Shown one piece after another: positions 1-64,000 of a DNA stretch of 64,000 nucleotides. Under the pieces are notes generated by a model. It was not told the origin of the DNA. It saw only the letters and a program-made list of their open reading frames with translations, and made no database searches. The stretch's first letter is position 1; the number at the start of each line of letters is the position of its first letter. A program made the translations under genes and the position numbers. The stretch is from Planctomycetota bacterium (GTDB lineage Bacteria > Planctomycetota > Planctomycetia > Pirellulales > Lacipirellulaceae): NCBI GenBank assembly GCA_039190745.1, contig JBCCXZ010000008.1, positions 1-64,000 on the forward strand, read 5' to 3'.

Positions 1-3000
1 ACCGACTTCCACCCGTTGCCCGTCATCGACAGCGCATCGCCGTCAACGACCATATCGACGCCCTTGTCCTGCGAACTGCCGCCGTGGCTCTCGATCGTCG
101 TGCTCTCAAAATCGAGCGAGCCGCCGCCGCCAGAGGAGTGCACGCCGGCCGAGAGCGTCACGCGCCCGCCTTCGTTGACGGCAACATCATCGCCCGCGTC
201 GACCGCCCACTCCACAACGTCGGTGACTTCGACCACAAGAGCTTCTTCGAACTCGTGCCCCGCCGAGTCGGTAACCTTCACCGACAGCGTGTGGCTGTCG
301 ACGTCCTCGTAGTTCAGGTCCGCGCCCGCCGCCACGGTCACGACGCCGGTCGAGGGATCAATCTCAAACCGTCCGTCCGCATCGTCGGTCAGCTCGTAAG
401 TGAACGCCTCCCCCGCGTCGGGGTCGCCGGCGGCCGCTGTGGCGACGACCGTTCCCGCGGCGGAGTTTTCCGCGACAGCGGCCGTGGTCTCAGACGCCGC
501 CGGGGTCACGACGATGCCGTCGATCCCCACGCCGTCGTTCTGGCCCGAGGGGCTGTTCCAAGTGAACGTAATCGTGTCGAAGGTCTCTCCTTCGGGGGCG
601 GTGATCGTTACCACGTCCGTGCCGCCTGAGTTGCCGGTCGGCAGCGGAATCTCCACGCCGCCTGCGGAAACGGTCACGTCCCCCCACTCCACGTCGCTAA
701 CCTGGAAGCTGATCTCGGTCAGCGGCTGGCTGAAGCCGAGCGAGGTTTCCCCGCCCGCGATCTTCCAGAATCGGTCGCCCTCGCCCGCGACGGCGCCGTA
801 GCCGTCGGCGTGCTCGATGATCGCGTTCTGCTGCCCGCCGACCTGAGTGACCGACGCGGTGACACCGTCCCCAAAGTCCAGCGACGTGAGAGGAGAGCCG
901 ACCGCGTCGCTCTCGAACCCGTAACTCATAGGCTCGGGTTCGCCAATCAGCGACCCGTCCGTCGTGATGAACTGCAGAGACTCGATCTCTTCATTAACGT
1001 CGGAAACGGCCACGTCGAACGACTCGACCCGCTCGTTCCCGACAATGTCGGTCACCTTCACCGACAGCGTGTGGCTGCCGGCGCCCTCGTGATTCAGGTC
1101 CGCCCCGTCCGCAACGGTCACCACGCCCGTGGCCGGGTCGATTTCGAACTGCCCATCGGCGTCGTCGGTAAGCTCAAAAGTAAAGGTCTCGCCCGAGTCC
1201 GGGTCGGTGGCAGACGCGGTCCCCACGACGGTCCCCGCCGGCGCGTTCTCCGCGACGGTCGTCCCGTCGAAGTCCAGGTCTGTCGGTGCGTCGTTGTCGT
1301 GATTGACGGTCAGCGTCGAGCCGTCATAGATGATCTCCGCGTCGCCCGGGATGGCCTCGTTGTGAACGGTCGCTCCGTCGGTGATTGTGATCGCCCCTGT
1401 GGCCACGCCGGCGGTGATGCTCGAACCGTTTTCGATGCCCACGGCGGCCGAGACCGAATCCAGATCGCCGGTGACCTTGATCGTGCCGCCTTTGACAATG
1501 CGGTCTCCGACGTCCACCGTGCCCACAGAGCCCGCCACGTCGAGGCTCGCCGCCGCCGTCATATTGTCGTTCACGGTGAGCGACGTGAGGCTCCCGGTGA
1601 CGGTCAAGTCGCCCGCGAAGTCGTCCCCGACGTCAATCGGGCCGACATCGCCCCGGATCTCAACGGTTCCTCCCAGGTCCGAGCCGCTGCCCTGCACAGT
1701 CATCGAACCGACGTCGCCGTCGATGAGCACCGTACCGGTCAAGTGCCCCGTGGTGAGGCTGCTCAGCGACGAGCCGACCGTGAGATCGCCGGCCATGCCC
1801 ACCGAGTTGAAGGACGTGGCCCCGCCCACGTTGATCGTGGACGCGGCGTTGATGCTGCCGCCGATGCTGATGTCGCCCGCGTCGCCCACAACCTGGAGCG
1901 TGCCGCCGGTCACCGTGGCGCCGATCGAGACCCCGCCCGCGTTGCCGCCGACCGAGACGGCGCCATGCATATTGTCTGTGAAAGTCATCGGCCCCGCGTC
2001 ACCGCCGACGTTCAGCGATGCCGTTCCGTTAAAGTTGTCGCCGACCGAGATCGACGCGAGGTTGCCGCCGACCGTGAGTGCGCCGGTCACGTCGTCGGGC
2101 ACCGACACGTCGCCGAGCGCACCGGTGACATTGACCGCCCCCGAGATGTCCGACCCGCTGCCGTTGAGCGTCAACGAAGCGACGTCCCCTGTAACGTCGA
2201 TCGTCCCGCTGATCGTGCCCGTGGAGACGGCGCCGACCGACGACCCAATCGTCACGGCGCCAGCAACGCTGCCCGAGCTGAACGAGGTTGCCCCGCCTAA
2301 GCTAATCACCGAACTGCCGTCGATTGTGCTGCCGATGCTCAGGTCGCCCGCCGCCCCGGTCACGTTCAGCGTGGCGCCGGACAGCGTCTCTCCGACCGAG
2401 ACGCCGCCCGCGTCGCCGCCGACGCTCACGTCGCCGCTGAGCTTGCCGTCGATCGCGATCGACCCGGCGTCGCCCCCGACCGTCAGCGACGCGGAGCCGT
2501 TGAGGTTGTCCCCCAAGGCGAACGAACCCAGGTTCCCGCCGACCGCGAGCGAACCGCTCATGTCGTCGGGCACGGTCACGTCCCCGAGGTTCCCGGAGAC
2601 GGCGACCAAGCCGCTGATGTCCGCTCCCGAGCCGGTGAGCGTCAGCGAAGCGATATCTCCAGTCACACTGAATGAGCCGCTAATCGTGCCCGTAGTGACG
2701 GCGCCAACCGAGGAACCGATGCTCACATCTCCGGCAACGGTTCCTGAGTTGAAGGCGGTCGCGCCTCCCAACTCAACGGTGGAGGAACTCCCGATCGGCC
2801 CCCCGATTTTCACATCCCCTGCGGCGCCAGTGATCGCAAGGCTGCCGTTCATGTTGCCGTCGATTGATATCTGCCCGGCGCCGCCGTCAACCTCCAACGA
2901 CCCGCTGGCGTTGAAGTTGCTGCCGAGAGAGAACGAGCCCAAGTCTCCGCCGACCGAGAGTGCGCCGATCATATCGTCGGGCACCGTCACGTCCCCGAGA

Positions 3001-5369
3001 TTCCCGGAGACGACCACCGAGCCGCTGATGTCGGCGCCCGAACCAGAGAGCGTCAGCGAGGCGATGTCTCCGGTCACACTGAATGTGCCACTGATCGTCC
3101 CCGTTGTGACGGCGCCGACCGAAGACCCGATCGTCACGTTGCCGATCACATTGCCCGAGCTCAAGGAGCTGGCGCCGCCGAGGTCCACAGAGGAATTCGC
3201 AGCGATCAGCCCTCCGATGTTCACGTCGCCGGCGCTTCCAGTAATCACCAGGTCGGCGTCGTTCCAGATAGCGTCGCCGATGTTCACCGCCTTAGCGTCG
3301 CCGTTCACAGTAAACGTCGAGTCGGAGGTGAGGTCGTCCACCACATTCAACAGACCGAGGTCGCCGTTGATCGTGACGTCGGTCTGGAACTCCTGCGCGT
3401 TGATCGTGCCGACGTTGGCGTTGATCACCGCCGGCCCGGCATTCACGTTCTTGCCAGCGTCGAAGGTAATCGTGCCAATCGTCCCGGAGCCCCCGCCGAC
3501 ATCCACGGTGCCCAGGTCCGCCTTCTCATCGACGGTCATCGTGTCGATGTCCACGTCGCTCGTGATGCCGCCAGTGTCGCCGCGCACATCGAGCGTGCCG
3601 ACGGTCACGTCGGTCGCCCCGAGCGAATCGATTGTGATCGGGTGGCCGCCACCGGAGGCCGTCACGTCGAGCGTGTTGGCGTCCGCGTCGTAGTCGAGTT
3701 CCAGCGTCCCGCCGCCGGGGTCGACCGACACCGCGACGTCGCCGTCCACCAGGATCGTCTCGCCGCTGATCGAGAGGTCGTTCAGATCGCCGTCGACCAC
3801 CAACGCGTCCGCGTCGGCAAACCGGATCGTCTCGACATTGGCGTAGTCCACCGTAAACGAGCCCGAACCCGTTTCGACGGTCAACCGCCCGTTTGAGAAG
3901 GTCACGTCCTCCGAATCGAAGGAACTCAAATCGATCGTGTCGTTGCCGGCCCCCCCGTCGAGGCTGAACGCGTCCCCCGCAACCGCCGCGGTGAGGTCGA
4001 AGACATCGTCGCCGCCGGTCCCTTCGAGCGCGGGGTCTTGGTAGAGCGACGCCCCGTCGATCTGATCGCCGAAGATCGCGACGTCTTGGATCTTGCCGGA
4101 GAAGAACTCCTTTAGTTTGTCCGCGCTGCCGTCGCTGCTGGACCAGGCGTTGGCGCCGATCACGATCGGCTCGGTGTTGCCGCTCCCGCCGGAACTGGCC
4201 CCCAGCCCCCCCGTGTAGCTGTCGGTGTCGGCGAGCTCGCCGTCGACGTAAAGGTTCAGGCCATCGCTCCCGAACGAGAGCGACACGTCGTGCCACGCAC
4301 CCGCCTGGACGCCAACGTCCGACCTCAGCGTGTAGCTCGCCGAGGTGCTCTGAACACGCACTTCGACCTCGCCGTTCTTCACCCACATCGTGACGTGGCC
4401 GCCGTCGTCGAAGTAGTCAGAATCCTTGGAGAACAGCCCCTGGGTCCCCGAGACCGTGTCGGCATTGAACCGCAGGTGGATCGTCCCCTCGTCCTGCAGC
4501 ATGTCGTCGGTGTGCTCCAGGACATAGTGGTCTGTGCCGTCGAATGTCGCCGAGCCTTCGCCGTCCCCGACGGGGTCTCCGCCGATCGTCCCGGCAGAAT
4601 CCCCGGCCATGTCCACGGCCTCGCCGTCCGTGAAGTGCCAACGATGGGTCGGGTCGTGATCGTCGATCACGTCCGGCTCCGGAGTCGAGGCCGTGCCGTC
4701 CGCGAACGTGACCTCGTCGACACCGGTGTAGTCGATCGTGAACGACTCGCCGCCGGTCTCGACGACGATCCGGTCGGAACCGACAATCACGTCGTCGGAG
4801 TTGTATCCACTGAGATCGATCGTGTTCTCGCCGTCGCCGCCGGCAACGGTGTAGGCAGCGCCGTCTTCGGCCTGGGTGAACGCGAAGGTGTCGTCGTGGC
4901 CCGAACCCACGACGCCCTCGATCGAATCGAGCGTGTCGGTCCCCAACGAGCCGAGGTCCTGCGCCTGCCCGTCGAGCGTGATGTCGACCGAGACGCCCGC
5001 GGTCGCGTCGGAGAGGTCGAGCGTGTCCTGGCCGGCGCCGCCGTCCAGCGTGTCGTCGCCCGTGCCGCCGCTGAGCAGGTCGTTGCCCTCCCCGCCGAAG
5101 AGCGAGTCGTTCCCGCCGCCGCCGAACAACTGGTCGTCGCCGCCGAGACCGTAGAGCGTGTCATCCGCCCCGTCGCCGGTCCCCACGTCGTTGCCCTCGG
5201 TCGCGTCGGCCTGGGCGTCGCCGGTGTCCGCGTCGACCCAAGTCGCCGAGAGAAGGATCCGCGGCTCGAGCACGTCGGACTTCAGCGTCGCACGCTGCTT
5301 CCTCCGCTTCTTGCCGCCGCCGGCTTCGTTGGGTTCGGCGCCCGGGTTGTCGTTGCTCTGATCGGCCAT
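1..5369 (-). CDS. Giant secreted adhesin (>1789 aa, C-terminus outside window): LEPRxLL leader, RTX-type Ca-binding repeats, LamG-like domain, Gly/Ser/Val-rich repeats, cadherin-like domains
   Basis: Absent from the ORF track because it has no stop in the window. Manual minus-strand translation from ATG 5369 (RBS-like GGAGAGGGG upstream) gives MADQSNDNPG...KKRRKQRATLKSDVLEPRILLSATW, then GGDDQLFGGGGNDSLFGGEGNDLLSGGTGDDTLDGGAGQD nonapeptides. A LamG-like stretch (WHDVSLSFGSDGLNLYVDGEL) and cadherin-like units (NDAPTDL...VAENAPAGTVVGTASATDPD...FEIDPATGVVTV...LNHE) follow. The frame stays open to the window edge. Confidence 0.9.
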   Translation of the reverse strand, partial: MADQSNDNPGAEPNEAGGGKKRRKQRATLKSDVLEPRILLSATWVDADTGDAQADATEGNDVGTGDGADDTLYGLGGDDQLFGGGGNDSLFGGEGNDLLSGGTGDDTLDGGAGQDTLDLSDATAGVSVDITLDGQAQDLGSLGTDTLDSIEGVVGSGHDDTFAFTQAEDGAAYTVAGGDGENTIDLSGYNSDDVIVGSDRIVVETGGESFTIDYTGVDEVTFADGTASTPEPDVIDDHDPTHRWHFTDGEAVDMAGDSAGTIGGDPVGDGEGSATFDGTDHYVLEHTDDMLQDEGTIHLRFNADTVSGTQGLFSKDSDYFDDGGHVTMWVKNGEVEVRVQSTSASYTLRSDVGVQAGAWHDVSLSFGSDGLNLYVDGELADTDSYTGGLGASSGGSGNTEPIVIGANAWSSSDGSADKLKEFFSGKIQDVAIFGDQIDGASLYQDPALEGTGGDDVFDLTAAVAGDAFSLDGGAGNDTIDLSSFDSEDVTFSNGRLTVETGSGSFTVDYANVETIRFADADALVVDGDLNDLSISGETILVDGDVAVSVDPGGGTLELDYDADANTLDVTASGGGHPITIDSLGATDVTVGTLDVRGDTGGITSDVDIDTMTVDEKADLGTVDVGGGSGTIGTITFDAGKNVNAGPAVINANVGTINAQEFQTDVTINGDLGLLNVVDDLTSDSTFTVNGDAKAVNIGDAIWNDADLVITGSAGDVNIGGLIAANSSVDLGGASSLSSGNVIGNVTIGSSVGAVTTGTISGTFSVTGDIASLTLSGSGADISGSVVVSGNLGDVTVPDDMIGALSVGGDLGSFSLGSNFNASGSLEVDGGAGQISIDGNMNGSLAITGAAGDVKIGGPIGSSSTVELGGATAFNSGTVAGDVSIGSSVGAVTTGTISGSFSVTGDIASLTLTGSGADISGLVAVSGNLGDVTVPDDMSGSLAVGGNLGSFALGDNLNGSASLTVGGDAGSIAIDGKLSGDVSVGGDAGGVSVGETLSGATLNVTGAAGDLSIGSTIDGSSVISLGGATSFSSGSVAGAVTIGSSVGAVSTGTISGTIDVTGDVASLTLNGSGSDISGAVNVTGALGDVSVPDDVTGALTVGGNLASISVGDNFNGTASLNVGGDAGPMTFTDNMHGAVSVGGNAGGVSIGATVTGGTLQVVGDAGDISIGGSINAASTINVGGATSFNSVGMAGDLTVGSSLSSLTTGHLTGTVLIDGDVGSMTVQGSGSDLGGTVEIRGDVGPIDVGDDFAGDLTVTGSLTSLTVNDNMTAAASLDVAGSVGTVDVGDRIVKGGTIKVTGDLDSVSAAVGIENGSSITAGVATGAITITDGATVHNEAIPGDAEIIYDGSTLTVNHDNDAPTDLDFDGTTVAENAPAGTVVGTASATDPDSGETFTFELTDDADGQFEIDPATGVVTVADGADLNHEGAGSHTLSVKVTDIVGNERVESFDVAVSDVNEEIESLQFITTDGSLIGEPEPMSYGFESDAVGSPLTSLDFGDGVTASVTQVGGQQNAIIEHADGYGAVAGEGDRFWKIAGGETSLGFSQPLTEISFQVSDVEWGDVTVSAGGVEIPLPTGNSGGTDVVTITAPEGETFDTITFTWNSPSGQNDGVGIDGIVVTPAASETTAAVAENSAAGTVVATAAAGDPDAGEAFTYELTDDADGRFEIDPSTGVVTVAAGADLNYEDVDSHTLSVKVTDSAGHEFEEALVVEVTDVVEWAVDAGDDVAVNEGGRVTLSAGVHSSGGGGSLDFESTTIESHGGSSQDKGVDMVVDGDALSMTGNGWKS

Positions 5370-5532
5370 GTCGTGCCCCTCTCCCTGAGCGCCACGCCCG
5401 TCGAGGCGGCCGTTCCGCCGCGCCGGGTGACGCAGTGTGCCCCCGGCTCGCCGGGGGCGGTTGGTGTCTCGATGAGTTGTGTCAGAAAAGCGCCGGGCTA
5501 CCCCCCCGGCCAGGGTCGTTGTCTGCCCGCGA

Positions 5533-6360
5533 CTAGTCCCTGCTGCCAGGTTCGCAGAGCTTCACTGCGAAACCCGCCGGCAAAGCCAGGTCGTGGTTGT
5601 CGATATCAAACACGCAGCGGAACGTCTCGGTCGCCGCGTCGATCGTAGTCTCGTGAGCGGTGAGAGTGGCCTCGACTCGCGGCGGCGCCGGGGCCTCGGC
5701 GGCCAGCGTGTAGGAGTCGCCCACCCGCAGCCGGCCGTAGTAGCGCACCGGCACGTAGAGCGTCACCCGCAGGCGGCGTGCGTCCACCAACCGCAGGATC
5801 GGGTCGTTCGGGCTGGCGGCCGAGCCGGGCTTGGCGGTGATCCGCGTCACGGTCCCGGCGAACGGCGCCCGCAGCAGGTGCCCCGCCAGGCGGACCTCTT
5901 CCAAGGCCACCTGCGCCAGGGCTTCTCGTTGTTGTTCGTGGGCCTGCGACAAACCGGCCCGCGCCTCGTGCAGCCGGCCTTCCGCCTCGTCCAACTCCAG
6001 ACCCGAGGCGGCGTCCTTCTCGAAGGCGTCACGCACCCGGCTGAGGTATTTTTCCGCCAGCGAAACCGTGCTCTGGGCTCGCTCCAAGAGCGCGGTCCGA
6101 TCGGCCACCGCCCGCGCCGCTTCGAGCGACGCCCGCGCCAACCGGTCGTCGAGCCGTGCTAGCACTTGCCCCTCTTTGACCTGCTCGACTTCCTGGACGA
6201 ACACCTCGTCGATCACGCCCGCGGCGGGCACGGCGAGGTCGACCGTTTGCTCGGCATCGACGACGCCGGGCAGCATGTCGACCGCCTCCGCCGGCGTCAT
6301 TCCAACGCACTCACGGGGCGTAATACTCAGCAGCAGCAGCAAAAACAGACTTCGGAACAC
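5533..6360 (-). CDS. HlyD/RND periplasmic adaptor (membrane fusion protein)
   Basis: Biotinyl-lipoyl halves (GVIDEVFVQEVEQVKEGQVLARLDD; LRAPFAGTV), helical hairpin, IDAATETF and LPAGF motifs. Start placed at GTG 6360 ahead of the hydrophobic FRSLFLLLLLS; start uncertain. Confidence 0.85.
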   Translation of the reverse strand: MFRSLFLLLLLSITPRECVGMTPAEAVDMLPGVVDAEQTVDLAVPAAGVIDEVFVQEVEQVKEGQVLARLDDRLARASLEAARAVADRTALLERAQSTVSLAEKYLSRVRDAFEKDAASGLELDEAEGRLHEARAGLSQAHEQQREALAQVALEEVRLAGHLLRAPFAGTVTRITAKPGSAASPNDPILRLVDARRLRVTLYVPVRYYGRLRVGDSYTLAAEAPAPPRVEATLTAHETTIDAATETFRCVFDIDNHDLALPAGFAVKLCEPGSRD

Positions 6361-6521
6361 GGCACGTTCTCGCGTATCCAGGGGCGAATCAAGGCAATCC
6401 GGGCGCAGAGACCCTTTCTGGAAACGTACGTCACGCAGTCCGGCGGTCCCGGACAAACACGGCGCCCGCTCCGCTTGCCGGAAAGCTGCACCCGACCTGA
6501 ACGGTTGGGCCGCCTGGGCCG

Positions 6522-8483
6522 GTGATAGCGGTGGCGCCCCTTCGAGCGGTCCTTCCGCAGATGCGCTCTCTGCGGAGCCGAAACTCTCTCTCGGGGCCCT
6601 ACAATCACGCCAAACGGGCGGTGTGCGCGCGGGGTCTGGTGACCAGAACGACACCTCACCAACGCCAGGCAACTTTGGAACCCGCGCAACGCAGAAGCGG
6701 CGTCGGAGAAGAGCCAAGGGTCGCACGACCCCGGATCGTGGGTTGGGCTGCGCACTGCACGTTCGGCGCTCTGCTGTTGTTCGGGGGCTGCAAAGTGGGC
6801 CCCGACTTCCGCCGCCCCAAGCCCCCCCCGATCGCGCCGGACTTCACCGAAGCCACCGCAGACGAAGCCGCCGCCTACGACGAACTCACCTACTGGTGGG
6901 CCGCGCTCGAAGACCCCGTGCTGAACGGCCTGATCGCCGAAGCCTGCCAGCAGAACCTCGACCTCCGAGAGGCCGCCCACCGCATCGCGGCGTCGCGGGC
7001 CCGGCTCGGGGTGGTCCGCGCCGACCGCCTCCCCCAGGCCGACGCCACCGCCGACTACAACTGGCGCGACTTCGCCGAGAACGCCACCCAGTTCATCAGC
7101 AGCACCGCCGGCAACCGGGGCTTCAGCTTCCACAGCCTCGGCTTCGATACCAGCTGGGAGATCGACCTCTTCGGCCGCATCGGCCGCTCGATCGAATCGG
7201 CCGCCGCCGACCTCGACGCCGACGTCGAGTCCTACCGCGACGTGAAGGTCACGCTGCTCTCTGAGGTCGCGACCACCTACGTCCGCCTGCGGCTGGCCCA
7301 GGAACGCCGGGCCATCGCCGAGCGCAACCTCGCCTCACAAGAAGAGACGCTCCGCATCGTCCGCGAGCGCAGAGAATCCGGGCTCGTTAGCCCGCTCGAC
7401 GTCGCCCAAGCCGAGTCGAACGTCTACCGCACCGCCGCGACGATCCCCGAGCTGCGGCAGCTGGAAACGATCGCGGTCAACCAGCTCGCGTTGCTCCTGG
7501 GGCGCTCGCCCGACCCGATGTTCCACCAGCGGCTGATCGACGGCCCGCTGCCGGTGCTGCCCGCTTCGCTGGCGGTCGGCGTTCCGGCCGACCTGCTCAC
7601 CCGCCGGCCCGACGTCCGCCGCGCCGAGCGGCAGGTCGCCAGCGCCTCGGCGCTCATCGGCGCCGCCGTGGCAGAGAAGTACCCGCAGATCTCGATCCTC
7701 GGCACTGTCGCCGTCGAGGCCAAAGACATCGACCTGCTCTTCACCAACGGCTCGCTCGCCCACCGCGTCGGACCTTCGCTCCGCTGGAACATCCTCAACT
7801 TCAATCAGCTCAACAACGCCATCGCCGGCCGCGGAGCCGAGTTCCGCATCGCCGTGGTAAACTACCAACGCACCGTGCTCACGGCCGTGCAGGAAGTGGA
7901 GGACGGCCTCGTCACGTTCCACCGCCAAGGCGAACGGGCCGCGGAACTCATGCGGGCGGTCGACGCCACGGGAAGCGCCGTCGAGCGCAGCGAGATCCGC
8001 TACGAACGCGGCCTGATCGGTTTCCAGCCGGTGCTCGACTCCCAGCGTGAGCTGCTCGCCGCCGAGGACGCCCTCGCCTCGAGCCGCGCCGAGACGCTGC
8101 TCGGCGTCATCCGTGTCTACAAAGCCCTCGGCGGCGGCTGGGACTCGAAGTGCGCCTGCGAGATCGCGTCGGCGGAAACAGCGCCCAGCGAAGAGATCCA
8201 ACCGGGTGAAGAGGGACCCGAGATGCCGGGCGAATCACTGCCCGACCCCGCTTCACTGCTCCCCGACACCGATGACGCCGGGCTAGCCAGCGCGGGACTC
8301 AACGGCCCGGGCAGTGCCCAAAAGGCGACGTTTGAATCGCCCCTCGTCCTGCCCCCGCCGGGCTTCGGGAACCAGGGAATTGCCCGCAGCACGCCGACGG
8401 CCCATCAGCCCGCGGCAGAACCCGCAGCGGCCCCGCCGCACATCGAGATGGCAACCCACCCTACAGGGCCGCGGTATCGCTAG
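6522..8483 (+). CDS. TolC/NodT-family outer membrane efflux lipoprotein
   Basis: Lipobox LLFGGC (Cys codon 6789-6791), then KVGPDF, WWAALEDPVLNGLI, SWEIDLFG, LLTRRPDVRRAE, VYKALGGGW. The true start is probably downstream of 6522. The stop overlaps the convergent gene at 8480-8483. Confidence 0.92.
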   Translation: MIAVAPLRAVLPQMRSLRSRNSLSGPYNHAKRAVCARGLVTRTTPHQRQATLEPAQRRSGVGEEPRVARPRIVGWAAHCTFGALLLFGGCKVGPDFRRPKPPPIAPDFTEATADEAAAYDELTYWWAALEDPVLNGLIAEACQQNLDLREAAHRIAASRARLGVVRADRLPQADATADYNWRDFAENATQFISSTAGNRGFSFHSLGFDTSWEIDLFGRIGRSIESAAADLDADVESYRDVKVTLLSEVATTYVRLRLAQERRAIAERNLASQEETLRIVRERRESGLVSPLDVAQAESNVYRTAATIPELRQLETIAVNQLALLLGRSPDPMFHQRLIDGPLPVLPASLAVGVPADLLTRRPDVRRAERQVASASALIGAAVAEKYPQISILGTVAVEAKDIDLLFTNGSLAHRVGPSLRWNILNFNQLNNAIAGRGAEFRIAVVNYQRTVLTAVQEVEDGLVTFHRQGERAAELMRAVDATGSAVERSEIRYERGLIGFQPVLDSQRELLAAEDALASSRAETLLGVIRVYKALGGGWDSKCACEIASAETAPSEEIQPGEEGPEMPGESLPDPASLLPDTDDAGLASAGLNGPGSAQKATFESPLVLPPPGFGNQGIARSTPTAHQPAAEPAAAPPHIEMATHPTGPRYR

Positions 8484-10609
8484 GTCTGCGTCTGCAGGTC
8501 GTGCAGCAACTGCAGACCGCGGCGGCACAAGTAACGCAGCAGCGTGGTCCGCTCGCCGTCGAACGCCACCTGGGCCGTGCTCCCCGTGCGGAGCCAGCCG
8601 TGGTCGCCCTCGCCGATGGCGATCGTCACCTCAAACAGCGAATTGGTGGCCTCGCCCGTCGAGGGGTCAACCGCGATCTCGCCGCCTGCCAAGTGCGTCA
8701 GCTCTTCCTGATCGACCTTCTTCCGCCCCTGGGCAGCGACGGTCAGCACCCGCCCTTCGACCACCTCGCCGGGCAAACCGATCATCCGCAGCAACACCGG
8801 AGCGTCGACCGCCAGCCGCGCGTCGACCATCTGCTCGCTCGTCAGCAGGGTGCGAACCGTCCACGGCCCGGCGCCCACGACCGCGATCGGGTCGCCCTTG
8901 CCGACGAACATGCCTACGCGGGTCTGGTCGATCCCGGTCACCTCGCCCCGACGCGGCGCCCGGACGCTAAGCTGCTGCAGCCGCTCCTCGGCGATCTTCT
9001 GATCCTCTACGACTTCGGCCCGGCGAGCCTCGGTCCGAGCGGCCGTAGTACGGTCCTCAAAAATGGCCCGCTTCCACTCCACGCCCAACGCCGCCGACTG
9101 CGCTGCCAACCGCTCGGCCTCCGCCTCGATGTCGATGTTCTCCAGCCGGCACAGCATGTCGTCCGCAGAAACCGCATCGCCGCTGTCGACCAGCACCTCG
9201 CGGACAAAGCCGGGCGCCCCGGCCCGGACGGTCAGTTCCTCTTGCCGCGTGACAACCCCCACGGCCTCCACGCCCGCGGGCATCGGCAACAGACAGACCG
9301 CCAGGAGCAAAGCCGCCGCGCACAGCGCCGTCACGCCCGTTGCCCGGCGCCGGCGGTCGGCCAGGTCGTCGGAGAACCTCAAGTAGTTTGTCAGCGAGAG
9401 GCCGCTCTGCTTCACCGTCTGCAGGAAGTACAGCGCCGCCACGCCGAAGCCAACCAGCGGGAGCTTCTGCGCAATCACCAGGCTGATGCCCAAGAGCAGC
9501 GTCACTTTGTACAAGGCGCCCGCCACGCCGAAAGCCGCCATCCCGGCCCCGTGCAACCGCCCGCGGCCCGATTCGGCCCGCTTCACGCCATAAAGCAGCC
9601 AGCTGGCCCAGCTCCGCAGGCAGCGGTCCGCCTCGGCACGCAGGTTGGGGATGCCCAGCGCGTCTGACAGGACGTAGTAGCCGTCGTACCGCATCAGCGG
9701 GTTGGCGTTGAAGGCGATCGTCACAACCGTCGACAGAACCACCGCGTAGTGGGCCGCGTCGTGCAGCGTGCCCGGCGGCGTCGCCACCCACACCGCCAAC
9801 GCGAACATCGCGGCGATCGATTCGAAGTACATGCCCGCCAGCGCCACAACCACCCGCTGCCACCGGCTGGGGAAGCCCCATGACGCCGACGCATCGACGT
9901 ACGCGCACGGCGTGAGCATGATGAGGTAGGCACCCATCTCCGGCACCTGCCCGCCGAACCGCTTGCACGCGTACGCGTGCCCGAGTTCGTGCACCACCTT
10001 CAGCACAACCAGCAGCGTCCAGAGCACCGGGATGTTGCCGACCGCCAGGATCGACGCCATCGGGCTGGTCACCTCGTCCCAACGCGAGAACACTACCGCG
10101 AGCGAGGCCAGCAGCGCCGCGCACCATAGGGCGAACGCCGCCCGCGTGAACAGCGGCCGCACCAAATGAACCGTGCAGTTGAGAAACCGATCCGGCTTCA
10201 CCAGCGGGACCCGCAGGAAAAGCGAACTCATCAACCGGTTCTTACGCTTGGCCTGCCGCTTCTCTTCAAACCGCTTGAACAGCCGCCCGCCGTCCGACAG
10301 CGGCAGGTTCAGCAGCCCCCGCTGCGTGAGCGAGAGGATGAACGCGTAGAACTCTTCCTCTTGGTCGTCTTCGATCACCCCGCGGGCGGTAAGCTCGGCC
10401 AACAGGCTCCCGAGCTTCTGCCGGTCGTGGATCGCTACGAACACCTGATAGTCGTGCTCGCTGAAGCGGTGCGACTGGAACGACACCGGGTCGATCACCA
10501 CGTACGCCGGCTCGCCGCCGAACACGTGCCGGCTCACTTCCAGCTCGGGGCGCACCCCGACCCGCACGTCGGCGAGTTGGGCGGCAAGGTTGGGCGTCTG
10601 CTGCGACAT
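8480..10609 (-). CDS. Fusion: PqqD/RRE-like N-terminus + M50 (site-2) metallopeptidase membrane domain + HlyD-like C-terminus
   Basis: HELGH zinc motif, NPLMRYDGYY (M50 NxxPxxxxDG-type), several TM helices, C-terminal VRAGAPGFVREVLVDSGDAV and VRAPRRGEV lipoyl-like motifs. Confidence 0.88.
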   Translation of the reverse strand: MSQQTPNLAAQLADVRVGVRPELEVSRHVFGGEPAYVVIDPVSFQSHRFSEHDYQVFVAIHDRQKLGSLLAELTARGVIEDDQEEEFYAFILSLTQRGLLNLPLSDGGRLFKRFEEKRQAKRKNRLMSSLFLRVPLVKPDRFLNCTVHLVRPLFTRAAFALWCAALLASLAVVFSRWDEVTSPMASILAVGNIPVLWTLLVVLKVVHELGHAYACKRFGGQVPEMGAYLIMLTPCAYVDASASWGFPSRWQRVVVALAGMYFESIAAMFALAVWVATPPGTLHDAAHYAVVLSTVVTIAFNANPLMRYDGYYVLSDALGIPNLRAEADRCLRSWASWLLYGVKRAESGRGRLHGAGMAAFGVAGALYKVTLLLGISLVIAQKLPLVGFGVAALYFLQTVKQSGLSLTNYLRFSDDLADRRRRATGVTALCAAALLLAVCLLPMPAGVEAVGVVTRQEELTVRAGAPGFVREVLVDSGDAVSADDMLCRLENIDIEAEAERLAAQSAALGVEWKRAIFEDRTTAARTEARRAEVVEDQKIAEERLQQLSVRAPRRGEVTGIDQTRVGMFVGKGDPIAVVGAGPWTVRTLLTSEQMVDARLAVDAPVLLRMIGLPGEVVEGRVLTVAAQGRKKVDQEELTHLAGGEIAVDPSTGEATNSLFEVTIAIGEGDHGWLRTGSTAQVAFDGERTTLLRYLCRRGLQLLHDLQTQT

Positions 10610-10627
10610 ATCGCGTTGGGCTTGCGG

Positions 10628-12535
10628 CTAGAGCTTCCACAGGTTCAGGCGGGCCGAATCGATCACCCGGTGCGCCCACACCCACCACACCGGCCGACGC
10701 CCCGCGTCGACCCGCGCCACGCCCCGCATGCCCGCACGCAACCACTCGGGCGGAGCCTCGGCAAACTCCGCCTCGGCCGTGAACACGTTCTTGCCGCCCT
10801 CGACCTGCGACGCCGCCTGCACCTGCGTAATCCGTAGCTGGTTGGCGACCTCCGGCCGGGCGGAAATCGCCGCCGTCGCGACCTGCCCCGCCGCCAGTTC
10901 CGCGGCCGAGTGCTCCGGCACATGCACGTTGATCTTCCACTGCCCCTGCGGCGCGAAGCGCAACAGAGGCTCTCCGAGCGTCACCACCTCGCCCAGCCTC
11001 GGCTCGAGCCGGCCTTCGAGGATCACGCCCGCAGCCGGAGCGCGGATCTCCGCCGCGGCGATCTTCTGTTCTGTGATCTTCAGCTGTGCCTCTGCGATAC
11101 CCGCCTCCGAGTGGGCCTGCGCCGCCTGGGCCACGTCCCCCGCCATCGACGCCTGCCTCGTGATCACCCGAGCGCGCCGCAATTCCGAACGCAGCTTCTC
11201 CCGCTCCGCCTGGAGCGTCTGCGTGTCCATCCTGGCCAGCAACTGACCCTCGGTCACCCGGTCGCCGGGCTGAACCAGCGACGCGGCGATGGCGCCTTCG
11301 AACGGCGCTGAGAGCTGCAGGTCGCCGGTGGTTTCCACCAGACACGGGGCCGCGAGCCGGTACTCGATCTTGCCGAAAGCCACCCAAGCCGCGGCCAGCA
11401 GAAGCGCGGCAGCCATCGCCTTGCGCTTGGTGCTGCCGGGCTCGACGAACCCTTGCAGGAACCGCCCCGCCGCGTCGCCGGCGCGCCGCACCGCAGAGCG
11501 GTTCGCCCGCTCCAACAGCAGCAGGCCCGTCATCATCGGGGCGACCAGCTCTTGCACCTTCGCGAGTTGGTCCCGCTTGAACGGGCTACCGCCCGGGTTG
11601 CGGAGGCTCACCACCGCCACGCAGTTGTCTTGCACAAAGAGCGGGATCGAGGCCACCGGCGACGCCCCCAGCGAGGCGTACCACTGCTTGTGCAGGTGGT
11701 GGCCCGTGGTGACCCGCGCGCCGTTCTTTTCGTTTTCACTCTGGAAGCACACCACCTCGCCGGCGTCAAGGCACTCGCACATCGACTGCTGGATCAGCTG
11801 CGAGCCGGGGCTCCGCGGGTAGAGGTCGTCAAACCCCGAGACGCAAGCCAGTCGCACGCTCTTGCCCCGCACGAGGCCGAGAGCCACTTGATCGCAGTTG
11901 AGGTTCGTCTTAAGGCTGTTGGTGAGCGCGAAGCAGAACTCTTCCAAGCTCTGGTGCGCGGCGACCTTCGCCAGCACCGACGCCTGCGGCGAGGGCCGCG
12001 AACGCCTCCGGCACGCTTCGGCCTGCAGGTCGATCATCCCAACAATGGCGTGCAACTCAGACAACCGCGCCGAGGCCATGTCGCGACGCTCGCACGGCAG
12101 CACCACCGCCACCGAGCCGATACCGCCGTCGACCTTGTTCTCCAACGGGACGGCCAGGATCGCGAACGTCCGGTCGACCCCCGCGGATCGGAAGAACCGC
12201 GCTTGGCTCGTTTGGTGGTACCGCGAGCTGAGCAGCATCCCTTCGCAGTGACGGGCCCAGCTCTGCTTGGCCGAGTCGTTCGCAGAGACCGACTCCTCCG
12301 CCGAGCCGTTGTCGACGTCCAACCGCATCGCAACGTAGGGGCTCTCGAAACACTCGGCGAGGTACGCCAGCCCCGCGTTGTACGCCGACCGCAGGCTGGT
12401 GCACTCTTCGAGCCTCTTCACCAGCCCCGCGGGAGCAGGCGGAGACGGCTTGCCCGGCGCGGGCTGCTTTTCCGGAGGCTTCTGGGCGACCCCGCCCAAC
12501 GCTGGCTCTGGCGCCGCTGGTGTGGTTTGGCTCAT
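10628..12535 (-). CDS. GAF-like domain(s) + HlyD family adaptor
   Basis: GAF-like segment (VASIPLFVQDNCVAVVSLRN...PF), a single TM helix, then LSAPFEGAIAASLVQPGDRVTEGQLLARMD, IRAPAAGVI and LRAGMRGVARV. Confidence 0.85.
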   Translation of the reverse strand: MSQTTPAAPEPALGGVAQKPPEKQPAPGKPSPPAPAGLVKRLEECTSLRSAYNAGLAYLAECFESPYVAMRLDVDNGSAEESVSANDSAKQSWARHCEGMLLSSRYHQTSQARFFRSAGVDRTFAILAVPLENKVDGGIGSVAVVLPCERRDMASARLSELHAIVGMIDLQAEACRRRSRPSPQASVLAKVAAHQSLEEFCFALTNSLKTNLNCDQVALGLVRGKSVRLACVSGFDDLYPRSPGSQLIQQSMCECLDAGEVVCFQSENEKNGARVTTGHHLHKQWYASLGASPVASIPLFVQDNCVAVVSLRNPGGSPFKRDQLAKVQELVAPMMTGLLLLERANRSAVRRAGDAAGRFLQGFVEPGSTKRKAMAAALLLAAAWVAFGKIEYRLAAPCLVETTGDLQLSAPFEGAIAASLVQPGDRVTEGQLLARMDTQTLQAEREKLRSELRRARVITRQASMAGDVAQAAQAHSEAGIAEAQLKITEQKIAAAEIRAPAAGVILEGRLEPRLGEVVTLGEPLLRFAPQGQWKINVHVPEHSAAELAAGQVATAAISARPEVANQLRITQVQAASQVEGGKNVFTAEAEFAEAPPEWLRAGMRGVARVDAGRRPVWWVWAHRVIDSARLNLWKL

Positions 12536-12559
12536 CGCGTGCTGTCCCGGCGGCGGTGT

Positions 12560-12964
12560 TTACGAACGGACCAAGGCCGACTGCAAGTCGACCGAGGCCA
12601 TGAACTTGATGCCAACCTCGAACACGCCCTCGCTCACCAACCGGCAACGCATGCACCGGCCGAACAACGCCCCCAGACGCAGGTGCTCGTCGGAGAACTC
12701 CAGCCAGTAGAGGTCGCCCGGCACGGCCGGCGACGGCGAGATCAGCATGCAGCCCCCGTCAGACACGTCGGCCGTGACGGTCTCTAATGCGTAATTGTTT
12801 CGCGCGCTCGCGTTAGCAGGCCGAAGCACCACGCCGGTCTGGATGTCGAGCCGCTCACTGGAGCGTGCGGCGATCACCGCCGCCTCGCTGTTGCCGGAGA
12901 GTTCCTTCAGCGCTTCGATGGCGTCCATCGAACCCAGCAGATCGTCGACTTCGCCTGTAAACAC
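12560..12964 (-). CDS. PilZ domain protein (c-di-GMP receptor)
   Basis: RSSER (RxxxR) and DVSDGG (DxSxGG) motifs; C-terminal VGIKF. Confidence 0.8.
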   Translation of the reverse strand: MFTGEVDDLLGSMDAIEALKELSGNSEAAVIAARSSERLDIQTGVVLRPANASARNNYALETVTADVSDGGCMLISPSPAVPGDLYWLEFSDEHLRLGALFGRCMRCRLVSEGVFEVGIKFMASVDLQSALVRS

Positions 12965-13136
12965 GGTTCACCTGCAGCGGAGGGTTCAAGCCGGCACGGC
13001 AAGGCCCCGAGGAAGAACCCCTTCGGCCTCAAGTGCGCAGCGGTACGAAACTACCGGACCGTAGGTCACCCCCCGGCAAAGTCAATCGACCGGAGCGGAT
13101 CACAACGCTTGTGCCGGCTGCAACGACTGCCCCGCA

Positions 13137-14006
13137 ATGCATTCTTCCCACCGCAGGCCCGTGGCGCTAGAATCGGATGTTTGGCCCCGGCTGTCGGCGG
13201 CCGCCACCCCGCACCAACGCCGCCAGGAGGTCGTCGTGTCCGCCCCCCGCAGCCCCCTCAGCCAGCAGCACCCCCGCCGCACCGCACCAGCCGCAACACT
13301 CCTGCTCGCCGCGCTCTTGGGCTGCGGCCAGTCTCAACCGGCAGAAGAGTTCCCCTCACCCGGGGCGGCCGTCGTGGGAGTCGAGCAGCTCGCTGGCAAA
13401 ATCCGCGCCCAGTTTGAGGCCGGCACGCCAGAGAAAGCCCACGACGCGATGCACGATATCGGCAGGCTCCTGCTGAAAATCGCGAAGCCAGGCTTCCTCG
13501 CTCAGCTCGACGCGGGCGTCCGCGACGAGATGGAACAGGCCGCGAAAGACCTGCTTGCGATCTACACAAAGATCGACGGCGCCATGTTCCACGGCGGCGG
13601 CAACGCTGAGGCGCCCGAGTACAACGACGTAGCCGCCGACATTGACGCCGCGCTCGCCACGCTCCTGAAGCTCGTCCCCGAGTCCGAAAGGAAGGCCGCC
13701 GCAGCGGAACTCGCCTCCGACGACGACCATGGCCACGATCACGGAGAGCACGACCACAGCGACCACGACGATGACCACGACCATGGCGAAGGCGATCACG
13801 CGGACCACGAGGGGCACGATCACGACGAAGCAGCACATTCAGAGGAAGCCCACGACCACGACGGCGACCACGGCCACGATCATGGCGAAGAGGGAGTGAA
13901 AGAGCAGACGGCCGACGAGCCCGCTGCGGAACCTAAACTCGACGTCACCCCCGAAGCCGCCGAGCCTGCCGCTGCGCCGCCCGTCGACGCAACGCCGGAG
14001 CAGTAA
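13137..14006 (+). CDS. His/Asp-rich putative lipoprotein
   Basis: LLLAALLGC lipobox, a helical domain, then a DHGHDHGEHDH... tract. The true start is probably downstream of 13137. Confidence 0.7.
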   Translation: MHSSHRRPVALESDVWPRLSAAATPHQRRQEVVVSAPRSPLSQQHPRRTAPAATLLLAALLGCGQSQPAEEFPSPGAAVVGVEQLAGKIRAQFEAGTPEKAHDAMHDIGRLLLKIAKPGFLAQLDAGVRDEMEQAAKDLLAIYTKIDGAMFHGGGNAEAPEYNDVAADIDAALATLLKLVPESERKAAAAELASDDDHGHDHGEHDHSDHDDDHDHGEGDHADHEGHDHDEAAHSEEAHDHDGDHGHDHGEEGVKEQTADEPAAEPKLDVTPEAAEPAAAPPVDATPEQ

Positions 14007-14012
14007 CCCCGC

Positions 14013-15689
14013 GTGAGTCCGCCCCCCAGCAACACACGCCGCCCGCCACACGACCCCGAGCCCTACCGCGTCTCGGGCGACCTCACCTGGTTCACCCACG
14101 GCCGGGTCACCGAGCTCACTGACGCGGTCTGCGCCGCTTCGGCCGGGCAGATACAGCGGCGCACCATCGGCCATTCCGTCGAGGGCCGCAGCATCGAACG
14201 CCTCACCGTCGGCCGCGGCCCGGTCAAGGTGATGATGTGGTCGCAGATGCACGGCGATGAGCCGACACACACTGCGGTCATCTTCGAACTGCTCGGCCTG
14301 TTCAACCACGAGCCGGACTCGGCCGCGACGCGTGAGGTCCTCGACGCCTGCACGCTCGAGATCATCCCGATGCTCAACCCCGACGGGGCCGAGCGAAACC
14401 AGCGCCGCAACGCCGACGGCATCGACATCAACCGCGACGCCCGCCACCTGCAAACGCCCGAGGGCCGGCTGCTCAAAGCCCAGGCCGAGCAGCTCCAGCC
14501 CGACTTCGCCTTCAACCTCCACAACCAGCACCGCCGCACGCAGGTCGGCAGCGGCAAGGTGGCCAGCGTCTCGCTGCTCACGCCGCCGATCGACGAAGCC
14601 GACACGCAGACCGAGTCCACCGCCCGCGCCAAACACGTCGCCGCCGTGTTCCTCGAAGCGGTCCACGACCGCTGCCCGGGCCGCGTCTCGCGTTACGACG
14701 CCGACTACATGCCTCGCTCGTTCGGCGAGATGATCCAGCAAATGGGCGTCCCCACCGTGCTGATCGAGGCCGGCGGCTGGCAGACCGGAGACGACCGCGA
14801 ACTGGTCACACTGCACTTCGACGGCATGCTCGCCACGCTCCACGCGATCGCCACGGGCGACTACCTCAAGAGCGACCGCGCCGCCTATGAAGCCCTGCCC
14901 CGCTCCGACGAGCACCGCTTGTTCGACCTGCTCATTGACGGCGGCGAGATCCACAACGGTTGCGGCACCGACCCGTTCGTCGGCGGCCTGGGCATCAACC
15001 GAGACATGGGCGTCAGCTCCATCGCCGACGTGGGCGACCTCTTCGAGAACGGCGGCCTCCAGGTGCTCGACGCCGCCGGGCTGGTCTGCCGCCCTGGGCG
15101 GTTCCTCTACGTTCCGGAGTTCTTCCCCAACCAGCTGCCGACCCAAGACGAGTGCGTCAACCTGCTCTCCCAGGGCGTCACTTCGCTGATCGGCACCATC
15201 GACGTGATCGACGTCGATCAGGTCGACGCCGTCGAGCACATGAACGAGCACTGCGGATTGCCGCTGCACATCGGCTTCGTCGCCGACTGCTACGGCCTGC
15301 GTGAGCTCACCAAGTACGACGCCGCCCACGCCGTCTCCGGCCTTAGCGCCGGCGGCGTGCTCGCGATCATCGCCGGAGCCGACCCCTGGACCGACAGCTT
15401 CGCCGATTGGTTCGGCCTGCCCGTCGTTGCGCTCGAAGACCTGACCGAGCCCGAGGACGACCGCAGTGCGACTCTTGCAAGGAAGCTCAACCCGGCGCGC
15501 GGCCGGGGCCGCCTCACGCTCGGCGCGCCCGCCGACGTCACCGTCGCAGCGCCCGGCCCATTGATCCCCGCCAACTTGCGGTACGTTATCGTCGCAGGTA
15601 AGGTGGCCTGGGCCGGCGGTGAGCTAGCCGCGCCCGAACAGGGCCGCGTCCTCCGCCGCGGACGCTCTCTGCAGCACGCCCCGCACTAG
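14013..15689 (+). CDS. M14 family zinc carboxypeptidase with C-terminal amidohydrolase-like remnant
   Basis: SQMHGDE (HxxE), NPDG, RRNADGIDINRD, NLHNQ, IEAGG. The C-terminal RGRLTLGAPADVTV...VIVAGKV resembles an amidohydrolase composite domain. Confidence 0.82.
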   Translation: MSPPPSNTRRPPHDPEPYRVSGDLTWFTHGRVTELTDAVCAASAGQIQRRTIGHSVEGRSIERLTVGRGPVKVMMWSQMHGDEPTHTAVIFELLGLFNHEPDSAATREVLDACTLEIIPMLNPDGAERNQRRNADGIDINRDARHLQTPEGRLLKAQAEQLQPDFAFNLHNQHRRTQVGSGKVASVSLLTPPIDEADTQTESTARAKHVAAVFLEAVHDRCPGRVSRYDADYMPRSFGEMIQQMGVPTVLIEAGGWQTGDDRELVTLHFDGMLATLHAIATGDYLKSDRAAYEALPRSDEHRLFDLLIDGGEIHNGCGTDPFVGGLGINRDMGVSSIADVGDLFENGGLQVLDAAGLVCRPGRFLYVPEFFPNQLPTQDECVNLLSQGVTSLIGTIDVIDVDQVDAVEHMNEHCGLPLHIGFVADCYGLRELTKYDAAHAVSGLSAGGVLAIIAGADPWTDSFADWFGLPVVALEDLTEPEDDRSATLARKLNPARGRGRLTLGAPADVTVAAPGPLIPANLRYVIVAGKVAWAGGELAAPEQGRVLRRGRSLQHAPH

Positions 15690-15712
15690 GTTTCGCCAAG
15701 CCGTCGCAGCCC

Positions 15713-16492
15713 ATGCTCAACAAGATCTGGTTCTGGCTGCTCTTCATCGGCATCGGCTACGGCTTCTGCAAAAGCGCCTACCGCGAGTGGTTCGCCCCCG
15801 AACCCCCCGCCGCAGCGGTTGCCGCCGAGCCCGCTACCGATGAGCAGGCAACCGACGAGCAGGCCGAGGACGAACAAGCCGACCCCGTCCGCCCCTTCCG
15901 CGACGCCGGCAAGAACATCACCGAGGCGGCCATCAACGCCGCCGAAGCCGCCGTCGCCCTCTGCCTCGGGCTCATCGGCGTCATGGCCCTCTGGATGGGC
16001 ATGCTCAACATCGCCCAAGACTCGGGGATGGTCGACGCCCTCGCCTCGCTGCTCCGGCCCGTCATGCGGTGGCTCTTCCCCGACGTGCCCGACGGCCACC
16101 CCGCCCAGGGAGCCATGCTCATGAACATCTCCGCCAACATGCTCGGGCTCGACAACGCCGCCACGCCCTTCGGCCTCAAGGCCATGCAGGAGCTGCAAAC
16201 GCTCAACCCATCCGAAGACACCGCTACCAACGCCATGGCCACCTTCCTCGCGATCAACACCAGCAGCGTGACCATCATCCCCATCGCCATCATCGCTTTG
16301 AGGTCTGCCTCCGGCAGCACCAACCCCGCCGAGCCCGTCTTCGGCATGATCCTCGCCACGGCGATCACCACCGTCGTCGCGATCGTCGCCGTGAAGTCGC
16401 TCGCCAAGCTGCCGGGGTACGCGTCAACCAACCCGCTCAAGGACGGCGCCGCTCCCCCGACCCAAGACAGCGAAGAGGGGGGCGATGCCTAG
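15713..16492 (+). CDS. spmA: Spore maturation protein A family (nucleoside-recognition/Gate domain) membrane protein
   Basis: MLNKIW start, LWMGMLNIAQDSG, LFPDVPDGHPA, NISANMLGLDNAATPFGLKAMQELQTLNP, FLAINTSS. Confidence 0.9.
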   Translation: MLNKIWFWLLFIGIGYGFCKSAYREWFAPEPPAAAVAAEPATDEQATDEQAEDEQADPVRPFRDAGKNITEAAINAAEAAVALCLGLIGVMALWMGMLNIAQDSGMVDALASLLRPVMRWLFPDVPDGHPAQGAMLMNISANMLGLDNAATPFGLKAMQELQTLNPSEDTATNAMATFLAINTSSVTIIPIAIIALRSASGSTNPAEPVFGMILATAITTVVAIVAVKSLAKLPGYASTNPLKDGAAPPTQDSEEGGDA

Positions 16493-16494
16493 CC

Positions 16495-17061
16495 ATGCTC
16501 GAATCCCTCCGCGAAGTCTCTGAGACCTTCAGCCAGTGGACCATCCCGCTGACGATGCTGCTCATCATCTGCTGGGGCTACGCCGCCCGCGTGCCGATGT
16601 ACGAATCGTTCATCACCGGCGCCAAAGAGGGCTTCGGCGTCGCCGTGATGATTATACCCTACCTCGTCGCCATCCTGTTCGTCATTAAAGTCTTCATCGC
16701 CAGCGGGCTGTTCGAAGACATCCGCACCGTCGGCGTCTGGTGCATGACTCAGGTCGGCCTCGAAGAATACGCCGAATCGCTCGAGCTACTACCCCTAGCG
16801 ATGACCCGCCCGCTCACCGGCGGCGGGGCCCGCGGCATGCTCGTCGAGGTGTTCGACACCCACGGCCCCGACAGCTTCCTCGGCAAGACGGCCTCGCTGC
16901 TGATGGGCACCACCGAGACCACCTTCTACATCATCAGCGTCTACTTCGGCGCCGTGGGCGTGAAGAAAATCCGCCACACGCTACCAGCGTGCCTCATCGC
17001 CGACATCGCGGGCATCTTCACCGCCGTCGTCCTCGGCTACATCCTCTTCGGGGGCACCTAG
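16495..17061 (+). CDS. spmB: Spore maturation protein B family membrane protein
   Basis: ATG 16495 directly after spmA; YESFITGAKEGF, IIPYLVA, RPLTGGGARG, HGPDS, GTTETTFY, YFGAVGVKKIRH. Confidence 0.9.
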   Translation: MLESLREVSETFSQWTIPLTMLLIICWGYAARVPMYESFITGAKEGFGVAVMIIPYLVAILFVIKVFIASGLFEDIRTVGVWCMTQVGLEEYAESLELLPLAMTRPLTGGGARGMLVEVFDTHGPDSFLGKTASLLMGTTETTFYIISVYFGAVGVKKIRHTLPACLIADIAGIFTAVVLGYILFGGT

Positions 17062-17064
17062 GTT

Positions 17065-17217
17065 CACCACGGAGACACGGAGGACACGAAGAAAGAAAGA
17101 GTTGGAACACTAATCGCCACTAATCTGCACTAATCTGATTGGCGTTTATTAGCGTCGATTAGTGTTCCCACATCGTCTTGTCTTCTTCCCCCCTGTGCCC
17201 TCCGTGCCTCAGTGGTG
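17065..17217. repeat. Nested palindromic REP-like element: outer CACGGAG-type arms, inner CACTAATC triplet hairpin at 17104-17168
   Basis: Outer arms CACCACGGAGACACGGAGGACAC / GTGCCCTCCGTGCCTCAGTGGTG. Inner GGAACACTAATCGCCACTAATCTGCACTAATC-T-GATTGGCGTTTATTAGCGTCGATTAGTGTTCC. The inner unit recurs at 47465-47529. Confidence 0.85.
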
Positions 17218-17229
17218 CAATAACCAACC

Positions 17230-18168
17230 ATGCTCATCCCGCCGCCACTGAGCCCCGGCGACGCCGTCGCCTTCATCGCCCCCGCCGGCCCGTTCGACCC
17301 GCCGCCCATCGAACGCGCCACCGCCGCCTTCGAGGCCCGCGGCTACCGCATCAAAACCTACGGAGACCTCTACCGCCGGCACGGCTACCTCGCTGGAACT
17401 GACCAACAGCGCCTCGACGAACTGAACGCCGCCGTCCGCGATCCGGACACCCGGGCGATCCTCCCGGCACGCGGCGGCTACGGCTGCGGCCGGCTGCTCG
17501 ACGACATCGACTACGCCGCCGCCGCTGCCGACCCCAAACGCTGGATCGGCTTCAGCGACGTCACCGCCCTGCACACCGCCCTCTGGGCCAAGTGCCGGCT
17601 CGTCACCTTCCACGGCCCGCACCCTAAAGACGGCCTCGGCCGCGAAGACGGACTGCCCCCAGCCGCGGAAGCTGCCTACTGGCGTGCGTTAGAAGCCGCC
17701 CCCGAAGGAAATCTTCTGCCGCCAGACCTGGTGGATTCAACAACCACCCGCACGCCCGGCGTCGCCGAAGGCCAACTCTTCGGCGGCAACGTCGCAGTGC
17801 TCGCATCGCTCCTGGGCACGCCCTACGCAGTCGACACCACCGACGCCATCCTCCTGCTGGAAGACGTCGGCGAGCGCCCCTACCGCATCGACCGCTTCCT
17901 GCTCCAGCTCCGGCAAACCGGCAAGCTCGACTCCGTCCGCGGCATCGTCCTCGGCTACTTCACCGACTGCGGGCCCGAAGAAGACGAAGACAGCCTCAGC
18001 CTCGAGCAGGTCTTGGCCGACTACATCGACCCGCTCGGCGTCCCCGTCCTCCAGGGTTTCCCCGCCGGGCACGAATCGCCCAACCTCGCGCTCCCCTTGG
18101 GCGTCCCCGTGCGGCTCGACGCAGACTCCCGGTCGCTCACCGCCCTGCCGGCCGCGCCCCCAGCCTAG
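17230..18168 (+). CDS. ldcA: S66 family LD-carboxypeptidase
   Basis: ARGGYG, GFSDVTALH (catalytic Ser), GGNV, LEDVGERPYRIDR (Glu), GHESPN (His). Confidence 0.9.
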   Translation: MLIPPPLSPGDAVAFIAPAGPFDPPPIERATAAFEARGYRIKTYGDLYRRHGYLAGTDQQRLDELNAAVRDPDTRAILPARGGYGCGRLLDDIDYAAAAADPKRWIGFSDVTALHTALWAKCRLVTFHGPHPKDGLGREDGLPPAAEAAYWRALEAAPEGNLLPPDLVDSTTTRTPGVAEGQLFGGNVAVLASLLGTPYAVDTTDAILLLEDVGERPYRIDRFLLQLRQTGKLDSVRGIVLGYFTDCGPEEDEDSLSLEQVLADYIDPLGVPVLQGFPAGHESPNLALPLGVPVRLDADSRSLTALPAAPPA

Positions 18169-18267
18169 CGATCGGGTAGAATCCCCTCCTCGGGGCGAAC
18201 CCGTCCGCGGCCTAGCGTGTCCTGCGGCCGGCGACACGGATCGGACTCTTTCTCTCAAGGCGCAACC

Positions 18268-19776
18268 ATGCAGACGGCCACGGACGCCACCGCTGCACCC
18301 GCCGCCGCCGCTGCAGCCGAAGAGAATCGCTCCTGGTGGACCCGCCCCGCCGGCGGCCGCGAAGTGATGGTCGTCGCCACCCCGCTGGTGGTCTCCACGC
18401 TCTCGTGGACCATCATGACCTTCGTCGACCGGATGTTCCTCGCCCAAGTCTCCGGCGAGTCGATGTCCGCGGCCTTTACCGGCGGCACGGTCTGGTTCGC
18501 GTTCCTCTCGATCGCCCTGGGCACCTGCTCCTACACCAACACCTTCGTCGCCCAGTACCACGGCGGCCGTCGCCGCAAGCGCATCGGCCCCGCCGTCTGG
18601 GCCGGCGTGTGGATCGCCCTGCTCTGCTCGCCGCTGGCGCTCGCGATGACGCTGCTCGCCGAGCCGGTCTTCCGCCTCGCCAAGCACCCGCCCAGCCTCG
18701 AAGCGCTCGAGATCAGCTACTTCAGCATCATCTGCTACGGCGGCCCCGCCCTACTGCTAGGCGCCTCGCTCAGCGCTTTCTACTCAGGCCGCGGACGCAC
18801 CGACATCGTCATGTGGGTCGACGGCGCCTTCGCCCTCGTCAACCTCGTGCTCGACTACCTGCTCATCTTCGGCAAGTTCGGCCTGCCCGAGATGGGCATC
18901 GAGGGCGCCGCCTGGGGCACCGCCATCGCTATGTGGCTGAAAGCCGCCACATTCGCCGTCATGGTCTTCGGCTACCGCAACCGCCGACTCTACAACACCG
19001 GCGACTACCGCGGCGGCTGGGAACTGCTCGGCCGCCTCACCCGCTTCGGCCTGCCCGGCGGCCTGCAGATGATGCTCGACGTCGCCGGCTTCTCCATCTT
19101 CATCCTGCTGGTAAGCCGCCTCGGCGAGCTCGAGGCCGAGGCGACCGGCATGGCCTTCAGCATCAGCTCCGTCGCGTTCATGCCCGCCTGGGGCCTAGGC
19201 ATGGCCGCCGGCATCCTCGTCGGCCAGCACCTCGGCGAGAACCGCGACGACCTCGCCGCCCGCGCCACCTGGACCACGCTCACCTTCTCGCTCGGCTACA
19301 TGGGGTTCGTCTCTGCGCTCTACGTGCTCTTCCCGTCGATGTTCCTCGTCGGCTTCTTCCGCGAGGGGGGCGACGAGGCGTACCGCCAGCAGGTGTGGGA
19401 CACCGGCGTGGTGCTCCTCCGCTTCATCGCCGCCTACAACCTGCTCGACGCAGCCGCCATGGTATTTATCAACGCGCTCAAAGGCGCCGGCGACACGCGG
19501 TTCATCTCCGCGGTGAGCCTGGTGCTGGCCAGCTGCATGGCCGCCGCCACCTGGATCGCGGTCGAGCCGTTAGGCCGGGGCATCTACACCTGCTGGACCC
19601 TCATCGCCGCCTGGGTCTGGCTGCAAGGCTTCGTCTTCCTCCTCCGCTTCCTCGGCGGCAAGTGGCGCAGCATGCGGGTGGTCGAGCCGGAGGTGGCGGG
19701 CGAGGGGCCCGACGAACCCGCCGAGCCGGCGATGGAGATTGACGCCCCGCAGCCGATTACCGTTGCGGAAGCGTAG
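18268..19776 (+). CDS. MATE family efflux transporter
   Basis: FVDRMFL, NLVLDYLLIFGKFGLPEMGIEGAAWGT, ALKGAGDTRF; about 12 hydrophobic segments. Confidence 0.92.
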   Translation: MQTATDATAAPAAAAAAEENRSWWTRPAGGREVMVVATPLVVSTLSWTIMTFVDRMFLAQVSGESMSAAFTGGTVWFAFLSIALGTCSYTNTFVAQYHGGRRRKRIGPAVWAGVWIALLCSPLALAMTLLAEPVFRLAKHPPSLEALEISYFSIICYGGPALLLGASLSAFYSGRGRTDIVMWVDGAFALVNLVLDYLLIFGKFGLPEMGIEGAAWGTAIAMWLKAATFAVMVFGYRNRRLYNTGDYRGGWELLGRLTRFGLPGGLQMMLDVAGFSIFILLVSRLGELEAEATGMAFSISSVAFMPAWGLGMAAGILVGQHLGENRDDLAARATWTTLTFSLGYMGFVSALYVLFPSMFLVGFFREGGDEAYRQQVWDTGVVLLRFIAAYNLLDAAAMVFINALKGAGDTRFISAVSLVLASCMAAATWIAVEPLGRGIYTCWTLIAAWVWLQGFVFLLRFLGGKWRSMRVVEPEVAGEGPDEPAEPAMEIDAPQPITVAEA

Positions 19777-19795
19777 CAACAGTATACGGTGGCGT

Positions 19796-21430
19796 TCAGG
19801 GGTGAGGTCGAAGACCTCTATTCGACGTCGCAAAGAACAGCAGCAGCGCCCAAAGACAACCTGTGCTAGGCTCCGGAATCGCCGTATCGAACACAAAGAC
19901 GCCGTCAGTGCCGTCAGTGAATCCAAGCGTTACCACCAATTCGCCAGAATCATTGAACTTAGTGGCTGTGCTCCATGGGTCTCGCCATCCCGCGTCGGAG
20001 ACGGTTTCCACTATCTTTTGGGTAGTCGAGTGAGTACTCGAACGGACATTGATCACGTCACCTTCCTTAACAATCAGTCGCAGTTGGCCTTCTGGTGAGG
20101 TTGCCCAGATCCCAAAGCGATTTAATGGATCGTTCCAGGCCGGCCCCGACAATCCTTGGACAACCACTTGGCCTGCATTGTTCATCAAGCCGCCAACAAC
20201 ACGTATGAACGGGTAGCCCGTGCCAGGCGCTAGATCGCCCTGTCGAGCCACGAGCCTGAGAGCCTCGTCGCTCCAATGCCACACGCTACCGAGATTCTCC
20301 CTGGTGACTTCCTCTCCATCCAATGTGGCAAAAAACGTAGCGTTACCGTTATCGTCAAAATCAGTGAGGCTGAGCGGAAACGTTGCAGACAAGGGACTAT
20401 CTGCAAAGCTGACCCCTTCCAGCCCGGGTGCTTCGTCTCCAAGTCGAACAACTAGATTCATCTCGTATTGGTTACCGACCCAGATACCTTGATTACTTCC
20501 TTCCGTTACTCCTTCACCGTAGATGTAGCTTGGGAACGCAACCTGGCCTTGGGCATTCAAGAAATGAAAGTGATTCAGGGATCCGAAGAATGCACCTGTC
20601 GCCCCAGGAGCGAAGTCACCTATTTTGACGATTTCCTCCCAATCCCCATCCCGCTGTAGAATGAGTGCACCTTCACGAATTGGTGAGCGACGGTCTGGCC
20701 CGGGCAACCAGTAGTTGATCATTACAGACAAATCGCCAACGCGATTCGTCTCAAACTTCCCGATGGCCGAAATGGTAGAATTGGGTGCAGTTGGAGCACC
20801 ATCACTCCTTCGCCACACAGTCTCTGAAGACGCACCATCGTATACCCAGATCACCTCATCGGAACGGCTGCCTTCGACGTTCTCTATGTCGCCGCTATAA
20901 AACGTAACCCCATTCCCAGCAGTAGCGAAACTCTGGTTGTAGAGGTCGTCAATTACCATTCCTGGTGACCCCGGGGCCTCAAGCCCTAATCTTGAGATCG
21001 TTGAGGTGACTCCTTCGGAATGCGAAAAGACACCAAACCCAAGAGAAGTAGTTGGGTGAGCACTAGCGTTGAAGACAACCTTCTCGCTGTCTGTGAAGTC
21101 GAACCTATCACCCCAGTCATTCAGTCCAAACGACATCTCGGGAGCATCGGGTTGAGGACTGCCCTGGGCTACGACAAGCCTGAAGGAATCATCAGCGCCA
21201 GCACCCTCCATCCAAATACCGTCCGCACCAAACTCTGCCCCGCCAGACACATTGCCTGAGAAGGCAACAACCCCAGAGTTGTTGATCCGTGCGGCTGACA
21301 GGGACTCAAAGACCTGCCCGTCGAATCCGGTTGCAGCGTCTCCTGAAACAGCCACGGCGCGATAGGGAATCGCATCTACCTCGCTTGGGCTAAAAAGCAA
21401 GAATATCAATGCTGCTAGAGGCCTTCGCAT
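19796..21430 (-). CDS. PEP-CTERM surface protein with NxxGxxAF-type beta-propeller-like repeats
   Basis: Signal peptide MRRPLAALIFLLF; repeats INNSGVVAF, LNAQGQVAF, NNAGQVVV, FNDSGELVV; C-terminal IPEPSTGCLWALLLFF plus basic tail. Visibly lower GC than its flanks. Confidence 0.85.
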   Translation of the reverse strand: MRRPLAALIFLLFSPSEVDAIPYRAVAVSGDAATGFDGQVFESLSAARINNSGVVAFSGNVSGGAEFGADGIWMEGAGADDSFRLVVAQGSPQPDAPEMSFGLNDWGDRFDFTDSEKVVFNASAHPTTSLGFGVFSHSEGVTSTISRLGLEAPGSPGMVIDDLYNQSFATAGNGVTFYSGDIENVEGSRSDEVIWVYDGASSETVWRRSDGAPTAPNSTISAIGKFETNRVGDLSVMINYWLPGPDRRSPIREGALILQRDGDWEEIVKIGDFAPGATGAFFGSLNHFHFLNAQGQVAFPSYIYGEGVTEGSNQGIWVGNQYEMNLVVRLGDEAPGLEGVSFADSPLSATFPLSLTDFDDNGNATFFATLDGEEVTRENLGSVWHWSDEALRLVARQGDLAPGTGYPFIRVVGGLMNNAGQVVVQGLSGPAWNDPLNRFGIWATSPEGQLRLIVKEGDVINVRSSTHSTTQKIVETVSDAGWRDPWSTATKFNDSGELVVTLGFTDGTDGVFVFDTAIPEPSTGCLWALLLFFATSNRGLRPHP

Positions 21431-21664
21431 CGCAACCTGGGGGGGTAGGTTCGCGGGAGGTGGCGTACCGCTACGGTTGCAGAGATTAGCGGCTTGTGGC
21501 GTGCAGCCAAAGACCAACTGCCCGGTGCCATTGCCACGCTTGCGAGGCAATGCAGAATACCAATCCGCTGCCCGAATAGCGACAGCCGACCCAAGCCCGG
21601 CGCCATGGCCAAGCTCGCGTGAAGGTACCCGGGAACTGAGCTTGCACGCGACGCCCTAGGAATG

Positions 21665-21954
21665 GCCCCGGAGGGGCCACGGCGTGTAGCCCGGGGCAAG
21701 GACCGCGGGAGCGCAGCGAACCGGGCCGCAGCCCCGGGTTACCGAGAGATTCTTGCCGCGGCCGAGCAGTTGACGCGATTGCGCTCGGCGCATGGCCGAG
21801 GCCGGAGCCGTCCTCGGATTGGTTGCGTCCTCGGCAAAGCACCGTCTGCGGCGGCGTCCGACACTCGGACGCGGTGCTTTGCAAACCTCAACCCGGGGCT
21901 GCGACTGCCTGCGGCAGTCTTACCCCGGGCTACACGCTATCGCCCCTCCGGGGC
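21665..21954. mobile_element. MITE/REP-doublet-like element with ~30 bp terminal inverted repeats
   Basis: GCCCCGGAGGGGCCACGGCGTGTAGCCCGGGG ... CCCCGGGCTACACGCTATCGCCCCTCCGGGGC, with an inner GCAGCCCCGGGT/ACCCCGGGGCTGC-like pair. No credible ORF. Confidence 0.75.
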
Positions 21955-22017
21955 TTCTTTCAGGGCATGGCAGTGCCGGATGCCAAGCTTCCGCCGCATG
22001 AGAGATTCTTGCCGGGG

Positions 22018-22460
22018 TTTCTTGTAGAAAATGGCCAACTGATCGGGTATACAGGTACCCGCCCTCAGCAACCGCTCTTTGAAAACTCAGCAGTCAGCCG
22101 TCAGCCCTGAGCCAGACGACGGCCGCACTCTCTTTGCGCCTCTGCGTCTCTGCGTGACACCCTTTCCGTCCCCAGAAGCCGCAGAGCCGCACGCAAAACC
22201 CGCCCCCGTTCTGTCCACCTCAGAGCGGCCGCGAACCAGCAAACGCAGCCACAGACGCAGCAAGCAGCGGTCAAAAGAAAGCGACTTCTGCAAACGGCGC
22301 CACGCCAAAACTCCAGTAGTTCTGTCCGCCCGCAAATAGCCGCGACTCTACGAGTCGCTGGGGAACCCCAGGCCCGCGCCGCGGAGAACTCCGCCCCGCC
22401 CGACAGAACGACCCGCTTCTGTCCCCGCGGCGCGATTCCCGTCCAAGCGGGTCAAAAAAC
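22018..22460 (+). repeat. Dispersed structured repeat family, copy A (candidate ncRNA or non-autonomous element)
   Basis: Head TTTCTTGTAGAAAATGGCC (22018-22036), core GTCCGCCCGCAAATAGCCGCGACTCTACGAGTCGCTGG (22324-22361), terminal hairpin GACCCGCTT/AAGCGGGTC followed by AAAAAAC. Confidence 0.65.
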
Positions 22461-22580
22461 ATGGGAGACGGGTGGCACCGACTGTCGGCCGCAGGCCGCG
22501 ATGCTTCCGGGCAGACTCAATCGGCCGATTGTCGGTGTGCGAAGCACAGGAGGCAATCAAGCAAGCCCGCGAGCCGGCGC

Positions 22581-23489
22581 TCAGAAAGCATCCGCCGCCC
22601 GGTAGGCATCGATGACGGCCCGCTCGCCCTTCTTGCCCGGCAGCGAGTTCCCGTGCTCCATCCCCACGACGCCGTCAAACCCCTTCCCGTGCAGGTGCTT
22701 GAACACGTTGCGGTAGTTGATCTCCCCCGTCCCCGGCTCCTTGCGTCCCGGGTTGTCGCCCACCTGCACGTAGGCCACCTCGCTCCACGCCATGTCGAAG
22801 TTGGGGATGAGGTTCCCCTCCTCGATCTGCTGGTGGTACACGTCGAACAGGATTTTTACTGAGGGACTATCAACCGCACGGCAAATCTCGTAAGCCTGCG
22901 GGATCTTGTGCAGGAACATCCCCGCGTGGTTCGTCCACCAGTTCAACGGCTCGAGCACCAGCACCAGCCCCGCCGGCTCGGCGATCTCAGCGCACCGCCG
23001 CAGGAGTTCCACACAGTTGGCGGTCTGGTATCCCCACTCTTTCGAGCGGTCGTAGAAGCCCGGCACGAGCGTCGCCCACTTCGCGTTCACCCGCTTGGCG
23101 ACCTCCACGCTCGCCCGCACGTCGTCGAGCACCTTCTCACGCAAGCCCTCGTCGCTGCCGGCGAAGTCGATCTCCTGGCTGTACCGCACCACAAACACGC
23201 CCATCCGCATCCCCAGCCGTTCCATCGCCTTCGCGATGCGGTTGTGGTCGTCGACGCTCCGCCGGCGCATGTTGTTGTCTTCCCACGCGGTGAAGCCCTG
23301 CTCGGCCGCGAACTCAAGCTGCGCGACCGGGTCTTCACCCGCCGACTGCTGGAACATCCCGAAGTGCGGCGCGTAGTGCAGCTTAAAGGGCTTCGCCGCC
23401 GCCTGCTCCGCAGCCGAAACCGCGGCCGAAGCCGCCAAGGCGCCTACGCCCGCCGCCGCACCCACTTTCATCGCGTCTCTACGGATCAT
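22581..23489 (-). CDS. Hydroxypyruvate isomerase-like (AP endonuclease 2/xylose isomerase-like TIM barrel) protein with Tat signal
   Basis: MIRRDAMK... twin-arginine leader; LVLEPLN, KILFDVYHQQIEEGNL, VQVGDNPGRKEPGTGEINY, VGMEH. Confidence 0.88.
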   Translation of the reverse strand: MIRRDAMKVGAAAGVGALAASAAVSAAEQAAAKPFKLHYAPHFGMFQQSAGEDPVAQLEFAAEQGFTAWEDNNMRRRSVDDHNRIAKAMERLGMRMGVFVVRYSQEIDFAGSDEGLREKVLDDVRASVEVAKRVNAKWATLVPGFYDRSKEWGYQTANCVELLRRCAEIAEPAGLVLVLEPLNWWTNHAGMFLHKIPQAYEICRAVDSPSVKILFDVYHQQIEEGNLIPNFDMAWSEVAYVQVGDNPGRKEPGTGEINYRNVFKHLHGKGFDGVVGMEHGNSLPGKKGERAVIDAYRAADAF

Positions 23490-23530
23490 CACCACCGCCC
23501 CCCTTGTGAAGCCCCAACCAGCCGCGTCCG

Positions 23531-25066
23531 CTAGACGTCGAACTTGATGCCCTGCGCCAGCGGCAGCTCGTCGGAGTAGTTGATCGTGTTGGTCGTCCGC
23601 CGCATGTACTGCTTCCACGAGTCGCTGCCCGACTCGCGGCCGCCGCCGGTCTCCTTCTCCCCGCCGAAAGCGCCGCCGATCTCGGCGCCGCTCGTGCCGA
23701 TGTTCACGTTCACGATGCCGCAGTCCGAACCGGCCGGCGAGCAGAACCGCTCCGCCTCCTGCATGTCGGTCGTTAGGATAGCCGACGCGAGCCCCTGGGG
23801 CACGCTGTTGTGCAACTCGATCGCGTCCCCGAGGTCGCTGTAGCGGATCAGGTACAGGATCGGGGCGAACGTCTCCTTCTGCACCACGCCAGCCGAACCG
23901 TCGATCTCCACGATCGCCGGCCGCACGTACACGCCGCCCGGCACGCCCTCGGTCACCCGGCCCCCGCCGTGGACCGTGCCGCCCTGCTCCTGCGCCTCGG
24001 CGAGCGTCGCGTCCATCGCCTCGCCCGCCGCGGCGTCGATCAGCGGCCCGACCAGCGTGCCGGCGGCCGTCGGGTCTCCGATCGGCAGCTTCTCATAGAC
24101 TTGCAGCAAGCGTTCTTTCAACTGATCGGCCAGCGAATCATGCACAATCAGCCGCCGCAGCGACGTGCACCGCTGCCCGCATGTGCCGACCGCGGCGAAC
24201 ACGATCGACCGCACCGCCAGTTCCATGTCGGCCGACGGCGTGACGATCAGCCCGTTGTTGCCGCCCAACTCCAAGAGCGACCGGCCCAGCCGGGCCGCCA
24301 CGGTCTGCGCCACCGCGCGGCCCATCGGGATCGAACCGGTCGCCGAAATCAGCGGCAGCTTCGGCGAGGCCGCCAGCCGCTGCCCCACGTCGGCGCCGCC
24401 GACCACCACGCTGGAGATTGCCGCCAGCACGCCCTCGGTCTCGTTCACCGTTTTCAGGAACAGGCTCTGGCAAGCCAGCGCCGTCAGCGGCGTCTTCTCC
24501 GAGGGCTTCCACACCAGCGTGTCGCCGCAGACCCAGGCGATCGCCGCGTTCCAAGCCCACACCGCGACGGGGAAGTTGAACGCGCTGATCACGCCGATCG
24601 GCCCCAGCGGGTGCCACTGCTCCATCAGCCGGTGCCCGGGACGCTCGCTGGCGATCGTCTTGCCGTAGAGCTGCCGGCTCAGGCCGACCGCGAAGTCGCA
24701 GATGTCGATCATCTCCTGCACCTCGCCGAGCGACTCCTGCAGGATCTTGCCCGCCTCCCAACTCACCAGCAGGCCCAGGTCGTCCTTGTGCTCGCGGAGC
24801 TTCTCGCCGAACCGCCGAACGAACTCGCCGCGGACCGGCGCGGGCACGCTCCGCCACTCGCGGAAGGCCGCGGCCGCCGCGTCGATCGCGCTGTCCACCT
24901 GCTCGGGCGTGGCCAGCTTCAGGGTCGCCAACGGCTCGCCGTCGATCGGCGAAAGCACCGTGTGCTCTGCGCCTTCGCCCGCGGCCCAGCGATCGGCCTC
25001 CGCCACCGCCAACGCGGGCGTCGGCACGCCCAGTTTCTTCAGTGCCGACTCGACCTGATCGTTCAT
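23531..25066 (-). CDS. amaB: Aldehyde dehydrogenase family 7 (piperideine-6-carboxylate/alpha-aminoadipate semialdehyde dehydrogenase)
   Basis: GEVQEMIDICDFAVGLSRQLYG, ASERPGH, LELGGNN, GTCGQRCT, GTSGAEIGGAFGGEKETGGGRESGSDSWKQYMRR, LPLAQGIKF: ALDH7 signatures. Confidence 0.9.
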   Translation of the reverse strand: MNDQVESALKKLGVPTPALAVAEADRWAAGEGAEHTVLSPIDGEPLATLKLATPEQVDSAIDAAAAAFREWRSVPAPVRGEFVRRFGEKLREHKDDLGLLVSWEAGKILQESLGEVQEMIDICDFAVGLSRQLYGKTIASERPGHRLMEQWHPLGPIGVISAFNFPVAVWAWNAAIAWVCGDTLVWKPSEKTPLTALACQSLFLKTVNETEGVLAAISSVVVGGADVGQRLAASPKLPLISATGSIPMGRAVAQTVAARLGRSLLELGGNNGLIVTPSADMELAVRSIVFAAVGTCGQRCTSLRRLIVHDSLADQLKERLLQVYEKLPIGDPTAAGTLVGPLIDAAAGEAMDATLAEAQEQGGTVHGGGRVTEGVPGGVYVRPAIVEIDGSAGVVQKETFAPILYLIRYSDLGDAIELHNSVPQGLASAILTTDMQEAERFCSPAGSDCGIVNVNIGTSGAEIGGAFGGEKETGGGRESGSDSWKQYMRRTTNTINYSDELPLAQGIKFDV

Positions 25067-25317
25067 CTTTCTCTACTCGCCGTTGGGTGTGTGAAATGCA
25101 GGCGGGGTGCGTTGTGCCACCACGCCGGTCTCTGTTTTGCGGTCTCCGGTCGCCGCTACGCGCAGCTTTCTCCGGCCCGGCAGCAACACCAATTGAGCCC
25201 CGGGGAGCGTTATGTTTCACTAGCTCGTAGAGGGCTGTCAACCAGACGCAAATGCGTTTGCCTTCCCCGCAGCCCAGCCCGTCCATTGTGCCTTTCGTTA
25301 CGCGTGGAAACCCGACC

Positions 25318-26691
<1,374 letters not shown>

Positions 26692-26713
26692 GCGCAACCT
26701 TCTTGGCGGCTCT

Positions 26714-27160
26714 TCAGAACGCCAGCCGCAGTAATTCCTCACCCTCCTCGACCTCGCCCGTCGCCTCGAAACCCAGCTTCTCGTAGAACCTACGCGCATT
26801 CCCTTCGCGGGGAATGACACTGGTCATGAGGCACGACGCGCCCGGCTTCTGCCGTACGCGCTCAATCACCTGAAGCAGCGCGTCGCGGCCCAGCCCGCGC
26901 CCCTGGTGCCGCACGTCGATCATAAACCGCCACAAGAAGTACTCCGGCTTCGCCTCGTCCTCGCTCAGCATCACGAAGCCGACCGCTTCACCCCCGGCGT
27001 AGATCGCCCGGAACCAGGCCAGATCGGAGTAATGCCCCTGCGCGATCGAGGCGGCGTTCGACGCGACCAACCGCTTCTGGGTCTCGTGAACCGAAAGCCG
27101 GAGGACGTCGATCAGGTTGTCCTCGGTGATCTCACACAGCTCGGTTTGGTAAACCGCCAT
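26714..27160 (-). CDS. GNAT N-acetyltransferase (BltD/spermidine acetyltransferase-like)
   Basis: LVASNAASIAQ, LWRFMIDVRHQGRGLG (acetyl-CoA motif A), NARRFYEKLGF. Confidence 0.85.
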   Translation of the reverse strand: MAVYQTELCEITEDNLIDVLRLSVHETQKRLVASNAASIAQGHYSDLAWFRAIYAGGEAVGFVMLSEDEAKPEYFLWRFMIDVRHQGRGLGRDALLQVIERVRQKPGASCLMTSVIPREGNARRFYEKLGFEATGEVEEGEELLRLAF

Positions 27161-27225
27161 GCTACCTTACCTCAGGATGGGCCGTGATTCGCGCATAGCG
27201 AAGACACACTTGGCCTAAAGCGGGT

Positions 27226-28344
27226 TCACCCAAATCGCACGGCAGACAGAAAACCAATCGGCAAATCTGTCCCGCCATCGATCGCCAACCCCACCAACGC
27301 CTCCCCCAACACCGGCGCAAACTTGAAGCCGTGCCCCGACAGCCCCGCCGCGATGGCCACGTTCGGCTCGCCTGGCAGACGGTCTACCACGAAGTGGCCG
27401 TCGGCAGTCATCGTGTACATGCACACCGCGTGATCGGCAAACGCCTCGCACGCCGCCGGCAAGCACTCTTGGCGGAAGGCGTCGACCCGCCCTAACTCCT
27501 CGGTGTCCAGCCCCCGGTCGATCGTCGACGGGTCCGCCACTTCGACGCCGCCCGAATGCTCCGCCAGTTTGAACCCGCGGCCGTCGAGCGGTTTCGTGCC
27601 GTAGTAATGCCCCTCGGGCGTCTCGAACAGGAACACCGAGGGCACTGAGGACTCTTCGAAACCCTCGGAGGCGGCGCACCAATGCAAGGGCTTCCGCTGC
27701 ACCTCCAAGGGTGTGCCTAAAGACGCGAGCAGTTCTCCCGCCCAGGGCCCCGCCGCGATCACCGCCGCCTTCGCGCTCCGATCACCCGCCTCGGTCTCAA
27801 TCACGACCGTCTGCCCCGGGCGCCAGCCGTTCACGACAACACCGGTCTCGATCTCCGCACCAAACTGCTTCGCGATCTCAAGGTGCGCCGCAACGCAGTC
27901 TTCCACGAGGAGGTACCCTGCCTTCGGCTCGAATGCCCCGACCGACCCCTCCGCCACCCGGATGCCCGGCCAACGCCGCAACACTTCTTCCCGGCTCAGC
28001 TGTTCGATGGCCAAACCGTGCAACCCTGCCGCGTGCAGCACTCCCGAAACCACCTCGCCCTCAGGAGGGCCGACCTGGAGCAACCCGGATTGGAAGAACA
28101 GTCGCCGGCCCGTCTCGGCCTCCAGCTCCGCCCACAGCCGGTACGCCTCCACCGCGAGCGGCACGTAATCGGGGTGTTCAAAGTAAGCCTGACGAATAAT
28201 CCGCGAGTGCCCGTGCGAACTGCCCATGCCGTGCGGGGGCTCGAATCGGTCGATCCCCAGCACCCGCAGCCCACGCCGAGCCGCCGCGGCCAGCGCCGCG
28301 CTCCCAACGCCGCCCAGCCCTACCACAATCAGGTCGTAGTCCAT
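27226..28344 (-). CDS. solA: Monomeric sarcosine oxidase / N-methyltryptophan oxidase / pipecolate oxidase family flavoprotein
   Basis: VVGLGGVG (FAD), GSSHGHSRIIRQAYFEHPDY, CMYTMTADGHF (covalent-FAD Cys), GLSGHGFKF. Confidence 0.88.
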   Translation of the reverse strand: MDYDLIVVGLGGVGSAALAAAARRGLRVLGIDRFEPPHGMGSSHGHSRIIRQAYFEHPDYVPLAVEAYRLWAELEAETGRRLFFQSGLLQVGPPEGEVVSGVLHAAGLHGLAIEQLSREEVLRRWPGIRVAEGSVGAFEPKAGYLLVEDCVAAHLEIAKQFGAEIETGVVVNGWRPGQTVVIETEAGDRSAKAAVIAAGPWAGELLASLGTPLEVQRKPLHWCAASEGFEESSVPSVFLFETPEGHYYGTKPLDGRGFKLAEHSGGVEVADPSTIDRGLDTEELGRVDAFRQECLPAACEAFADHAVCMYTMTADGHFVVDRLPGEPNVAIAAGLSGHGFKFAPVLGEALVGLAIDGGTDLPIGFLSAVRFG

Positions 28345-28552
28345 GGTCTGCGTCGCGTTTCCCGCGGTTTATTCCGCCTCGTCTCACCGCGTAGCCGACG
28401 AAGCCGATGTTGAGCCGTCCCAACGATTTGGGTAATTTACGTGCAACCCGCAAAGTGCGTAGCCGGACCCCGCCGGCCAGCACCAGCCGGGGCCTCTCCG
28501 GAGGGCCTCGTCGCCCTTTCGTTACGATCGATTCTCGCAAGGACGCGAACCC

Positions 28553-31540
28553 ATGAGAATCCTGAAACTCACGCTCCGCCCGAGTGGCGACTGGGCCGCC
28601 GCCGACAGTGTCGTCGCCTACGGTTCCGCAGCCGACAGAGCTCCGCTGCGGGTGGACCTCTCCGACCGCCCGTTCACGGTCGTCCACAGCAACCAGCATC
28701 ACAAGCTCAACGCCACGTCAGACGCCATACGGCATACGCTCTACGGCACGCCGCGCAGCGATGGCTTATTCTTCTCTGCTGAACAGCCGTTGCTCGCGTC
28801 GGTGGGAGTCACCGCCGGCAACGCCGAGTATACCCTGCAACGACCGGGCGATGGCCCGCTGCGCTTCACAGCGGCAGACGGAGCAGGACCGGGCGAAGCC
28901 AAGCAGCTGTTCCCCGAACTAGAACGCCTCGCCCCGTCGGCGGCCGATACCCTTCACGCAGTCGACCTTCACGACGAAGCCGGCCTCAACGCCCTGCTCA
29001 ACCCCGGGTTCACCCGCGAGTTCCGCCGCGCCGTCCACGATCTCCGCGCCCCGACCTCCGTCGATCGCGCAAGCCTGCTCCACCGGCGCGACGCCCTCGC
29101 CAAACAGATCGAGGAGCTGCTTGCCGAGAGCCGCGCAACCAGCACCGATCTTACAGCCGCCATCGAACAGATCGACCATAAGCTCGCCGAGCTCGACCAG
29201 CACGCCGCCCGGCTCCGCGACGAGCTGCACGGCCTCAACACCGCCGCCGGTTGGGAGAAGGCCGAAGCCCTACGCCGCGAGATCGAATCCCGCGCCACGG
29301 TGCTCACCGAAGCCGACCGCAAACGCATCGAGTCGGAGGCCGCTGCGCTCGACCAACAAGTCGTCGACTGCCGCTCCACGGTCCGTCAGCTCGAAACGCG
29401 CCAGCAAGAGCTCCGGCGCGTCGTCGCCGAGACACAGCCAGACGGGCGTGCCGACGGCCCCGGCGGCGTCTTCCAACAACGCGAGGCCATCGCCTCCGCC
29501 GAGCGGGTGCTCGACGCGCTTGACGCCGAGGTCGGCCAAGTCGCCGCCGCCATCGAGTCGGACAAACCCATCGACCGCGCCGCCCACGCCAAGCTCCGCC
29601 CACTGGCTGCAATGCTCCGCGAGCAGCTCAACGGACTCTGCAGTTTGGTTGTCGAGCAGCAACGCGCCCAGCAACGCCGCGACGCGGTCGCCGAGCAGCG
29701 TCAGCTCGAACGGGCGCTCGCTGAACTCGCCGACCGGCTTGAGCTGTTGCTCTCGCAACGCGAGTCGCTCGTCGCCCCGCTCAACACCCGCTGGACACCC
29801 CGCATACTGCCGCCCGAGAAGCGGCGAGGCGCTTATGAAGCAACGCGGTCTTCGGAGAAACACTACCCGGAGAACCTCGCCGACGAGCAGCACCGCCTCG
29901 CCGCCGAACTCTGCCGCGTTGAGACCGGGGCCGAAGACCTCCGCATCCGCAAGCAAGAGCTGCAAGACCAACGCGCAAGGCTGGTCACCACCGCCCGCGT
30001 CGACCGGCTCCAAGCGGAACTCGCCGACATCGAGAACCGACTCCGCACCGGCGTGCCAGCGCAAGAAGACCAACCACCCGCCACGCTCCGCGCCTCCGAC
30101 CTGCTCGCACAACTCACCGCCGGCGAGCTCGTCCAGCTCCGCCCCGCCGCCGACGGCCGCGCCGTCTCCGTCATCGACCGCCGCGGCGACAGGTGGGACT
30201 CTTCCCGCATCACCCCTCAGCTCCGCGACCAACTCTTTCTTGCCATGCAGCTCGCCATGGTGGACGCCTGCGCCGCACGCGGCATCCGCCTGCCCGTGGT
30301 GCTCAACGCCCCGTTCACCCGGCTCGACGGCCAAGCCTCCGCGGCCCTGGCCGCCGTGCTCGGCGACTTCGCCCTCCGCGGCAACCAGGTCGTCGTCCTC
30401 ACCGACAGCGAACAAGCCCTCGGCCACTGCCTCGCCAGCGGAGCCGTGCTCTGCCGATTCAACGAGCCGGTGCAGCTACCAACACCCGCTCCCCCGGTCG
30501 CCTCCTCAAAACTCCGCGTCGTCCGCGAGCCCCGCGACGGCTCCGACTCCTACAGCGCGAAGACCGACTGCGAATCCAGCGACCCCGACGATGTCTTCTA
30601 CCTCCGCCTTACCAGCCAGATGCACGCGTTCCCCGTGCTCGGTGACGAGACCGGCGAGGCATTCTCCGCCGCCGGCATCACCACCGTCGCCGACCTGCTC
30701 GACGCCGATCCAGAAACCCTCGCCCGCCGCCTCGACCGCCCCCGCATCACCTCCACCACCGTACGGCTCTGGCAGACGCACACGCGCCTGCTCTGCACCA
30801 TCCCCGGCGTCACACTCGCCGACGCCCAGGTGCTCGCCGCCGCCGGCTTCGGCCCGCTCCGCACGCTGGCCGGCGCTACGGTCGACTCTATCCGCGACAG
30901 CGTTGACGACGTCCTCGCCACCGAAGAAGGCAGCCGCTTCAGCCGGGCCGCCGCCTACCTTACGCCCGACCGCCTCGAAGCCTGGATCGCCGCCGCCCAA
31001 GAGACTGTCCGCCGCGGAGCGGCCCGCCCCTCGAACAAGCCCAAGCAACGCGCTCGCAAGACCGCCAAGACTGCCGCGGCCAGCAAACCCAAACCGACCG
31101 TCCGCAAGTTCTACCTCTCGCTCGACAGCGACGTCGAAGACGGCCCCTCCATCGGGCCCAAGACCGCCGAGAAGCTCGCCGCGGTCGGCGTCCGCACCGT
31201 TGCCGACCTGCTCAACGCCGACCCCGCCTCCGTCGCCGATGAGCTCGACGTGTCGCACATCCGCGCCGCCCAGCTCGTCGACTGGCAGCACCAGGCCCGC
31301 CTCGTCTGCCGCGTCCCCAACCTGCGGGGAACCGGTGCTCAACTGCTTGTCGCCTGCGGCTTCACCAAGGCCGAACAAATCGCCAGCGCCGAGCCCGAGT
31401 CCTTCGTCCGAAAGATCGCCGCCTTCTGCCGCTCCAAGCCCGGCGAGCGCATCCTCCGCGGCAGCAAAGCCCCCGCCCCCGAGCGGATCGCCGGTTGGAT
31501 CAAGAACGCGGCCGCAGCACGCTCGCTGGAAGCGGCCTAG
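28553..31540 (+). CDS. SMC/YhaN-like coiled-coil protein with degenerate ABC-ATPase motifs and two C-terminal DUF4332-like (HhH) domains
   Basis: Long coiled coil; QLRDQLFLAMQLA...LPVVLNAPFTRLD (signature/Walker B region); repeated GITTVADLLDADP and SIGPKTAEKLAAVGVRTVADLLNADP...WQHQARLVCRVPNL. Confidence 0.75.
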   Translation: MRILKLTLRPSGDWAAADSVVAYGSAADRAPLRVDLSDRPFTVVHSNQHHKLNATSDAIRHTLYGTPRSDGLFFSAEQPLLASVGVTAGNAEYTLQRPGDGPLRFTAADGAGPGEAKQLFPELERLAPSAADTLHAVDLHDEAGLNALLNPGFTREFRRAVHDLRAPTSVDRASLLHRRDALAKQIEELLAESRATSTDLTAAIEQIDHKLAELDQHAARLRDELHGLNTAAGWEKAEALRREIESRATVLTEADRKRIESEAAALDQQVVDCRSTVRQLETRQQELRRVVAETQPDGRADGPGGVFQQREAIASAERVLDALDAEVGQVAAAIESDKPIDRAAHAKLRPLAAMLREQLNGLCSLVVEQQRAQQRRDAVAEQRQLERALAELADRLELLLSQRESLVAPLNTRWTPRILPPEKRRGAYEATRSSEKHYPENLADEQHRLAAELCRVETGAEDLRIRKQELQDQRARLVTTARVDRLQAELADIENRLRTGVPAQEDQPPATLRASDLLAQLTAGELVQLRPAADGRAVSVIDRRGDRWDSSRITPQLRDQLFLAMQLAMVDACAARGIRLPVVLNAPFTRLDGQASAALAAVLGDFALRGNQVVVLTDSEQALGHCLASGAVLCRFNEPVQLPTPAPPVASSKLRVVREPRDGSDSYSAKTDCESSDPDDVFYLRLTSQMHAFPVLGDETGEAFSAAGITTVADLLDADPETLARRLDRPRITSTTVRLWQTHTRLLCTIPGVTLADAQVLAAAGFGPLRTLAGATVDSIRDSVDDVLATEEGSRFSRAAAYLTPDRLEAWIAAAQETVRRGAARPSNKPKQRARKTAKTAAASKPKPTVRKFYLSLDSDVEDGPSIGPKTAEKLAAVGVRTVADLLNADPASVADELDVSHIRAAQLVDWQHQARLVCRVPNLRGTGAQLLVACGFTKAEQIASAEPESFVRKIAAFCRSKPGERILRGSKAPAPERIAGWIKNAAAARSLEAA

Positions 31541-31641
31541 CACCCGGCCTCAGGGGAAAAAGCTTTCACCCCACAGACGGCCAGCCGCACCCTCCCATCC
31601 AAACCCCTCCTGCCCCAACCCGTTGCCCCGTCGCCCCGCCT

Positions 31642-31671
31642 TTGACACCTTTTTCACCGCCGTCCTATACT
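31642..31671 (+). promoter_or_regulatory. Sigma70-type promoter for the 31822 gene
   Basis: TTGACA (31642-31647), 18 nt spacer, TATACT (31666-31671) in an intergenic region. Confidence 0.65.
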
Positions 31672-31821
31672 TGTAGTAGAGCGCAAGCCGCGTAGCCGTA
31701 TAAGGCTCCCGCACGATCGCGTCTCGATTCGCGAGCCCGGGCCAAGACACCACCCCCCGGCTCGGAGCGGAAGGACACCCGCCAGCAGGCTGCACACACG
31801 AAGAAGGGACACCCCCACGCG

Positions 31822-32565
31822 ATGAATCCGTACAGCTCGCTTTCGGACGACTTCTACCTCAACCTCAATCTCAGCACCGAGATGGAGCTCCCCAGCGCCC
31901 GCGAAACGGTGCTGCACTACTTCGAGCAGATCCAGAAGAAGTTCCCCCAGATGCGGAACTTCTACTCCCGAGACAAGAACGACTTCGTCCTCGAAGAAGA
32001 CAAAGACCGCGGCAACTACCGCTGGGCCACCGTCGAGCCCCGCCGCATCTGCTCCGGGCAAGTGAACCCCGAGTCGCTCGAAGACGCCCTCGTGCAGCAC
32101 CGCCACGTGCTCGACACGGCGCCCTACGCCCTCTCGATCAGCCCGCTCGACTGCGAGGCCCTCGACCTCATGCTGGGCTTCGACTTCACCTACCGCGGCA
32201 ACCACAACCAGCTCATCGCCGAGGCCCTCGGCATCTGCCCCGCGATGGAACGGCTCAGCCACATCCCCGGCAGCACCATCATCAACAACGAGCCGAACCT
32301 CACGTTCGCCCTCGACGAAGAGTGCCGCCTGCAGTGCCGCCTGAGCGTCGAGCCCCGCACCAACGCCTACCAGATCCGCACCGGCGAGTACCAGGAAGAC
32401 CAGATCAGCGTCTACGTCACCGCCCGCCAATACGGCAGCCTCGGCGCCGACGACACCTTCCTCAAGGCCCTCGACCGCCTCACCGACGTCTGCCGCGAAG
32501 TAGTAGACGACTACGTGGTCGACGCCATTCTCCAACCGCTGGCGCGAACGATTTCGCTGGAGTAG
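31822..32565 (+). CDS. Conserved hypothetical protein
   Basis: Clean ORF with host-like GC3 codon bias, RBS-like AAGGGA and a good promoter upstream. No motif recognised. Confidence 0.8.
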   Translation: MNPYSSLSDDFYLNLNLSTEMELPSARETVLHYFEQIQKKFPQMRNFYSRDKNDFVLEEDKDRGNYRWATVEPRRICSGQVNPESLEDALVQHRHVLDTAPYALSISPLDCEALDLMLGFDFTYRGNHNQLIAEALGICPAMERLSHIPGSTIINNEPNLTFALDEECRLQCRLSVEPRTNAYQIRTGEYQEDQISVYVTARQYGSLGADDTFLKALDRLTDVCREVVDDYVVDAILQPLARTISLE

Positions 32566-32629
32566 CTCGCACCCCTTCCGGGGTCAGTATTTCTCTCTGC
32601 TGCGCGACCCGTACGTCTGTCGTTCGAGA

Positions 32630-32857
32630 GTGAACGGCGAGATCGCCATCACCGAGTCGCTCACCATCGACGGCCTCGCCAACACACCCAACGGCGTCAT
32701 CATCGACGCCTCCGGCAGCGACCCCGACGGGGACGCCCTCAACGGGGCCCGCATCTTCAACGTCACCGACACCGCTGGCAACGGCGCCGCCGCCAACTAC
32801 CTCTTCCGCTGCCTCACGCTCACCGGCGGCGAATCTTCACACCCCATAGCCGCCTGA
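32630..32857 (+). pseudogene. Orphan fragment of a CSLREA-type adhesin N-terminal region
   Basis: GEIAITESLTIDGL...GVIIDA...GARIFNV...YLFRCLTLTGG parallels GQLDITNPIIIDGL...GSRIFEF...YLLKGLTLTGG downstream of 34906. No leader. Confidence 0.7.
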
Positions 32858-32915
32858 TTCGGCTACAACGATAATCATCGCCGAACATTACTCACCCGGT
32901 TCGAAAGCGCTTCCC

Positions 32916-33960
32916 ATGCGAAGACTCTGCTACATCGTGGCTGCGTTAACATCTGCCCCTCTCAGCCCGGCAACAGGCGCCGCCATCTTCGAGAGCGGTA
33001 CGCTCGGGCAGACCGGGCAATCGTTCCAAGAGGTACCCGGCACTAGCGTCCAGTCTGGCATATTCACCGGCGTCCGCTTCGAGCTGGCTAAGCCGGTGTT
33101 TGCAACGGAGATTGGCGGCCACTTCGTTTCCACAACTCCGGGAAGCTTCTTTGGAGCAGTTGTGTCGCTAGACGACGAGAACGATTTCCCCGATTCCCTT
33201 GATTTATCCACGCCCGATGTCCTAGGAACTGCATTGCTAACATTTCCTGCTCTCTCCGATGAGGTCTTCGGAAGCGTATCCTTGCGCCTCGATCCGGGTT
33301 GGTACGCTCTCGCTTTCGGCAGTGGCCTCTTTGGAGCTACTGGGTCGGGAGGTGCGACACGAAATAATTATTGGAGAGCAAGACTATATTGGTTTATTAA
33401 CAGACCCCGGTTGGTTCCAGCTCTCTGATCTAAGTGACGTAGTTCTCTTTGTGGACCATCGTTTCGTGATTAACGGCTTTGTGGTACCTGAGCCAGCCAC
33501 TAGCAGCTTGCTCTCGCTCATACTGTGCTACATTCTGAAGCGCCGTCCGACTCGAAAGCAACCTTCGCAAGCAGGCCGCAAATTGCGGGTGGAAGCCTTT
33601 GAAGACCGTCGTGTCCTTGCGCAGTTCGTCGTTGATTCATCGCTCGATGTTGTTGACCCAAACGATGGCTTGGTAACTCTTCGTGAAGCAGTGCAAGCTG
33701 CAGATCTCAGCACGAACCAAGACGAGATCATCTTTGACCTCGACCCTGTAATCGATGGCACCACGATTCAGCTCACCCAAGGCCAGATCTCCATTGCCAA
33801 CCCCGTCATCATCGACGGCCTCTCCCAAGGCCCCGACGGGGTAACCATCGTCGCCGACGACCCCGACACGCAAGTCGACGGCAACGGCTCTCGGATCTTC
33901 AACATCGAGATCTCCCCGAACGGCGGAGACGGCGTCATTCCATTCGCTGTCGCAGCGTGA
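32916..33960 (+). pseudogene. Cassette 1: PEP-CTERM protein fused to planctomycete export leader + truncated CSLREA domain; frameshift near 33369
   Basis: ORFs 32916-33428 and 33259-33960 together align with the paralog at 34025. A 5-nt deletion relative to that copy (AAT AAT T ATT GGA vs AAC AAC CCG GAC ATC GGA) shifts the frame. Contains VVPEP, TM, KRR, RKLRVEAFEDRRVLA, VTLREAV. Confidence 0.8.
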
Positions 33961-34024
33961 CCCGGGTACACTCAATGAAATCATTGTGCGTTCTCATACC
34001 ATTCGTCTTCCGCGGAGATCCGAC

Positions 34025-37000
34025 ATGCGACTCCTGTTCTGCCTGCTCCTGAGCGCAGCGTTCATTAACACTACGGCTCATGCGGCAACTATCTTCGAGA
34101 GCGGCACGCTCGGCCAGACCGGCCTGACCGTCCAAGACATCTTCGATGGAGTCACCGGCGGCACCAATGTCCAACCATCCATCTTCACCGGCGTACGCTT
34201 CGAGCTAACCGAGCCGGTGCGTACCACGGAAGTCGGCGGGCATTTTGTGGCCTCGTCCCCGGGAACGTTCTTTGGAGCAATCGTCGCACTCGACGACGAA
34301 GATGATTTTCCGGACTCGGAAGACCTCTCGACCCCGGACGTTCTAGGAGTCACCGAACTTGCGTTTCCAGTTGAATCGGAACAGGTATTCGGCGATCTAT
34401 CGCTACTCCTCCAACCCGGTTGGTACGCGCTCGCCTTCGGCAGCGGGCTGTTTGGCACTTCCGGTCAAGGAGCGGCTCTCAGAAACAACCCGGACATCGG
34501 AAGCCCAACTTACATCGGCCTCCAATCGCGCCCGGGGCGGTTCAATCTATCCGATCTAAGCGATGCAATCCTCTTTGAAGATCATCATTTCGTGGTCAAG
34601 GGCATTGTAGTTCCAGAACCCGGAGGAGCAGGCTTGTTCGCTTCACTGGCATGCTGGCTGCTCAAACGTCCTAGACCACAACGATCCACGCCTCAACATG
34701 GTCGCAGACTACGACTGGAAGCGTGCGAAGAACGGCGTGCCTTGGCTACACTGACGGTGGATTCTACGCTAGACGTAGTCGACCCCAATGACGGAGTTAC
34801 GACCCTCCGAGAAGCAGTAGAGGCAGCGGAGGGAAACTTCGAACCAGACGAAATCCTCTTCGACCTAGACGAAGTCGTCGACGGGACCACCATCCAACTC
34901 ACCTAAGGCCAGCTTGACATCACCAACCCCATCATCATCGACGGCCTCTCCCAAGGCCCCGACGGGGTCACGATCATCGCCGACGACCCGGACACGCAAG
35001 TCGACGGCGACGGCTCTCGCATCTTCGAGTTCGACATCTTCACCGGCCCTGCCGACGACGAACAGTATCTGCTCAAGGGCCTGACCCTCACCGGCGGAGA
35101 CGCGACCAGCGATGGCGGAGCCGTCTTATTCGACAAAAGCGGCAACGGCGCCGTTGAGTTTCGAATCGAAGACAGCACATTCCTCAGCAACCAAACCGCG
35201 AGAGCGGGCGGAGCTGTTTATGTTTCATCTAGCAACAGACTTTCGCTCTATGTCGAGCGGACCGTGGTCTCTGGCAATCAAGCCGGGCTAGATTCCAGCG
35301 CCGGCCGTGGAGGCGGTATCGGAGTCCGCGAGGCAGAGTCGGTCAACATCACCGATAGCATCTTCTTCGGCAACGAGACCGTCGACACTCTTGGAGGAAA
35401 AGGAGGCGGCCTGTACCTCTACTTCGGGTCCTCTTTGTCGAACCCACAAGACGCGACCATCACTAGGAGTGTGTTTCGGCAGAACAAATCTCTGGGCGAA
35501 GCAAACGAGACGGGCGGGGGCGGCATCTACGCCAACCTCGAAGGAGACCGCGCGGCCGGCAGCTCGATACCTACGCTTGAAATTGTAGACTCCACCATCA
35601 GCGGCAACGAAGCCCGAGAAGACGGCGGCGGCCTCTGGGTGTGCACCAAATACGGAGCGGTCTTCGAGATGCGTGGCAGCACCGTCTCAGGAAATCAGAC
35701 AGGACGCATCGAAGGAACAGGAGGCTACGGAGACCCGCTGGTGTTTACCGGAGACGGGGGCGGCGTTTGGATTGGGATGCTTGGAGATCGACCAGAAGTC
35801 TACCTAGATTCTTCGATCGCGAACGTGACCGTCTCAGGGAACAGCGCGATAAGTCGTGGCGGCGGCATGTGGGCAGGCATCGTGCCCAGTGGGCCCGAAG
35901 GCGATTTTGATCTCGCCTTGGATCACACAACCATCACCGACAACCGCTCCCCAAATGGCGGCGGCCTCTACAGCGACCCCGACGCCACCCTCCTCCGCAT
36001 CGACACCCTCCTCAGCAACACGATCGTCTCCGCCAACCAAGTCTCCGACACCAACGCCGCTCCCAACAACATCGCCGGCGCCATCAACCAGACGTCCGAC
36101 TACAACCTCTGGGGCACGAGTACCGCCGTTCTGCCATCGCTCAACAACATCATTAATGACAACCCCGGCCTCACCCCGCTCCAGGACAACAACGGCTTCA
36201 CGCTCCCAGACGGCAGCACGATCCTCACCCACGAGCCGCTCGCCGACAGCCCTGCCATTAACAACGGCGACCCTGCAGTCCTGTTCGACCCCAACGACTT
36301 CGACCAACGCGGCGCCGGCTTCGAACGGGTCATCGGGAACCGAGTTGACATCGGAGCTGTAGAGTTCCAGCCCGACGACGGCGGACCCAAAGTCATCGAC
36401 ATCCGCATCGACGGCTCCGGCTGGGGCAGAGACGCCTACTCGTTCGCCGCGATCGTCCCCGCGGGCGAGCAGCTCCGGCCGATCTTCACGCAGGGCGCAG
36501 ACACCATCGAGATCCAGTTCGATCAGAACGTCGTCCTGGCCGGCAGCGGCTCTGAACTGACCCTCAAGACCGACAACGGCGTCGCCCTCCCGGGCGTCAC
36601 CTACGTTGGGTTTGACCCCATACTCAATGTGGCGACATGGACCGTCGCCGGCGGGTTGCCCGACGGCAAGTACGCCATCCACCTCGACAACACCATCACC
36701 AACGGCGCCGGCACGCTGCTCGACGCCGACTGGGTCAACCCCGACAACAATACCCCCGATTACTACCCAGACGACATTTACGACCCAGAGTACGTCTCGT
36801 CCTTCACACCCGGCGACGGCATGCCGGGCGCCAGCGGTGGCGGGTTCCGCTTCCACTTCGCTCTGTTGGCCGGCGACTACGACGGAGACGGCCTCGTCGA
36901 GGGCGAAGCCACCGGAGACGACTTTCTACAAGCGTTCGGCCCCGACCCCAACCCTAATGCCGATGGAGACGGAGACGGGAACGGCGGGCTGTTTTCCGAT

Positions 37001-38278
37001 GCGCTGGTCGCGGTCAGCAATAACGGAGCAAAGCTCTCCCTCAAGGCATTCGGCGACGCCGACTTCAACGACGACGAGGTTGTCGACGATCTGGACCTGG
37101 CCTTGTGGGAGATCACCGTCGGCGAAACCATGTTCGAAGAGGCGGAGCGCGGGGACGGCGACGCGGACGGCGACGGCAAGGTCGATTCACTCGACCTCGC
37201 TTACTGGGAAGCCCAGTTCGGCGCCACGCCGCCCACTGACGGCTCACCCAGCGCCGATTTCGATGACGATATGGATGTCGATAACGCCGACCTCCTCATC
37301 TGGCAAACCGGCTTCGGCAAGGGCACCGGCAACGCAGACAACGATTCCGACGTCGGCATCGCCGACCTGCTGATCTGGAACAGCTCCTTCGGCCGAGAGT
37401 CCGCCTGGTACGTCTCCACCGCAAGCGTCATCGCGACCGTCACCGCCGGCGACTTCGCACCCTGGTTAGATGACGTCGTCATCAGCGGCTCGATCTCGAT
37501 CCACAACCCCTACTCATTCGACGCGGTCGTTGACGGCTCGGGCGACCAGCTCATCACCGTCCCCGTCGGCGGGGCCGACACCATCGCCATTACCTTTAGT
37601 GAACCGGTAAACGTCAGCGCCGGCAGCCTTTCGGTCGTCGGGCTCACCCAGTCGTTCGTCCCGTTGGTCGCCCAGTTCGACTACAACCCCGGCACACACA
37701 CCGCCACGTGGCGGCTTGAGAACTGGAACATCCACGGAGACCAGTACCTGCTGAGCCTGACCGACGCCGTCACCGACGCCGACGGAAACCGGCTCGATGG
37801 AGAATGGACCAACCCGCAATCGGTCAACACAACGGCCGGATCGGCCAGCAACTTCCCCTCCGGAGACGGTGACCCCGGGGGCCGCTTTGACTTCCTGATG
37901 ACCCTGCTGCCGGGCGACGCCGACCTCGACAACGACGTCGATATGGACGACTGGGACATCTTTGACGCCAACATGGGAATCACCAACGGCACATTCACCA
38001 CGGCCGACTTTAGCGGCGACGGCATCGTCTCACTCTTCGGCGACGGCTTCGTTATTGTCGCCTACATGGACTGGAACCTGCAGAACGCAACGCTCTCCGC
38101 AGACCTCGATGGCGACGGGGACGTCGACGGAGACGACCTCGAAACCGTCCTCGACAACCTCGGCATGACCAACCCCACGGCCGCCGATGGCGACCTCGAC
38201 GGCGACGGGGACATCGATATCGAGGACCTCGACCACGCCTTCAGGCTGTTCGGCATCGAACTCGACCTCGTCGCGTAG
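34025..38278 (+). pseudogene. Cassette 2 plus body: PEP-CTERM domain, export leader, CSLREA, beta-helix/choice-of-anchor Q and dockerin-like repeats; interrupted by one in-frame TAA at 34904-34906
   Basis: ORFs 33986-34906 and 35264-38278 share a frame and the sequence between them is open and coding (GQLDITNP...GGAVYV). The paralog has CAA at the TAA position. Motifs: VVPEP, RRLRLEACEERRALA, TTLREAV, GGG(I/L/V)(Y/W) repeats, PGLTPLQDNNG...SPAINNG...DQRG...VDIGAVE, GDADGDGKVDSLDL. 35264-38278 could also be annotated as a standalone CDS. Confidence 0.75.
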
Positions 38279-38318
38279 CCGCCGGCGAGGCCTCGGGTTC
38301 TCCTCATTTCCTTGCTGA

Positions 38319-38575
38319 CCATTTTCTTGCTGAAAATGGCCGCGCGTTCTGATAAACAGAAGGCGTGCAGTCAACCGCTCCGCAACGCGACCGCGTGCGA
38401 ACCCGTTCCGTCACCGAAAACTCGACACGAATGAACGCAAACGCAAAGAATTAAGTCCGCCCGCAACTAGCCGCGACGCTACGCGTCGCTGGCGAACCCG
38501 CATCGGAGCCTGACAAAAGAAAAGACTTTTGGCGTATCGCCGCGTGTACGCGATTTCGTGCCTAAAGACAAAACC
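38319..38575 (+). repeat. Dispersed structured repeat family, copy B
   Basis: Head CCATTTTCTTGCTGAAAATGGCC; core TTAAGTCCGCCCGCAACTAGCCGCGACGCTACGCGTCGCTGG; tail GACTTTTGGCGTATCGCCGCGTGTACGCGATTTCGTGCCTAAAGACAAAACC, near-identical to the tail of copy C (~59157-59208). Confidence 0.8.
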
Positions 38576-38587
38576 AGGAGGAGGAGA

Positions 38588-38992
38588 TCAACCCAGCAAA
38601 CGATTCACGCTCTGGATCAGCCGGTCCATCGGGAACGGCTTCCGCACGTAGTCGTCGACGCCCAGCATCTCGGCGTACGCCTTGTGCCGGGCGCCCTCGT
38701 TCGCCGTGATCATGATCACCCGCTGACGCCGGTCGCCCTCGGCCATCCGCTTCAGCCGCTCCAGCACCAGGAACCCGCTCCGCTTGGGCATCATCATGTC
38801 GAGGATCACCAAATCCGGCTGCTCGCGCTCGATCAGCGCGAGCCCCTGGTTCCCGTCGCGGGCCACCAGAACCTCGTAGTCCTGGGCCTCCAGCGCCAAA
38901 CGCAGCGACTCGATAATCTCCGCGTCGTCGTCAACCAACAAAATCCGCTTCGCACCGGAACCGGAGTCTTTTTTCGATTTATCGTCAGCCAT
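38588..38992 (-). CDS. Single-domain response regulator
   Basis: ILLVDDD, DLVILDMMMP (phospho-Asp), MITA, YVRKPF. Confidence 0.92.
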   Translation of the reverse strand: MADDKSKKDSGSGAKRILLVDDDAEIIESLRLALEAQDYEVLVARDGNQGLALIEREQPDLVILDMMMPKRSGFLVLERLKRMAEGDRRQRVIMITANEGARHKAYAEMLGVDDYVRKPFPMDRLIQSVNRLLG

Positions 38993-39151
38993 TTCAGCCT
39001 TGAGCCGGCAGCTTGAATGTGATGGAAACCGGCAGCACCAGCCCCAACCGGCCGGCTCCTGCCAAGCGGCCCACCCTACCACTTCCCCCCGGATTTTCAA
39101 CCGGCGCCCCCGCGCTTCACACGCCGTCGCCTAGCGGGGTCTAATGGCCCA

Positions 39152-40243
39152 ATGGGAAACCCGTCCGCCGCCGTCCAGCCGCCCGACCTCGCCTACCTCC
39201 CGCCCCTGCCGCGGGGCGCCCCGCCGGAGATCGGCCTGATCGGCTGCGGCGGCATCACCGAGGTCCACCTCCGGGCCTACCGGCAAGCAGGCTGGCCCGT
39301 GACCGCCCTCTGCGACCTCGACGCAAAAGCCGCCGAGGCCCGCCGCAAGGGGTTCTACCCCAGGGCCCGCGTCACCACCGATCACCACGAAATCCTCGCC
39401 AACCCAGCCATCGGCGTGGTCGACATCGCTACCCACCCCGAGGCCCGTGGCCCGCTGATCGAAGACGCCCTCCGGGCGGGCAAACACGTCCTCAGCCAGA
39501 AGCCGTTCGTCACCGACCTGGAGGAAGGCGAGCGGCTCGCCGACCTCGCCGACGAACTCGGCCTGCTGCTCGCGGTGAACCAAAACGCCCGCTGGGCGCC
39601 GCACTTCGCGTACCTCCGCGAAGCAGCTCGCGGCGGGTTGATCGGCTGCCCCATCGGCGTGCACGCCGCCGTCCACTGGGACCACAGCTGGGTGGAAAAC
39701 TCACCGTTCAACGAGATCGAAGCGTTGATCCTCTACGACTTCGGCATCCACTGGTTCGACTTCATCGCCACCGTCATGCAGGGCCAGGAGCCGCGACGCG
39801 TCTACGCTTCCAGCCGCCGCACGCCCTACCAAACCGCCAAGCCGCCGCTGCTCGCGCAGGCCGTCGTCGAGTACGACCACGCCCAAGCCACGCTGGTGTT
39901 CGACGGCAACACGCCCGCGGCAACGTGGGACGCCACCGTCATCACCGGCGAACAAGGCATCGTCCGCAGCGAAGGCGTCGACATCAAGCACCAGAGCGTC
40001 CGCGTCTCGACCGCCCGTGGGGTCGCCAAGCCGCGGCTCAAGGGCAAGTGGTTCCCCGACGGCTTCCGCGGCGCGATGGGCGAACTCCTGCAGGCGATCG
40101 AACAAGGCCGGCAACCCTCGCACAACGCACGAGACAACCTGGCGAGCCTCGAGCTCTGCTTCGCCGCGGTCGAGAGCGCAAACACCGGTCGGGCGGTCGT
40201 CCCGGGGAGCATCAGAAGGCTCCCAAAGCAATCCAACGCCTAA
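39152..40243 (+). CDS. Gfo/Idh/MocA family oxidoreductase
   Basis: IGLIGCGGI, AGKHVLSQKP, NQNARW, DFGIHWFD. Confidence 0.9.
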   Translation: MGNPSAAVQPPDLAYLPPLPRGAPPEIGLIGCGGITEVHLRAYRQAGWPVTALCDLDAKAAEARRKGFYPRARVTTDHHEILANPAIGVVDIATHPEARGPLIEDALRAGKHVLSQKPFVTDLEEGERLADLADELGLLLAVNQNARWAPHFAYLREAARGGLIGCPIGVHAAVHWDHSWVENSPFNEIEALILYDFGIHWFDFIATVMQGQEPRRVYASSRRTPYQTAKPPLLAQAVVEYDHAQATLVFDGNTPAATWDATVITGEQGIVRSEGVDIKHQSVRVSTARGVAKPRLKGKWFPDGFRGAMGELLQAIEQGRQPSHNARDNLASLELCFAAVESANTGRAVVPGSIRRLPKQSNA

Positions 40244-41394
40244 GCCGCTCGGAGCAGAGCCTCCGGCTGACGGCCGTACAGCGCGTCGAGCACGACCGCG
40301 GCGATCTCGCCCGCGGCGTCCGGCTGGGCCATCGAACGCATCGACGCCGCCATCCGGCTGCGTAGCCGGTCGTCCGTCATCAAGGGCGCCATTTCCCGGG
40401 TGAGCAGCTCGGCAAGCGGCTGTGCAGAGAGCTCGTTGACAACCCGCGCCGCGCCGGCCTCCTCGAAGATCCGCGCGTTCGCCCAGTGCTCGTCCGCCCT
40501 CCCGCCGGCGTAGGGCACCAACACCGCCGGAAGCGACGCCAAAGCCATTTCTGAGAGCAGCGTCCCGCCTGGACGGCCGATCAATAGGTCGCTGGCGAAG
40601 CAAACCGAAGCGACCTCGTCGATGTAGGTCACCACCAACGCATCGACCCCGGCGTCGCGGTACCGCTTCTCCGTCTCCTGGAGCTGCCGTTCACCGGTCT
40701 GGTGGACGATCTGCCAGTCTCGCGCCGCGGGCCCCATCGCCGCGAGGGCTTCTGGGACCGACTCATTGAGCGACCGCGCACCGTCCACGCCGCCCATCAC
40801 TAGCAGCCGGCGACTCGGCCCACGCCAGTCCGCCGGGCGGGCGGCGCGACGATCCTCGCGGGCTTCGTGCAATTTGAGGAACGACGGCCGTGCCGGAGCA
40901 CCGGTCACGAGGCTCTCCGCTCGCATCTGCAAGTGCGGCCGCGCCTCTTCGTAGGCCAAGCAAATCGTGGCCTCGGTCGCCGAGAGCAACCGCGTGGCCC
41001 GCTCGGGCAATGCGTTCCGCTCGAGCACCACCACCGGCAGCCCGCGCGAAAGACCCGCCCGGCAAACGGCCGTGCTGGTCGAGCCGCCCAACCCGACCAC
41101 GCCTGAAACCCCTTGCTCCCGCAGCAGCCACCTAGAGGCGCAGAACCCCAGCAGGTTGTCCGCCACGTAGCGCACGGCCTCCAATGTCCGTTCGGGAGTG
41201 CGGCTAGCCGGCAGGGCCGCGTAGTGATAACCGGCGGCCCGCACGCGGTGGAGCTCGGCGGTCTTCCCCGGCCCCGCAAAGGTAATGCGGCACCGCGGCA
41301 TCAGCCGGGAGAGACGCTCCGCCACCGCGATCCCGGCCGAGAGGTGACCGGGGGCGCCGCCCCCGGCGAACACAACGTGCGGGTCACAAGGCAT
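40240..41394 (-). CDS. murG: MurG-like glycosyltransferase (GT28), divergent motifs
   Basis: FAGGGAPGH, VVGLGG, LERNALP, GGVDGARSLN, VHQTG, RPGGTLLSE, LVPY...HWANA keep the MurG motif order, with substitutions. Confidence 0.75.
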   Translation of the reverse strand: MPCDPHVVFAGGGAPGHLSAGIAVAERLSRLMPRCRITFAGPGKTAELHRVRAAGYHYAALPASRTPERTLEAVRYVADNLLGFCASRWLLREQGVSGVVGLGGSTSTAVCRAGLSRGLPVVVLERNALPERATRLLSATEATICLAYEEARPHLQMRAESLVTGAPARPSFLKLHEAREDRRAARPADWRGPSRRLLVMGGVDGARSLNESVPEALAAMGPAARDWQIVHQTGERQLQETEKRYRDAGVDALVVTYIDEVASVCFASDLLIGRPGGTLLSEMALASLPAVLVPYAGGRADEHWANARIFEEAGAARVVNELSAQPLAELLTREMAPLMTDDRLRSRMAASMRSMAQPDAAGEIAAVVLDALYGRQPEALLRAA

Positions 41395-41660
41395 CGGCGG
41401 GGTCCTCGCACCGGCGCCGCCTGAGCGGGCCGCTGAATCCGCTGAGTCGCCGGGGCAGCACAAGGCCGCCCCGGCGCTCAGGCGTGAAGTCTCATCGCGA
41501 AGCACCCAGTCCAGCAGCAGACCCAGAAGCCGCCGCACTGAGCATCAAGGCTCCAACCCCAGGGAGGGCGGCCCGTCGGACCCCGCAATCCAACAAAGCC
41601 AACGATGAGACTCCAATTATGGTTCCAGTGTTTCCTTCAACAGCATTCCCGAAAGGTGGA

Positions 41661-43133
41661 TCAAGCCACCAGCTTCAGCGTGGTTCGTTCGCGGCCGTAG
41701 AGCAGGTCTCGCAACGTCTCGACCTCGCCGTCGGCCTGCTCGCCAAAACCGCCCGTGGGCGTTGAGGCGCTCCCGGCGATCACCACCACGTCGCCCGGCT
41801 CCGCTGCGGTGACGGCCATCGCAATCGCTTCGCCACGGTCGGCAGCGACCTCCATGCACGAATCAGAATCCCGATTCTCAATGTCGATCCGGCGATTTCC
41901 CGCGGAGGTCAGGATCGCCAAATCAGACATCTTGTTCAGCACCTGACGGAACGCGGCGCCCTTTGAGCCCGGCCCGCTGGCCTCGGGGCCGGCGACGCAA
42001 ATCACACGACCCTCGGCAAGTTGTTTCGCGGTCCGCAGACTGGCCCGGACGCCGTCCAGCGTCGAAGCCGAGTCGACGAATACCGGGAAGCCCTGACCGC
42101 AGTCCACCCGCTGCATCCGTCCGGGCAAGGCGTCGACTGCTTCGATCCCCGCGGCGATGTCGTGGAGGTCGATGCCTAAGGCGAGAGCAGCTGTCGCGGC
42201 CGCCAGGCAGTTGTAGATGTGATGCGTCCCCACCATGCCGGTGCGGACGGCTGCCGATTCCCTGCCGACCGTGAGCACAAAGTACTGCTCGCTCGAATGC
42301 TGCTCGAACAACTCGGCGGTTACCTCGGCGCCGTTGCGTATGCCGTAGGTCAGCGCCGGGCCGTGGTAGTCGCTGATCCAACGCATCGACTCGGCGTCGT
42401 CGGCGTTGAGCACGGCCAAGCCGTCACCTGAAAGGAGGTCGAGCAGACGCCGCTCGGCCTGCCGGTAGTTGCGCACCGACTGGTGCACCTCGAGGTGGGC
42501 CTGCGTGATGTTCGTCACGCACGCCACGCTGAGCTCGATGCCGGACCAGGCCGCCTGGCTCAGGCCGGGGCTGCTGATCTCGGCCACACCGTGGGTACAA
42601 CCGGAAGACTCCATCGCCGCCAGTTTGGCCGCGAGCTCCATCGGGTCGGGCACGGCGGCGACGGGCCGGCCGTGAGTCATGCCGTCGTAGCTGCCAAGGC
42701 CGTTGAGCACGCCTGCGCTGCCGCCGGAGCGATCGATGATCGACTGCAACAAGGCCGTTGTCGTGGTCTTGCCCTGCGTGCCGCCGACGCCAATGGTCGG
42801 GAGCCCGCGTGTCGGGTTTCCAACCAACGCCTGGCACAGCGCTCCCAGAGCGGCCCGTGAGTCGGGCACGACATAAACCGGGCGGTGGAACACGGGCACC
42901 TGCTGCTCGCACACCACCGCCGACGCGCCGCGTGCAATCGCACGGGTGGCGTCCGCGTGGCCGTCGTGCAAGCCGTCGTCAAGGGCGACGAAAGCATCGC
43001 CGGGCCGCACGGCCCGCCAGTCGGTCACGCACGCGGGGACACGAGCCCCAAGGGCGCCGGTCTTGCGTGTATTGGGGAAGAGGTCGTCGAGCGCAACGCC
43101 CAACGCTGGGTCTTGATCCACAGGATCAGCCAT
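41661..43133 (-). CDS. murE: MurE-like Mur ligase, divergent C-terminal domain
   Basis: RBS AAGGAGG; DWRAVRPGDAFVAL, GVGGTQGKTTT (P-loop), EISS, TNITQAHL, LNADD, PGRMQRV, DRGEAIAMAV. No DNPR motif. Confidence 0.75.
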   Translation of the reverse strand: MADPVDQDPALGVALDDLFPNTRKTGALGARVPACVTDWRAVRPGDAFVALDDGLHDGHADATRAIARGASAVVCEQQVPVFHRPVYVVPDSRAALGALCQALVGNPTRGLPTIGVGGTQGKTTTTALLQSIIDRSGGSAGVLNGLGSYDGMTHGRPVAAVPDPMELAAKLAAMESSGCTHGVAEISSPGLSQAAWSGIELSVACVTNITQAHLEVHQSVRNYRQAERRLLDLLSGDGLAVLNADDAESMRWISDYHGPALTYGIRNGAEVTAELFEQHSSEQYFVLTVGRESAAVRTGMVGTHHIYNCLAAATAALALGIDLHDIAAGIEAVDALPGRMQRVDCGQGFPVFVDSASTLDGVRASLRTAKQLAEGRVICVAGPEASGPGSKGAAFRQVLNKMSDLAILTSAGNRRIDIENRDSDSCMEVAADRGEAIAMAVTAAEPGDVVVIAGSASTPTGGFGEQADGEVETLRDLLYGRERTTLKLVA

Positions 43134-43327
43134 CCGCAAGCCTCCTTGCCTGCGTCGGAAAACCAATTCGAGCCAGCCAACAGACCAACCCGAAACAGCC
43201 TCCGAACTGGTTATGCGGCAGACATCCGTGCCCGCCGTTGTGCCGCAGCTGCTCGGGTCCGTGAGCGTTCTGGCGGCGTGTCCAAGCAGCCGGGAATTGC
43301 GGGCCGACAACTCGAACGCCCGGGATT

Positions 43328-44317
43328 ATGGCGAAGGCTGAAATCGGGTCAAGACGAATTCCGTTGCCAGCACCCCGCCTGCGGAAACCGGCATCTGTGT
43401 GGACAGCGATTGCAGATTACCCAGACAATAACCGCATGGATGCAGCAGCCATGGTTGACAGCCGAGTCCGACGATCGCACCCGGAACCCTCGAAGGTCGA
43501 GGCCTGGCTGGTCGGCCCTTGGCGACGGGGCGAGTTTCGCTGCGTGAGGCCGGAAGCCGCCCCGGGCGAACAGTGGTTCGAACTCGATCGCATCGAGGCG
43601 GCTGAAGACGCGATCGCGGCGGGTCAACTCCCACAACCTTTGGTCTTGCTGCTGGCAGCGCCGCGACCGGACTGGACGACGCCCGCCATGCTAGAGAACT
43701 TACTCGCAAGGGCCCCGCTTACACGCACGGTAGTCGTCGCCGGCTCGTGGTGTGAGGGCGAACTACGCACCGGAAGAGCCTCCGCCGGCGTCCACCGCGT
43801 GTACTGGCACCAGTTCCCCGCTTGGTGGCGCCGCAGCAGGAGCCGGATCGAACAGGGCTTGCCTCCGCTGTGGTCGTACCCGCCCGGCATGCCCGTTAGC
43901 GAGTCGCTGTATCCTCCGACGGAAACGCGGTCTGTGCTCGTCTCGGCGCCTGACTACGCCGTGTTCCAAACACTGCGCGACACGCTCGCCCCCCAAGGGC
44001 TGTCCTGTGAATGGCAACAGTCGCCGACAAACCGGCGGCCCGACAGCGACCACTCTCCCTATACTGCCACTGCCGAAACCTATGCCGCGGGCATCGTCGA
44101 CGGCGGCCAACTCGACGCCCGCGACTCGCAACGCCTAAAGCATGCCCGGCAGATCCTCGGCGCAGCGGCCCCGGTCACGCTGTTGCTCGACTACCCCCGC
44201 GCCGAGCACCTGGCTCGATCCGCGGAAGCAGGCGCTACCACGGTGCTCGGCAAGCCCTATGGACTGGACGACCTTATCGACTCCCTGCAGGTCACCACGC
44301 CTCCCCGAGCAAAGTAA
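43328..44317 (+). CDS. Hypothetical protein with receiver-like remnants
   Basis: Divergent from the murE-like gene. GSWCEGELRTG motif; C-terminal AGATTVLGKPYGLDDLI resembles the end of a receiver domain. Start may be ATG ~43436. Confidence 0.6.
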   Translation: MAKAEIGSRRIPLPAPRLRKPASVWTAIADYPDNNRMDAAAMVDSRVRRSHPEPSKVEAWLVGPWRRGEFRCVRPEAAPGEQWFELDRIEAAEDAIAAGQLPQPLVLLLAAPRPDWTTPAMLENLLARAPLTRTVVVAGSWCEGELRTGRASAGVHRVYWHQFPAWWRRSRSRIEQGLPPLWSYPPGMPVSESLYPPTETRSVLVSAPDYAVFQTLRDTLAPQGLSCEWQQSPTNRRPDSDHSPYTATAETYAAGIVDGGQLDARDSQRLKHARQILGAAAPVTLLLDYPRAEHLARSAEAGATTVLGKPYGLDDLIDSLQVTTPPRAK

Positions 44318-45047
44318 GGAGGATCTCCCGCTCCCAGCCCGGCTCGTGAACCGGCCAGCACCGCACCGAAGCAACGCCCGAGGGCAGCCCGAGCGCGTCG
44401 ATCTCCACCGCCTCACCCAAAGAGCGGCAGCGACGCCAGCAACGCTCTTCGGCGTCGGCGAGCCGCGGCGGCCGCCCCCAACCGCCGCCCGATCCCCCGC
44501 TCCCTCGTCGCCAAGTGACTCGTCCGCCGTCGAACAGGGTCACGATCGCCGCCGGCCCCGCCAGCAGCATCTGCCGGGCGATCAACTCGTGACTCGCGGT
44601 CGCGTACCGGCGTTTCAGCCAAGCCAAGTCCCAGCCGCACCGCCGGCCGTCGGGAACAAACCACTCCGGCGGAAGCAGCAGCAAGCCCGCCAAGCGATTC
44701 GCGACCCACTCCCGGGCGTCGGCGGCTTCCTCTCGCGGCGCAGCGCCGAGCAGATCAAACACCCGCTCGGCAAACACCTCACCCAGTTCGTGTGCCACTG
44801 CCCATTGCCGCCGCTCGGGGCGGGGTTCTTCTGCCAACAGGATCGTCTCGCCCCCGGGGCGACCGCCCATCGCCACGCGCTGGGCCCGCGGCGAGGCGTC
44901 CCTCCCCTGGACGACCGCGATCCCGAGCTTCTTCGCCAGGGCAAAGGAGTCGACCGGCGGAGCCACTGCGCCGGCTTCGGCGAGCACCTCGGCGGCGCAC
45001 GCCTCGCAAGCGGCGGCGATCTGCTCTGGCGGGTAGTCGGTGAACAT
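44292..45047 (-). CDS. ImmA/IrrE (DUF955) family protein with HELGE variant motif
   Basis: PPVDSFALAKKLG, RPERRQWAVAHELGE, REWVANRLAGLLLLP, YATASHELIAR. Confidence 0.8.
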   Translation of the reverse strand: MFTDYPPEQIAAACEACAAEVLAEAGAVAPPVDSFALAKKLGIAVVQGRDASPRAQRVAMGGRPGGETILLAEEPRPERRQWAVAHELGEVFAERVFDLLGAAPREEAADAREWVANRLAGLLLLPPEWFVPDGRRCGWDLAWLKRRYATASHELIARQMLLAGPAAIVTLFDGGRVTWRRGSGGSGGGWGRPPRLADAEERCWRRCRSLGEAVEIDALGLPSGVASVRCWPVHEPGWEREILLTLLGEAW

Positions 45048-45179
45048 CGTGCCTCACCAAATCCAAATAGTGTACATGCGTACCTTAATTGCGATGCGGC
45101 CGCTCGGCAACCCTTTCTTGGCCGCGTTTTCCGCGACTGGCGCCACTCCCCTCCTGCAAACACCGCCGCACTTCCCCGC

Positions 45180-45208
45180 TTAACGCCGGCGGCGCCGCGG
45201 CATAGAAT
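45180..45208 (+). promoter_or_regulatory. Putative sigma70 promoter of rimO
   Basis: TTAACG-N17-TAGAAT about 50 bp upstream of the ATG at 45260. Confidence 0.4.
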
Positions 45209-45259
45209 GCGGGACTGCCCAAACACGCCTCCCAAAGACCAACAGAAGCAAACCCGCCG

Positions 45260-46639
45260 ATGAGCCAGCAGCTCGCCCAGCCCCAGCTCGACGAACCCAA
45301 AGGTCGTTACGCCTTCGTCAGCCTCGGCTGCCCCAAGAACCTTGTGGACAGCGAGCGGATGCTCGGGCTGCTGCAGATCGACGGCTACCAGCTCGTCGAC
45401 GACCCGCGCAACGCCGACTTCGCCGTGGTCAACACCTGCGGCTTCATCGAGCAGGCCCGGGCCGAGTCGTTCTCCGTCATCGACGAGATGCTCGAGCTCA
45501 AGCGGGGCGGCGACCTCCGCGGCGTTATCGTCAGCGGCTGCTTGGCCGAACGCCAGAAGGAGTCGCTCCTCGAAGATCGGCCCGACATCGACCACCTCGT
45601 CGGCGTCTTCGGCCGCGAAGAAATCACCAAAGTCGCCGACCGACTCATCGGCCGGCTCGAAGAGCAGCGGACCGTCTTCCAGCCCGCACCGATCAACCCC
45701 CTGCCCGACCGCTCGCGGCTCCGCGTGACGCCGAAGCACTTCGCCTACCTGAAGATCTCCGAGGGCTGCGACCGGCTCTGCACGTTCTGCGCAATCCCCG
45801 GAATGCGCGGCAAGCACTTCAGCAAGCCGATCGAAGAAGTCGTCGCAGAGGCCGCGGAACTCGCCGCCGACGGCGTCCGCGAGCTGGTGATCGTCGCACA
45901 GGACACCACCTACTACGGCATCGACCGCTACGGCGAGCCCCGCCTCGCAGAGCTGCTCCGCAAGCTGGAGGACGTCCCCGGCCTCGACTGGGCCCGGCTG
46001 ATGTACTTCTACCCCATGTACATCTCCGACGAGTTGCTCGAAGTGATCGGCGGCTCGTCGCGGATCGTCCCCTACATCGACATGCCGCTGCAGCACGCCA
46101 ACGACACGATGCTCAAGCGGATGCAACGCCGCGTGAACCGCGCCGACACCGAAGACCTGCTCCACCGCATGCGCGAGGCGATCCCCGACCTCGTGCTCCG
46201 TACGACATTCATCACCGGCTTCCCCGGCGAGACCGACGCCCAGTTCGACGAGCTCGAGCAGTTTGTCCGCGACCATCGGTTCGAGCGTATGGGCGCGTTC
46301 ACTTACTCGATCGAGCCCGGCACGCCGGCCGTGAAGCTGCCCGACCACCTGCCGGACGAAGTCAAAGAAGAACGCCGCGATCGGCTCATGGCCGTCCAGC
46401 AAGAGATCGCCTTCGAGTGGAACGACCGCCAAGCGGGCCGGCGCCTGCCGGTGCTGATCGACGGCCCCGTCCCCGAGCAACCCGGCGCCTGGATCGGCCG
46501 CACCTTCGCCGACGCCCCGGACGTCGACGGCTTGGTGTACGTCTCCACTGCGGAAAAGGCCGAGCTTGTGCCCGGCGAGTTCGTCGAGTGCGAGATCGTC
46601 GGCAGCCAAGGGTACGACCTCATCGCCGCCGCGGTCTGA
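45260..46639 (+). CDS. rimO: Ribosomal protein S12 methylthiotransferase RimO
   Basis: [36 protein letters not shown] (radical SAM CxxxCxxC), [15 protein letters not shown] (TRAM). Confidence 0.96.
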
Positions 46640-46671
46640 GCCATAGAAGATGCATACCGGCGGATTCCTTT

Positions 46672-46734
46672 TGTAGGAGGCCTCTCCGAGGCCGATTACG
46701 GTCAACTAGGCGAAGCGAAGTCGGCCCTCCCACA
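46672..46734. repeat. GTAG-type REP-like palindrome
   Basis: TGTAGGAGGCCTCTCCGAGGCCGAT ... GTCGGCCCTCCCACA; related unit at 48544-48616. Confidence 0.65.
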
Positions 46735-46750
46735 GCGAGAACCAGCTTTC

Positions 46751-47389
46751 ATGAGTTCCTCTGATTCCACCGCCCCAGCGTCGGGCAAGCTGTGGAACGT
46801 CCCCAACCAGATCACCACCGCCCGCATCGCGCTGGCGCTGGTGATGTTCGCCGCGATGGCCTTCGGCTGGTACGGCTGGGCACTCGGCCTGTTTATCGTC
46901 GCCGCCGGCACCGACTGGATGGACGGCTATTGGGCACGCAAATACAACCTCATCACCCAGCTCGGCCGCATCCTCGACCCCTTTGCCGACAAGCTCATCA
47001 TCTGCGGCGCGTACACCTTCCTGGCAGCCGTCCCGCCGCTGGCCGACGGCACGCGGCCCTCGGGCGTCGCGGCGTGGATGGCCGTGGTTGTCCTCGGCCG
47101 TGAGTTGCTCGTGACCGCGCTCCGCAGCTTCATCGAGCAGCACGGCGGCGACTTCTCCGCCCGCTGGGTCGGCAAGTGGAAGATGGTGCTGCAATGCGCT
47201 GCGGTGGCGTGGAGCCTCTACGCCCTCACGCACCTCGCCCCCGGCGGCGACCGGTGGCAAACCGAGCCCGCCGCCTGGCTCACCACGGGCCTGCACGCCG
47301 TGGTCTGGTCTTCGGTGCTGCTGACGCTGTACTCCGGCGTAGAGTATGTTCGTGCAGGAGCCAAGGTGCTGCTCAAAGCACCAGACTAA
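46751..47389 (+). CDS. pgsA: CDP-diacylglycerol--glycerol-3-phosphate 3-phosphatidyltransferase
   Basis: NVPNQITTAR, TDWMDGYWARKYNLITQLGRILDPFADK, GRELLVTALR, GKWKMVLQ; follows rimO. Confidence 0.93.
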   Translation: MSSSDSTAPASGKLWNVPNQITTARIALALVMFAAMAFGWYGWALGLFIVAAGTDWMDGYWARKYNLITQLGRILDPFADKLIICGAYTFLAAVPPLADGTRPSGVAAWMAVVVLGRELLVTALRSFIEQHGGDFSARWVGKWKMVLQCAAVAWSLYALTHLAPGGDRWQTEPAAWLTTGLHAVVWSSVLLTLYSGVEYVRAGAKVLLKAPD

Positions 47390-47419
47390 TAACCCTGCAA
47401 GACAACTGTGAGTTACTCA

Positions 47420-47554
47420 ACCACCAAAAAAGACGAGGCAAGCAAAGCAAGTCAAAGAAGGATCGGAACACTAATCTCCGCTAATCCTCACTAATCTGAT
47501 TAGCGGTCATTAGCGACGATTAGTGTTCCTAAGATTTCTTTCTTATCTTGGTGG
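47420..47554. repeat. Nested palindromic REP-like element: inner CTAATC triplet hairpin at 47465-47529, degenerate outer CCACCAA/TTGGTGG arms
   Basis: GGAACACTAATCTCCGCTAATCCTCACTAATC-T-GATTAGCGGTCATTAGCGACGATTAGTGTTCC, homologous to 17104-17168. Confidence 0.8.
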
Positions 47555-47571
47555 ATCACTTACGGAGTAGC

Positions 47572-48465
47572 ATGCCCGACGCACCCGTCTTGACCGTTCG
47601 CGTCCTCTACCTGGCTTGCGGCTGCGCCAGTCTGCTCGCGCTGTTCTGGCTCTTCCAGCGGCACATCGGCGGCTACCGGCTGCTGCGACCCGAGCCCCGC
47701 CGCCCCGTGCCGTGGGGCCCCGAGGCCGGGCTGCTCGTCGTCGGCTGGATGATGTTGATGTTCATCCCCAAGCTGCTCGGAAACGGCACCGGCTCCGAAG
47801 ACTTCTCCGATGAGCAGTTCATCCGCACCGGCTGGGCCTCCGCCGCGGTGATGATCGCCCTCGCCCTCGGCGGGCTCGCCGCGCTCGGCCCCGTCTACGG
47901 GGCCACGCGGCGCGACCTCGGCCTCCCCGGCAACACGGCAGAAACCGCACGCGACCTGTGGATCGGCTTGGTCGGCTGCCTCGCCGCGCTGCTGCCGGTC
48001 TACGGCGTCCTTATCACGCTGAAGCTCGCGTTCCAACCCGAAGAGGCCCATCCGCTGCTCGAGCGGCTCGCCACGCAGTCGTCGCCGGGCCTGTTCCTCA
48101 TGGCCTACGTCACCGCAGTGATCGCGGCGCCGCTCTTCGAGGAATTCACCTTCCGACTCATCTTGCAGGGTTGGCTAGAAAAGCACTTCGCCGGCCGAGG
48201 CGTATCCCCAGTCGAGGGAGAACCCGCCGAGGACGCCGCCGCGCCCGCCACGTACATCCCCCAGAGCTGGGCGCCGATCGTGGTCTCCAGCACCCTGTTC
48301 GGCCTGGCCCACTACGGCCACGGCGCCGACCCCGTGCCGCTGATCCTCTTCGGCGTGGTTCTCGGCTACCTCTACGAACGCACGCACCGCATCCTGCCGT
48401 GCATCTTCGCCCACCTCGTCTTCAACGGCATCTCACTCGCGGCGCTGTGGTCGCGGATTGCGTGA
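47572..48465 (+). CDS. CPBP (CAAX/Abi) family intramembrane glutamic endopeptidase
   Basis: APLFEEFTFR, LFGLAH, CIFAHLVFN; multiple TM helices. Confidence 0.88.
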   Translation: MPDAPVLTVRVLYLACGCASLLALFWLFQRHIGGYRLLRPEPRRPVPWGPEAGLLVVGWMMLMFIPKLLGNGTGSEDFSDEQFIRTGWASAAVMIALALGGLAALGPVYGATRRDLGLPGNTAETARDLWIGLVGCLAALLPVYGVLITLKLAFQPEEAHPLLERLATQSSPGLFLMAYVTAVIAAPLFEEFTFRLILQGWLEKHFAGRGVSPVEGEPAEDAAAPATYIPQSWAPIVVSSTLFGLAHYGHGADPVPLILFGVVLGYLYERTHRILPCIFAHLVFNGISLAALWSRIA

Positions 48466-48479
48466 GCGTCGGTATGAAA

Positions 48480-48660
48480 ATCGCAGAGGACGCACAGTGC
48501 ACAGAGACAAACAATGCACAGAGACAAATAGGAGAGAGATATCTGTGAGAGGCCTCTCCGAGGCCGATAACGTGTTCCTCTTCGGAGCGAAATCGGGCTC
48601 AGAGAACCCTCCTACAGAATTCTCTAGCTCTCTCTGCGACCTCCGCGCCCTCTGCGGTGA
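48480..48660. repeat. Nested palindromic element: outer CGCAGAG-type arms enclosing a GTAG-type REP doublet
   Basis: Outer ATCGCAGAGGACGCACAGTGCACAGAG / CTCTGCGACCTCCGCGCCCTCTGCGGT. Inner TGTGAGAGGCCTCTCCGAGGCCGAT...ATCGGGCTCAGAGAACCCTCCTACA. Short direct duplication TGCACAGAGACAAA. Lies between convergent genes. Confidence 0.75.
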
Positions 48661-48668
48661 ATCCTGAT

Positions 48669-50138
48669 CTAAACCGCCACGGTGACGGTCTTCGTCTCCA
48701 GGTAAGCCTCCAGCCCGGCTTCGCCCAGTTCGCGGCCGATGCCGCTCTGCTTGAAGCCACCGAAGGGCGCCGCCGCGTCGAACACGTCGTAGCAGTTCAC
48801 CCACACCGTGCCCGCCCGCACCTTGCTCGCGAAGCGGTGCGCCTTCGCCACGTCCTTCGTCCACACCGCCGCGGCCAGGCCGAAATTGGTGTCGTTCGCC
48901 CGGGCGGCGATATCGTCGACGTCGTCGAACTTCAGCACGCTCATCACCGGGCCGAAGATCTCCTCGCGGGCGATCCGCATGTCGTCGGTCACATCGGCGA
49001 ACAGCGTCGGCTCGACAAAGTAGCCGCGGTCGCCATGCCGCTCGCCGCCGGAGAGCATCCGGGCGCCGTCCTGCTTGCCGTACTCCACGTAGGACAGGAT
49101 CTTCTCGAACTGCGCCCGGTCGACCTGCGGGCCCTGCTGCGTCTCGGGGTCGAACGGGTCGCCCACGCGGGTCTGGCCGTTCTTGTCGGCGAGCCGCTCG
49201 CACACCTCGTCGTACACGCTGGACTGAACGAACAACCGGCTCCCGGCACAGCAGCACTGCCCCTGGTTGAAGTAGAGCCCGAAGTGGGCGCCGTCGACCG
49301 CCTGCTCCATGTCGGCGTCGGCGAAGATCACGTTCGGGCTCTTGCCGCCCAGTTCGAAGGTGAGCCGCTTAGTGGTCTCGGCCGCCGCACGCTGGATGAT
49401 CTTCGCCGTCGTGCCCTCGCCGGTGAAGGCGATCTTGTCCACGCCCGGGTGCTCCACCAGCGCCGCGCCGGCGGTCGGCCCGTAGCCGGGGACGACATTG
49501 ATCACCCCGTCGGGGATGCCCGCCTCTTGGGCCAGCTTCGCCATCCGCAGGCAGCTGAGCGGCGTCTGCTCGGCGGGCTTCATCACGATCGTGCAGCCGG
49601 TGGCCAGCGCCGGCCCCCACTTCCACGCGGCCATCAGAGCCGGGAAGTTCCACGGGATGATCTGCCCCACCACGCCCACCGGCTCACGCCGCGTGTAGCA
49701 GAAGTAGTCGCCCCGCAGCGGGATCGTGTCGCCCTGAATCTTGTCCGCCCACCCGGCGTAGTAGCGGATGCAGTCGATCACCAGCGGGATGTCGGCGTTG
49801 CGCGAGTCGTTGATCGGCTTGCCGTTGTCTAGCGTCTCGAGCGCCGCGAGGTTCTCCGCGTCCTTCTCCAAGAGGTCGGCCAGTTGGTACATCAGCCGGC
49901 CCCGGTCGCGGGGGTTCATCTTCGACCACTCGCCGCCGTCGAACTGCGACCGCGCCGCGTCGACCGCCAACGCAACGTCCGCCGCGTCCCCCTCGGCCAC
50001 TTCGGCGACCACCTCCTCGGTGGCCGGGTGGATGGTCTCAAACGTCTTGCCGCTGGCCGAGGAAACCCACTTGCCGCCGATAAAGCACTCGGTCTGCTCG
50101 ACCTTCGGCCGCGCAACGGTTTGTTCGATCGTCGCCAT
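48669..50138 (-). CDS. Aldehyde dehydrogenase (ALDH1/2-like)
   Basis: [54 protein letters not shown]. Confidence 0.95.
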
Positions 50139-50335
50139 AGAAATCGCCCTCCGGGGGAAAACGCTTAGTTTATTGAGTTGGAAAACGCAGGCCCGCTGGC
50201 TGCGTCAGAGGAGTTACGCCGCAACCCAAGAATCTACCACTATCCTCACGAGACAAGCTAGGCCGGGCAAGAAGGTCAGCCTAAGGCTTAGGCGGGGCAG
50301 CTGTGCTCTTACCGAGCCGTGTGCGCTCGCAAAGC

Positions 50336-51160
50336 TCAATCTAGTAGCACCTCGCTCACCGACGCCTCGATCCCCGTACAAATCCCCTCCAGGTCGACGT
50401 GGTCTTCCTCCACGCCGAAGGGCTCCTCGACGTACTGCGCAATGCCCTCGCCCGCGACGACAAAGTAGGCCAACAGCATCGAGATCGGCACCGCGAACCA
50501 GCCGAAGTCGTCGTCCAATCCCCAGGGCAGCACCAGCAGGTACGCGATCACGCAGTGCTGCACGAACCGCCGCCACGAGACGCTCATCAGCGTGTTCTTG
50601 ATCCGTTCGCACGCGCCCGCCACTTCAAGCAGCTCGCGGGCCTCCGAGTCGAGCACCCAGAGCTGCCCGTCGGTCAACCGGCCCTGCGACCGCCACGACG
50701 CGAACTCCGCGTAGATGTGCCGCACGACGAAACTTGGCAAGTGCTTGGGCGGTCGCTTGGTCTCTTCGAAGCCGGGTAGCACGGTCACGTCTGGCTGATT
50801 GCGCAGGTGGTCTTTCAGCCCGTAGCAGAACGCCACGATTAAGTCGCGCACCCGGCTTCGCTCCGCTTCGTCGAGCTCGTGCAGCTCGCGCGCCTTCACG
50901 GCCAGATTGCGGCTCACGTTCACCAGCTTGCCCCACAGCGTGCGGGCCTCCCACCAGCGTTCGTAGGCCCGGTTCACGCGGAACACCACAATGAGCGTGA
51001 TCGCGAACGCCAGCCCCGCGTCGATGCCCGCCGGGATGTCCGGCACGCGCGAGCCGACCGCTTCGTCGACCAGCACAACCAGCGCGCTGTACACGCCGGC
51101 CGCCAGGGCCCACACCCACACCCGCCGCAGGGGCACCGTCACCGCGAAGCTCTTGGCCAA
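50336..51160 (-). CDS. Bestrophin family (YneE-like) anion channel
   Basis: FRVNRAYERWWEARTLWGKLVN, GACERIKNT, EEPFG; TTG start at 51160. Confidence 0.88.
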   Translation of the reverse strand: MAKSFAVTVPLRRVWVWALAAGVYSALVVLVDEAVGSRVPDIPAGIDAGLAFAITLIVVFRVNRAYERWWEARTLWGKLVNVSRNLAVKARELHELDEAERSRVRDLIVAFCYGLKDHLRNQPDVTVLPGFEETKRPPKHLPSFVVRHIYAEFASWRSQGRLTDGQLWVLDSEARELLEVAGACERIKNTLMSVSWRRFVQHCVIAYLLVLPWGLDDDFGWFAVPISMLLAYFVVAGEGIAQYVEEPFGVEEDHVDLEGICTGIEASVSEVLLD

Positions 51161-51168
51161 CCGACCGC

Positions 51169-52266
51169 CTACCTGGGTTGAAGGCGACAACGCCGCACGG
51201 CGCGCATCGCCAATGTGGGCAACAACGCCGAGCACATCGCGAGCCCCGACGGCTCGGGGACCAATGCGACCGAAACCGCAGCGCCGTCCTCCACGACGCG
51301 GGCCCGCCAGTCGGTGAGCACCGAACCTCCCCACGCCGCCTGCGCTTCGTCGCGCTGCCAACGGAGCAGGTCGCCCAGGTCGGCGTCGCCGTCGCCGTCG
51401 ACGTCGCCCGCGTGGTTCGGCAGCCGCGCGATCGGCAGCTCGCCAAAAAACTCGGCGATGTACCGCAGGTGCGCCAGATGAGCGTCGCCGTCTTCGCCGG
51501 TCGCCCCCCACAACCGGAACTTGCCGCTCTCCGCGGAGCGGTAAAACTGCAGCGTCCCGAGCCCGGCCTTCCGGTACGGCCCCGCCAGCACGCCGAGGTG
51601 GTCGAGCAGCTCGTCGCCCGTCTCTAGCGTGCTCTCATAGGTGAACGTCGGCACCTGCGAGTGCGAGAACAAAAACGTCTTCTCGCCCGCCGCGGCCAGG
51701 TCGGCGAACGCCTTGTAGTCGACCATCTGCGAATCGAGCGGCGTGCCGTCGCCGGCCGTCGTCGCGTACAGCGAGTCGGCGGCCAGCACCGCGTCGATCT
51801 GCTCGACATAAGCCGGCGTCTTCAAGACCTGCCGCACCGCCCCGTAGCCCGCGCTGAACGACGAGACCGCCACCGCGTCCCACTCCAAGTCGCTCGGCAG
51901 GTCGCGCTGCCCCCGGGCGGTCGCCAGCGCATCGTTGATCAACGTTTGAAAGAGGCCCGCATCGGAAAACGGCCCCGTGTAAGCGCTCGAAAGCCCCGGG
52001 TAGTTGACGGTCACGATCAATGCGTTGAGATCCGCCGCCAACGCATTGTTCCAGACCGTCTGAGGATCGCCGTGAAAGTGGACGAGAAGGTCCGCCACCC
52101 GCCCGGGCCGCTGCTCATAGGTGCTGGGGACAAACAGCTTCCAAGCGGGGTCGCTCAGCGCCAGCTGCCGCCCCGTCGCCGCCGGCAACTGCGCCACGGC
52201 CGCATGAGGGCCTAACAACACGCCGCTGAGGACGATCAGAACGAGGAGTCTCGGAAAGGAACCCAT
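51169..52266 (-). CDS. Secreted alpha/beta-hydrolase-like protein with dockerin-like repeat and PEP-CTERM
   Basis: Signal peptide, VHFHG, SSFSAGYGAVR (elbow-like), GDVDGDGDADLGDLLRWQR, VPEPSG + TM + RR. Confidence 0.75.
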   Translation of the reverse strand: MGSFPRLLVLIVLSGVLLGPHAAVAQLPAATGRQLALSDPAWKLFVPSTYEQRPGRVADLLVHFHGDPQTVWNNALAADLNALIVTVNYPGLSSAYTGPFSDAGLFQTLINDALATARGQRDLPSDLEWDAVAVSSFSAGYGAVRQVLKTPAYVEQIDAVLAADSLYATTAGDGTPLDSQMVDYKAFADLAAAGEKTFLFSHSQVPTFTYESTLETGDELLDHLGVLAGPYRKAGLGTLQFYRSAESGKFRLWGATGEDGDAHLAHLRYIAEFFGELPIARLPNHAGDVDGDGDADLGDLLRWQRDEAQAAWGGSVLTDWRARVVEDGAAVSVALVPEPSGLAMCSALLPTLAMRAVRRCRLQPR

Positions 52267-52303
52267 CCCTACACCATAACGGATCGGGATGAGCGGGGCA
52301 CGC

Positions 52304-53308
52304 TCAGGCGTCGGCGACGGCCGCGATGCCGTCGTGCGAGCCGGTTTCCAGCTCAGCCAAGGCCCGCTTGCGGTACACCAGCCCGTGGTCCACCTCGGTA
52401 AACCCAAGCCGCTTGTAGAACGCCTGGGCCGCTTCGTTGGTCGACATCGTCTGGGCCTCGACCGTGATCACCCCGCGACGCCGGAGCGCCTTGAACGCTT
52501 CGCTCAGCAGGTAAGAGCCGTAGCCCTGCCGGCGGAACTCGGGCCGAACCTCGATTTCGTGCAACCCGGCTGTACAGATGCCCCAAGAAGAGGAAAGAGG
52601 CTGGACGTCCCACAGGCCCGCGTTCGCCACCGGTTCGCCGGTCCGACGCTGGACCATCTCAAACCGGTCCTGCTGCAGCCCGCCCCACACACACGCCTCC
52701 CACCAGTTGCCCGCCGGAGGGTCGAGCTTCTCCACGACGTTGGTCGAGCGTTTCAACAGCCGCGCGCCGCGAGAAACCGGAGCCTTGAACCGCGCTAGGT
52801 CGCACTGCAGGATGCACACGCGGGCCGACTCGTCGTAGCCGCTCCGTTGGCACGCCCCGTGGAGTGTCTCGTTCGACTGGAGCACGCCGGGGATCTCGCT
52901 CCCGCCGTACAGCCCGAGGTAGAACGAATTGAGCGGCCGGATGCCGCCGGCGTACAGCACTGTTGCTCCGCGGCTTCGCAGGTAGGCCTCGCTGGCGTGG
53001 AGCAACTCGTCGGCTAACCCGCCCCCTTCTGCAGGGTCGACCATCAGCATGTAGGTCGTCCCCAACGAGCAGTCGATCGCGCTGCCGTCCTCGTTCGGCC
53101 CAAAGCCCGCGTGCGCAAAGCCCACCGGCTTGCCGTCTTTCGTGGCGACGATCAATCCGTTGCGGTCGAAGTGCGCCTTCGAGAAGACGGCGTACTCCAG
53201 AAGCGGGGGCGTCACCGGCTGCAGCAGCCCGCGCTGGGGCGGCTGGCTCCGCCAGATCGCCGCGAGGTGCGGCGGGTCTGAATTCAGGAAAGGCCGGAGA
53301 CGGTACAC
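52304..53308 (-). CDS. Tandem GNAT family acetyltransferase
   Basis: VGFAHAGFG; EVRPEFRRQGYG and NEAAQAFYKRLGF motifs; GTG start at 53308. Confidence 0.85.
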   Translation of the reverse strand: MYRLRPFLNSDPPHLAAIWRSQPPQRGLLQPVTPPLLEYAVFSKAHFDRNGLIVATKDGKPVGFAHAGFGPNEDGSAIDCSLGTTYMLMVDPAEGGGLADELLHASEAYLRSRGATVLYAGGIRPLNSFYLGLYGGSEIPGVLQSNETLHGACQRSGYDESARVCILQCDLARFKAPVSRGARLLKRSTNVVEKLDPPAGNWWEACVWGGLQQDRFEMVQRRTGEPVANAGLWDVQPLSSSWGICTAGLHEIEVRPEFRRQGYGSYLLSEAFKALRRRGVITVEAQTMSTNEAAQAFYKRLGFTEVDHGLVYRKRALAELETGSHDGIAAVADA

Positions 53309-53336
53309 GCGTTGTCGATGCTCCTGCCGGTTTACG

Positions 53337-53684
53337 TTACGCCTGCGACCCGCCGTCCGAATCGCTCTCAACGCCCAAGGCCCGCTCTCCAACAAGTATT
53401 CTATCGGTCTCGATCCGCACCGGAAAACAGGCCTGACGCACACTCGGGCTCACGGTGTACGCACCGTCGGGCAGCCTGTACTGCCAACCGTGCCAAGGAC
53501 AGGTCACCACCCCGCTGTCGACCTTGCCCTCGGCAAGGGGCCCGCCCTGGTGGCTGCACACGCCGTCTAACCCGTAGAACTTTCCCTCCGCGTGGTAAAC
53601 CGCAACTAGCCGGCCAGACACAACAGCCTCCATCGCCGAACCTTCCGGCAGGTCTGCAGCAGGGCCGATGTCGATCCAGGCCAT
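53337..53684 (-). CDS. Rieske (2Fe-2S) ferredoxin
   Basis: CSHQGGPL...CPWHGWQY. Confidence 0.92.
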   Translation of the reverse strand: MAWIDIGPAADLPEGSAMEAVVSGRLVAVYHAEGKFYGLDGVCSHQGGPLAEGKVDSGVVTCPWHGWQYRLPDGAYTVSPSVRQACFPVRIETDRILVGERALGVESDSDGGSQA

Positions 53685-53801
53685 CGGGCAGCAAGGCGGG
53701 GGTCTGGGCGGGCGGGGAGACGCCGGGCCACCGCCCTACGTCAAAGAGCGATTATCCTCACCGCGTCGCCCGTGGCAAGCTTCTCGCCAAAGCGACCGTG
53801 G

Positions 53802-54779
53802 TTACGCCGCCCGAGCCTTTTTCCTCAGCCGCCTCAGCGTCCGCCGGTCGAGTTGGTCGTCCCGCCAACGCCGGTGCAGCCACCAGTATTGGTCGGGAGA
53901 CTCCCGGATCTGCTGCTCCAGTTCCGTCGTATACCACTGGGCAACCTCAGAAACAGTCCGCAGCTCGAAGTCTTCCGCCAACGGGTCTACGATCGAGGTA
54001 ATCCGCCCCTCAATCTCCAAGGGCCCCCCGGTCCGCACCATCCCGCAAAAGCACGTCGGCGCGTCCGAACCCAGCGTAAAGATCGAGACCGCCTTGTGCG
54101 TCGAAGCCGGCCGGCCAAAGAAATCGACCCAGCACCCCGTCGGCCCCGCGTTCTGATCGCCCAACAGCACCAGCGTCCCGCCCCGACGCATCAGCTCGGT
54201 GATCTCCGGCCCGCTGCCGTCCTTCGGAAGCATGTGCTGCCCGGTCGCTCCGCGGAAGCGGTTCACGAAGTCGTGCAAGAAGCGATTGTCCAACGGCCGC
54301 GCCACCGTGTGCGTGGGGAAACCGTGGAGCCCCATCTGGTAGCCGCCCATCTCGAAGTTACCCAAGTGGCCCGAGATGATCACCACCGGCCGCTCGTCCA
54401 GCAGCATCCTCGTCAGCTCCGCCATCCGCGGCATCGAGCCGTGCTCCCGCCAGTTCGTGCGGCGGATCTTCCGCGGGGTCTGGGCGATCTCCGCCAGCAT
54501 CAGCAGCAGGTGCTCCCACATCCCACGCACGATCGCCTTACGTTCTGCGGCGCTAGATTCAGGAAACGCCGTCCGCAGGTTTTCGTCCACCACCTTGCCG
54601 CGTACCCGCAACACGTCGCCCAGCAACCACGCCAGCCACTTCGCGATCTCGTGACAAAACCCCAACGGCAACGCCTGAATGACGCATACGAACAGCCGCA
54701 CGGCTACGTACACTGCGTAGTCGAGAGCCAGCTGCAAGCCGCCGCGTGGTTTGCCGTCCGCCAAACAAATGCCTCGCAT
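53802..54779 (-). CDS. Lipid A lauroyl (LpxL/HtrB-like) / lysophospholipid acyltransferase
   Basis: ENLRTAFPE, SGHLGNFE, LGDQNAG, VDFFGRPA, PDQYWWLHRRW. Start ATG 54779 or TTG 54764. Confidence 0.88.
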   Translation of the reverse strand: MRGICLADGKPRGGLQLALDYAVYVAVRLFVCVIQALPLGFCHEIAKWLAWLLGDVLRVRGKVVDENLRTAFPESSAAERKAIVRGMWEHLLLMLAEIAQTPRKIRRTNWREHGSMPRMAELTRMLLDERPVVIISGHLGNFEMGGYQMGLHGFPTHTVARPLDNRFLHDFVNRFRGATGQHMLPKDGSGPEITELMRRGGTLVLLGDQNAGPTGCWVDFFGRPASTHKAVSIFTLGSDAPTCFCGMVRTGGPLEIEGRITSIVDPLAEDFELRTVSEVAQWYTTELEQQIRESPDQYWWLHRRWRDDQLDRRTLRRLRKKARAA

Positions 54780-54911
54780 CAGTGAGCGCCGAATCGGCCG
54801 CGCTTCCAGCCCAGCTTCCAATAGGGGCCAGAACGTCACTAGAATGAGGGCCCACAGGAAGTGGACCCGCCGGCCAGGGGCCGCGGATTGTGCCCCAGAA
54901 CCGCCCCGCGG

Positions 54912-55430
54912 GTGAAGACCGATTTGAACCCCGCCCCCGCTTACCGGCCCCGGCTGCACGTGGTGCTCTACCAGCCGGAAATCCCCTACAACACCGGCAG
55001 CGTCGGCCGCACCTGCGTCGCGGTGGAAGCCAAGCTCTGGCTGGTCAAACCCTTGGGGTTCCGGGTCGACGACTACCACCTCCGGCGGGCCGGCCTCGAC
55101 TACTGGCAGCACCTCGACTGGGAGGTCTGCGACCATTGGCAGCAGCTCACCGAGCGCCTGGCGGGCTCACGGCTCTTCCTCTTCTCCAAGAAAGCCCGCC
55201 GCAACTACTCCGAGGTCGAATACCAGCCCGGAGACGCCCTCGTCTTCGGCAGCGAGTCGGCCGGCCTCCCGGAGACGCTGCTCGACCCAACCGCGGCCGA
55301 AGCGCTCCGCATCCCCACCTCGGGCCACGTCCGCAGCCTCAACCTCTCCAACACCGTCGCCGTCGCGGCTTACGAGGCCGTTCGCCAGTGGGACCCCGGC
55401 TGGGGCCCTTCGCCGGCCGGAGCGCCTTGA
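54912..55430 (+). CDS. trmL: tRNA (cytidine(34)-2'-O)-methyltransferase (SPOUT)
   Basis: VVLYQPEIPYNTG, PLGF, LRRAGLDYW, VFGSESAGLP, RSLNLSNTV, YEAVRQ. Confidence 0.93.
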   Translation: MKTDLNPAPAYRPRLHVVLYQPEIPYNTGSVGRTCVAVEAKLWLVKPLGFRVDDYHLRRAGLDYWQHLDWEVCDHWQQLTERLAGSRLFLFSKKARRNYSEVEYQPGDALVFGSESAGLPETLLDPTAAEALRIPTSGHVRSLNLSNTVAVAAYEAVRQWDPGWGPSPAGAP

Positions 55431-55686
55431 GCGAATCCCCGCGATCTGTCATCAAAATGAACTCGGCCGCTGCCCCTCCGCCGGCAGGACCCGCAAACAA
55501 CCGGCCGGCGTGAACCCGCTCCGCACAATCGCCGATCTGCCTCCGAGGGGTACACTTCTGCCATCCCTAGCGCGGCTGCCCACCCAAACGACTCGGCCCA
55601 ACCAACGAGTCGGCGGAAAACGGGCGAGAATTGACGGACGAACGCAGAAACGTAAACATGGGGCATCTTTCCCCAGGGCTTTGCAA

Positions 55687-56565
55687 ATGACGCTGGTTAG
55701 CGGATTCGAGAAGATCGTCCGAACCGAGGAGCCGCTCGCTGAGCGGACTTGGCTCAAGGTCGGCGGCCCGGCTCGATTCTACGCCGAACCCAAGTCAGCG
55801 CAAGAACTTGCCGCGCTCATCCGCCGCTGCCGAGAGGAGGATGTCTCCGTCCGCGTGCTCGGCGGGGGATCCAACGTCCTGGTCCGCGACGAGGGCGTCG
55901 AGGGCATGGTCATCAGCTTCGCCCACCCGTTCTTCTCCGAGATCCAGCTCCGCGGAAACTCCATCACGGTCGGAGGCGGCGCCCGACTCGCACACGCCAT
56001 CAGCGAATCGGTCCGCGCCGGCCTCGCCGGGCTCGAGCCGCTCGTCGGCATCCCGGGCACCGTCGGCGGAGCCCTGCACGGCAACTCCGGCAGCCACGGC
56101 GGAGACATCGGCCAGTGGGCCTCAGCCGCCACCGTCGTCACCCGCAACGGCGAAATCGCCAAGCGCGAACGCGAAGACCTCGTCTTCGCCTACCGCCAGA
56201 GCAGCCTCGACGAACTCGCCATCCTCAGCGCCGAGTTCCAGCTGGAAGAAGACGACCCCGAGAAGCTCACCAAACGCATGCAGAAGCAGTGGATCGTCCG
56301 CAAGGCCGGCCAGCCGCTCTCCCACCAAAATGTCTGCAACGTCTTCAAGAGCCCCCGCGGCATGAGTGCGGGCATGCTGATCGACAACGCCGGCCTCAAG
56401 GGCACGCGCGTCGGCGGCGCCGAGGTCAGCCAGAGGCACGCAAACTTCATCGTCGCCGACGATACCGCCACCAGCAACGACGTGCTCCGCTTGATCGACT
56501 TGGTAAGAAGCCGGGTCGCCGAACGACTCGGAGTCGAACTCGAAACTCAGTTGGAAATCTGGTAG
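55687..56565 (+). CDS. murB: UDP-N-acetylmuramate dehydrogenase (MurB) homolog with altered catalytic positions
   Basis: KVGGPA, LGGGSNVLV, GIPGTVGGAL, FAYRQS, QP...FKSP, GAEVSQRHANFIV, GVELETQLEIW. Confidence 0.85.
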   Translation: MTLVSGFEKIVRTEEPLAERTWLKVGGPARFYAEPKSAQELAALIRRCREEDVSVRVLGGGSNVLVRDEGVEGMVISFAHPFFSEIQLRGNSITVGGGARLAHAISESVRAGLAGLEPLVGIPGTVGGALHGNSGSHGGDIGQWASAATVVTRNGEIAKREREDLVFAYRQSSLDELAILSAEFQLEEDDPEKLTKRMQKQWIVRKAGQPLSHQNVCNVFKSPRGMSAGMLIDNAGLKGTRVGGAEVSQRHANFIVADDTATSNDVLRLIDLVRSRVAERLGVELETQLEIW

Positions 56566-56609
56566 CCTCCGCCCGCCCATACCATCAAGCAGCACATGGA
56601 GGTGTTGCC

Positions 56610-57554
56610 GTGGCGAAAAAGAAACCTGCCGAAGGCGCGGAACCAACCGGCGTTCTTGCCCTCCTCAACGCCGTCGCCCAGCGCTGGCGGACCCTCGCGG
56701 TTCTGCTGCTGGTCGTCGCCGCTGCGCCGCTCTCAGAACGAGCTTGGCGCTCCTTCGAGCCCCGTATCGCCAGCCAGCCGCAGTACCTCGTGCGGCCCGA
56801 AAACGTCAGCATGACGCCCAACCCCGAGTGGGTCACCGCCGACGTGCTCGGCGACGTCCTCCGCTCGTCGGGCCTCACCCAACAGCTCTCCGTCCTCGAC
56901 CGCAGAGCGCCCGACCTGGTGCAAGACGCCTTCGGCGTCCACCCGTGGGTCGCCTCGGTCGACCGTGTCGAGAAACGCTACCCCCCAGCCCTCCACGTCG
57001 AGGTCACCTACCGCAAGCCCGTCGCCGCCATCGAGATGCCCGGCCAAGGCGGCAGCGAGCTGCTGCCGATCGACCGCCTCGGCACGCTCCTGCCCGCCGC
57101 CGACGTGCCCGAAATCCGCCGCCGCTACCTGCCCCGCATCCGAGGGATCGTCGGCCGCCCCCCGGTCGGCCAGGTCTGGACCGACCCCCGCGTCACCGGA
57201 GCCGCCAAACTCGCCCACCGACTCGCCGCCAAGTGGGAAGAGCTCCACCTCGTCGACATCCTCCCCTCGGCCCGCCCAGAGATCCGCGCCGGGCAGCGTT
57301 ACTACGTCTACGATCTCATCACCCGCGGCGGCACCCGCATCGTCTGGGGAGCCGCCCCCGACGCTGGCCCCCAACGCGAAGACCCCTTCGAGAACAAACT
57401 CAATCGGCTCCTCGCCTACGTCCGCCAGAACGGCCCGCTCGACTCGGTCCTCGGCCCGCAGTCCATCGAGGTCCGCAGCACGCTGCTCGTCACCGCCCGC
57501 ACGGCCAAGCTCCCCGCCGACCCCGAAGACGAAGAAGCCACCAAGAAGCGCTAA
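56610..57554 (+). CDS. FtsQ/DivIB-like POTRA domain membrane protein
   Basis: GGAGG RBS and GTG start; N-terminal TM; HPWVASVDRVEKRYPPALHVEVTYRKPVA resembles the FtsQ POTRA end; directly after murB. Confidence 0.7.
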   Translation: MAKKKPAEGAEPTGVLALLNAVAQRWRTLAVLLLVVAAAPLSERAWRSFEPRIASQPQYLVRPENVSMTPNPEWVTADVLGDVLRSSGLTQQLSVLDRRAPDLVQDAFGVHPWVASVDRVEKRYPPALHVEVTYRKPVAAIEMPGQGGSELLPIDRLGTLLPAADVPEIRRRYLPRIRGIVGRPPVGQVWTDPRVTGAAKLAHRLAAKWEELHLVDILPSARPEIRAGQRYYVYDLITRGGTRIVWGAAPDAGPQREDPFENKLNRLLAYVRQNGPLDSVLGPQSIEVRSTLLVTARTAKLPADPEDEEATKKR

Positions 57555-57607
57555 CCACGCTCTTTTCTTCTCGCGGCGCACACGCAGAGTCTCGTCTCAC
57601 ACCGTGC

Positions 57608-57637
57608 GCAATAGCCGCGACGCTACGCGTCGCTGGG
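57608..57637 (+). repeat. Partial copy (core hairpin) of the dispersed structured repeat family
   Basis: GCAATAGCCGCGACGCTACGCGTCGCTGG; core identical to 38468-38492. Confidence 0.7.
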
Positions 57638-57784
57638 GCCCCGCCAGACCGCCCAGAAAAAAATCTGCGTGCTCCGTAAGGAACTCCCCCGCCCCCCGTC
57701 ACCCTTTACAACAAGCGAGGAACATCAGCCTCGCAAACCACCCATCCCACCTAGGGCCCTTCGGCCCGCCCAAGGAGGCAAGTC

Positions 57785-58372
57785 ATGTCGTCCTTCACGA
57801 TCCACACCGTAGAAACCGCCCCAGAAAACGCCCGCCCGGCTCTCGAGCGTGCAGCGAAGGCCTACGGCGCCGTCCCAAACCTGATCGGCATCCTCGCCGA
57901 GGCCCCCGTAGCCGTCGAGGCGTACCAAGCACTCGGCAATCTCGTGAAGCTGAGTAGCTTTACCCCGACCGAAAGGACAGTCGTCTGGCAGACGCTCAAC
58001 GCCTACCACAACTGCGAGTACTGCATGGCCGCCCACACTACGATCGCCCACACAGAGAAGATCGACCAGGCGGTGATCGAAACCGCTCGCAACGTCGGGT
58101 CGTACGACGACCCGCGCCTCGAAGCGCTCCGCGTTTTCACGCTGACGCTCGCAGACAAACGCGGTTGGGCTGAAGACCACGAGGTCGATGCCTTCCTCGC
58201 CGCCGGGTTCACCCGCCAGAACATCCTCGAGGTCATCACCACCATCGCGCAGAAGGTGATGAGCAACTACACCAACCACTTGGCCAAGACGCCGGTCGAT
58301 GACGGTTTCGCCAAGCACGAATGGAAACACCCGAATCCTCGGCAAGAGGCTGCAGAAGCCGTCGCCGGCTAG
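57785..58372 (+). CDS. Carboxymuconolactone decarboxylase/AhpD family protein
   Basis: GAVPNL, CEYCMAAH (CxxCxxxH), AFLAAGF, SNYTNH; RBS AAGGAGG. Confidence 0.88.
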   Translation: MSSFTIHTVETAPENARPALERAAKAYGAVPNLIGILAEAPVAVEAYQALGNLVKLSSFTPTERTVVWQTLNAYHNCEYCMAAHTTIAHTEKIDQAVIETARNVGSYDDPRLEALRVFTLTLADKRGWAEDHEVDAFLAAGFTRQNILEVITTIAQKVMSNYTNHLAKTPVDDGFAKHEWKHPNPRQEAAEAVAG

Positions 58373-58603
58373 ACCATCGCGGTCCACGCCGTCGAGCTAG
58401 GCCTCGACGACGGCTTTAGAGAGGAACACGCAACCGACCCCCAACCCGACTGGGCCTCCGCAACCCGCCCACTCGCATGTGAGGCAAACCGCGGAGGCCC
58501 GGTTTGTTATGCGCACACGAAACCACGGTAAACATCCGATCCACCACGGCAAGCCCGGCACGGCTAGTATCGAAGCAGGACAGCTTCTAAGCAGAGAGCG
58601 GGC

Positions 58604-58807
58604 TCAAGCCCCTTCGTCGACAGCCGCCTCGGCGGCCTGCTGCTCGGCTTGGCGGAGCTGCTCAGCCAACTCCTCGCGGACGACCGCCAGTTCTTTCGGC
58701 GCATCAATCCCAATACGAACGCCGCCGCCGCCGACCTTCACCACGGTCAGCGCGATGTTGTCGCCAATCAGAATCCGTTCGCCCGGCTTGCGGAATACTA
58801 CCAGCAC
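58604..58807 (-). CDS. csrA: Carbon storage regulator CsrA
   Basis: MLVVFRKPGERILIGDNI...VRIGIDAPKELAVVREEL. Confidence 0.9.
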   Translation of the reverse strand: MLVVFRKPGERILIGDNIALTVVKVGGGGVRIGIDAPKELAVVREELAEQLRQAEQQAAEAAVDEGA

Positions 58808-58948
58808 GGCTTGTGCGCCTCCTGTCGCCCCACGGCGTCCATCGGCCCGTGAACTGCCAGGAAGTTACAGCCTGCCTACGCGAAATGCAAGCAGCCGGCG
58901 GCCCCGGCCCCGCATCGGCGACACGCTGAGTACCGCTCAAAACCGTTG

Positions 58949-59208
58949 TTTTCTTGCAGAAAATGGCCACCCAAGGCGAGATAATGAGCTGCTTCACCGC
59001 CATCCCCGGTAACCAAACCACCACGCTGAGAGCCCGATAGTGTTCTCGAAAACAAAGCACGAACGGACGCAAACTCGAAATGTTAAGACCGCCCGTAGAT
59101 AGCCGCGACGCTACAAATCGCTGGCTAGCTCAGCCATCGACCCGGACAAAACAGCCGACTTTTGGCGTATCGCCGCGTGTACCCGATTCCGTGCCAAAAG
59201 ACAAAACC
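58949..59208 (+). repeat. Dispersed structured repeat family, copy C
   Basis: Head TTTTCTTGCAGAAAATGGCC; core TTAAGACCGCCCGTAGATAGCCGCGACGCTACAAATCGCTGG; tail GACTTTTGGCGTATCGCCGCGTGTACCCGATTCCGTGCCAAAAGACAAAACC. Confidence 0.8.
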
Positions 59209-59234
59209 GGGGCCAACCCAAAGCGCGCCCAACT

Positions 59235-60248
59235 TCACATCAGCGAGTTCAGCGTGTCCGTATAGAACGAGAAGATCCGGAAGATCATCACAATGATCAA
59301 TGCAGCGACCCCAACCCAGACCGTGTACCCCGCCAGCTGCGCGAGCATCGACATCGCGTCCGCCGCCCGCCGCTGGTACTCCCGGCTCTGGTACTTCATC
59401 GCCTCGACGAGGCTCCCCGCCTCGTCCCCCGCGGCGATCGCGTCCAGCAGGTCGCCGGGAATGGCCCCGGTCTTCGCCAGCGACACCGGCAGTGACATCC
59501 CGCGTTGGATCCGCTCCGCCACCGCCGGACCGTGCTTCGACAAGAACTCGTTCCCGCTCGCGTCCAGCGCCAGCGGCAACGCCACCCGCAAGTCCATCGG
59601 CGTATCCAACACCAGCTGCAACGCCCACGCAAACCTAGCTAACGCCAGCGTCCGGATCGCGTCGCCCACCACCGGCGCCCGCGTCGCGAGCCGCTGCAGA
59701 GGACGGACCCACACAGCCCGCCGACGCACAGACTCCAACACCACGAACACCCCAATCGCCAGAGCGATCACGAGGTTCAGATAAATCACCAACCCACGAG
59801 TACCCGTGAGCCCGAACCCGAGGATATCCACTTCCAGGAAGCCCATGATGTAGATCAACAGACCGATCACAAACGCGGCGACGCCCAGCTGCATCATCGG
59901 CCATGCGATCCGCGAAAGGAAATCCCGCTTCGCGGCGCGGGTGCGGTCGTAGTGCTCCGCCAACCGCCGGTAGGTCACGTCCAGCCGGCCTGTAGCCTCG
60001 CCCATTTCCACCATCCGCCGGAACAACGGCGGGAAGAACTCGCCCGTACGCGGCAGCGCGTCGCCGATCCCAGAGCCCGCCGCCACGTCGTCGGCGATCG
60101 AACCCACGGCACGCTGCATCGCTCCGCTCGACCGCCTGGCCTCGTCCGACCAGGTCTTGCGGTCCTCGATGCCGGCCTTGCTCGACAACGCCAACCGGTG
60201 GCAGAGCTGCGACAGCGGATACAAACGAGCACGAGGGCTTAACAACAT
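59235..60248 (-). CDS. Type II secretion system F / PilC family protein
   Basis: Two T2SSF repeats (FPPLFRRMVEMGEATGRLD; AIAAGDEAGSL) and three TM segments. Confidence 0.9.
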   Translation of the reverse strand: MLLSPRARLYPLSQLCHRLALSSKAGIEDRKTWSDEARRSSGAMQRAVGSIADDVAAGSGIGDALPRTGEFFPPLFRRMVEMGEATGRLDVTYRRLAEHYDRTRAAKRDFLSRIAWPMMQLGVAAFVIGLLIYIMGFLEVDILGFGLTGTRGLVIYLNLVIALAIGVFVVLESVRRRAVWVRPLQRLATRAPVVGDAIRTLALARFAWALQLVLDTPMDLRVALPLALDASGNEFLSKHGPAVAERIQRGMSLPVSLAKTGAIPGDLLDAIAAGDEAGSLVEAMKYQSREYQRRAADAMSMLAQLAGYTVWVGVAALIIVMIFRIFSFYTDTLNSLM

Positions 60249-60321
60249 GCCACACCCAACAGAACAAAGACGGGAACCCAGATCGCCTCGGTCGGCCAGA
60301 CGGCTGTTCGCGACCGAACGG

Positions 60322-60762
60322 CTACTCGCCGATGTCCTCGTCCCACAACTCGGGCCGGGCAGCGGCGAACTCCCGCATCAATCGTTTGCATTCTTCGTCG
60401 TCCACAACCGTAAGGTCAACTCCGCGGGAACGCACATAGTCCTCCGGCCCCCGGAAAATGCTGTTCTCCCCGGCGATTACTTTGGGGATGCCGTACAGCA
60501 GCACCGCCCCGCTGCACATGTCGCAAGGCGACAGCGTCGAGTAGAGCGTCGCCCGCCGGTAGTCCGCCGCCCGCAGCCGGCCGGCACGCTCCAGGCAATC
60601 CATCTCGGCGTGCAGCACCACGCTGCCCTGCTGCACCCGGCGGTTGTGACCCCGGCCGACAATCTCACCGTCGATCACCAACACCGAACCGATCGGGATC
60701 CCGCCTTCTTCCAGCCCCAGCCGGGCCTCCTCGATCGCCGCCTGCAAGAACGGGTCGCTCAC
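60322..60762 (-). CDS. Cytosine/nucleoside deaminase (zinc-dependent, yeast FCY1-like)
   Basis: EGGIPIGSVL, HAEMDCLE, TLSPCDMC; the GTG start overlaps the ade stop (GTGA). Confidence 0.9.
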   Translation of the reverse strand: MSDPFLQAAIEEARLGLEEGGIPIGSVLVIDGEIVGRGHNRRVQQGSVVLHAEMDCLERAGRLRAADYRRATLYSTLSPCDMCSGAVLLYGIPKVIAGENSIFRGPEDYVRSRGVDLTVVDDEECKRLMREFAAARPELWDEDIGE

Positions 60763-62408
60763 GACCGGCCCTCCACCAAGTCCGTGAACGCGAACCGGCC
60801 GCCGTCGAACAGACCTAGGTCGCTCAGTTTCAACTCGGGAATCACCAACAAAGCCATGAAAGAAAGCGTCATGTACGGCGCCCGCAGCGGCGAGCCCCAA
60901 CCCTTTACCGCCCGGTCCAGCGCCTGGTACGCATCGGCCACCTCCTCGCACGTGCCCGTGGCCATCAGCCCCGCCACCGGCAGCGGCAGCACCAGCCGCG
61001 TCTGCTCGGCGGCGCAGACCGCGCTCAACCCGCCGCCCTCGTCCATTACCGCGTTGATCGCTTCGGTCAGGTCCCCGTCCTCGGCGCCCACCGCGATCAC
61101 GTTGTGCGAGTCGTGCGCCACGCTCGAAGCCATCGCCCCGCGGCTCAGCCCGAAATTCTTGATGAACGCAACGGCCGGCTCCGCCTTTCGGTATCGGTTC
61201 ACCACTACCAACTTCAGCACGTCGGCAGACGGGTCCGAGACAATCGCCCCGCCTTCGACCTTCGGTTCCACCGACAACCGGTTGGTGATCAACTGCCCGT
61301 CCAACGCCTCGATCACCTGCAAGAGTCCATCCGCAGCCGGAACGCGGAGCTGCGCCGCATCGACGCGGTTCGGCACAAACCGATTCGCTACCGGCGGCTC
61401 GACGCGTTCGAGCTTCGTTCGCCCCGTCTCCGCGACCAAGCGGCCGTCGATCCAAGTCCGCTTAACGCGGAAGTCTGCAAGCGATTGAACCTCGATAAAA
61501 TCGGCGGGGTCCCCCACACGCAACAACCCCACATCGAGGCCGTAGTGCTGAACCGGGTTCACACAAGCCGCCCGCAACACATCATAGGCATCAACTCCAT
61601 TGGCTACCGCCCTGCGGACCAATGCGTCGATGTGCCCCTCGACCAACTCGTCGGGGTGCTTGTCGTCGCTGCACAGCATCGTCATCTCCGGGTGCTCGGA
61701 GAGAAGGGTGTACAACGCATCGAAGTTCCGCGCGGCCGAACCTTCCCGGATCGCGATCTTGCAGCCCGCCGCCAGCTTGTCGAGCGCTTCTTCCTTGGTG
61801 AAGCACTCGTGGTCGGTCGTCATACCCGCCGCGACGTACCGTGCCGCCTCCTCTCCCCGCAGTCCAGGGGCGTGGCCGTCGACCGGCTTGCCCCGGGACA
61901 GAGCCGCCTCGATCTTCGCCAGGCAGCCCGGGTCCCCGTGCAGAACGCCCGGGAAATTCATCATCTCGCTCAGGTACCGCACCCGCGGATCGTCCAGGAG
62001 GGCCTCGACTTCGGCGGTCGTGATCTCCGCACCCGCGGTCTCGAAGGTCGTCGCCGGAACGCAAGAGGGGGCCCCGAAGTTGAACTTCAGCGGCGAGCCC
62101 TCCGCCTCAGCCAACATGTACCGGACGCCCTCCACGCCAAGCACGTTGCCGATCTCGTGCGGGTCGCTCACCGTCGCAACGGTCCCGTGGACCACCGCCT
62201 TCCGAGCGAACTCGGTCGGCACGAGCATCGAGCTCTCAATGTGCACGTGGGCGTCGACAAACCCCGGCAGCAAGAACGTATCGGGGGCCTCGGAAACCGA
62301 CTCGATGGCTACAATCCGGCCGGACTCGACTCGTACCTTCGACGGCACGGCCTCGCGTTTTTCGATGTCGACCACCCGGCCTACAACTTCAAACGACGGC
62401 GCACTCAT
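60759..62408 (-). CDS. ade: Adenine deaminase
   Basis: PGFVDAHVHIESSM, DPHEIGNV, EMMNFPG, DGHAPG, DHEC, REGSAA, SDDKHP, SSVAHDSHN, LPVAGLM. Confidence 0.95.
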   Translation of the reverse strand: MSAPSFEVVGRVVDIEKREAVPSKVRVESGRIVAIESVSEAPDTFLLPGFVDAHVHIESSMLVPTEFARKAVVHGTVATVSDPHEIGNVLGVEGVRYMLAEAEGSPLKFNFGAPSCVPATTFETAGAEITTAEVEALLDDPRVRYLSEMMNFPGVLHGDPGCLAKIEAALSRGKPVDGHAPGLRGEEAARYVAAGMTTDHECFTKEEALDKLAAGCKIAIREGSAARNFDALYTLLSEHPEMTMLCSDDKHPDELVEGHIDALVRRAVANGVDAYDVLRAACVNPVQHYGLDVGLLRVGDPADFIEVQSLADFRVKRTWIDGRLVAETGRTKLERVEPPVANRFVPNRVDAAQLRVPAADGLLQVIEALDGQLITNRLSVEPKVEGGAIVSDPSADVLKLVVVNRYRKAEPAVAFIKNFGLSRGAMASSVAHDSHNVIAVGAEDGDLTEAINAVMDEGGGLSAVCAAEQTRLVLPLPVAGLMATGTCEEVADAYQALDRAVKGWGSPLRAPYMTLSFMALLVIPELKLSDLGLFDGGRFAFTDLVEGRS

Positions 62409-62450
62409 GGCCTGCTCCTGGAGCCGGGTTTGTTGATCCGCTGCACGGCG

Positions 62451-63833
62451 TCAGTTCTTCGGTCCGCCGTCTCCGCGTCCGCCTCCTCCTCCACCGCCAC
62501 GCCGACGCCCACCGCGGCCGCCCCGGCCCCCGCGGCCCCGCGAAGACGAAGCCCGCGACGGCGCCCGACTACGCCCCTCGAGGTTGGCATCGACAATCAC
62601 ATTGATTGCCTCCGACCAACTGGGGATGCTGCGGTGGCTCGATCGGCGAGGGGCGCCTTCTTCCGCCTCGGCGTCGTCGCCTTCGAGCCCTTGCCCAAAA
62701 CCGACGTTGGCAAGATCATCGTCTTCGTCCGCCGAATCAGAAACCGATCCGGTCTCGGCGCCGCTCTCAGCCGGCTTGCGTCGACGGCGACGCGAACGGC
62801 GGCGACGCGGTCGGCGTTCTTCGCCGTCTTCGTCGTCTCCGCTTTCCTCTTTCTCGGCAGGTCCGAGCCCGGCTCCAAACCCATCATCGGCGTCTTCCGC
62901 TCCACTGCGAGAACCCAGCCCATCGTCCGAGTCCGCCAAGTCAGCGTTCTCCGCGGCAGGGCTATCGCCCGATCGGCCGCCGCGTCCGCGACGCCCCCTC
63001 CGCCGGCGACGCCGGCGCTTGGGCTTGTCGCCTGGCTCATCCGACTCGTCGCTATCACCTTCGGCTGCGACCTCCTCGGAACTGGCTTCGCTTTCAGTGG
63101 CATCGATCCCCTCGCCAAAGGCCGATCCTGTGTCGTTAACATCCGGGCCCTCAGAGGCGTCCTCGGGTTCGGAAGACGCCGGACGAAACCGCGAAGGTAT
63201 CCGGGAGAACAATGCATCGAAGGCGCTACGCGCAGCTTCACCGGCAACGCCTCGTGGCTGATCCTCGACGTCATCCGCGTCAGCAGATTCATCCGCCGAT
63301 TCTTCCACCTCCCCGAAAGCCGTGTCCAACGCCGTTTCCGTATCCGCCATGGAGACTTCGGAATCGGCCGCTGAGACTTCCTCCACGCTCTCTTCTGCGA
63401 TCTCTTCTGCATCGTCGAGGCCATCGTCGGGGTCGGCAAACCCGATGAAAGGCTCCGGTTCGGGCTCTTCGATCGATTGCTCGCTCCCACCTACTTCATC
63501 CGCCGGTTCGGCTGCCGGGGGCAGAGCCTCCTGAACCGAGGCGGCCTCTCCTTCACCGAAATCGAAGTCATCATCAATCCGCTCAGGCGAGCCGAGCACC
63601 GATTCGCCCTCCGCCTCGATCGGCGTTTCGATCCCCAATTGGCCAGCCAGCTCCGCCCAATCGCTGTCCGAGGGCTGCACGGGCTCCGGCTCCGATTGCG
63701 GAACTGGCGACGCAGCCTCAGGCTCAGGCAGAGCGTTCGCCGGCTGCTTGCGCTCGAATGCGTCTGCGGCGGGCTCGGCGCCCAATTCACTAAGAAGGTC
63801 GTCCCAGCCCGATTCGTCTTGTTGGTCTTGCAT
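62451..63833 (-). CDS. Acidic, intrinsically disordered protein with Arg-rich tracts and RGG-rich C-terminus
   Basis: D/E-rich low-complexity sequence; KPKRRRRRRRGRRGRGG; short ordered motifs WDDLLSELG, WAELAGQLG, IPSWSEAINVIV. Confidence 0.75.
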   Translation of the reverse strand: MQDQQDESGWDDLLSELGAEPAADAFERKQPANALPEPEAASPVPQSEPEPVQPSDSDWAELAGQLGIETPIEAEGESVLGSPERIDDDFDFGEGEAASVQEALPPAAEPADEVGGSEQSIEEPEPEPFIGFADPDDGLDDAEEIAEESVEEVSAADSEVSMADTETALDTAFGEVEESADESADADDVEDQPRGVAGEAARSAFDALFSRIPSRFRPASSEPEDASEGPDVNDTGSAFGEGIDATESEASSEEVAAEGDSDESDEPGDKPKRRRRRRRGRRGRGGRSGDSPAAENADLADSDDGLGSRSGAEDADDGFGAGLGPAEKEESGDDEDGEERRPRRRRSRRRRRKPAESGAETGSVSDSADEDDDLANVGFGQGLEGDDAEAEEGAPRRSSHRSIPSWSEAINVIVDANLEGRSRAPSRASSSRGRGGRGGRGGRRRGGGGGGGRGDGGPKN

Positions 63834-64000
63834 ACCACCCAGGCATAGAAATGAGGTGCCAGAGACACCAGGATTCGGTCGCACTCTCCCTCGGCTAAGG
63901 CCTTCGGGAGATCTAACCACGAACAGCCGTTCTCACGCGGCGAGTAATCCACGAATATAAGGCGACGCGGCCATACGGGGAACCCGCAGTTGGTCCCGAG

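Follow-up and report, generated by a model that had tools for sequence, protein, structure and literature searches.

A PilZ-linked, SecA-less M50–HlyD locus as the probable export and processing route of a giant LEPR-XLL adhesin in a marine planctomycete

A locus at the start of a 64,000-nucleotide stretch of marine planctomycete DNA (the window) lies beside the gene of a giant adhesin without a signal peptide and is probably the export and processing route of that protein. It encodes an envelope-spanning set consisting of a TolC channel, three adaptors and a putative c-di-GMP sensor, one of the adaptors being fused to an RRE domain and a membrane protease. With moderate confidence, we interpret the locus as one branch, marked by PilZ and lacking SecA, of a widespread machine that would export and mature LEPR-XLL proteins. 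The cassette as a gene set is already known (Kamneva, Poudel and Ward, PLoS One 2015; PMC4452313). Within this gene set the window falls into a separate clade, here called clade A (43 of 81 rows), in which the locus is PilZ-linked and SecA-less; this clade is new here.

The LEPR-XLL tag, which marks the N-terminus of some of the largest bacterial proteins, is an orphan without an assigned export route. If the RRE–M50–HlyD fusion reads the tag, RiPP-type leader recognition would have been recruited for protein secretion and the meaning of LEPR-XLL would be directly testable. The PilZ clade would then be a TolC-coupled exporter lacking an ABC or SecA-like motor, challenging ideas on how type-I-like systems are powered, and would offer a handle on c-di-GMP-controlled surface placement of giant adhesins in marine planctomycetes.

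Layout of the locus

The features of the locus are listed in Table 1. All six genes named in a first-pass annotation of the window were recovered as ORFs with Pfam and NCBIfam assignments. Two details of that annotation were corrected: the TolC gene lies on the strand opposite to its neighbours, and the giant begins with MADQ, the KKRRKQR stretch occupying residues 20–26. The TolC gene converges on the M50–HlyD gene, the ends of the two ORFs overlapping on opposite strands, and diverges from the plain adaptor gene. The true start of the plain adaptor is probably later than that of the longest ORF, because homology begins near residue 144; this adaptor is conserved across related loci. The PilZ gene is the first of the run PilZ, GAF–HlyD, M50–HlyD. 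The pair expected of type I secretion, an MFP of the HlyD type and a channel of the TolC family, is present.

Table 1. Features of the locus (window coordinates; aa, residues of the encoded protein).
Feature	Position	Strand	Evidence or remarks
Giant cargo	3..5369	-	At least 1789 aa, runs past contig start; RTX, LamG and cadherin domains
N-terminal leader of giant, aa 1-44	5238..5369	-	Basic KKRRKQR, then LEPRILLSATW; LEPR-XLL domain
RTX nonapeptide repeats of giant, aa 74-125	4995..5150	-	HemolysinCabind 3.9e-11; immediately past leader
Plain HlyD/RND-type periplasmic adaptor	5533..6726	-	RND_mfp 3.3e-40, HlyD_3 8.6e-19; longest ORF
TolC/NodT-family outer-membrane channel	6522..8483	+	outer_NodT 1e-99, OEP 7.4e-49; longest ORF, match from aa 84
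RRE–M50–HlyD fusion, 709 aa	8480..10609	-	Pfam, NCBIfam
RRE/PqqD-fold domain, fusion aa 9-105, predicted cytoplasmic	10295..10585	-	AF2, VIA-align, Foldseek
Polytopic M50 intramembrane metalloprotease domain, fusion aa 150-445	9275..10162	-	Peptidase_M50 6.2e-10
HELGH of M50 domain	9977-9991	-	aa 207-211
NPLMRYDG of M50 domain	9680-9703	-	aa 303-310
Periplasmic HlyD/MFP domain of fusion, aa 446-709	8483..9274	-	PDB profile search, Pfam, NCBIfam
GAF–HlyD adaptor	10628..12535	-	Cytoplasmic GAF aa 197-331, one TM aa 373-391, periplasmic MFP domain
PilZ protein	12560..12964	-	PilZ 1.5e-9, 38.5 bits against a cut-off of 22.5; RSSER and DVSDGG

The gene arrangement is far from chance. Examination of 80 related loci showed it again, and the order giant, HlyD, PilZ, GAF–HlyD, M50–HlyD returns across related loci. 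Greedy gene calling took antisense ORFs in some of these loci, and the annotation of their flanks is consequently incomplete. Among the sequencing runs listed as matching the stretch there was no RNA run; one marine metagenome, which may be where this DNA came from, contains the stretch.

Domains of the fusion and of the PilZ protein

The N-terminal approximately 100 residues of the fusion were modelled with AF2 from a 48-sequence alignment (pLDDT 88.6). The model consists of three strands (residues 16–22, 25–32 and 37–41) followed by three helices (residues 43–51, 58–68 and 73–88), a winged helix–turn–helix of the RRE/PqqD fold. Comparison with 48,161 chains using VIA-align gave 12 chains with Z of at least 8, mostly RRE-bearing RiPP enzymes. 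The best was the lasso B1 protein 6jx3_B (Z 10.5, rmsd 2.7, 84 of 85 residues aligned), and the others included TbiB1 (5v1u_A, Z 10.2), TigE (9.9) and PqqD (8.5). In a Foldseek search of the PDB the best rows were RRE proteins, headed by TbiB1 (TM 0.74 on the target), none of the rows reaching E ≤0.001. The RRE/PqqD layout that had been read earlier from the first ~90 residues alone is supported. The domain is missed by the PqqD sequence models (PqqD_rel_X, TIGR04353, E 0.066, 14.2 bits for a cut-off of 35), and Pfam gave nothing credible in the N-terminal 110–130 residues, with no PqqD row up to E 10; this lack of recognition by sequence and the weak Foldseek E values count against the main reading. 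The domain may bind the LEPR leader.

M50 (site-2) proteases are recognised by HExxH and by a second zinc-ligand motif, NPxxxxDG. Both lie intact in a polytopic domain of the fusion, as the first-pass annotation had described, and the domain scores 39.2 bits with Peptidase_M50 against a cut-off of 27.2. His207, Glu208, His211, Asn303, Pro304, Asp309 and Gly310 are invariant in 26 homologues. Hydropathy gave at least six hydrophobic segments in the fusion and one in GAF–HlyD; in the fusion the first TM segment is preceded by a basic linker, and the last is followed by the HlyD part. The M50 part is nearest to RiPP leader peptidases, namely daptide_HExxH (NF041824; 1.2e-46, score 159.6 against a cut-off of 300) and YydH/LiaK (NF058609; 5.3e-8, 32.8 against 225), both matches lying below the family cut-offs. 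In a PDB profile search the MFP part alone was matched (MacA 1.4e-11, also MexA, EmrA and HlyD-type MFPs), and the M50 part was without any match. To our knowledge, no M50 protease is an established protein conduit, which counts against the main reading; the domain here may cleave the leader or form such a conduit.

PilZ receptors of c-di-GMP carry RxxxR and D/NxSxxG motifs. Both occur in the PilZ protein of the locus, whose domain scores above the family cut-off, and the motif residues are kept in 30–34 of 35 clade-A PilZ proteins. The protein is a candidate c-di-GMP receptor.

The giant, its relatives and the clades of the machine

The domains of the giant include Cadherin (3.5e-23), Laminin_G_3 (7.8e-14) and RTX (3.9e-11). 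The LEPR-XLL model NF012209 matches residues 32–43, near the N-terminus of this large repetitive protein, scoring 19.4 bits where 17 are required and 19.9 bits when the genome was searched. The 1789 residues include no cysteine and no hydrophobic 19-mer; the giant is without a hydrophobic signal peptide. Three RTX regex matches lie within 250 residues of the leader motif, and RTX repeats come after the leader in eight of 11 clade-A giants.

Glu35, Arg37 and Ser41 are invariant across 15 leaders, and neighbouring giants share the N-terminal leader [LIV]ExR[IV][LM]LSA, which was found in eight of the nine neighbouring large ORFs listed. A strict LEPRxLL regex proved too narrow, giving seven of 80 loci with two chance matches among them, and a looser leader motif was therefore used; with it, ORFs of 400 residues or more that carry the motif within the first 200 were found in 13 of the 80 loci. 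Counted by leader or by C-terminal motif, cargo-type giants occur in 19 or more of the 42 clade-A loci. No giant neighbours the cassette in some clade-A loci (L030, L019 and L025), which counts against the main reading. Across 151 genomes of the phylum, NF012209 matched in 15 and M50–HlyD was found in 40, all of the 15 lying within those 40; M50–HlyD is thus present in 15 of 15 genomes with a LEPR-XLL match and in 25 of the 136 others. The search for LEPR-XLL was insensitive (the genome of the window itself was missed at E ≤0.001) and kinship inflates the figure of 15 of 15. The co-occurrence of leader and fusion that had been suggested for checking is borne out by these genomes and by the gene neighbourhoods.

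The C-terminal motif is of the LWGLLRG type and occurs in 15 giants of clade-A loci whose C-terminus can be seen; L034 and L026 have variants of it, and the giant of the closest syntenic relative carries it as well. The C-terminus of the window giant lies off the contig, and the motif is known from relatives alone. Compared with the NCBIfam models, the C-terminal 70 residues of five giants gave a single row, a chance lanthipeptide match (E 0.039). The motif could be the real export signal or the RRE ligand, and this counts against the main reading.

In an IQ-TREE phylogeny both clade splits had SH-aLRT 100. A PilZ gene is linked in 34 rows of clade A and a SecA-like gene in none of the 43, whereas in the SecA clade a truncated SecA-like ATPase directly follows M50–HlyD in 30 loci, and 29 of 32 rows have a SecA-like neighbour. 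Genomes with the clade-A system alone (G002, whose record calls it complete, G005, G127 and G124) have SecA of canonical length only, in four of four cases. The genome of the window has three M50–HlyD systems, on contigs C8, C1 and C16, those on C1 and C16 being outside clade A. The C8 and C1 systems each adjoin a LEPR-type giant; the C16 system has no LEPR-type neighbour, a point against the main reading. The search of the rest of this genome for a partner SecA-like ATPase, proposed at first pass, yielded one unlinked paralogue on contig C23 (653 residues with DEAD, PPXD and P-loop domains), 48% identical over 502 residues to the SecA-like gene past M50–HlyD in locus L063. A DUF3467 gene is present in the genome too, on contig C71 and not linked to the cassette.

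The window between 15.7 and 64 kb contains no ABC, RND or SecA gene in the 32 of 40 ORFs scanned, the sole transporter being of the MATE type. In clade A, four of the 42 loci have ABC-like ORFs, and their place varies. The closest syntenic relative has, ~7 kb past its giant, a MacAB-type operon encoding HlyD, a MacB permease, an ABC ATPase and OEP; this operon is self-contained, and four unrelated genes separate it from the giant. The early observation that the cluster lacks an ABC ATPase accordingly stands, there being no conserved ABC gene in the 42 clade-A loci and none in the window ORFs scanned. Its wider form, the lack of any ATPase, holds for the clade-A loci and fails for the family: it is a property of the clade, because the sister clade is SecA-linked, and the genome of the window has the unlinked C23 copy. 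No inner-membrane channel or motor was identified, which also counts against the main reading.

Proposed export route and alternatives

From the gene set and the domain assignments we infer a route with leader binding, cleavage, an inner-membrane path and an energy source. The giant would be synthesised without a Sec signal peptide, and in the cytoplasm the RRE of the fusion would bind its basic stretch and LEPRILLSATW, the expected binding mode being an added β-strand as in RiPP enzymes. The RRE would pass the leader to the adjoining M50 metalloprotease, which would remove it during or after threading. The plain, GAF-fused and M50-fused adaptors together with the TolC/NodT channel would form a duct across the periplasm and outer membrane. 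The unfolded, cysteine-free chain would leave through this duct and its leader-proximal RTX repeats would fold with calcium outside, export being gated by PilZ (through c-di-GMP) and the cytoplasmic GAF domain. In this clade, which is without a dedicated ATPase, canonical SecA, the proton-motive force and a calcium-folding ratchet are candidate energy sources. Precedents exist in RiPP pathways, where the M50 protease EpeP is thought both to cleave and to export its peptide and an RRE is required for lasso-peptide proteolysis (PMC10885120).

A bolder version of this route, which we judge unlikely as a whole, is a two-membrane exporter lacking any dedicated ATPase. A ring of RRE–M50–HlyD with the GAF–HlyD and plain adaptors would recognise the leader in the cytoplasm, form the inner-membrane passage, cut the leader and feed giants of more than 1,800 residues N-terminus first into TolC. 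RTX calcium folding and/or the proton-motive force would drive it, PilZ would provide a c-di-GMP gate and the LWGLLRG-type motif would serve as a final anchor or stop.

Classical type I systems use a dedicated ABC transporter and an uncleaved C-terminal signal on the substrate; HlyB–HlyD–TolC and LapBCE with LapD/LapG are examples for RTX proteins and giant adhesins. The present locus resembles them in its MFP and TolC duct, its cysteine-free RTX/cadherin giant and a likely c-di-GMP link, and differs in having no ABC protein, three different adaptors and an N-terminal leader with RTX repeats beside it. In the Lap system a protease, the periplasmic cysteine protease LapG, acts on the N-terminus of the cargo, whereas here an intramembrane M50 protease is fused to an adaptor and PilZ replaces LapD. 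In PCATs with HlyD/TolC, a C39 cysteine protease on the ABC pump acts on leader-bearing bacteriocins; recognition and cutting of an N-terminal leader by a protease domain of the exporter would be common to both, whereas the locus has an RRE and an M50 metalloprotease on an adaptor and no pump. RiPP peptidases (lasso B1/B2, EpeP/YydH, daptide M50; PMC10885120 and NCBIfam models) likewise place an RRE fold beside a protease, and the M50 HExxH part of the fusion comes closest to the daptide and YydH/LiaK models, but the presumed substrate here exceeds 1789 residues and the protease is MFP-fused and TolC-coupled.

The first-pass statement that similar planctomycete clusters had been noted was right; they appear in the study of Kamneva et al. 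(PMC4452313), in which GAF–HlyD, M50–HlyD, HlyD and OEP are described around a secondary SecA and the M50 protein is proposed as a possible membrane pore, the machine being presented without experiments. In both cases Peptidase_M50/HlyD, GAF/HlyD and HlyD are encoded together, sometimes with OEP, and ABC is absent. Their module is defined by a secondary SecA_DEAD protein, whereas the clade of the window has no neighbouring SecA and has PilZ instead. The paper names META1p2399-2402 of Methylobacterium extorquens AM1, a system of the SecA clade. Its passages on the module mention neither a cargo nor an RRE domain nor a LEPR leader; PilZ and PqqD have zero occurrences in its text, and 'substrate' occurs once, in a general description of type I secretion. 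In literature searches, a link of SecA_DEAD with HlyD was found in this paper only, nothing specific was found on the M50/HlyD/GAF/PilZ combination, and LEPR-XLL was mentioned once each in two papers, neither with secretion as the subject of its title. A search combining LEPR, Planctomycetes and secretion had no relevant paper among the matches listed, and RiPP recognition elements with M50 were covered only by the review PMC10885120.

In one alternative reading, the truncated SecA-like ATPase on C23 would drive the system in trans, as in the SecA-linked sister clade, and the locus would simply be a dispersed version of the module described in 2015. The similarity of the C23 paralogue to the L063 gene fits this, as does the statement of Kamneva et al. 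that partner genes are also found unlinked, at other sites in genomes (PMC4452313). We nevertheless consider it distinctly improbable: a SecA neighbour is absent from all 43 clade-A rows and present in 29 of the 32 rows of the SecA clade, with full branch support for both splits, the four clade-A-only genomes have canonical-length SecA alone, and the C23 gene could belong to the non-A systems on C1 and C16. Smaller still is the chance of classical type I secretion of the giant, with a dedicated ABC transporter encoded past the contig end or elsewhere in the genome and with M50, GAF and PilZ as accessories. The MFP, TolC, RTX repeats and cysteine-free cargo are type I hallmarks, the contig stops within the giant gene, and the closest relative has the operon with an ABC ATPase described above. 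That operon, however, is MacB-type with its own adaptor and channel, and set apart from the giant by four unrelated genes; ABC-like ORFs are rare and variably placed in clade A, none was seen among the ORFs scanned in the other 50 kb of the window, and the family-wide partner is SecA-like or none, never ABC (loci examined here; PMC4452313).

The conserved C-terminal motif of cargo in relatives opens a Lap-like retention-and-release reading, unconsidered at first pass. The motif would be the export signal and the chain would leave C-terminus first; the RRE-held leader would anchor the adhesin until an M50 cut released it under c-di-GMP control, M50 being a functional analogue of LapG and PilZ/GAF of LapD. 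Its likelihood is low, about that of SecA acting in trans. The spread of the motif over the clade-A giants and the closest relative, the clade-A-specific PilZ with its conserved c-di-GMP motifs and the RTX/cadherin adhesin type of the cargo speak for it. The RTX repeats, however, lie beside the N-terminal leader and not near the C-terminus, there is no ABC transporter to power C-terminus-first export, the C-terminus of the window giant is beyond the contig, and the motif, hypothetical as a signal, drew no NCBIfam match in the five C-terminal stretches. Least probable, by a little, is that the role of RRE–M50–HlyD is to mature or export a small peptide of the RiPP kind, or to carry out regulated intramembrane proteolysis, its position next to giants being incidental. 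The nearness of the M50 part to the daptide and YydH/LiaK peptidases would fit such a role, and RREs are otherwise known from RiPP pathways, but both matches fall under the family cut-offs and the cassette has no conserved modifying enzyme or short precursor gene. The main reading, in which the fusion serves the LEPR-XLL giants, agrees better with the linkage of giants to the cassette and with the finding of M50–HlyD in all 15 genomes with a LEPR-XLL match.

The cassette, its giant and the LEPR-XLL leader

The source genome comprises 3.9 Mb and is 95% complete; the window spans nucleotides 1–64,000 of its contig C8, and the stretch is present in a marine metagenome. All six genes named in the first-pass annotation were found, and the M50 motifs of the M50–HlyD fusion are intact as it had stated (HELGH, residues 207–211; NPLMRYDG, residues 303–310). 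Their key residues are invariant across 26 homologues, and the PilZ motif residues are conserved in 30–34 of 35 sequences. Hydrophobic segments number at least six in M50–HlyD and one in GAF–HlyD. The TolC gene lies on the strand opposite to the other five, convergent with M50–HlyD and divergent from the plain adaptor.

The gene set is of a known kind, in print with a putative function. The same neighbourhood was described around 'secondary SecA_DEAD' proteins, with a proposed ATPase role for the SecA paralogue and a possible pore role for the M50 protein; unlinked partners also occur (Kamneva, Poudel & Ward, 2015; PMC4452313). The first-pass annotation was thus right that similar M50/HlyD/GAF clusters had been noted in planctomycetes. 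In a term search of that text, PilZ and PqqD are absent and 'substrate' appears once, within a general description of type I secretion. The PilZ-linked clade without SecA, the RiPP-recognition-element (RRE) fold, the link to LEPR-XLL cargo and the C-terminal motif go beyond the literature found.

The giant starts with MADQ and contains a basic stretch and LEPRILLSATW within residues 20–44, a region scoring 19.4 bits (cutoff 17) on the NCBIfam LEPR-XLL model NF012209. Neither cysteine nor a hydrophobic stretch able to act as a Sec signal was found in its at least 1789 residues. Of nine large ORFs inspected next to the cassettes, eight carry the pattern [LIV]ExR[IV][LM]xSA after a basic or polar stretch, and 15 aligned leaders all share E35, R37 and S41. 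Among 80 related loci, 13 have the motif within the first 200 residues of an ORF of at least 400 residues, many other giants being cut N-terminally by contig ends. RTX nonapeptides lie no more than 250 residues after the leader in 8/11 giants of clade A (the PilZ-linked clade holding the window) versus 0/3 of clade B (the SecA clade).

Co-occurrence of leader and M50–HlyD, proposed earlier as a check, was seen among 151 genomes spread evenly over the phylum (NF012209 at E ≤ 0.001, 15 genomes; M50–HlyD at E ≤ 1e-30, 40 genomes): M50–HlyD was present in 15/15 genomes with an NF012209 match versus 25/136 without, a contrast that overstates independence because the sampled genomes are related. The leader search was insensitive and missed the window's own genome, where the leader reaches only E = 0.004. 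Some genomes combine many LEPR proteins with one machine (nine proteins in genome G055, 14 in G106). The window's genome has three at or above the NF012209 cutoff (contigs C8, C29 and C1) and a further, marginal one on C11; none of the four contains cysteine.

Where the C-terminus is visible, clade-A giants carry a short conserved LWGLLRG...G-type motif, 20–40 residues before a charged tail. The pattern was matched in 15 giants, with variant forms in loci L034 and L026, and is also present in the closest syntenic relative; one ORF of L023, non-adjacent to the cassette, does not have it. The motif is known from relatives, the window giant being cut by the contig end before that point. Five C-terminal 70-residue stretches of giants matched no NCBIfam model. 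It may serve as an anchor or as a type-I-like export signal, or could even be the ligand of the RRE.

Features of the window and of related sequences (L, locus; C, contig; G003, related genome)
Feature	Position	Strand	Remarks
Giant ORF	window 3..5369	−	≥1789 aa, C-terminus off contig; RTX repeats, LamG-like domain, cadherin domains
Plain RND/HlyD-type adaptor	window 5533..6726	−	
NodT/TolC-family channel	window 6522..8483	+	match 1e-99
M50–HlyD fusion	window 8480..10609	−	709 aa
GAF–HlyD adaptor	window 10628..12535	−	
PilZ protein	window 12560..12964	−	
289-aa protein	window 13137–14006	+	
M14 carboxypeptidase-like gene	window 14013–15689	+	
DUF7453 protein	window 19796–21550	−	
Second low-GC patch	window 32000–36000		GC 0.59–0.60
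Two ORFs in second patch	window 33259–33960, 33986–34906		no Pfam matches
C1 system	L085 6125–17937		OEP, HlyD, HlyD, M50–HlyD, divergent from 1624-aa giant with LEDRILYSATP leader
C16 system	L086 7100–12516		GAF–HlyD, HlyD, M50–HlyD
Short SecA, C23	L084 1255–3216		653 aa
DUF3467 gene	C71:3928–4188		
LEPR-type protein	C29, near 5347		
MacAB-type operon	G003:C138 (L120 5747–11248)		HlyD, MacB permease, ABC ATPase, OEP
C-terminal motif stretches	L002:2935–3144, L016:7333–7542, L008:7080–7289, L031:6288–6497, L120:18294–18503, and others		

The N-terminal domain of M50–HlyD

Residues 9–128 of M50–HlyD were aligned with 47 homologous N-termini from related loci and modelled with AlphaFold2 (mean pLDDT 88.6), giving three strands followed by three helices and a long linker helix. 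A structural search of 48,161 PDB chains returned 12 with Z ≥ 8, the majority RRE carriers: lasso-peptide B1 (6jx3_B; Z = 10.5, rmsd 2.7, 84 of 85 residues aligned), TbiB1 (5v1u_A; 10.2), TigE (8vpo_A; 9.9) and PqqD (5sxy; 8.5). ThcOx, TbtB and PbtF also exceeded 8, and NisB, MccB and LynD scored lower. Foldseek ranked TbiB1 first (TM 0.74 on the target, E = 8.9e-3), with no match at E ≤ 0.001, and sequence models barely detect the domain (PqqD_rel_X, E = 0.066). By its predicted fold the domain is an RRE, in agreement with the RRE/PqqD layout read in the first-pass annotation. A search of 1.84 billion representative proteins with the domain profile matched 2,835 clusters; of the top 150, about 120 have lengths of 640–770 residues, so among the best matches this type of RRE sits mostly on proteins of M50–HlyD length.

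Two clades and the ATPase

More than 900 M50–HlyD homologues of about 710 residues were found; scanning a single genome for each species gave 585 relatives, and 80 loci were kept. The order giant, HlyD, PilZ, GAF–HlyD, M50–HlyD recurs among them. Pfam searches on the flanks of nine loci placed a truncated SecA (DEAD, PPXD and P-loop domains; 660–725 residues) directly after M50–HlyD in a spirochaete, a verrucomicrobium and a phycisphaera. Such a gene is present in 30/80 loci and was not found in 37 whose downstream sequence extends 2.5 kb or more; 13 others are too short to tell. In a FastTree tree of 81 M50–HlyD proteins, clade A (43 rows) has 34 PilZ-linked, no SecA-linked and nine rows with neither, the SecA clade (32 rows) none, 29 and three, and two small groups containing the C1 and C16 copies of the window's genome six rows with neither, part of the 'neither' rows being loci shortened by contig ends. 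Both splits received SH-aLRT 100 in an IQ-TREE run restricted to 39 of these 81 rows.

The window's genome encodes three M50–HlyD systems (C8, C1 and C16), that on C8 belonging to clade A. The search for a SecA-like ATPase elsewhere in the genome, suggested earlier, did yield one short SecA, 48% identical over 502 residues to a clade-B-linked short SecA but unlinked to these systems; the single DUF3467 gene is likewise unlinked to all three. Across the genomes examined, short SecA tracks non-A systems. In G001, two systems are SecA-linked, each accompanied by a SecA-like gene of its own, and one belongs to clade A; in G028 the short SecA comes after the second M50–HlyD; short SecA and non-A systems occur together in G003 and G098. 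In G004 a non-A copy is present and short SecA was not found. All four clade-A-only genomes (G002, complete per its record; G005; G127, 92% complete; G124, 96% complete) have SecA of canonical length only. The claim that the machine has no ATPase therefore stands for clade A, as regards a dedicated one, but does not extend to the family as a whole.

Export of the giant by a dedicated ABC transporter, with M50, GAF and PilZ as accessories to classical type I secretion, is considered improbable. No ABC, RND or SecA gene was found in the 32 ORFs scanned of 40 called at 15.7–64 kb of the window, and ABC-like ORFs (Walker A and signature regular expression, position not fixed) occur in 4/42 clade-A loci. 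What keeps this explanation alive is G003, with the same gene order: beyond its giant lie a PLD-like enzyme, a phosphoesterase, a kinase-like protein and an H+-pyrophosphatase, and, about 7 kb away, a complete MacAB-type operon. That operon, however, is self-contained, having its own adaptor and channel, and is read as an independent pump.

Proposed mechanism and neighbouring genes

The locus most likely encodes a machine for export and maturation guided by the leader. The LEPR leader would be captured by the cytoplasmic RRE and then removed by the adjoining M50 protease; the unfolded, cysteine-free chain would be carried out by the three adaptors and TolC, its leader-proximal RTX repeats folding outside, and PilZ and the GAF domain may provide gating. 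A review (PMC10885120) offers two precedents: the M50 protease EpeP, proposed both to cut its peptide and to export it, and lasso-peptide proteolysis that depends on an RRE. The first-pass interpretation is partly supported, in the predicted RRE fold, the link to LEPR-type cargo and the lack of a dedicated ATPase in clade A; binding and removal of the leader, the route across the inner membrane and the energy source are inferred.

Next to the cassette, the 289-aa protein is very rich in His and Asp in its C-terminal half, matches nothing in Pfam and may bind metal; the M14 carboxypeptidase-like gene lies directly downstream. The DUF7453 protein is encoded in a low-GC patch (0.57 versus about 0.67 elsewhere), and its C-terminus is PEP-CTERM-like, with PEP followed by a hydrophobic segment and basic residues. 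In the second low-GC patch, which may be acquired DNA, the two ORFs adjoin a 1004-aa protein whose Big_5 match is below the cutoff.
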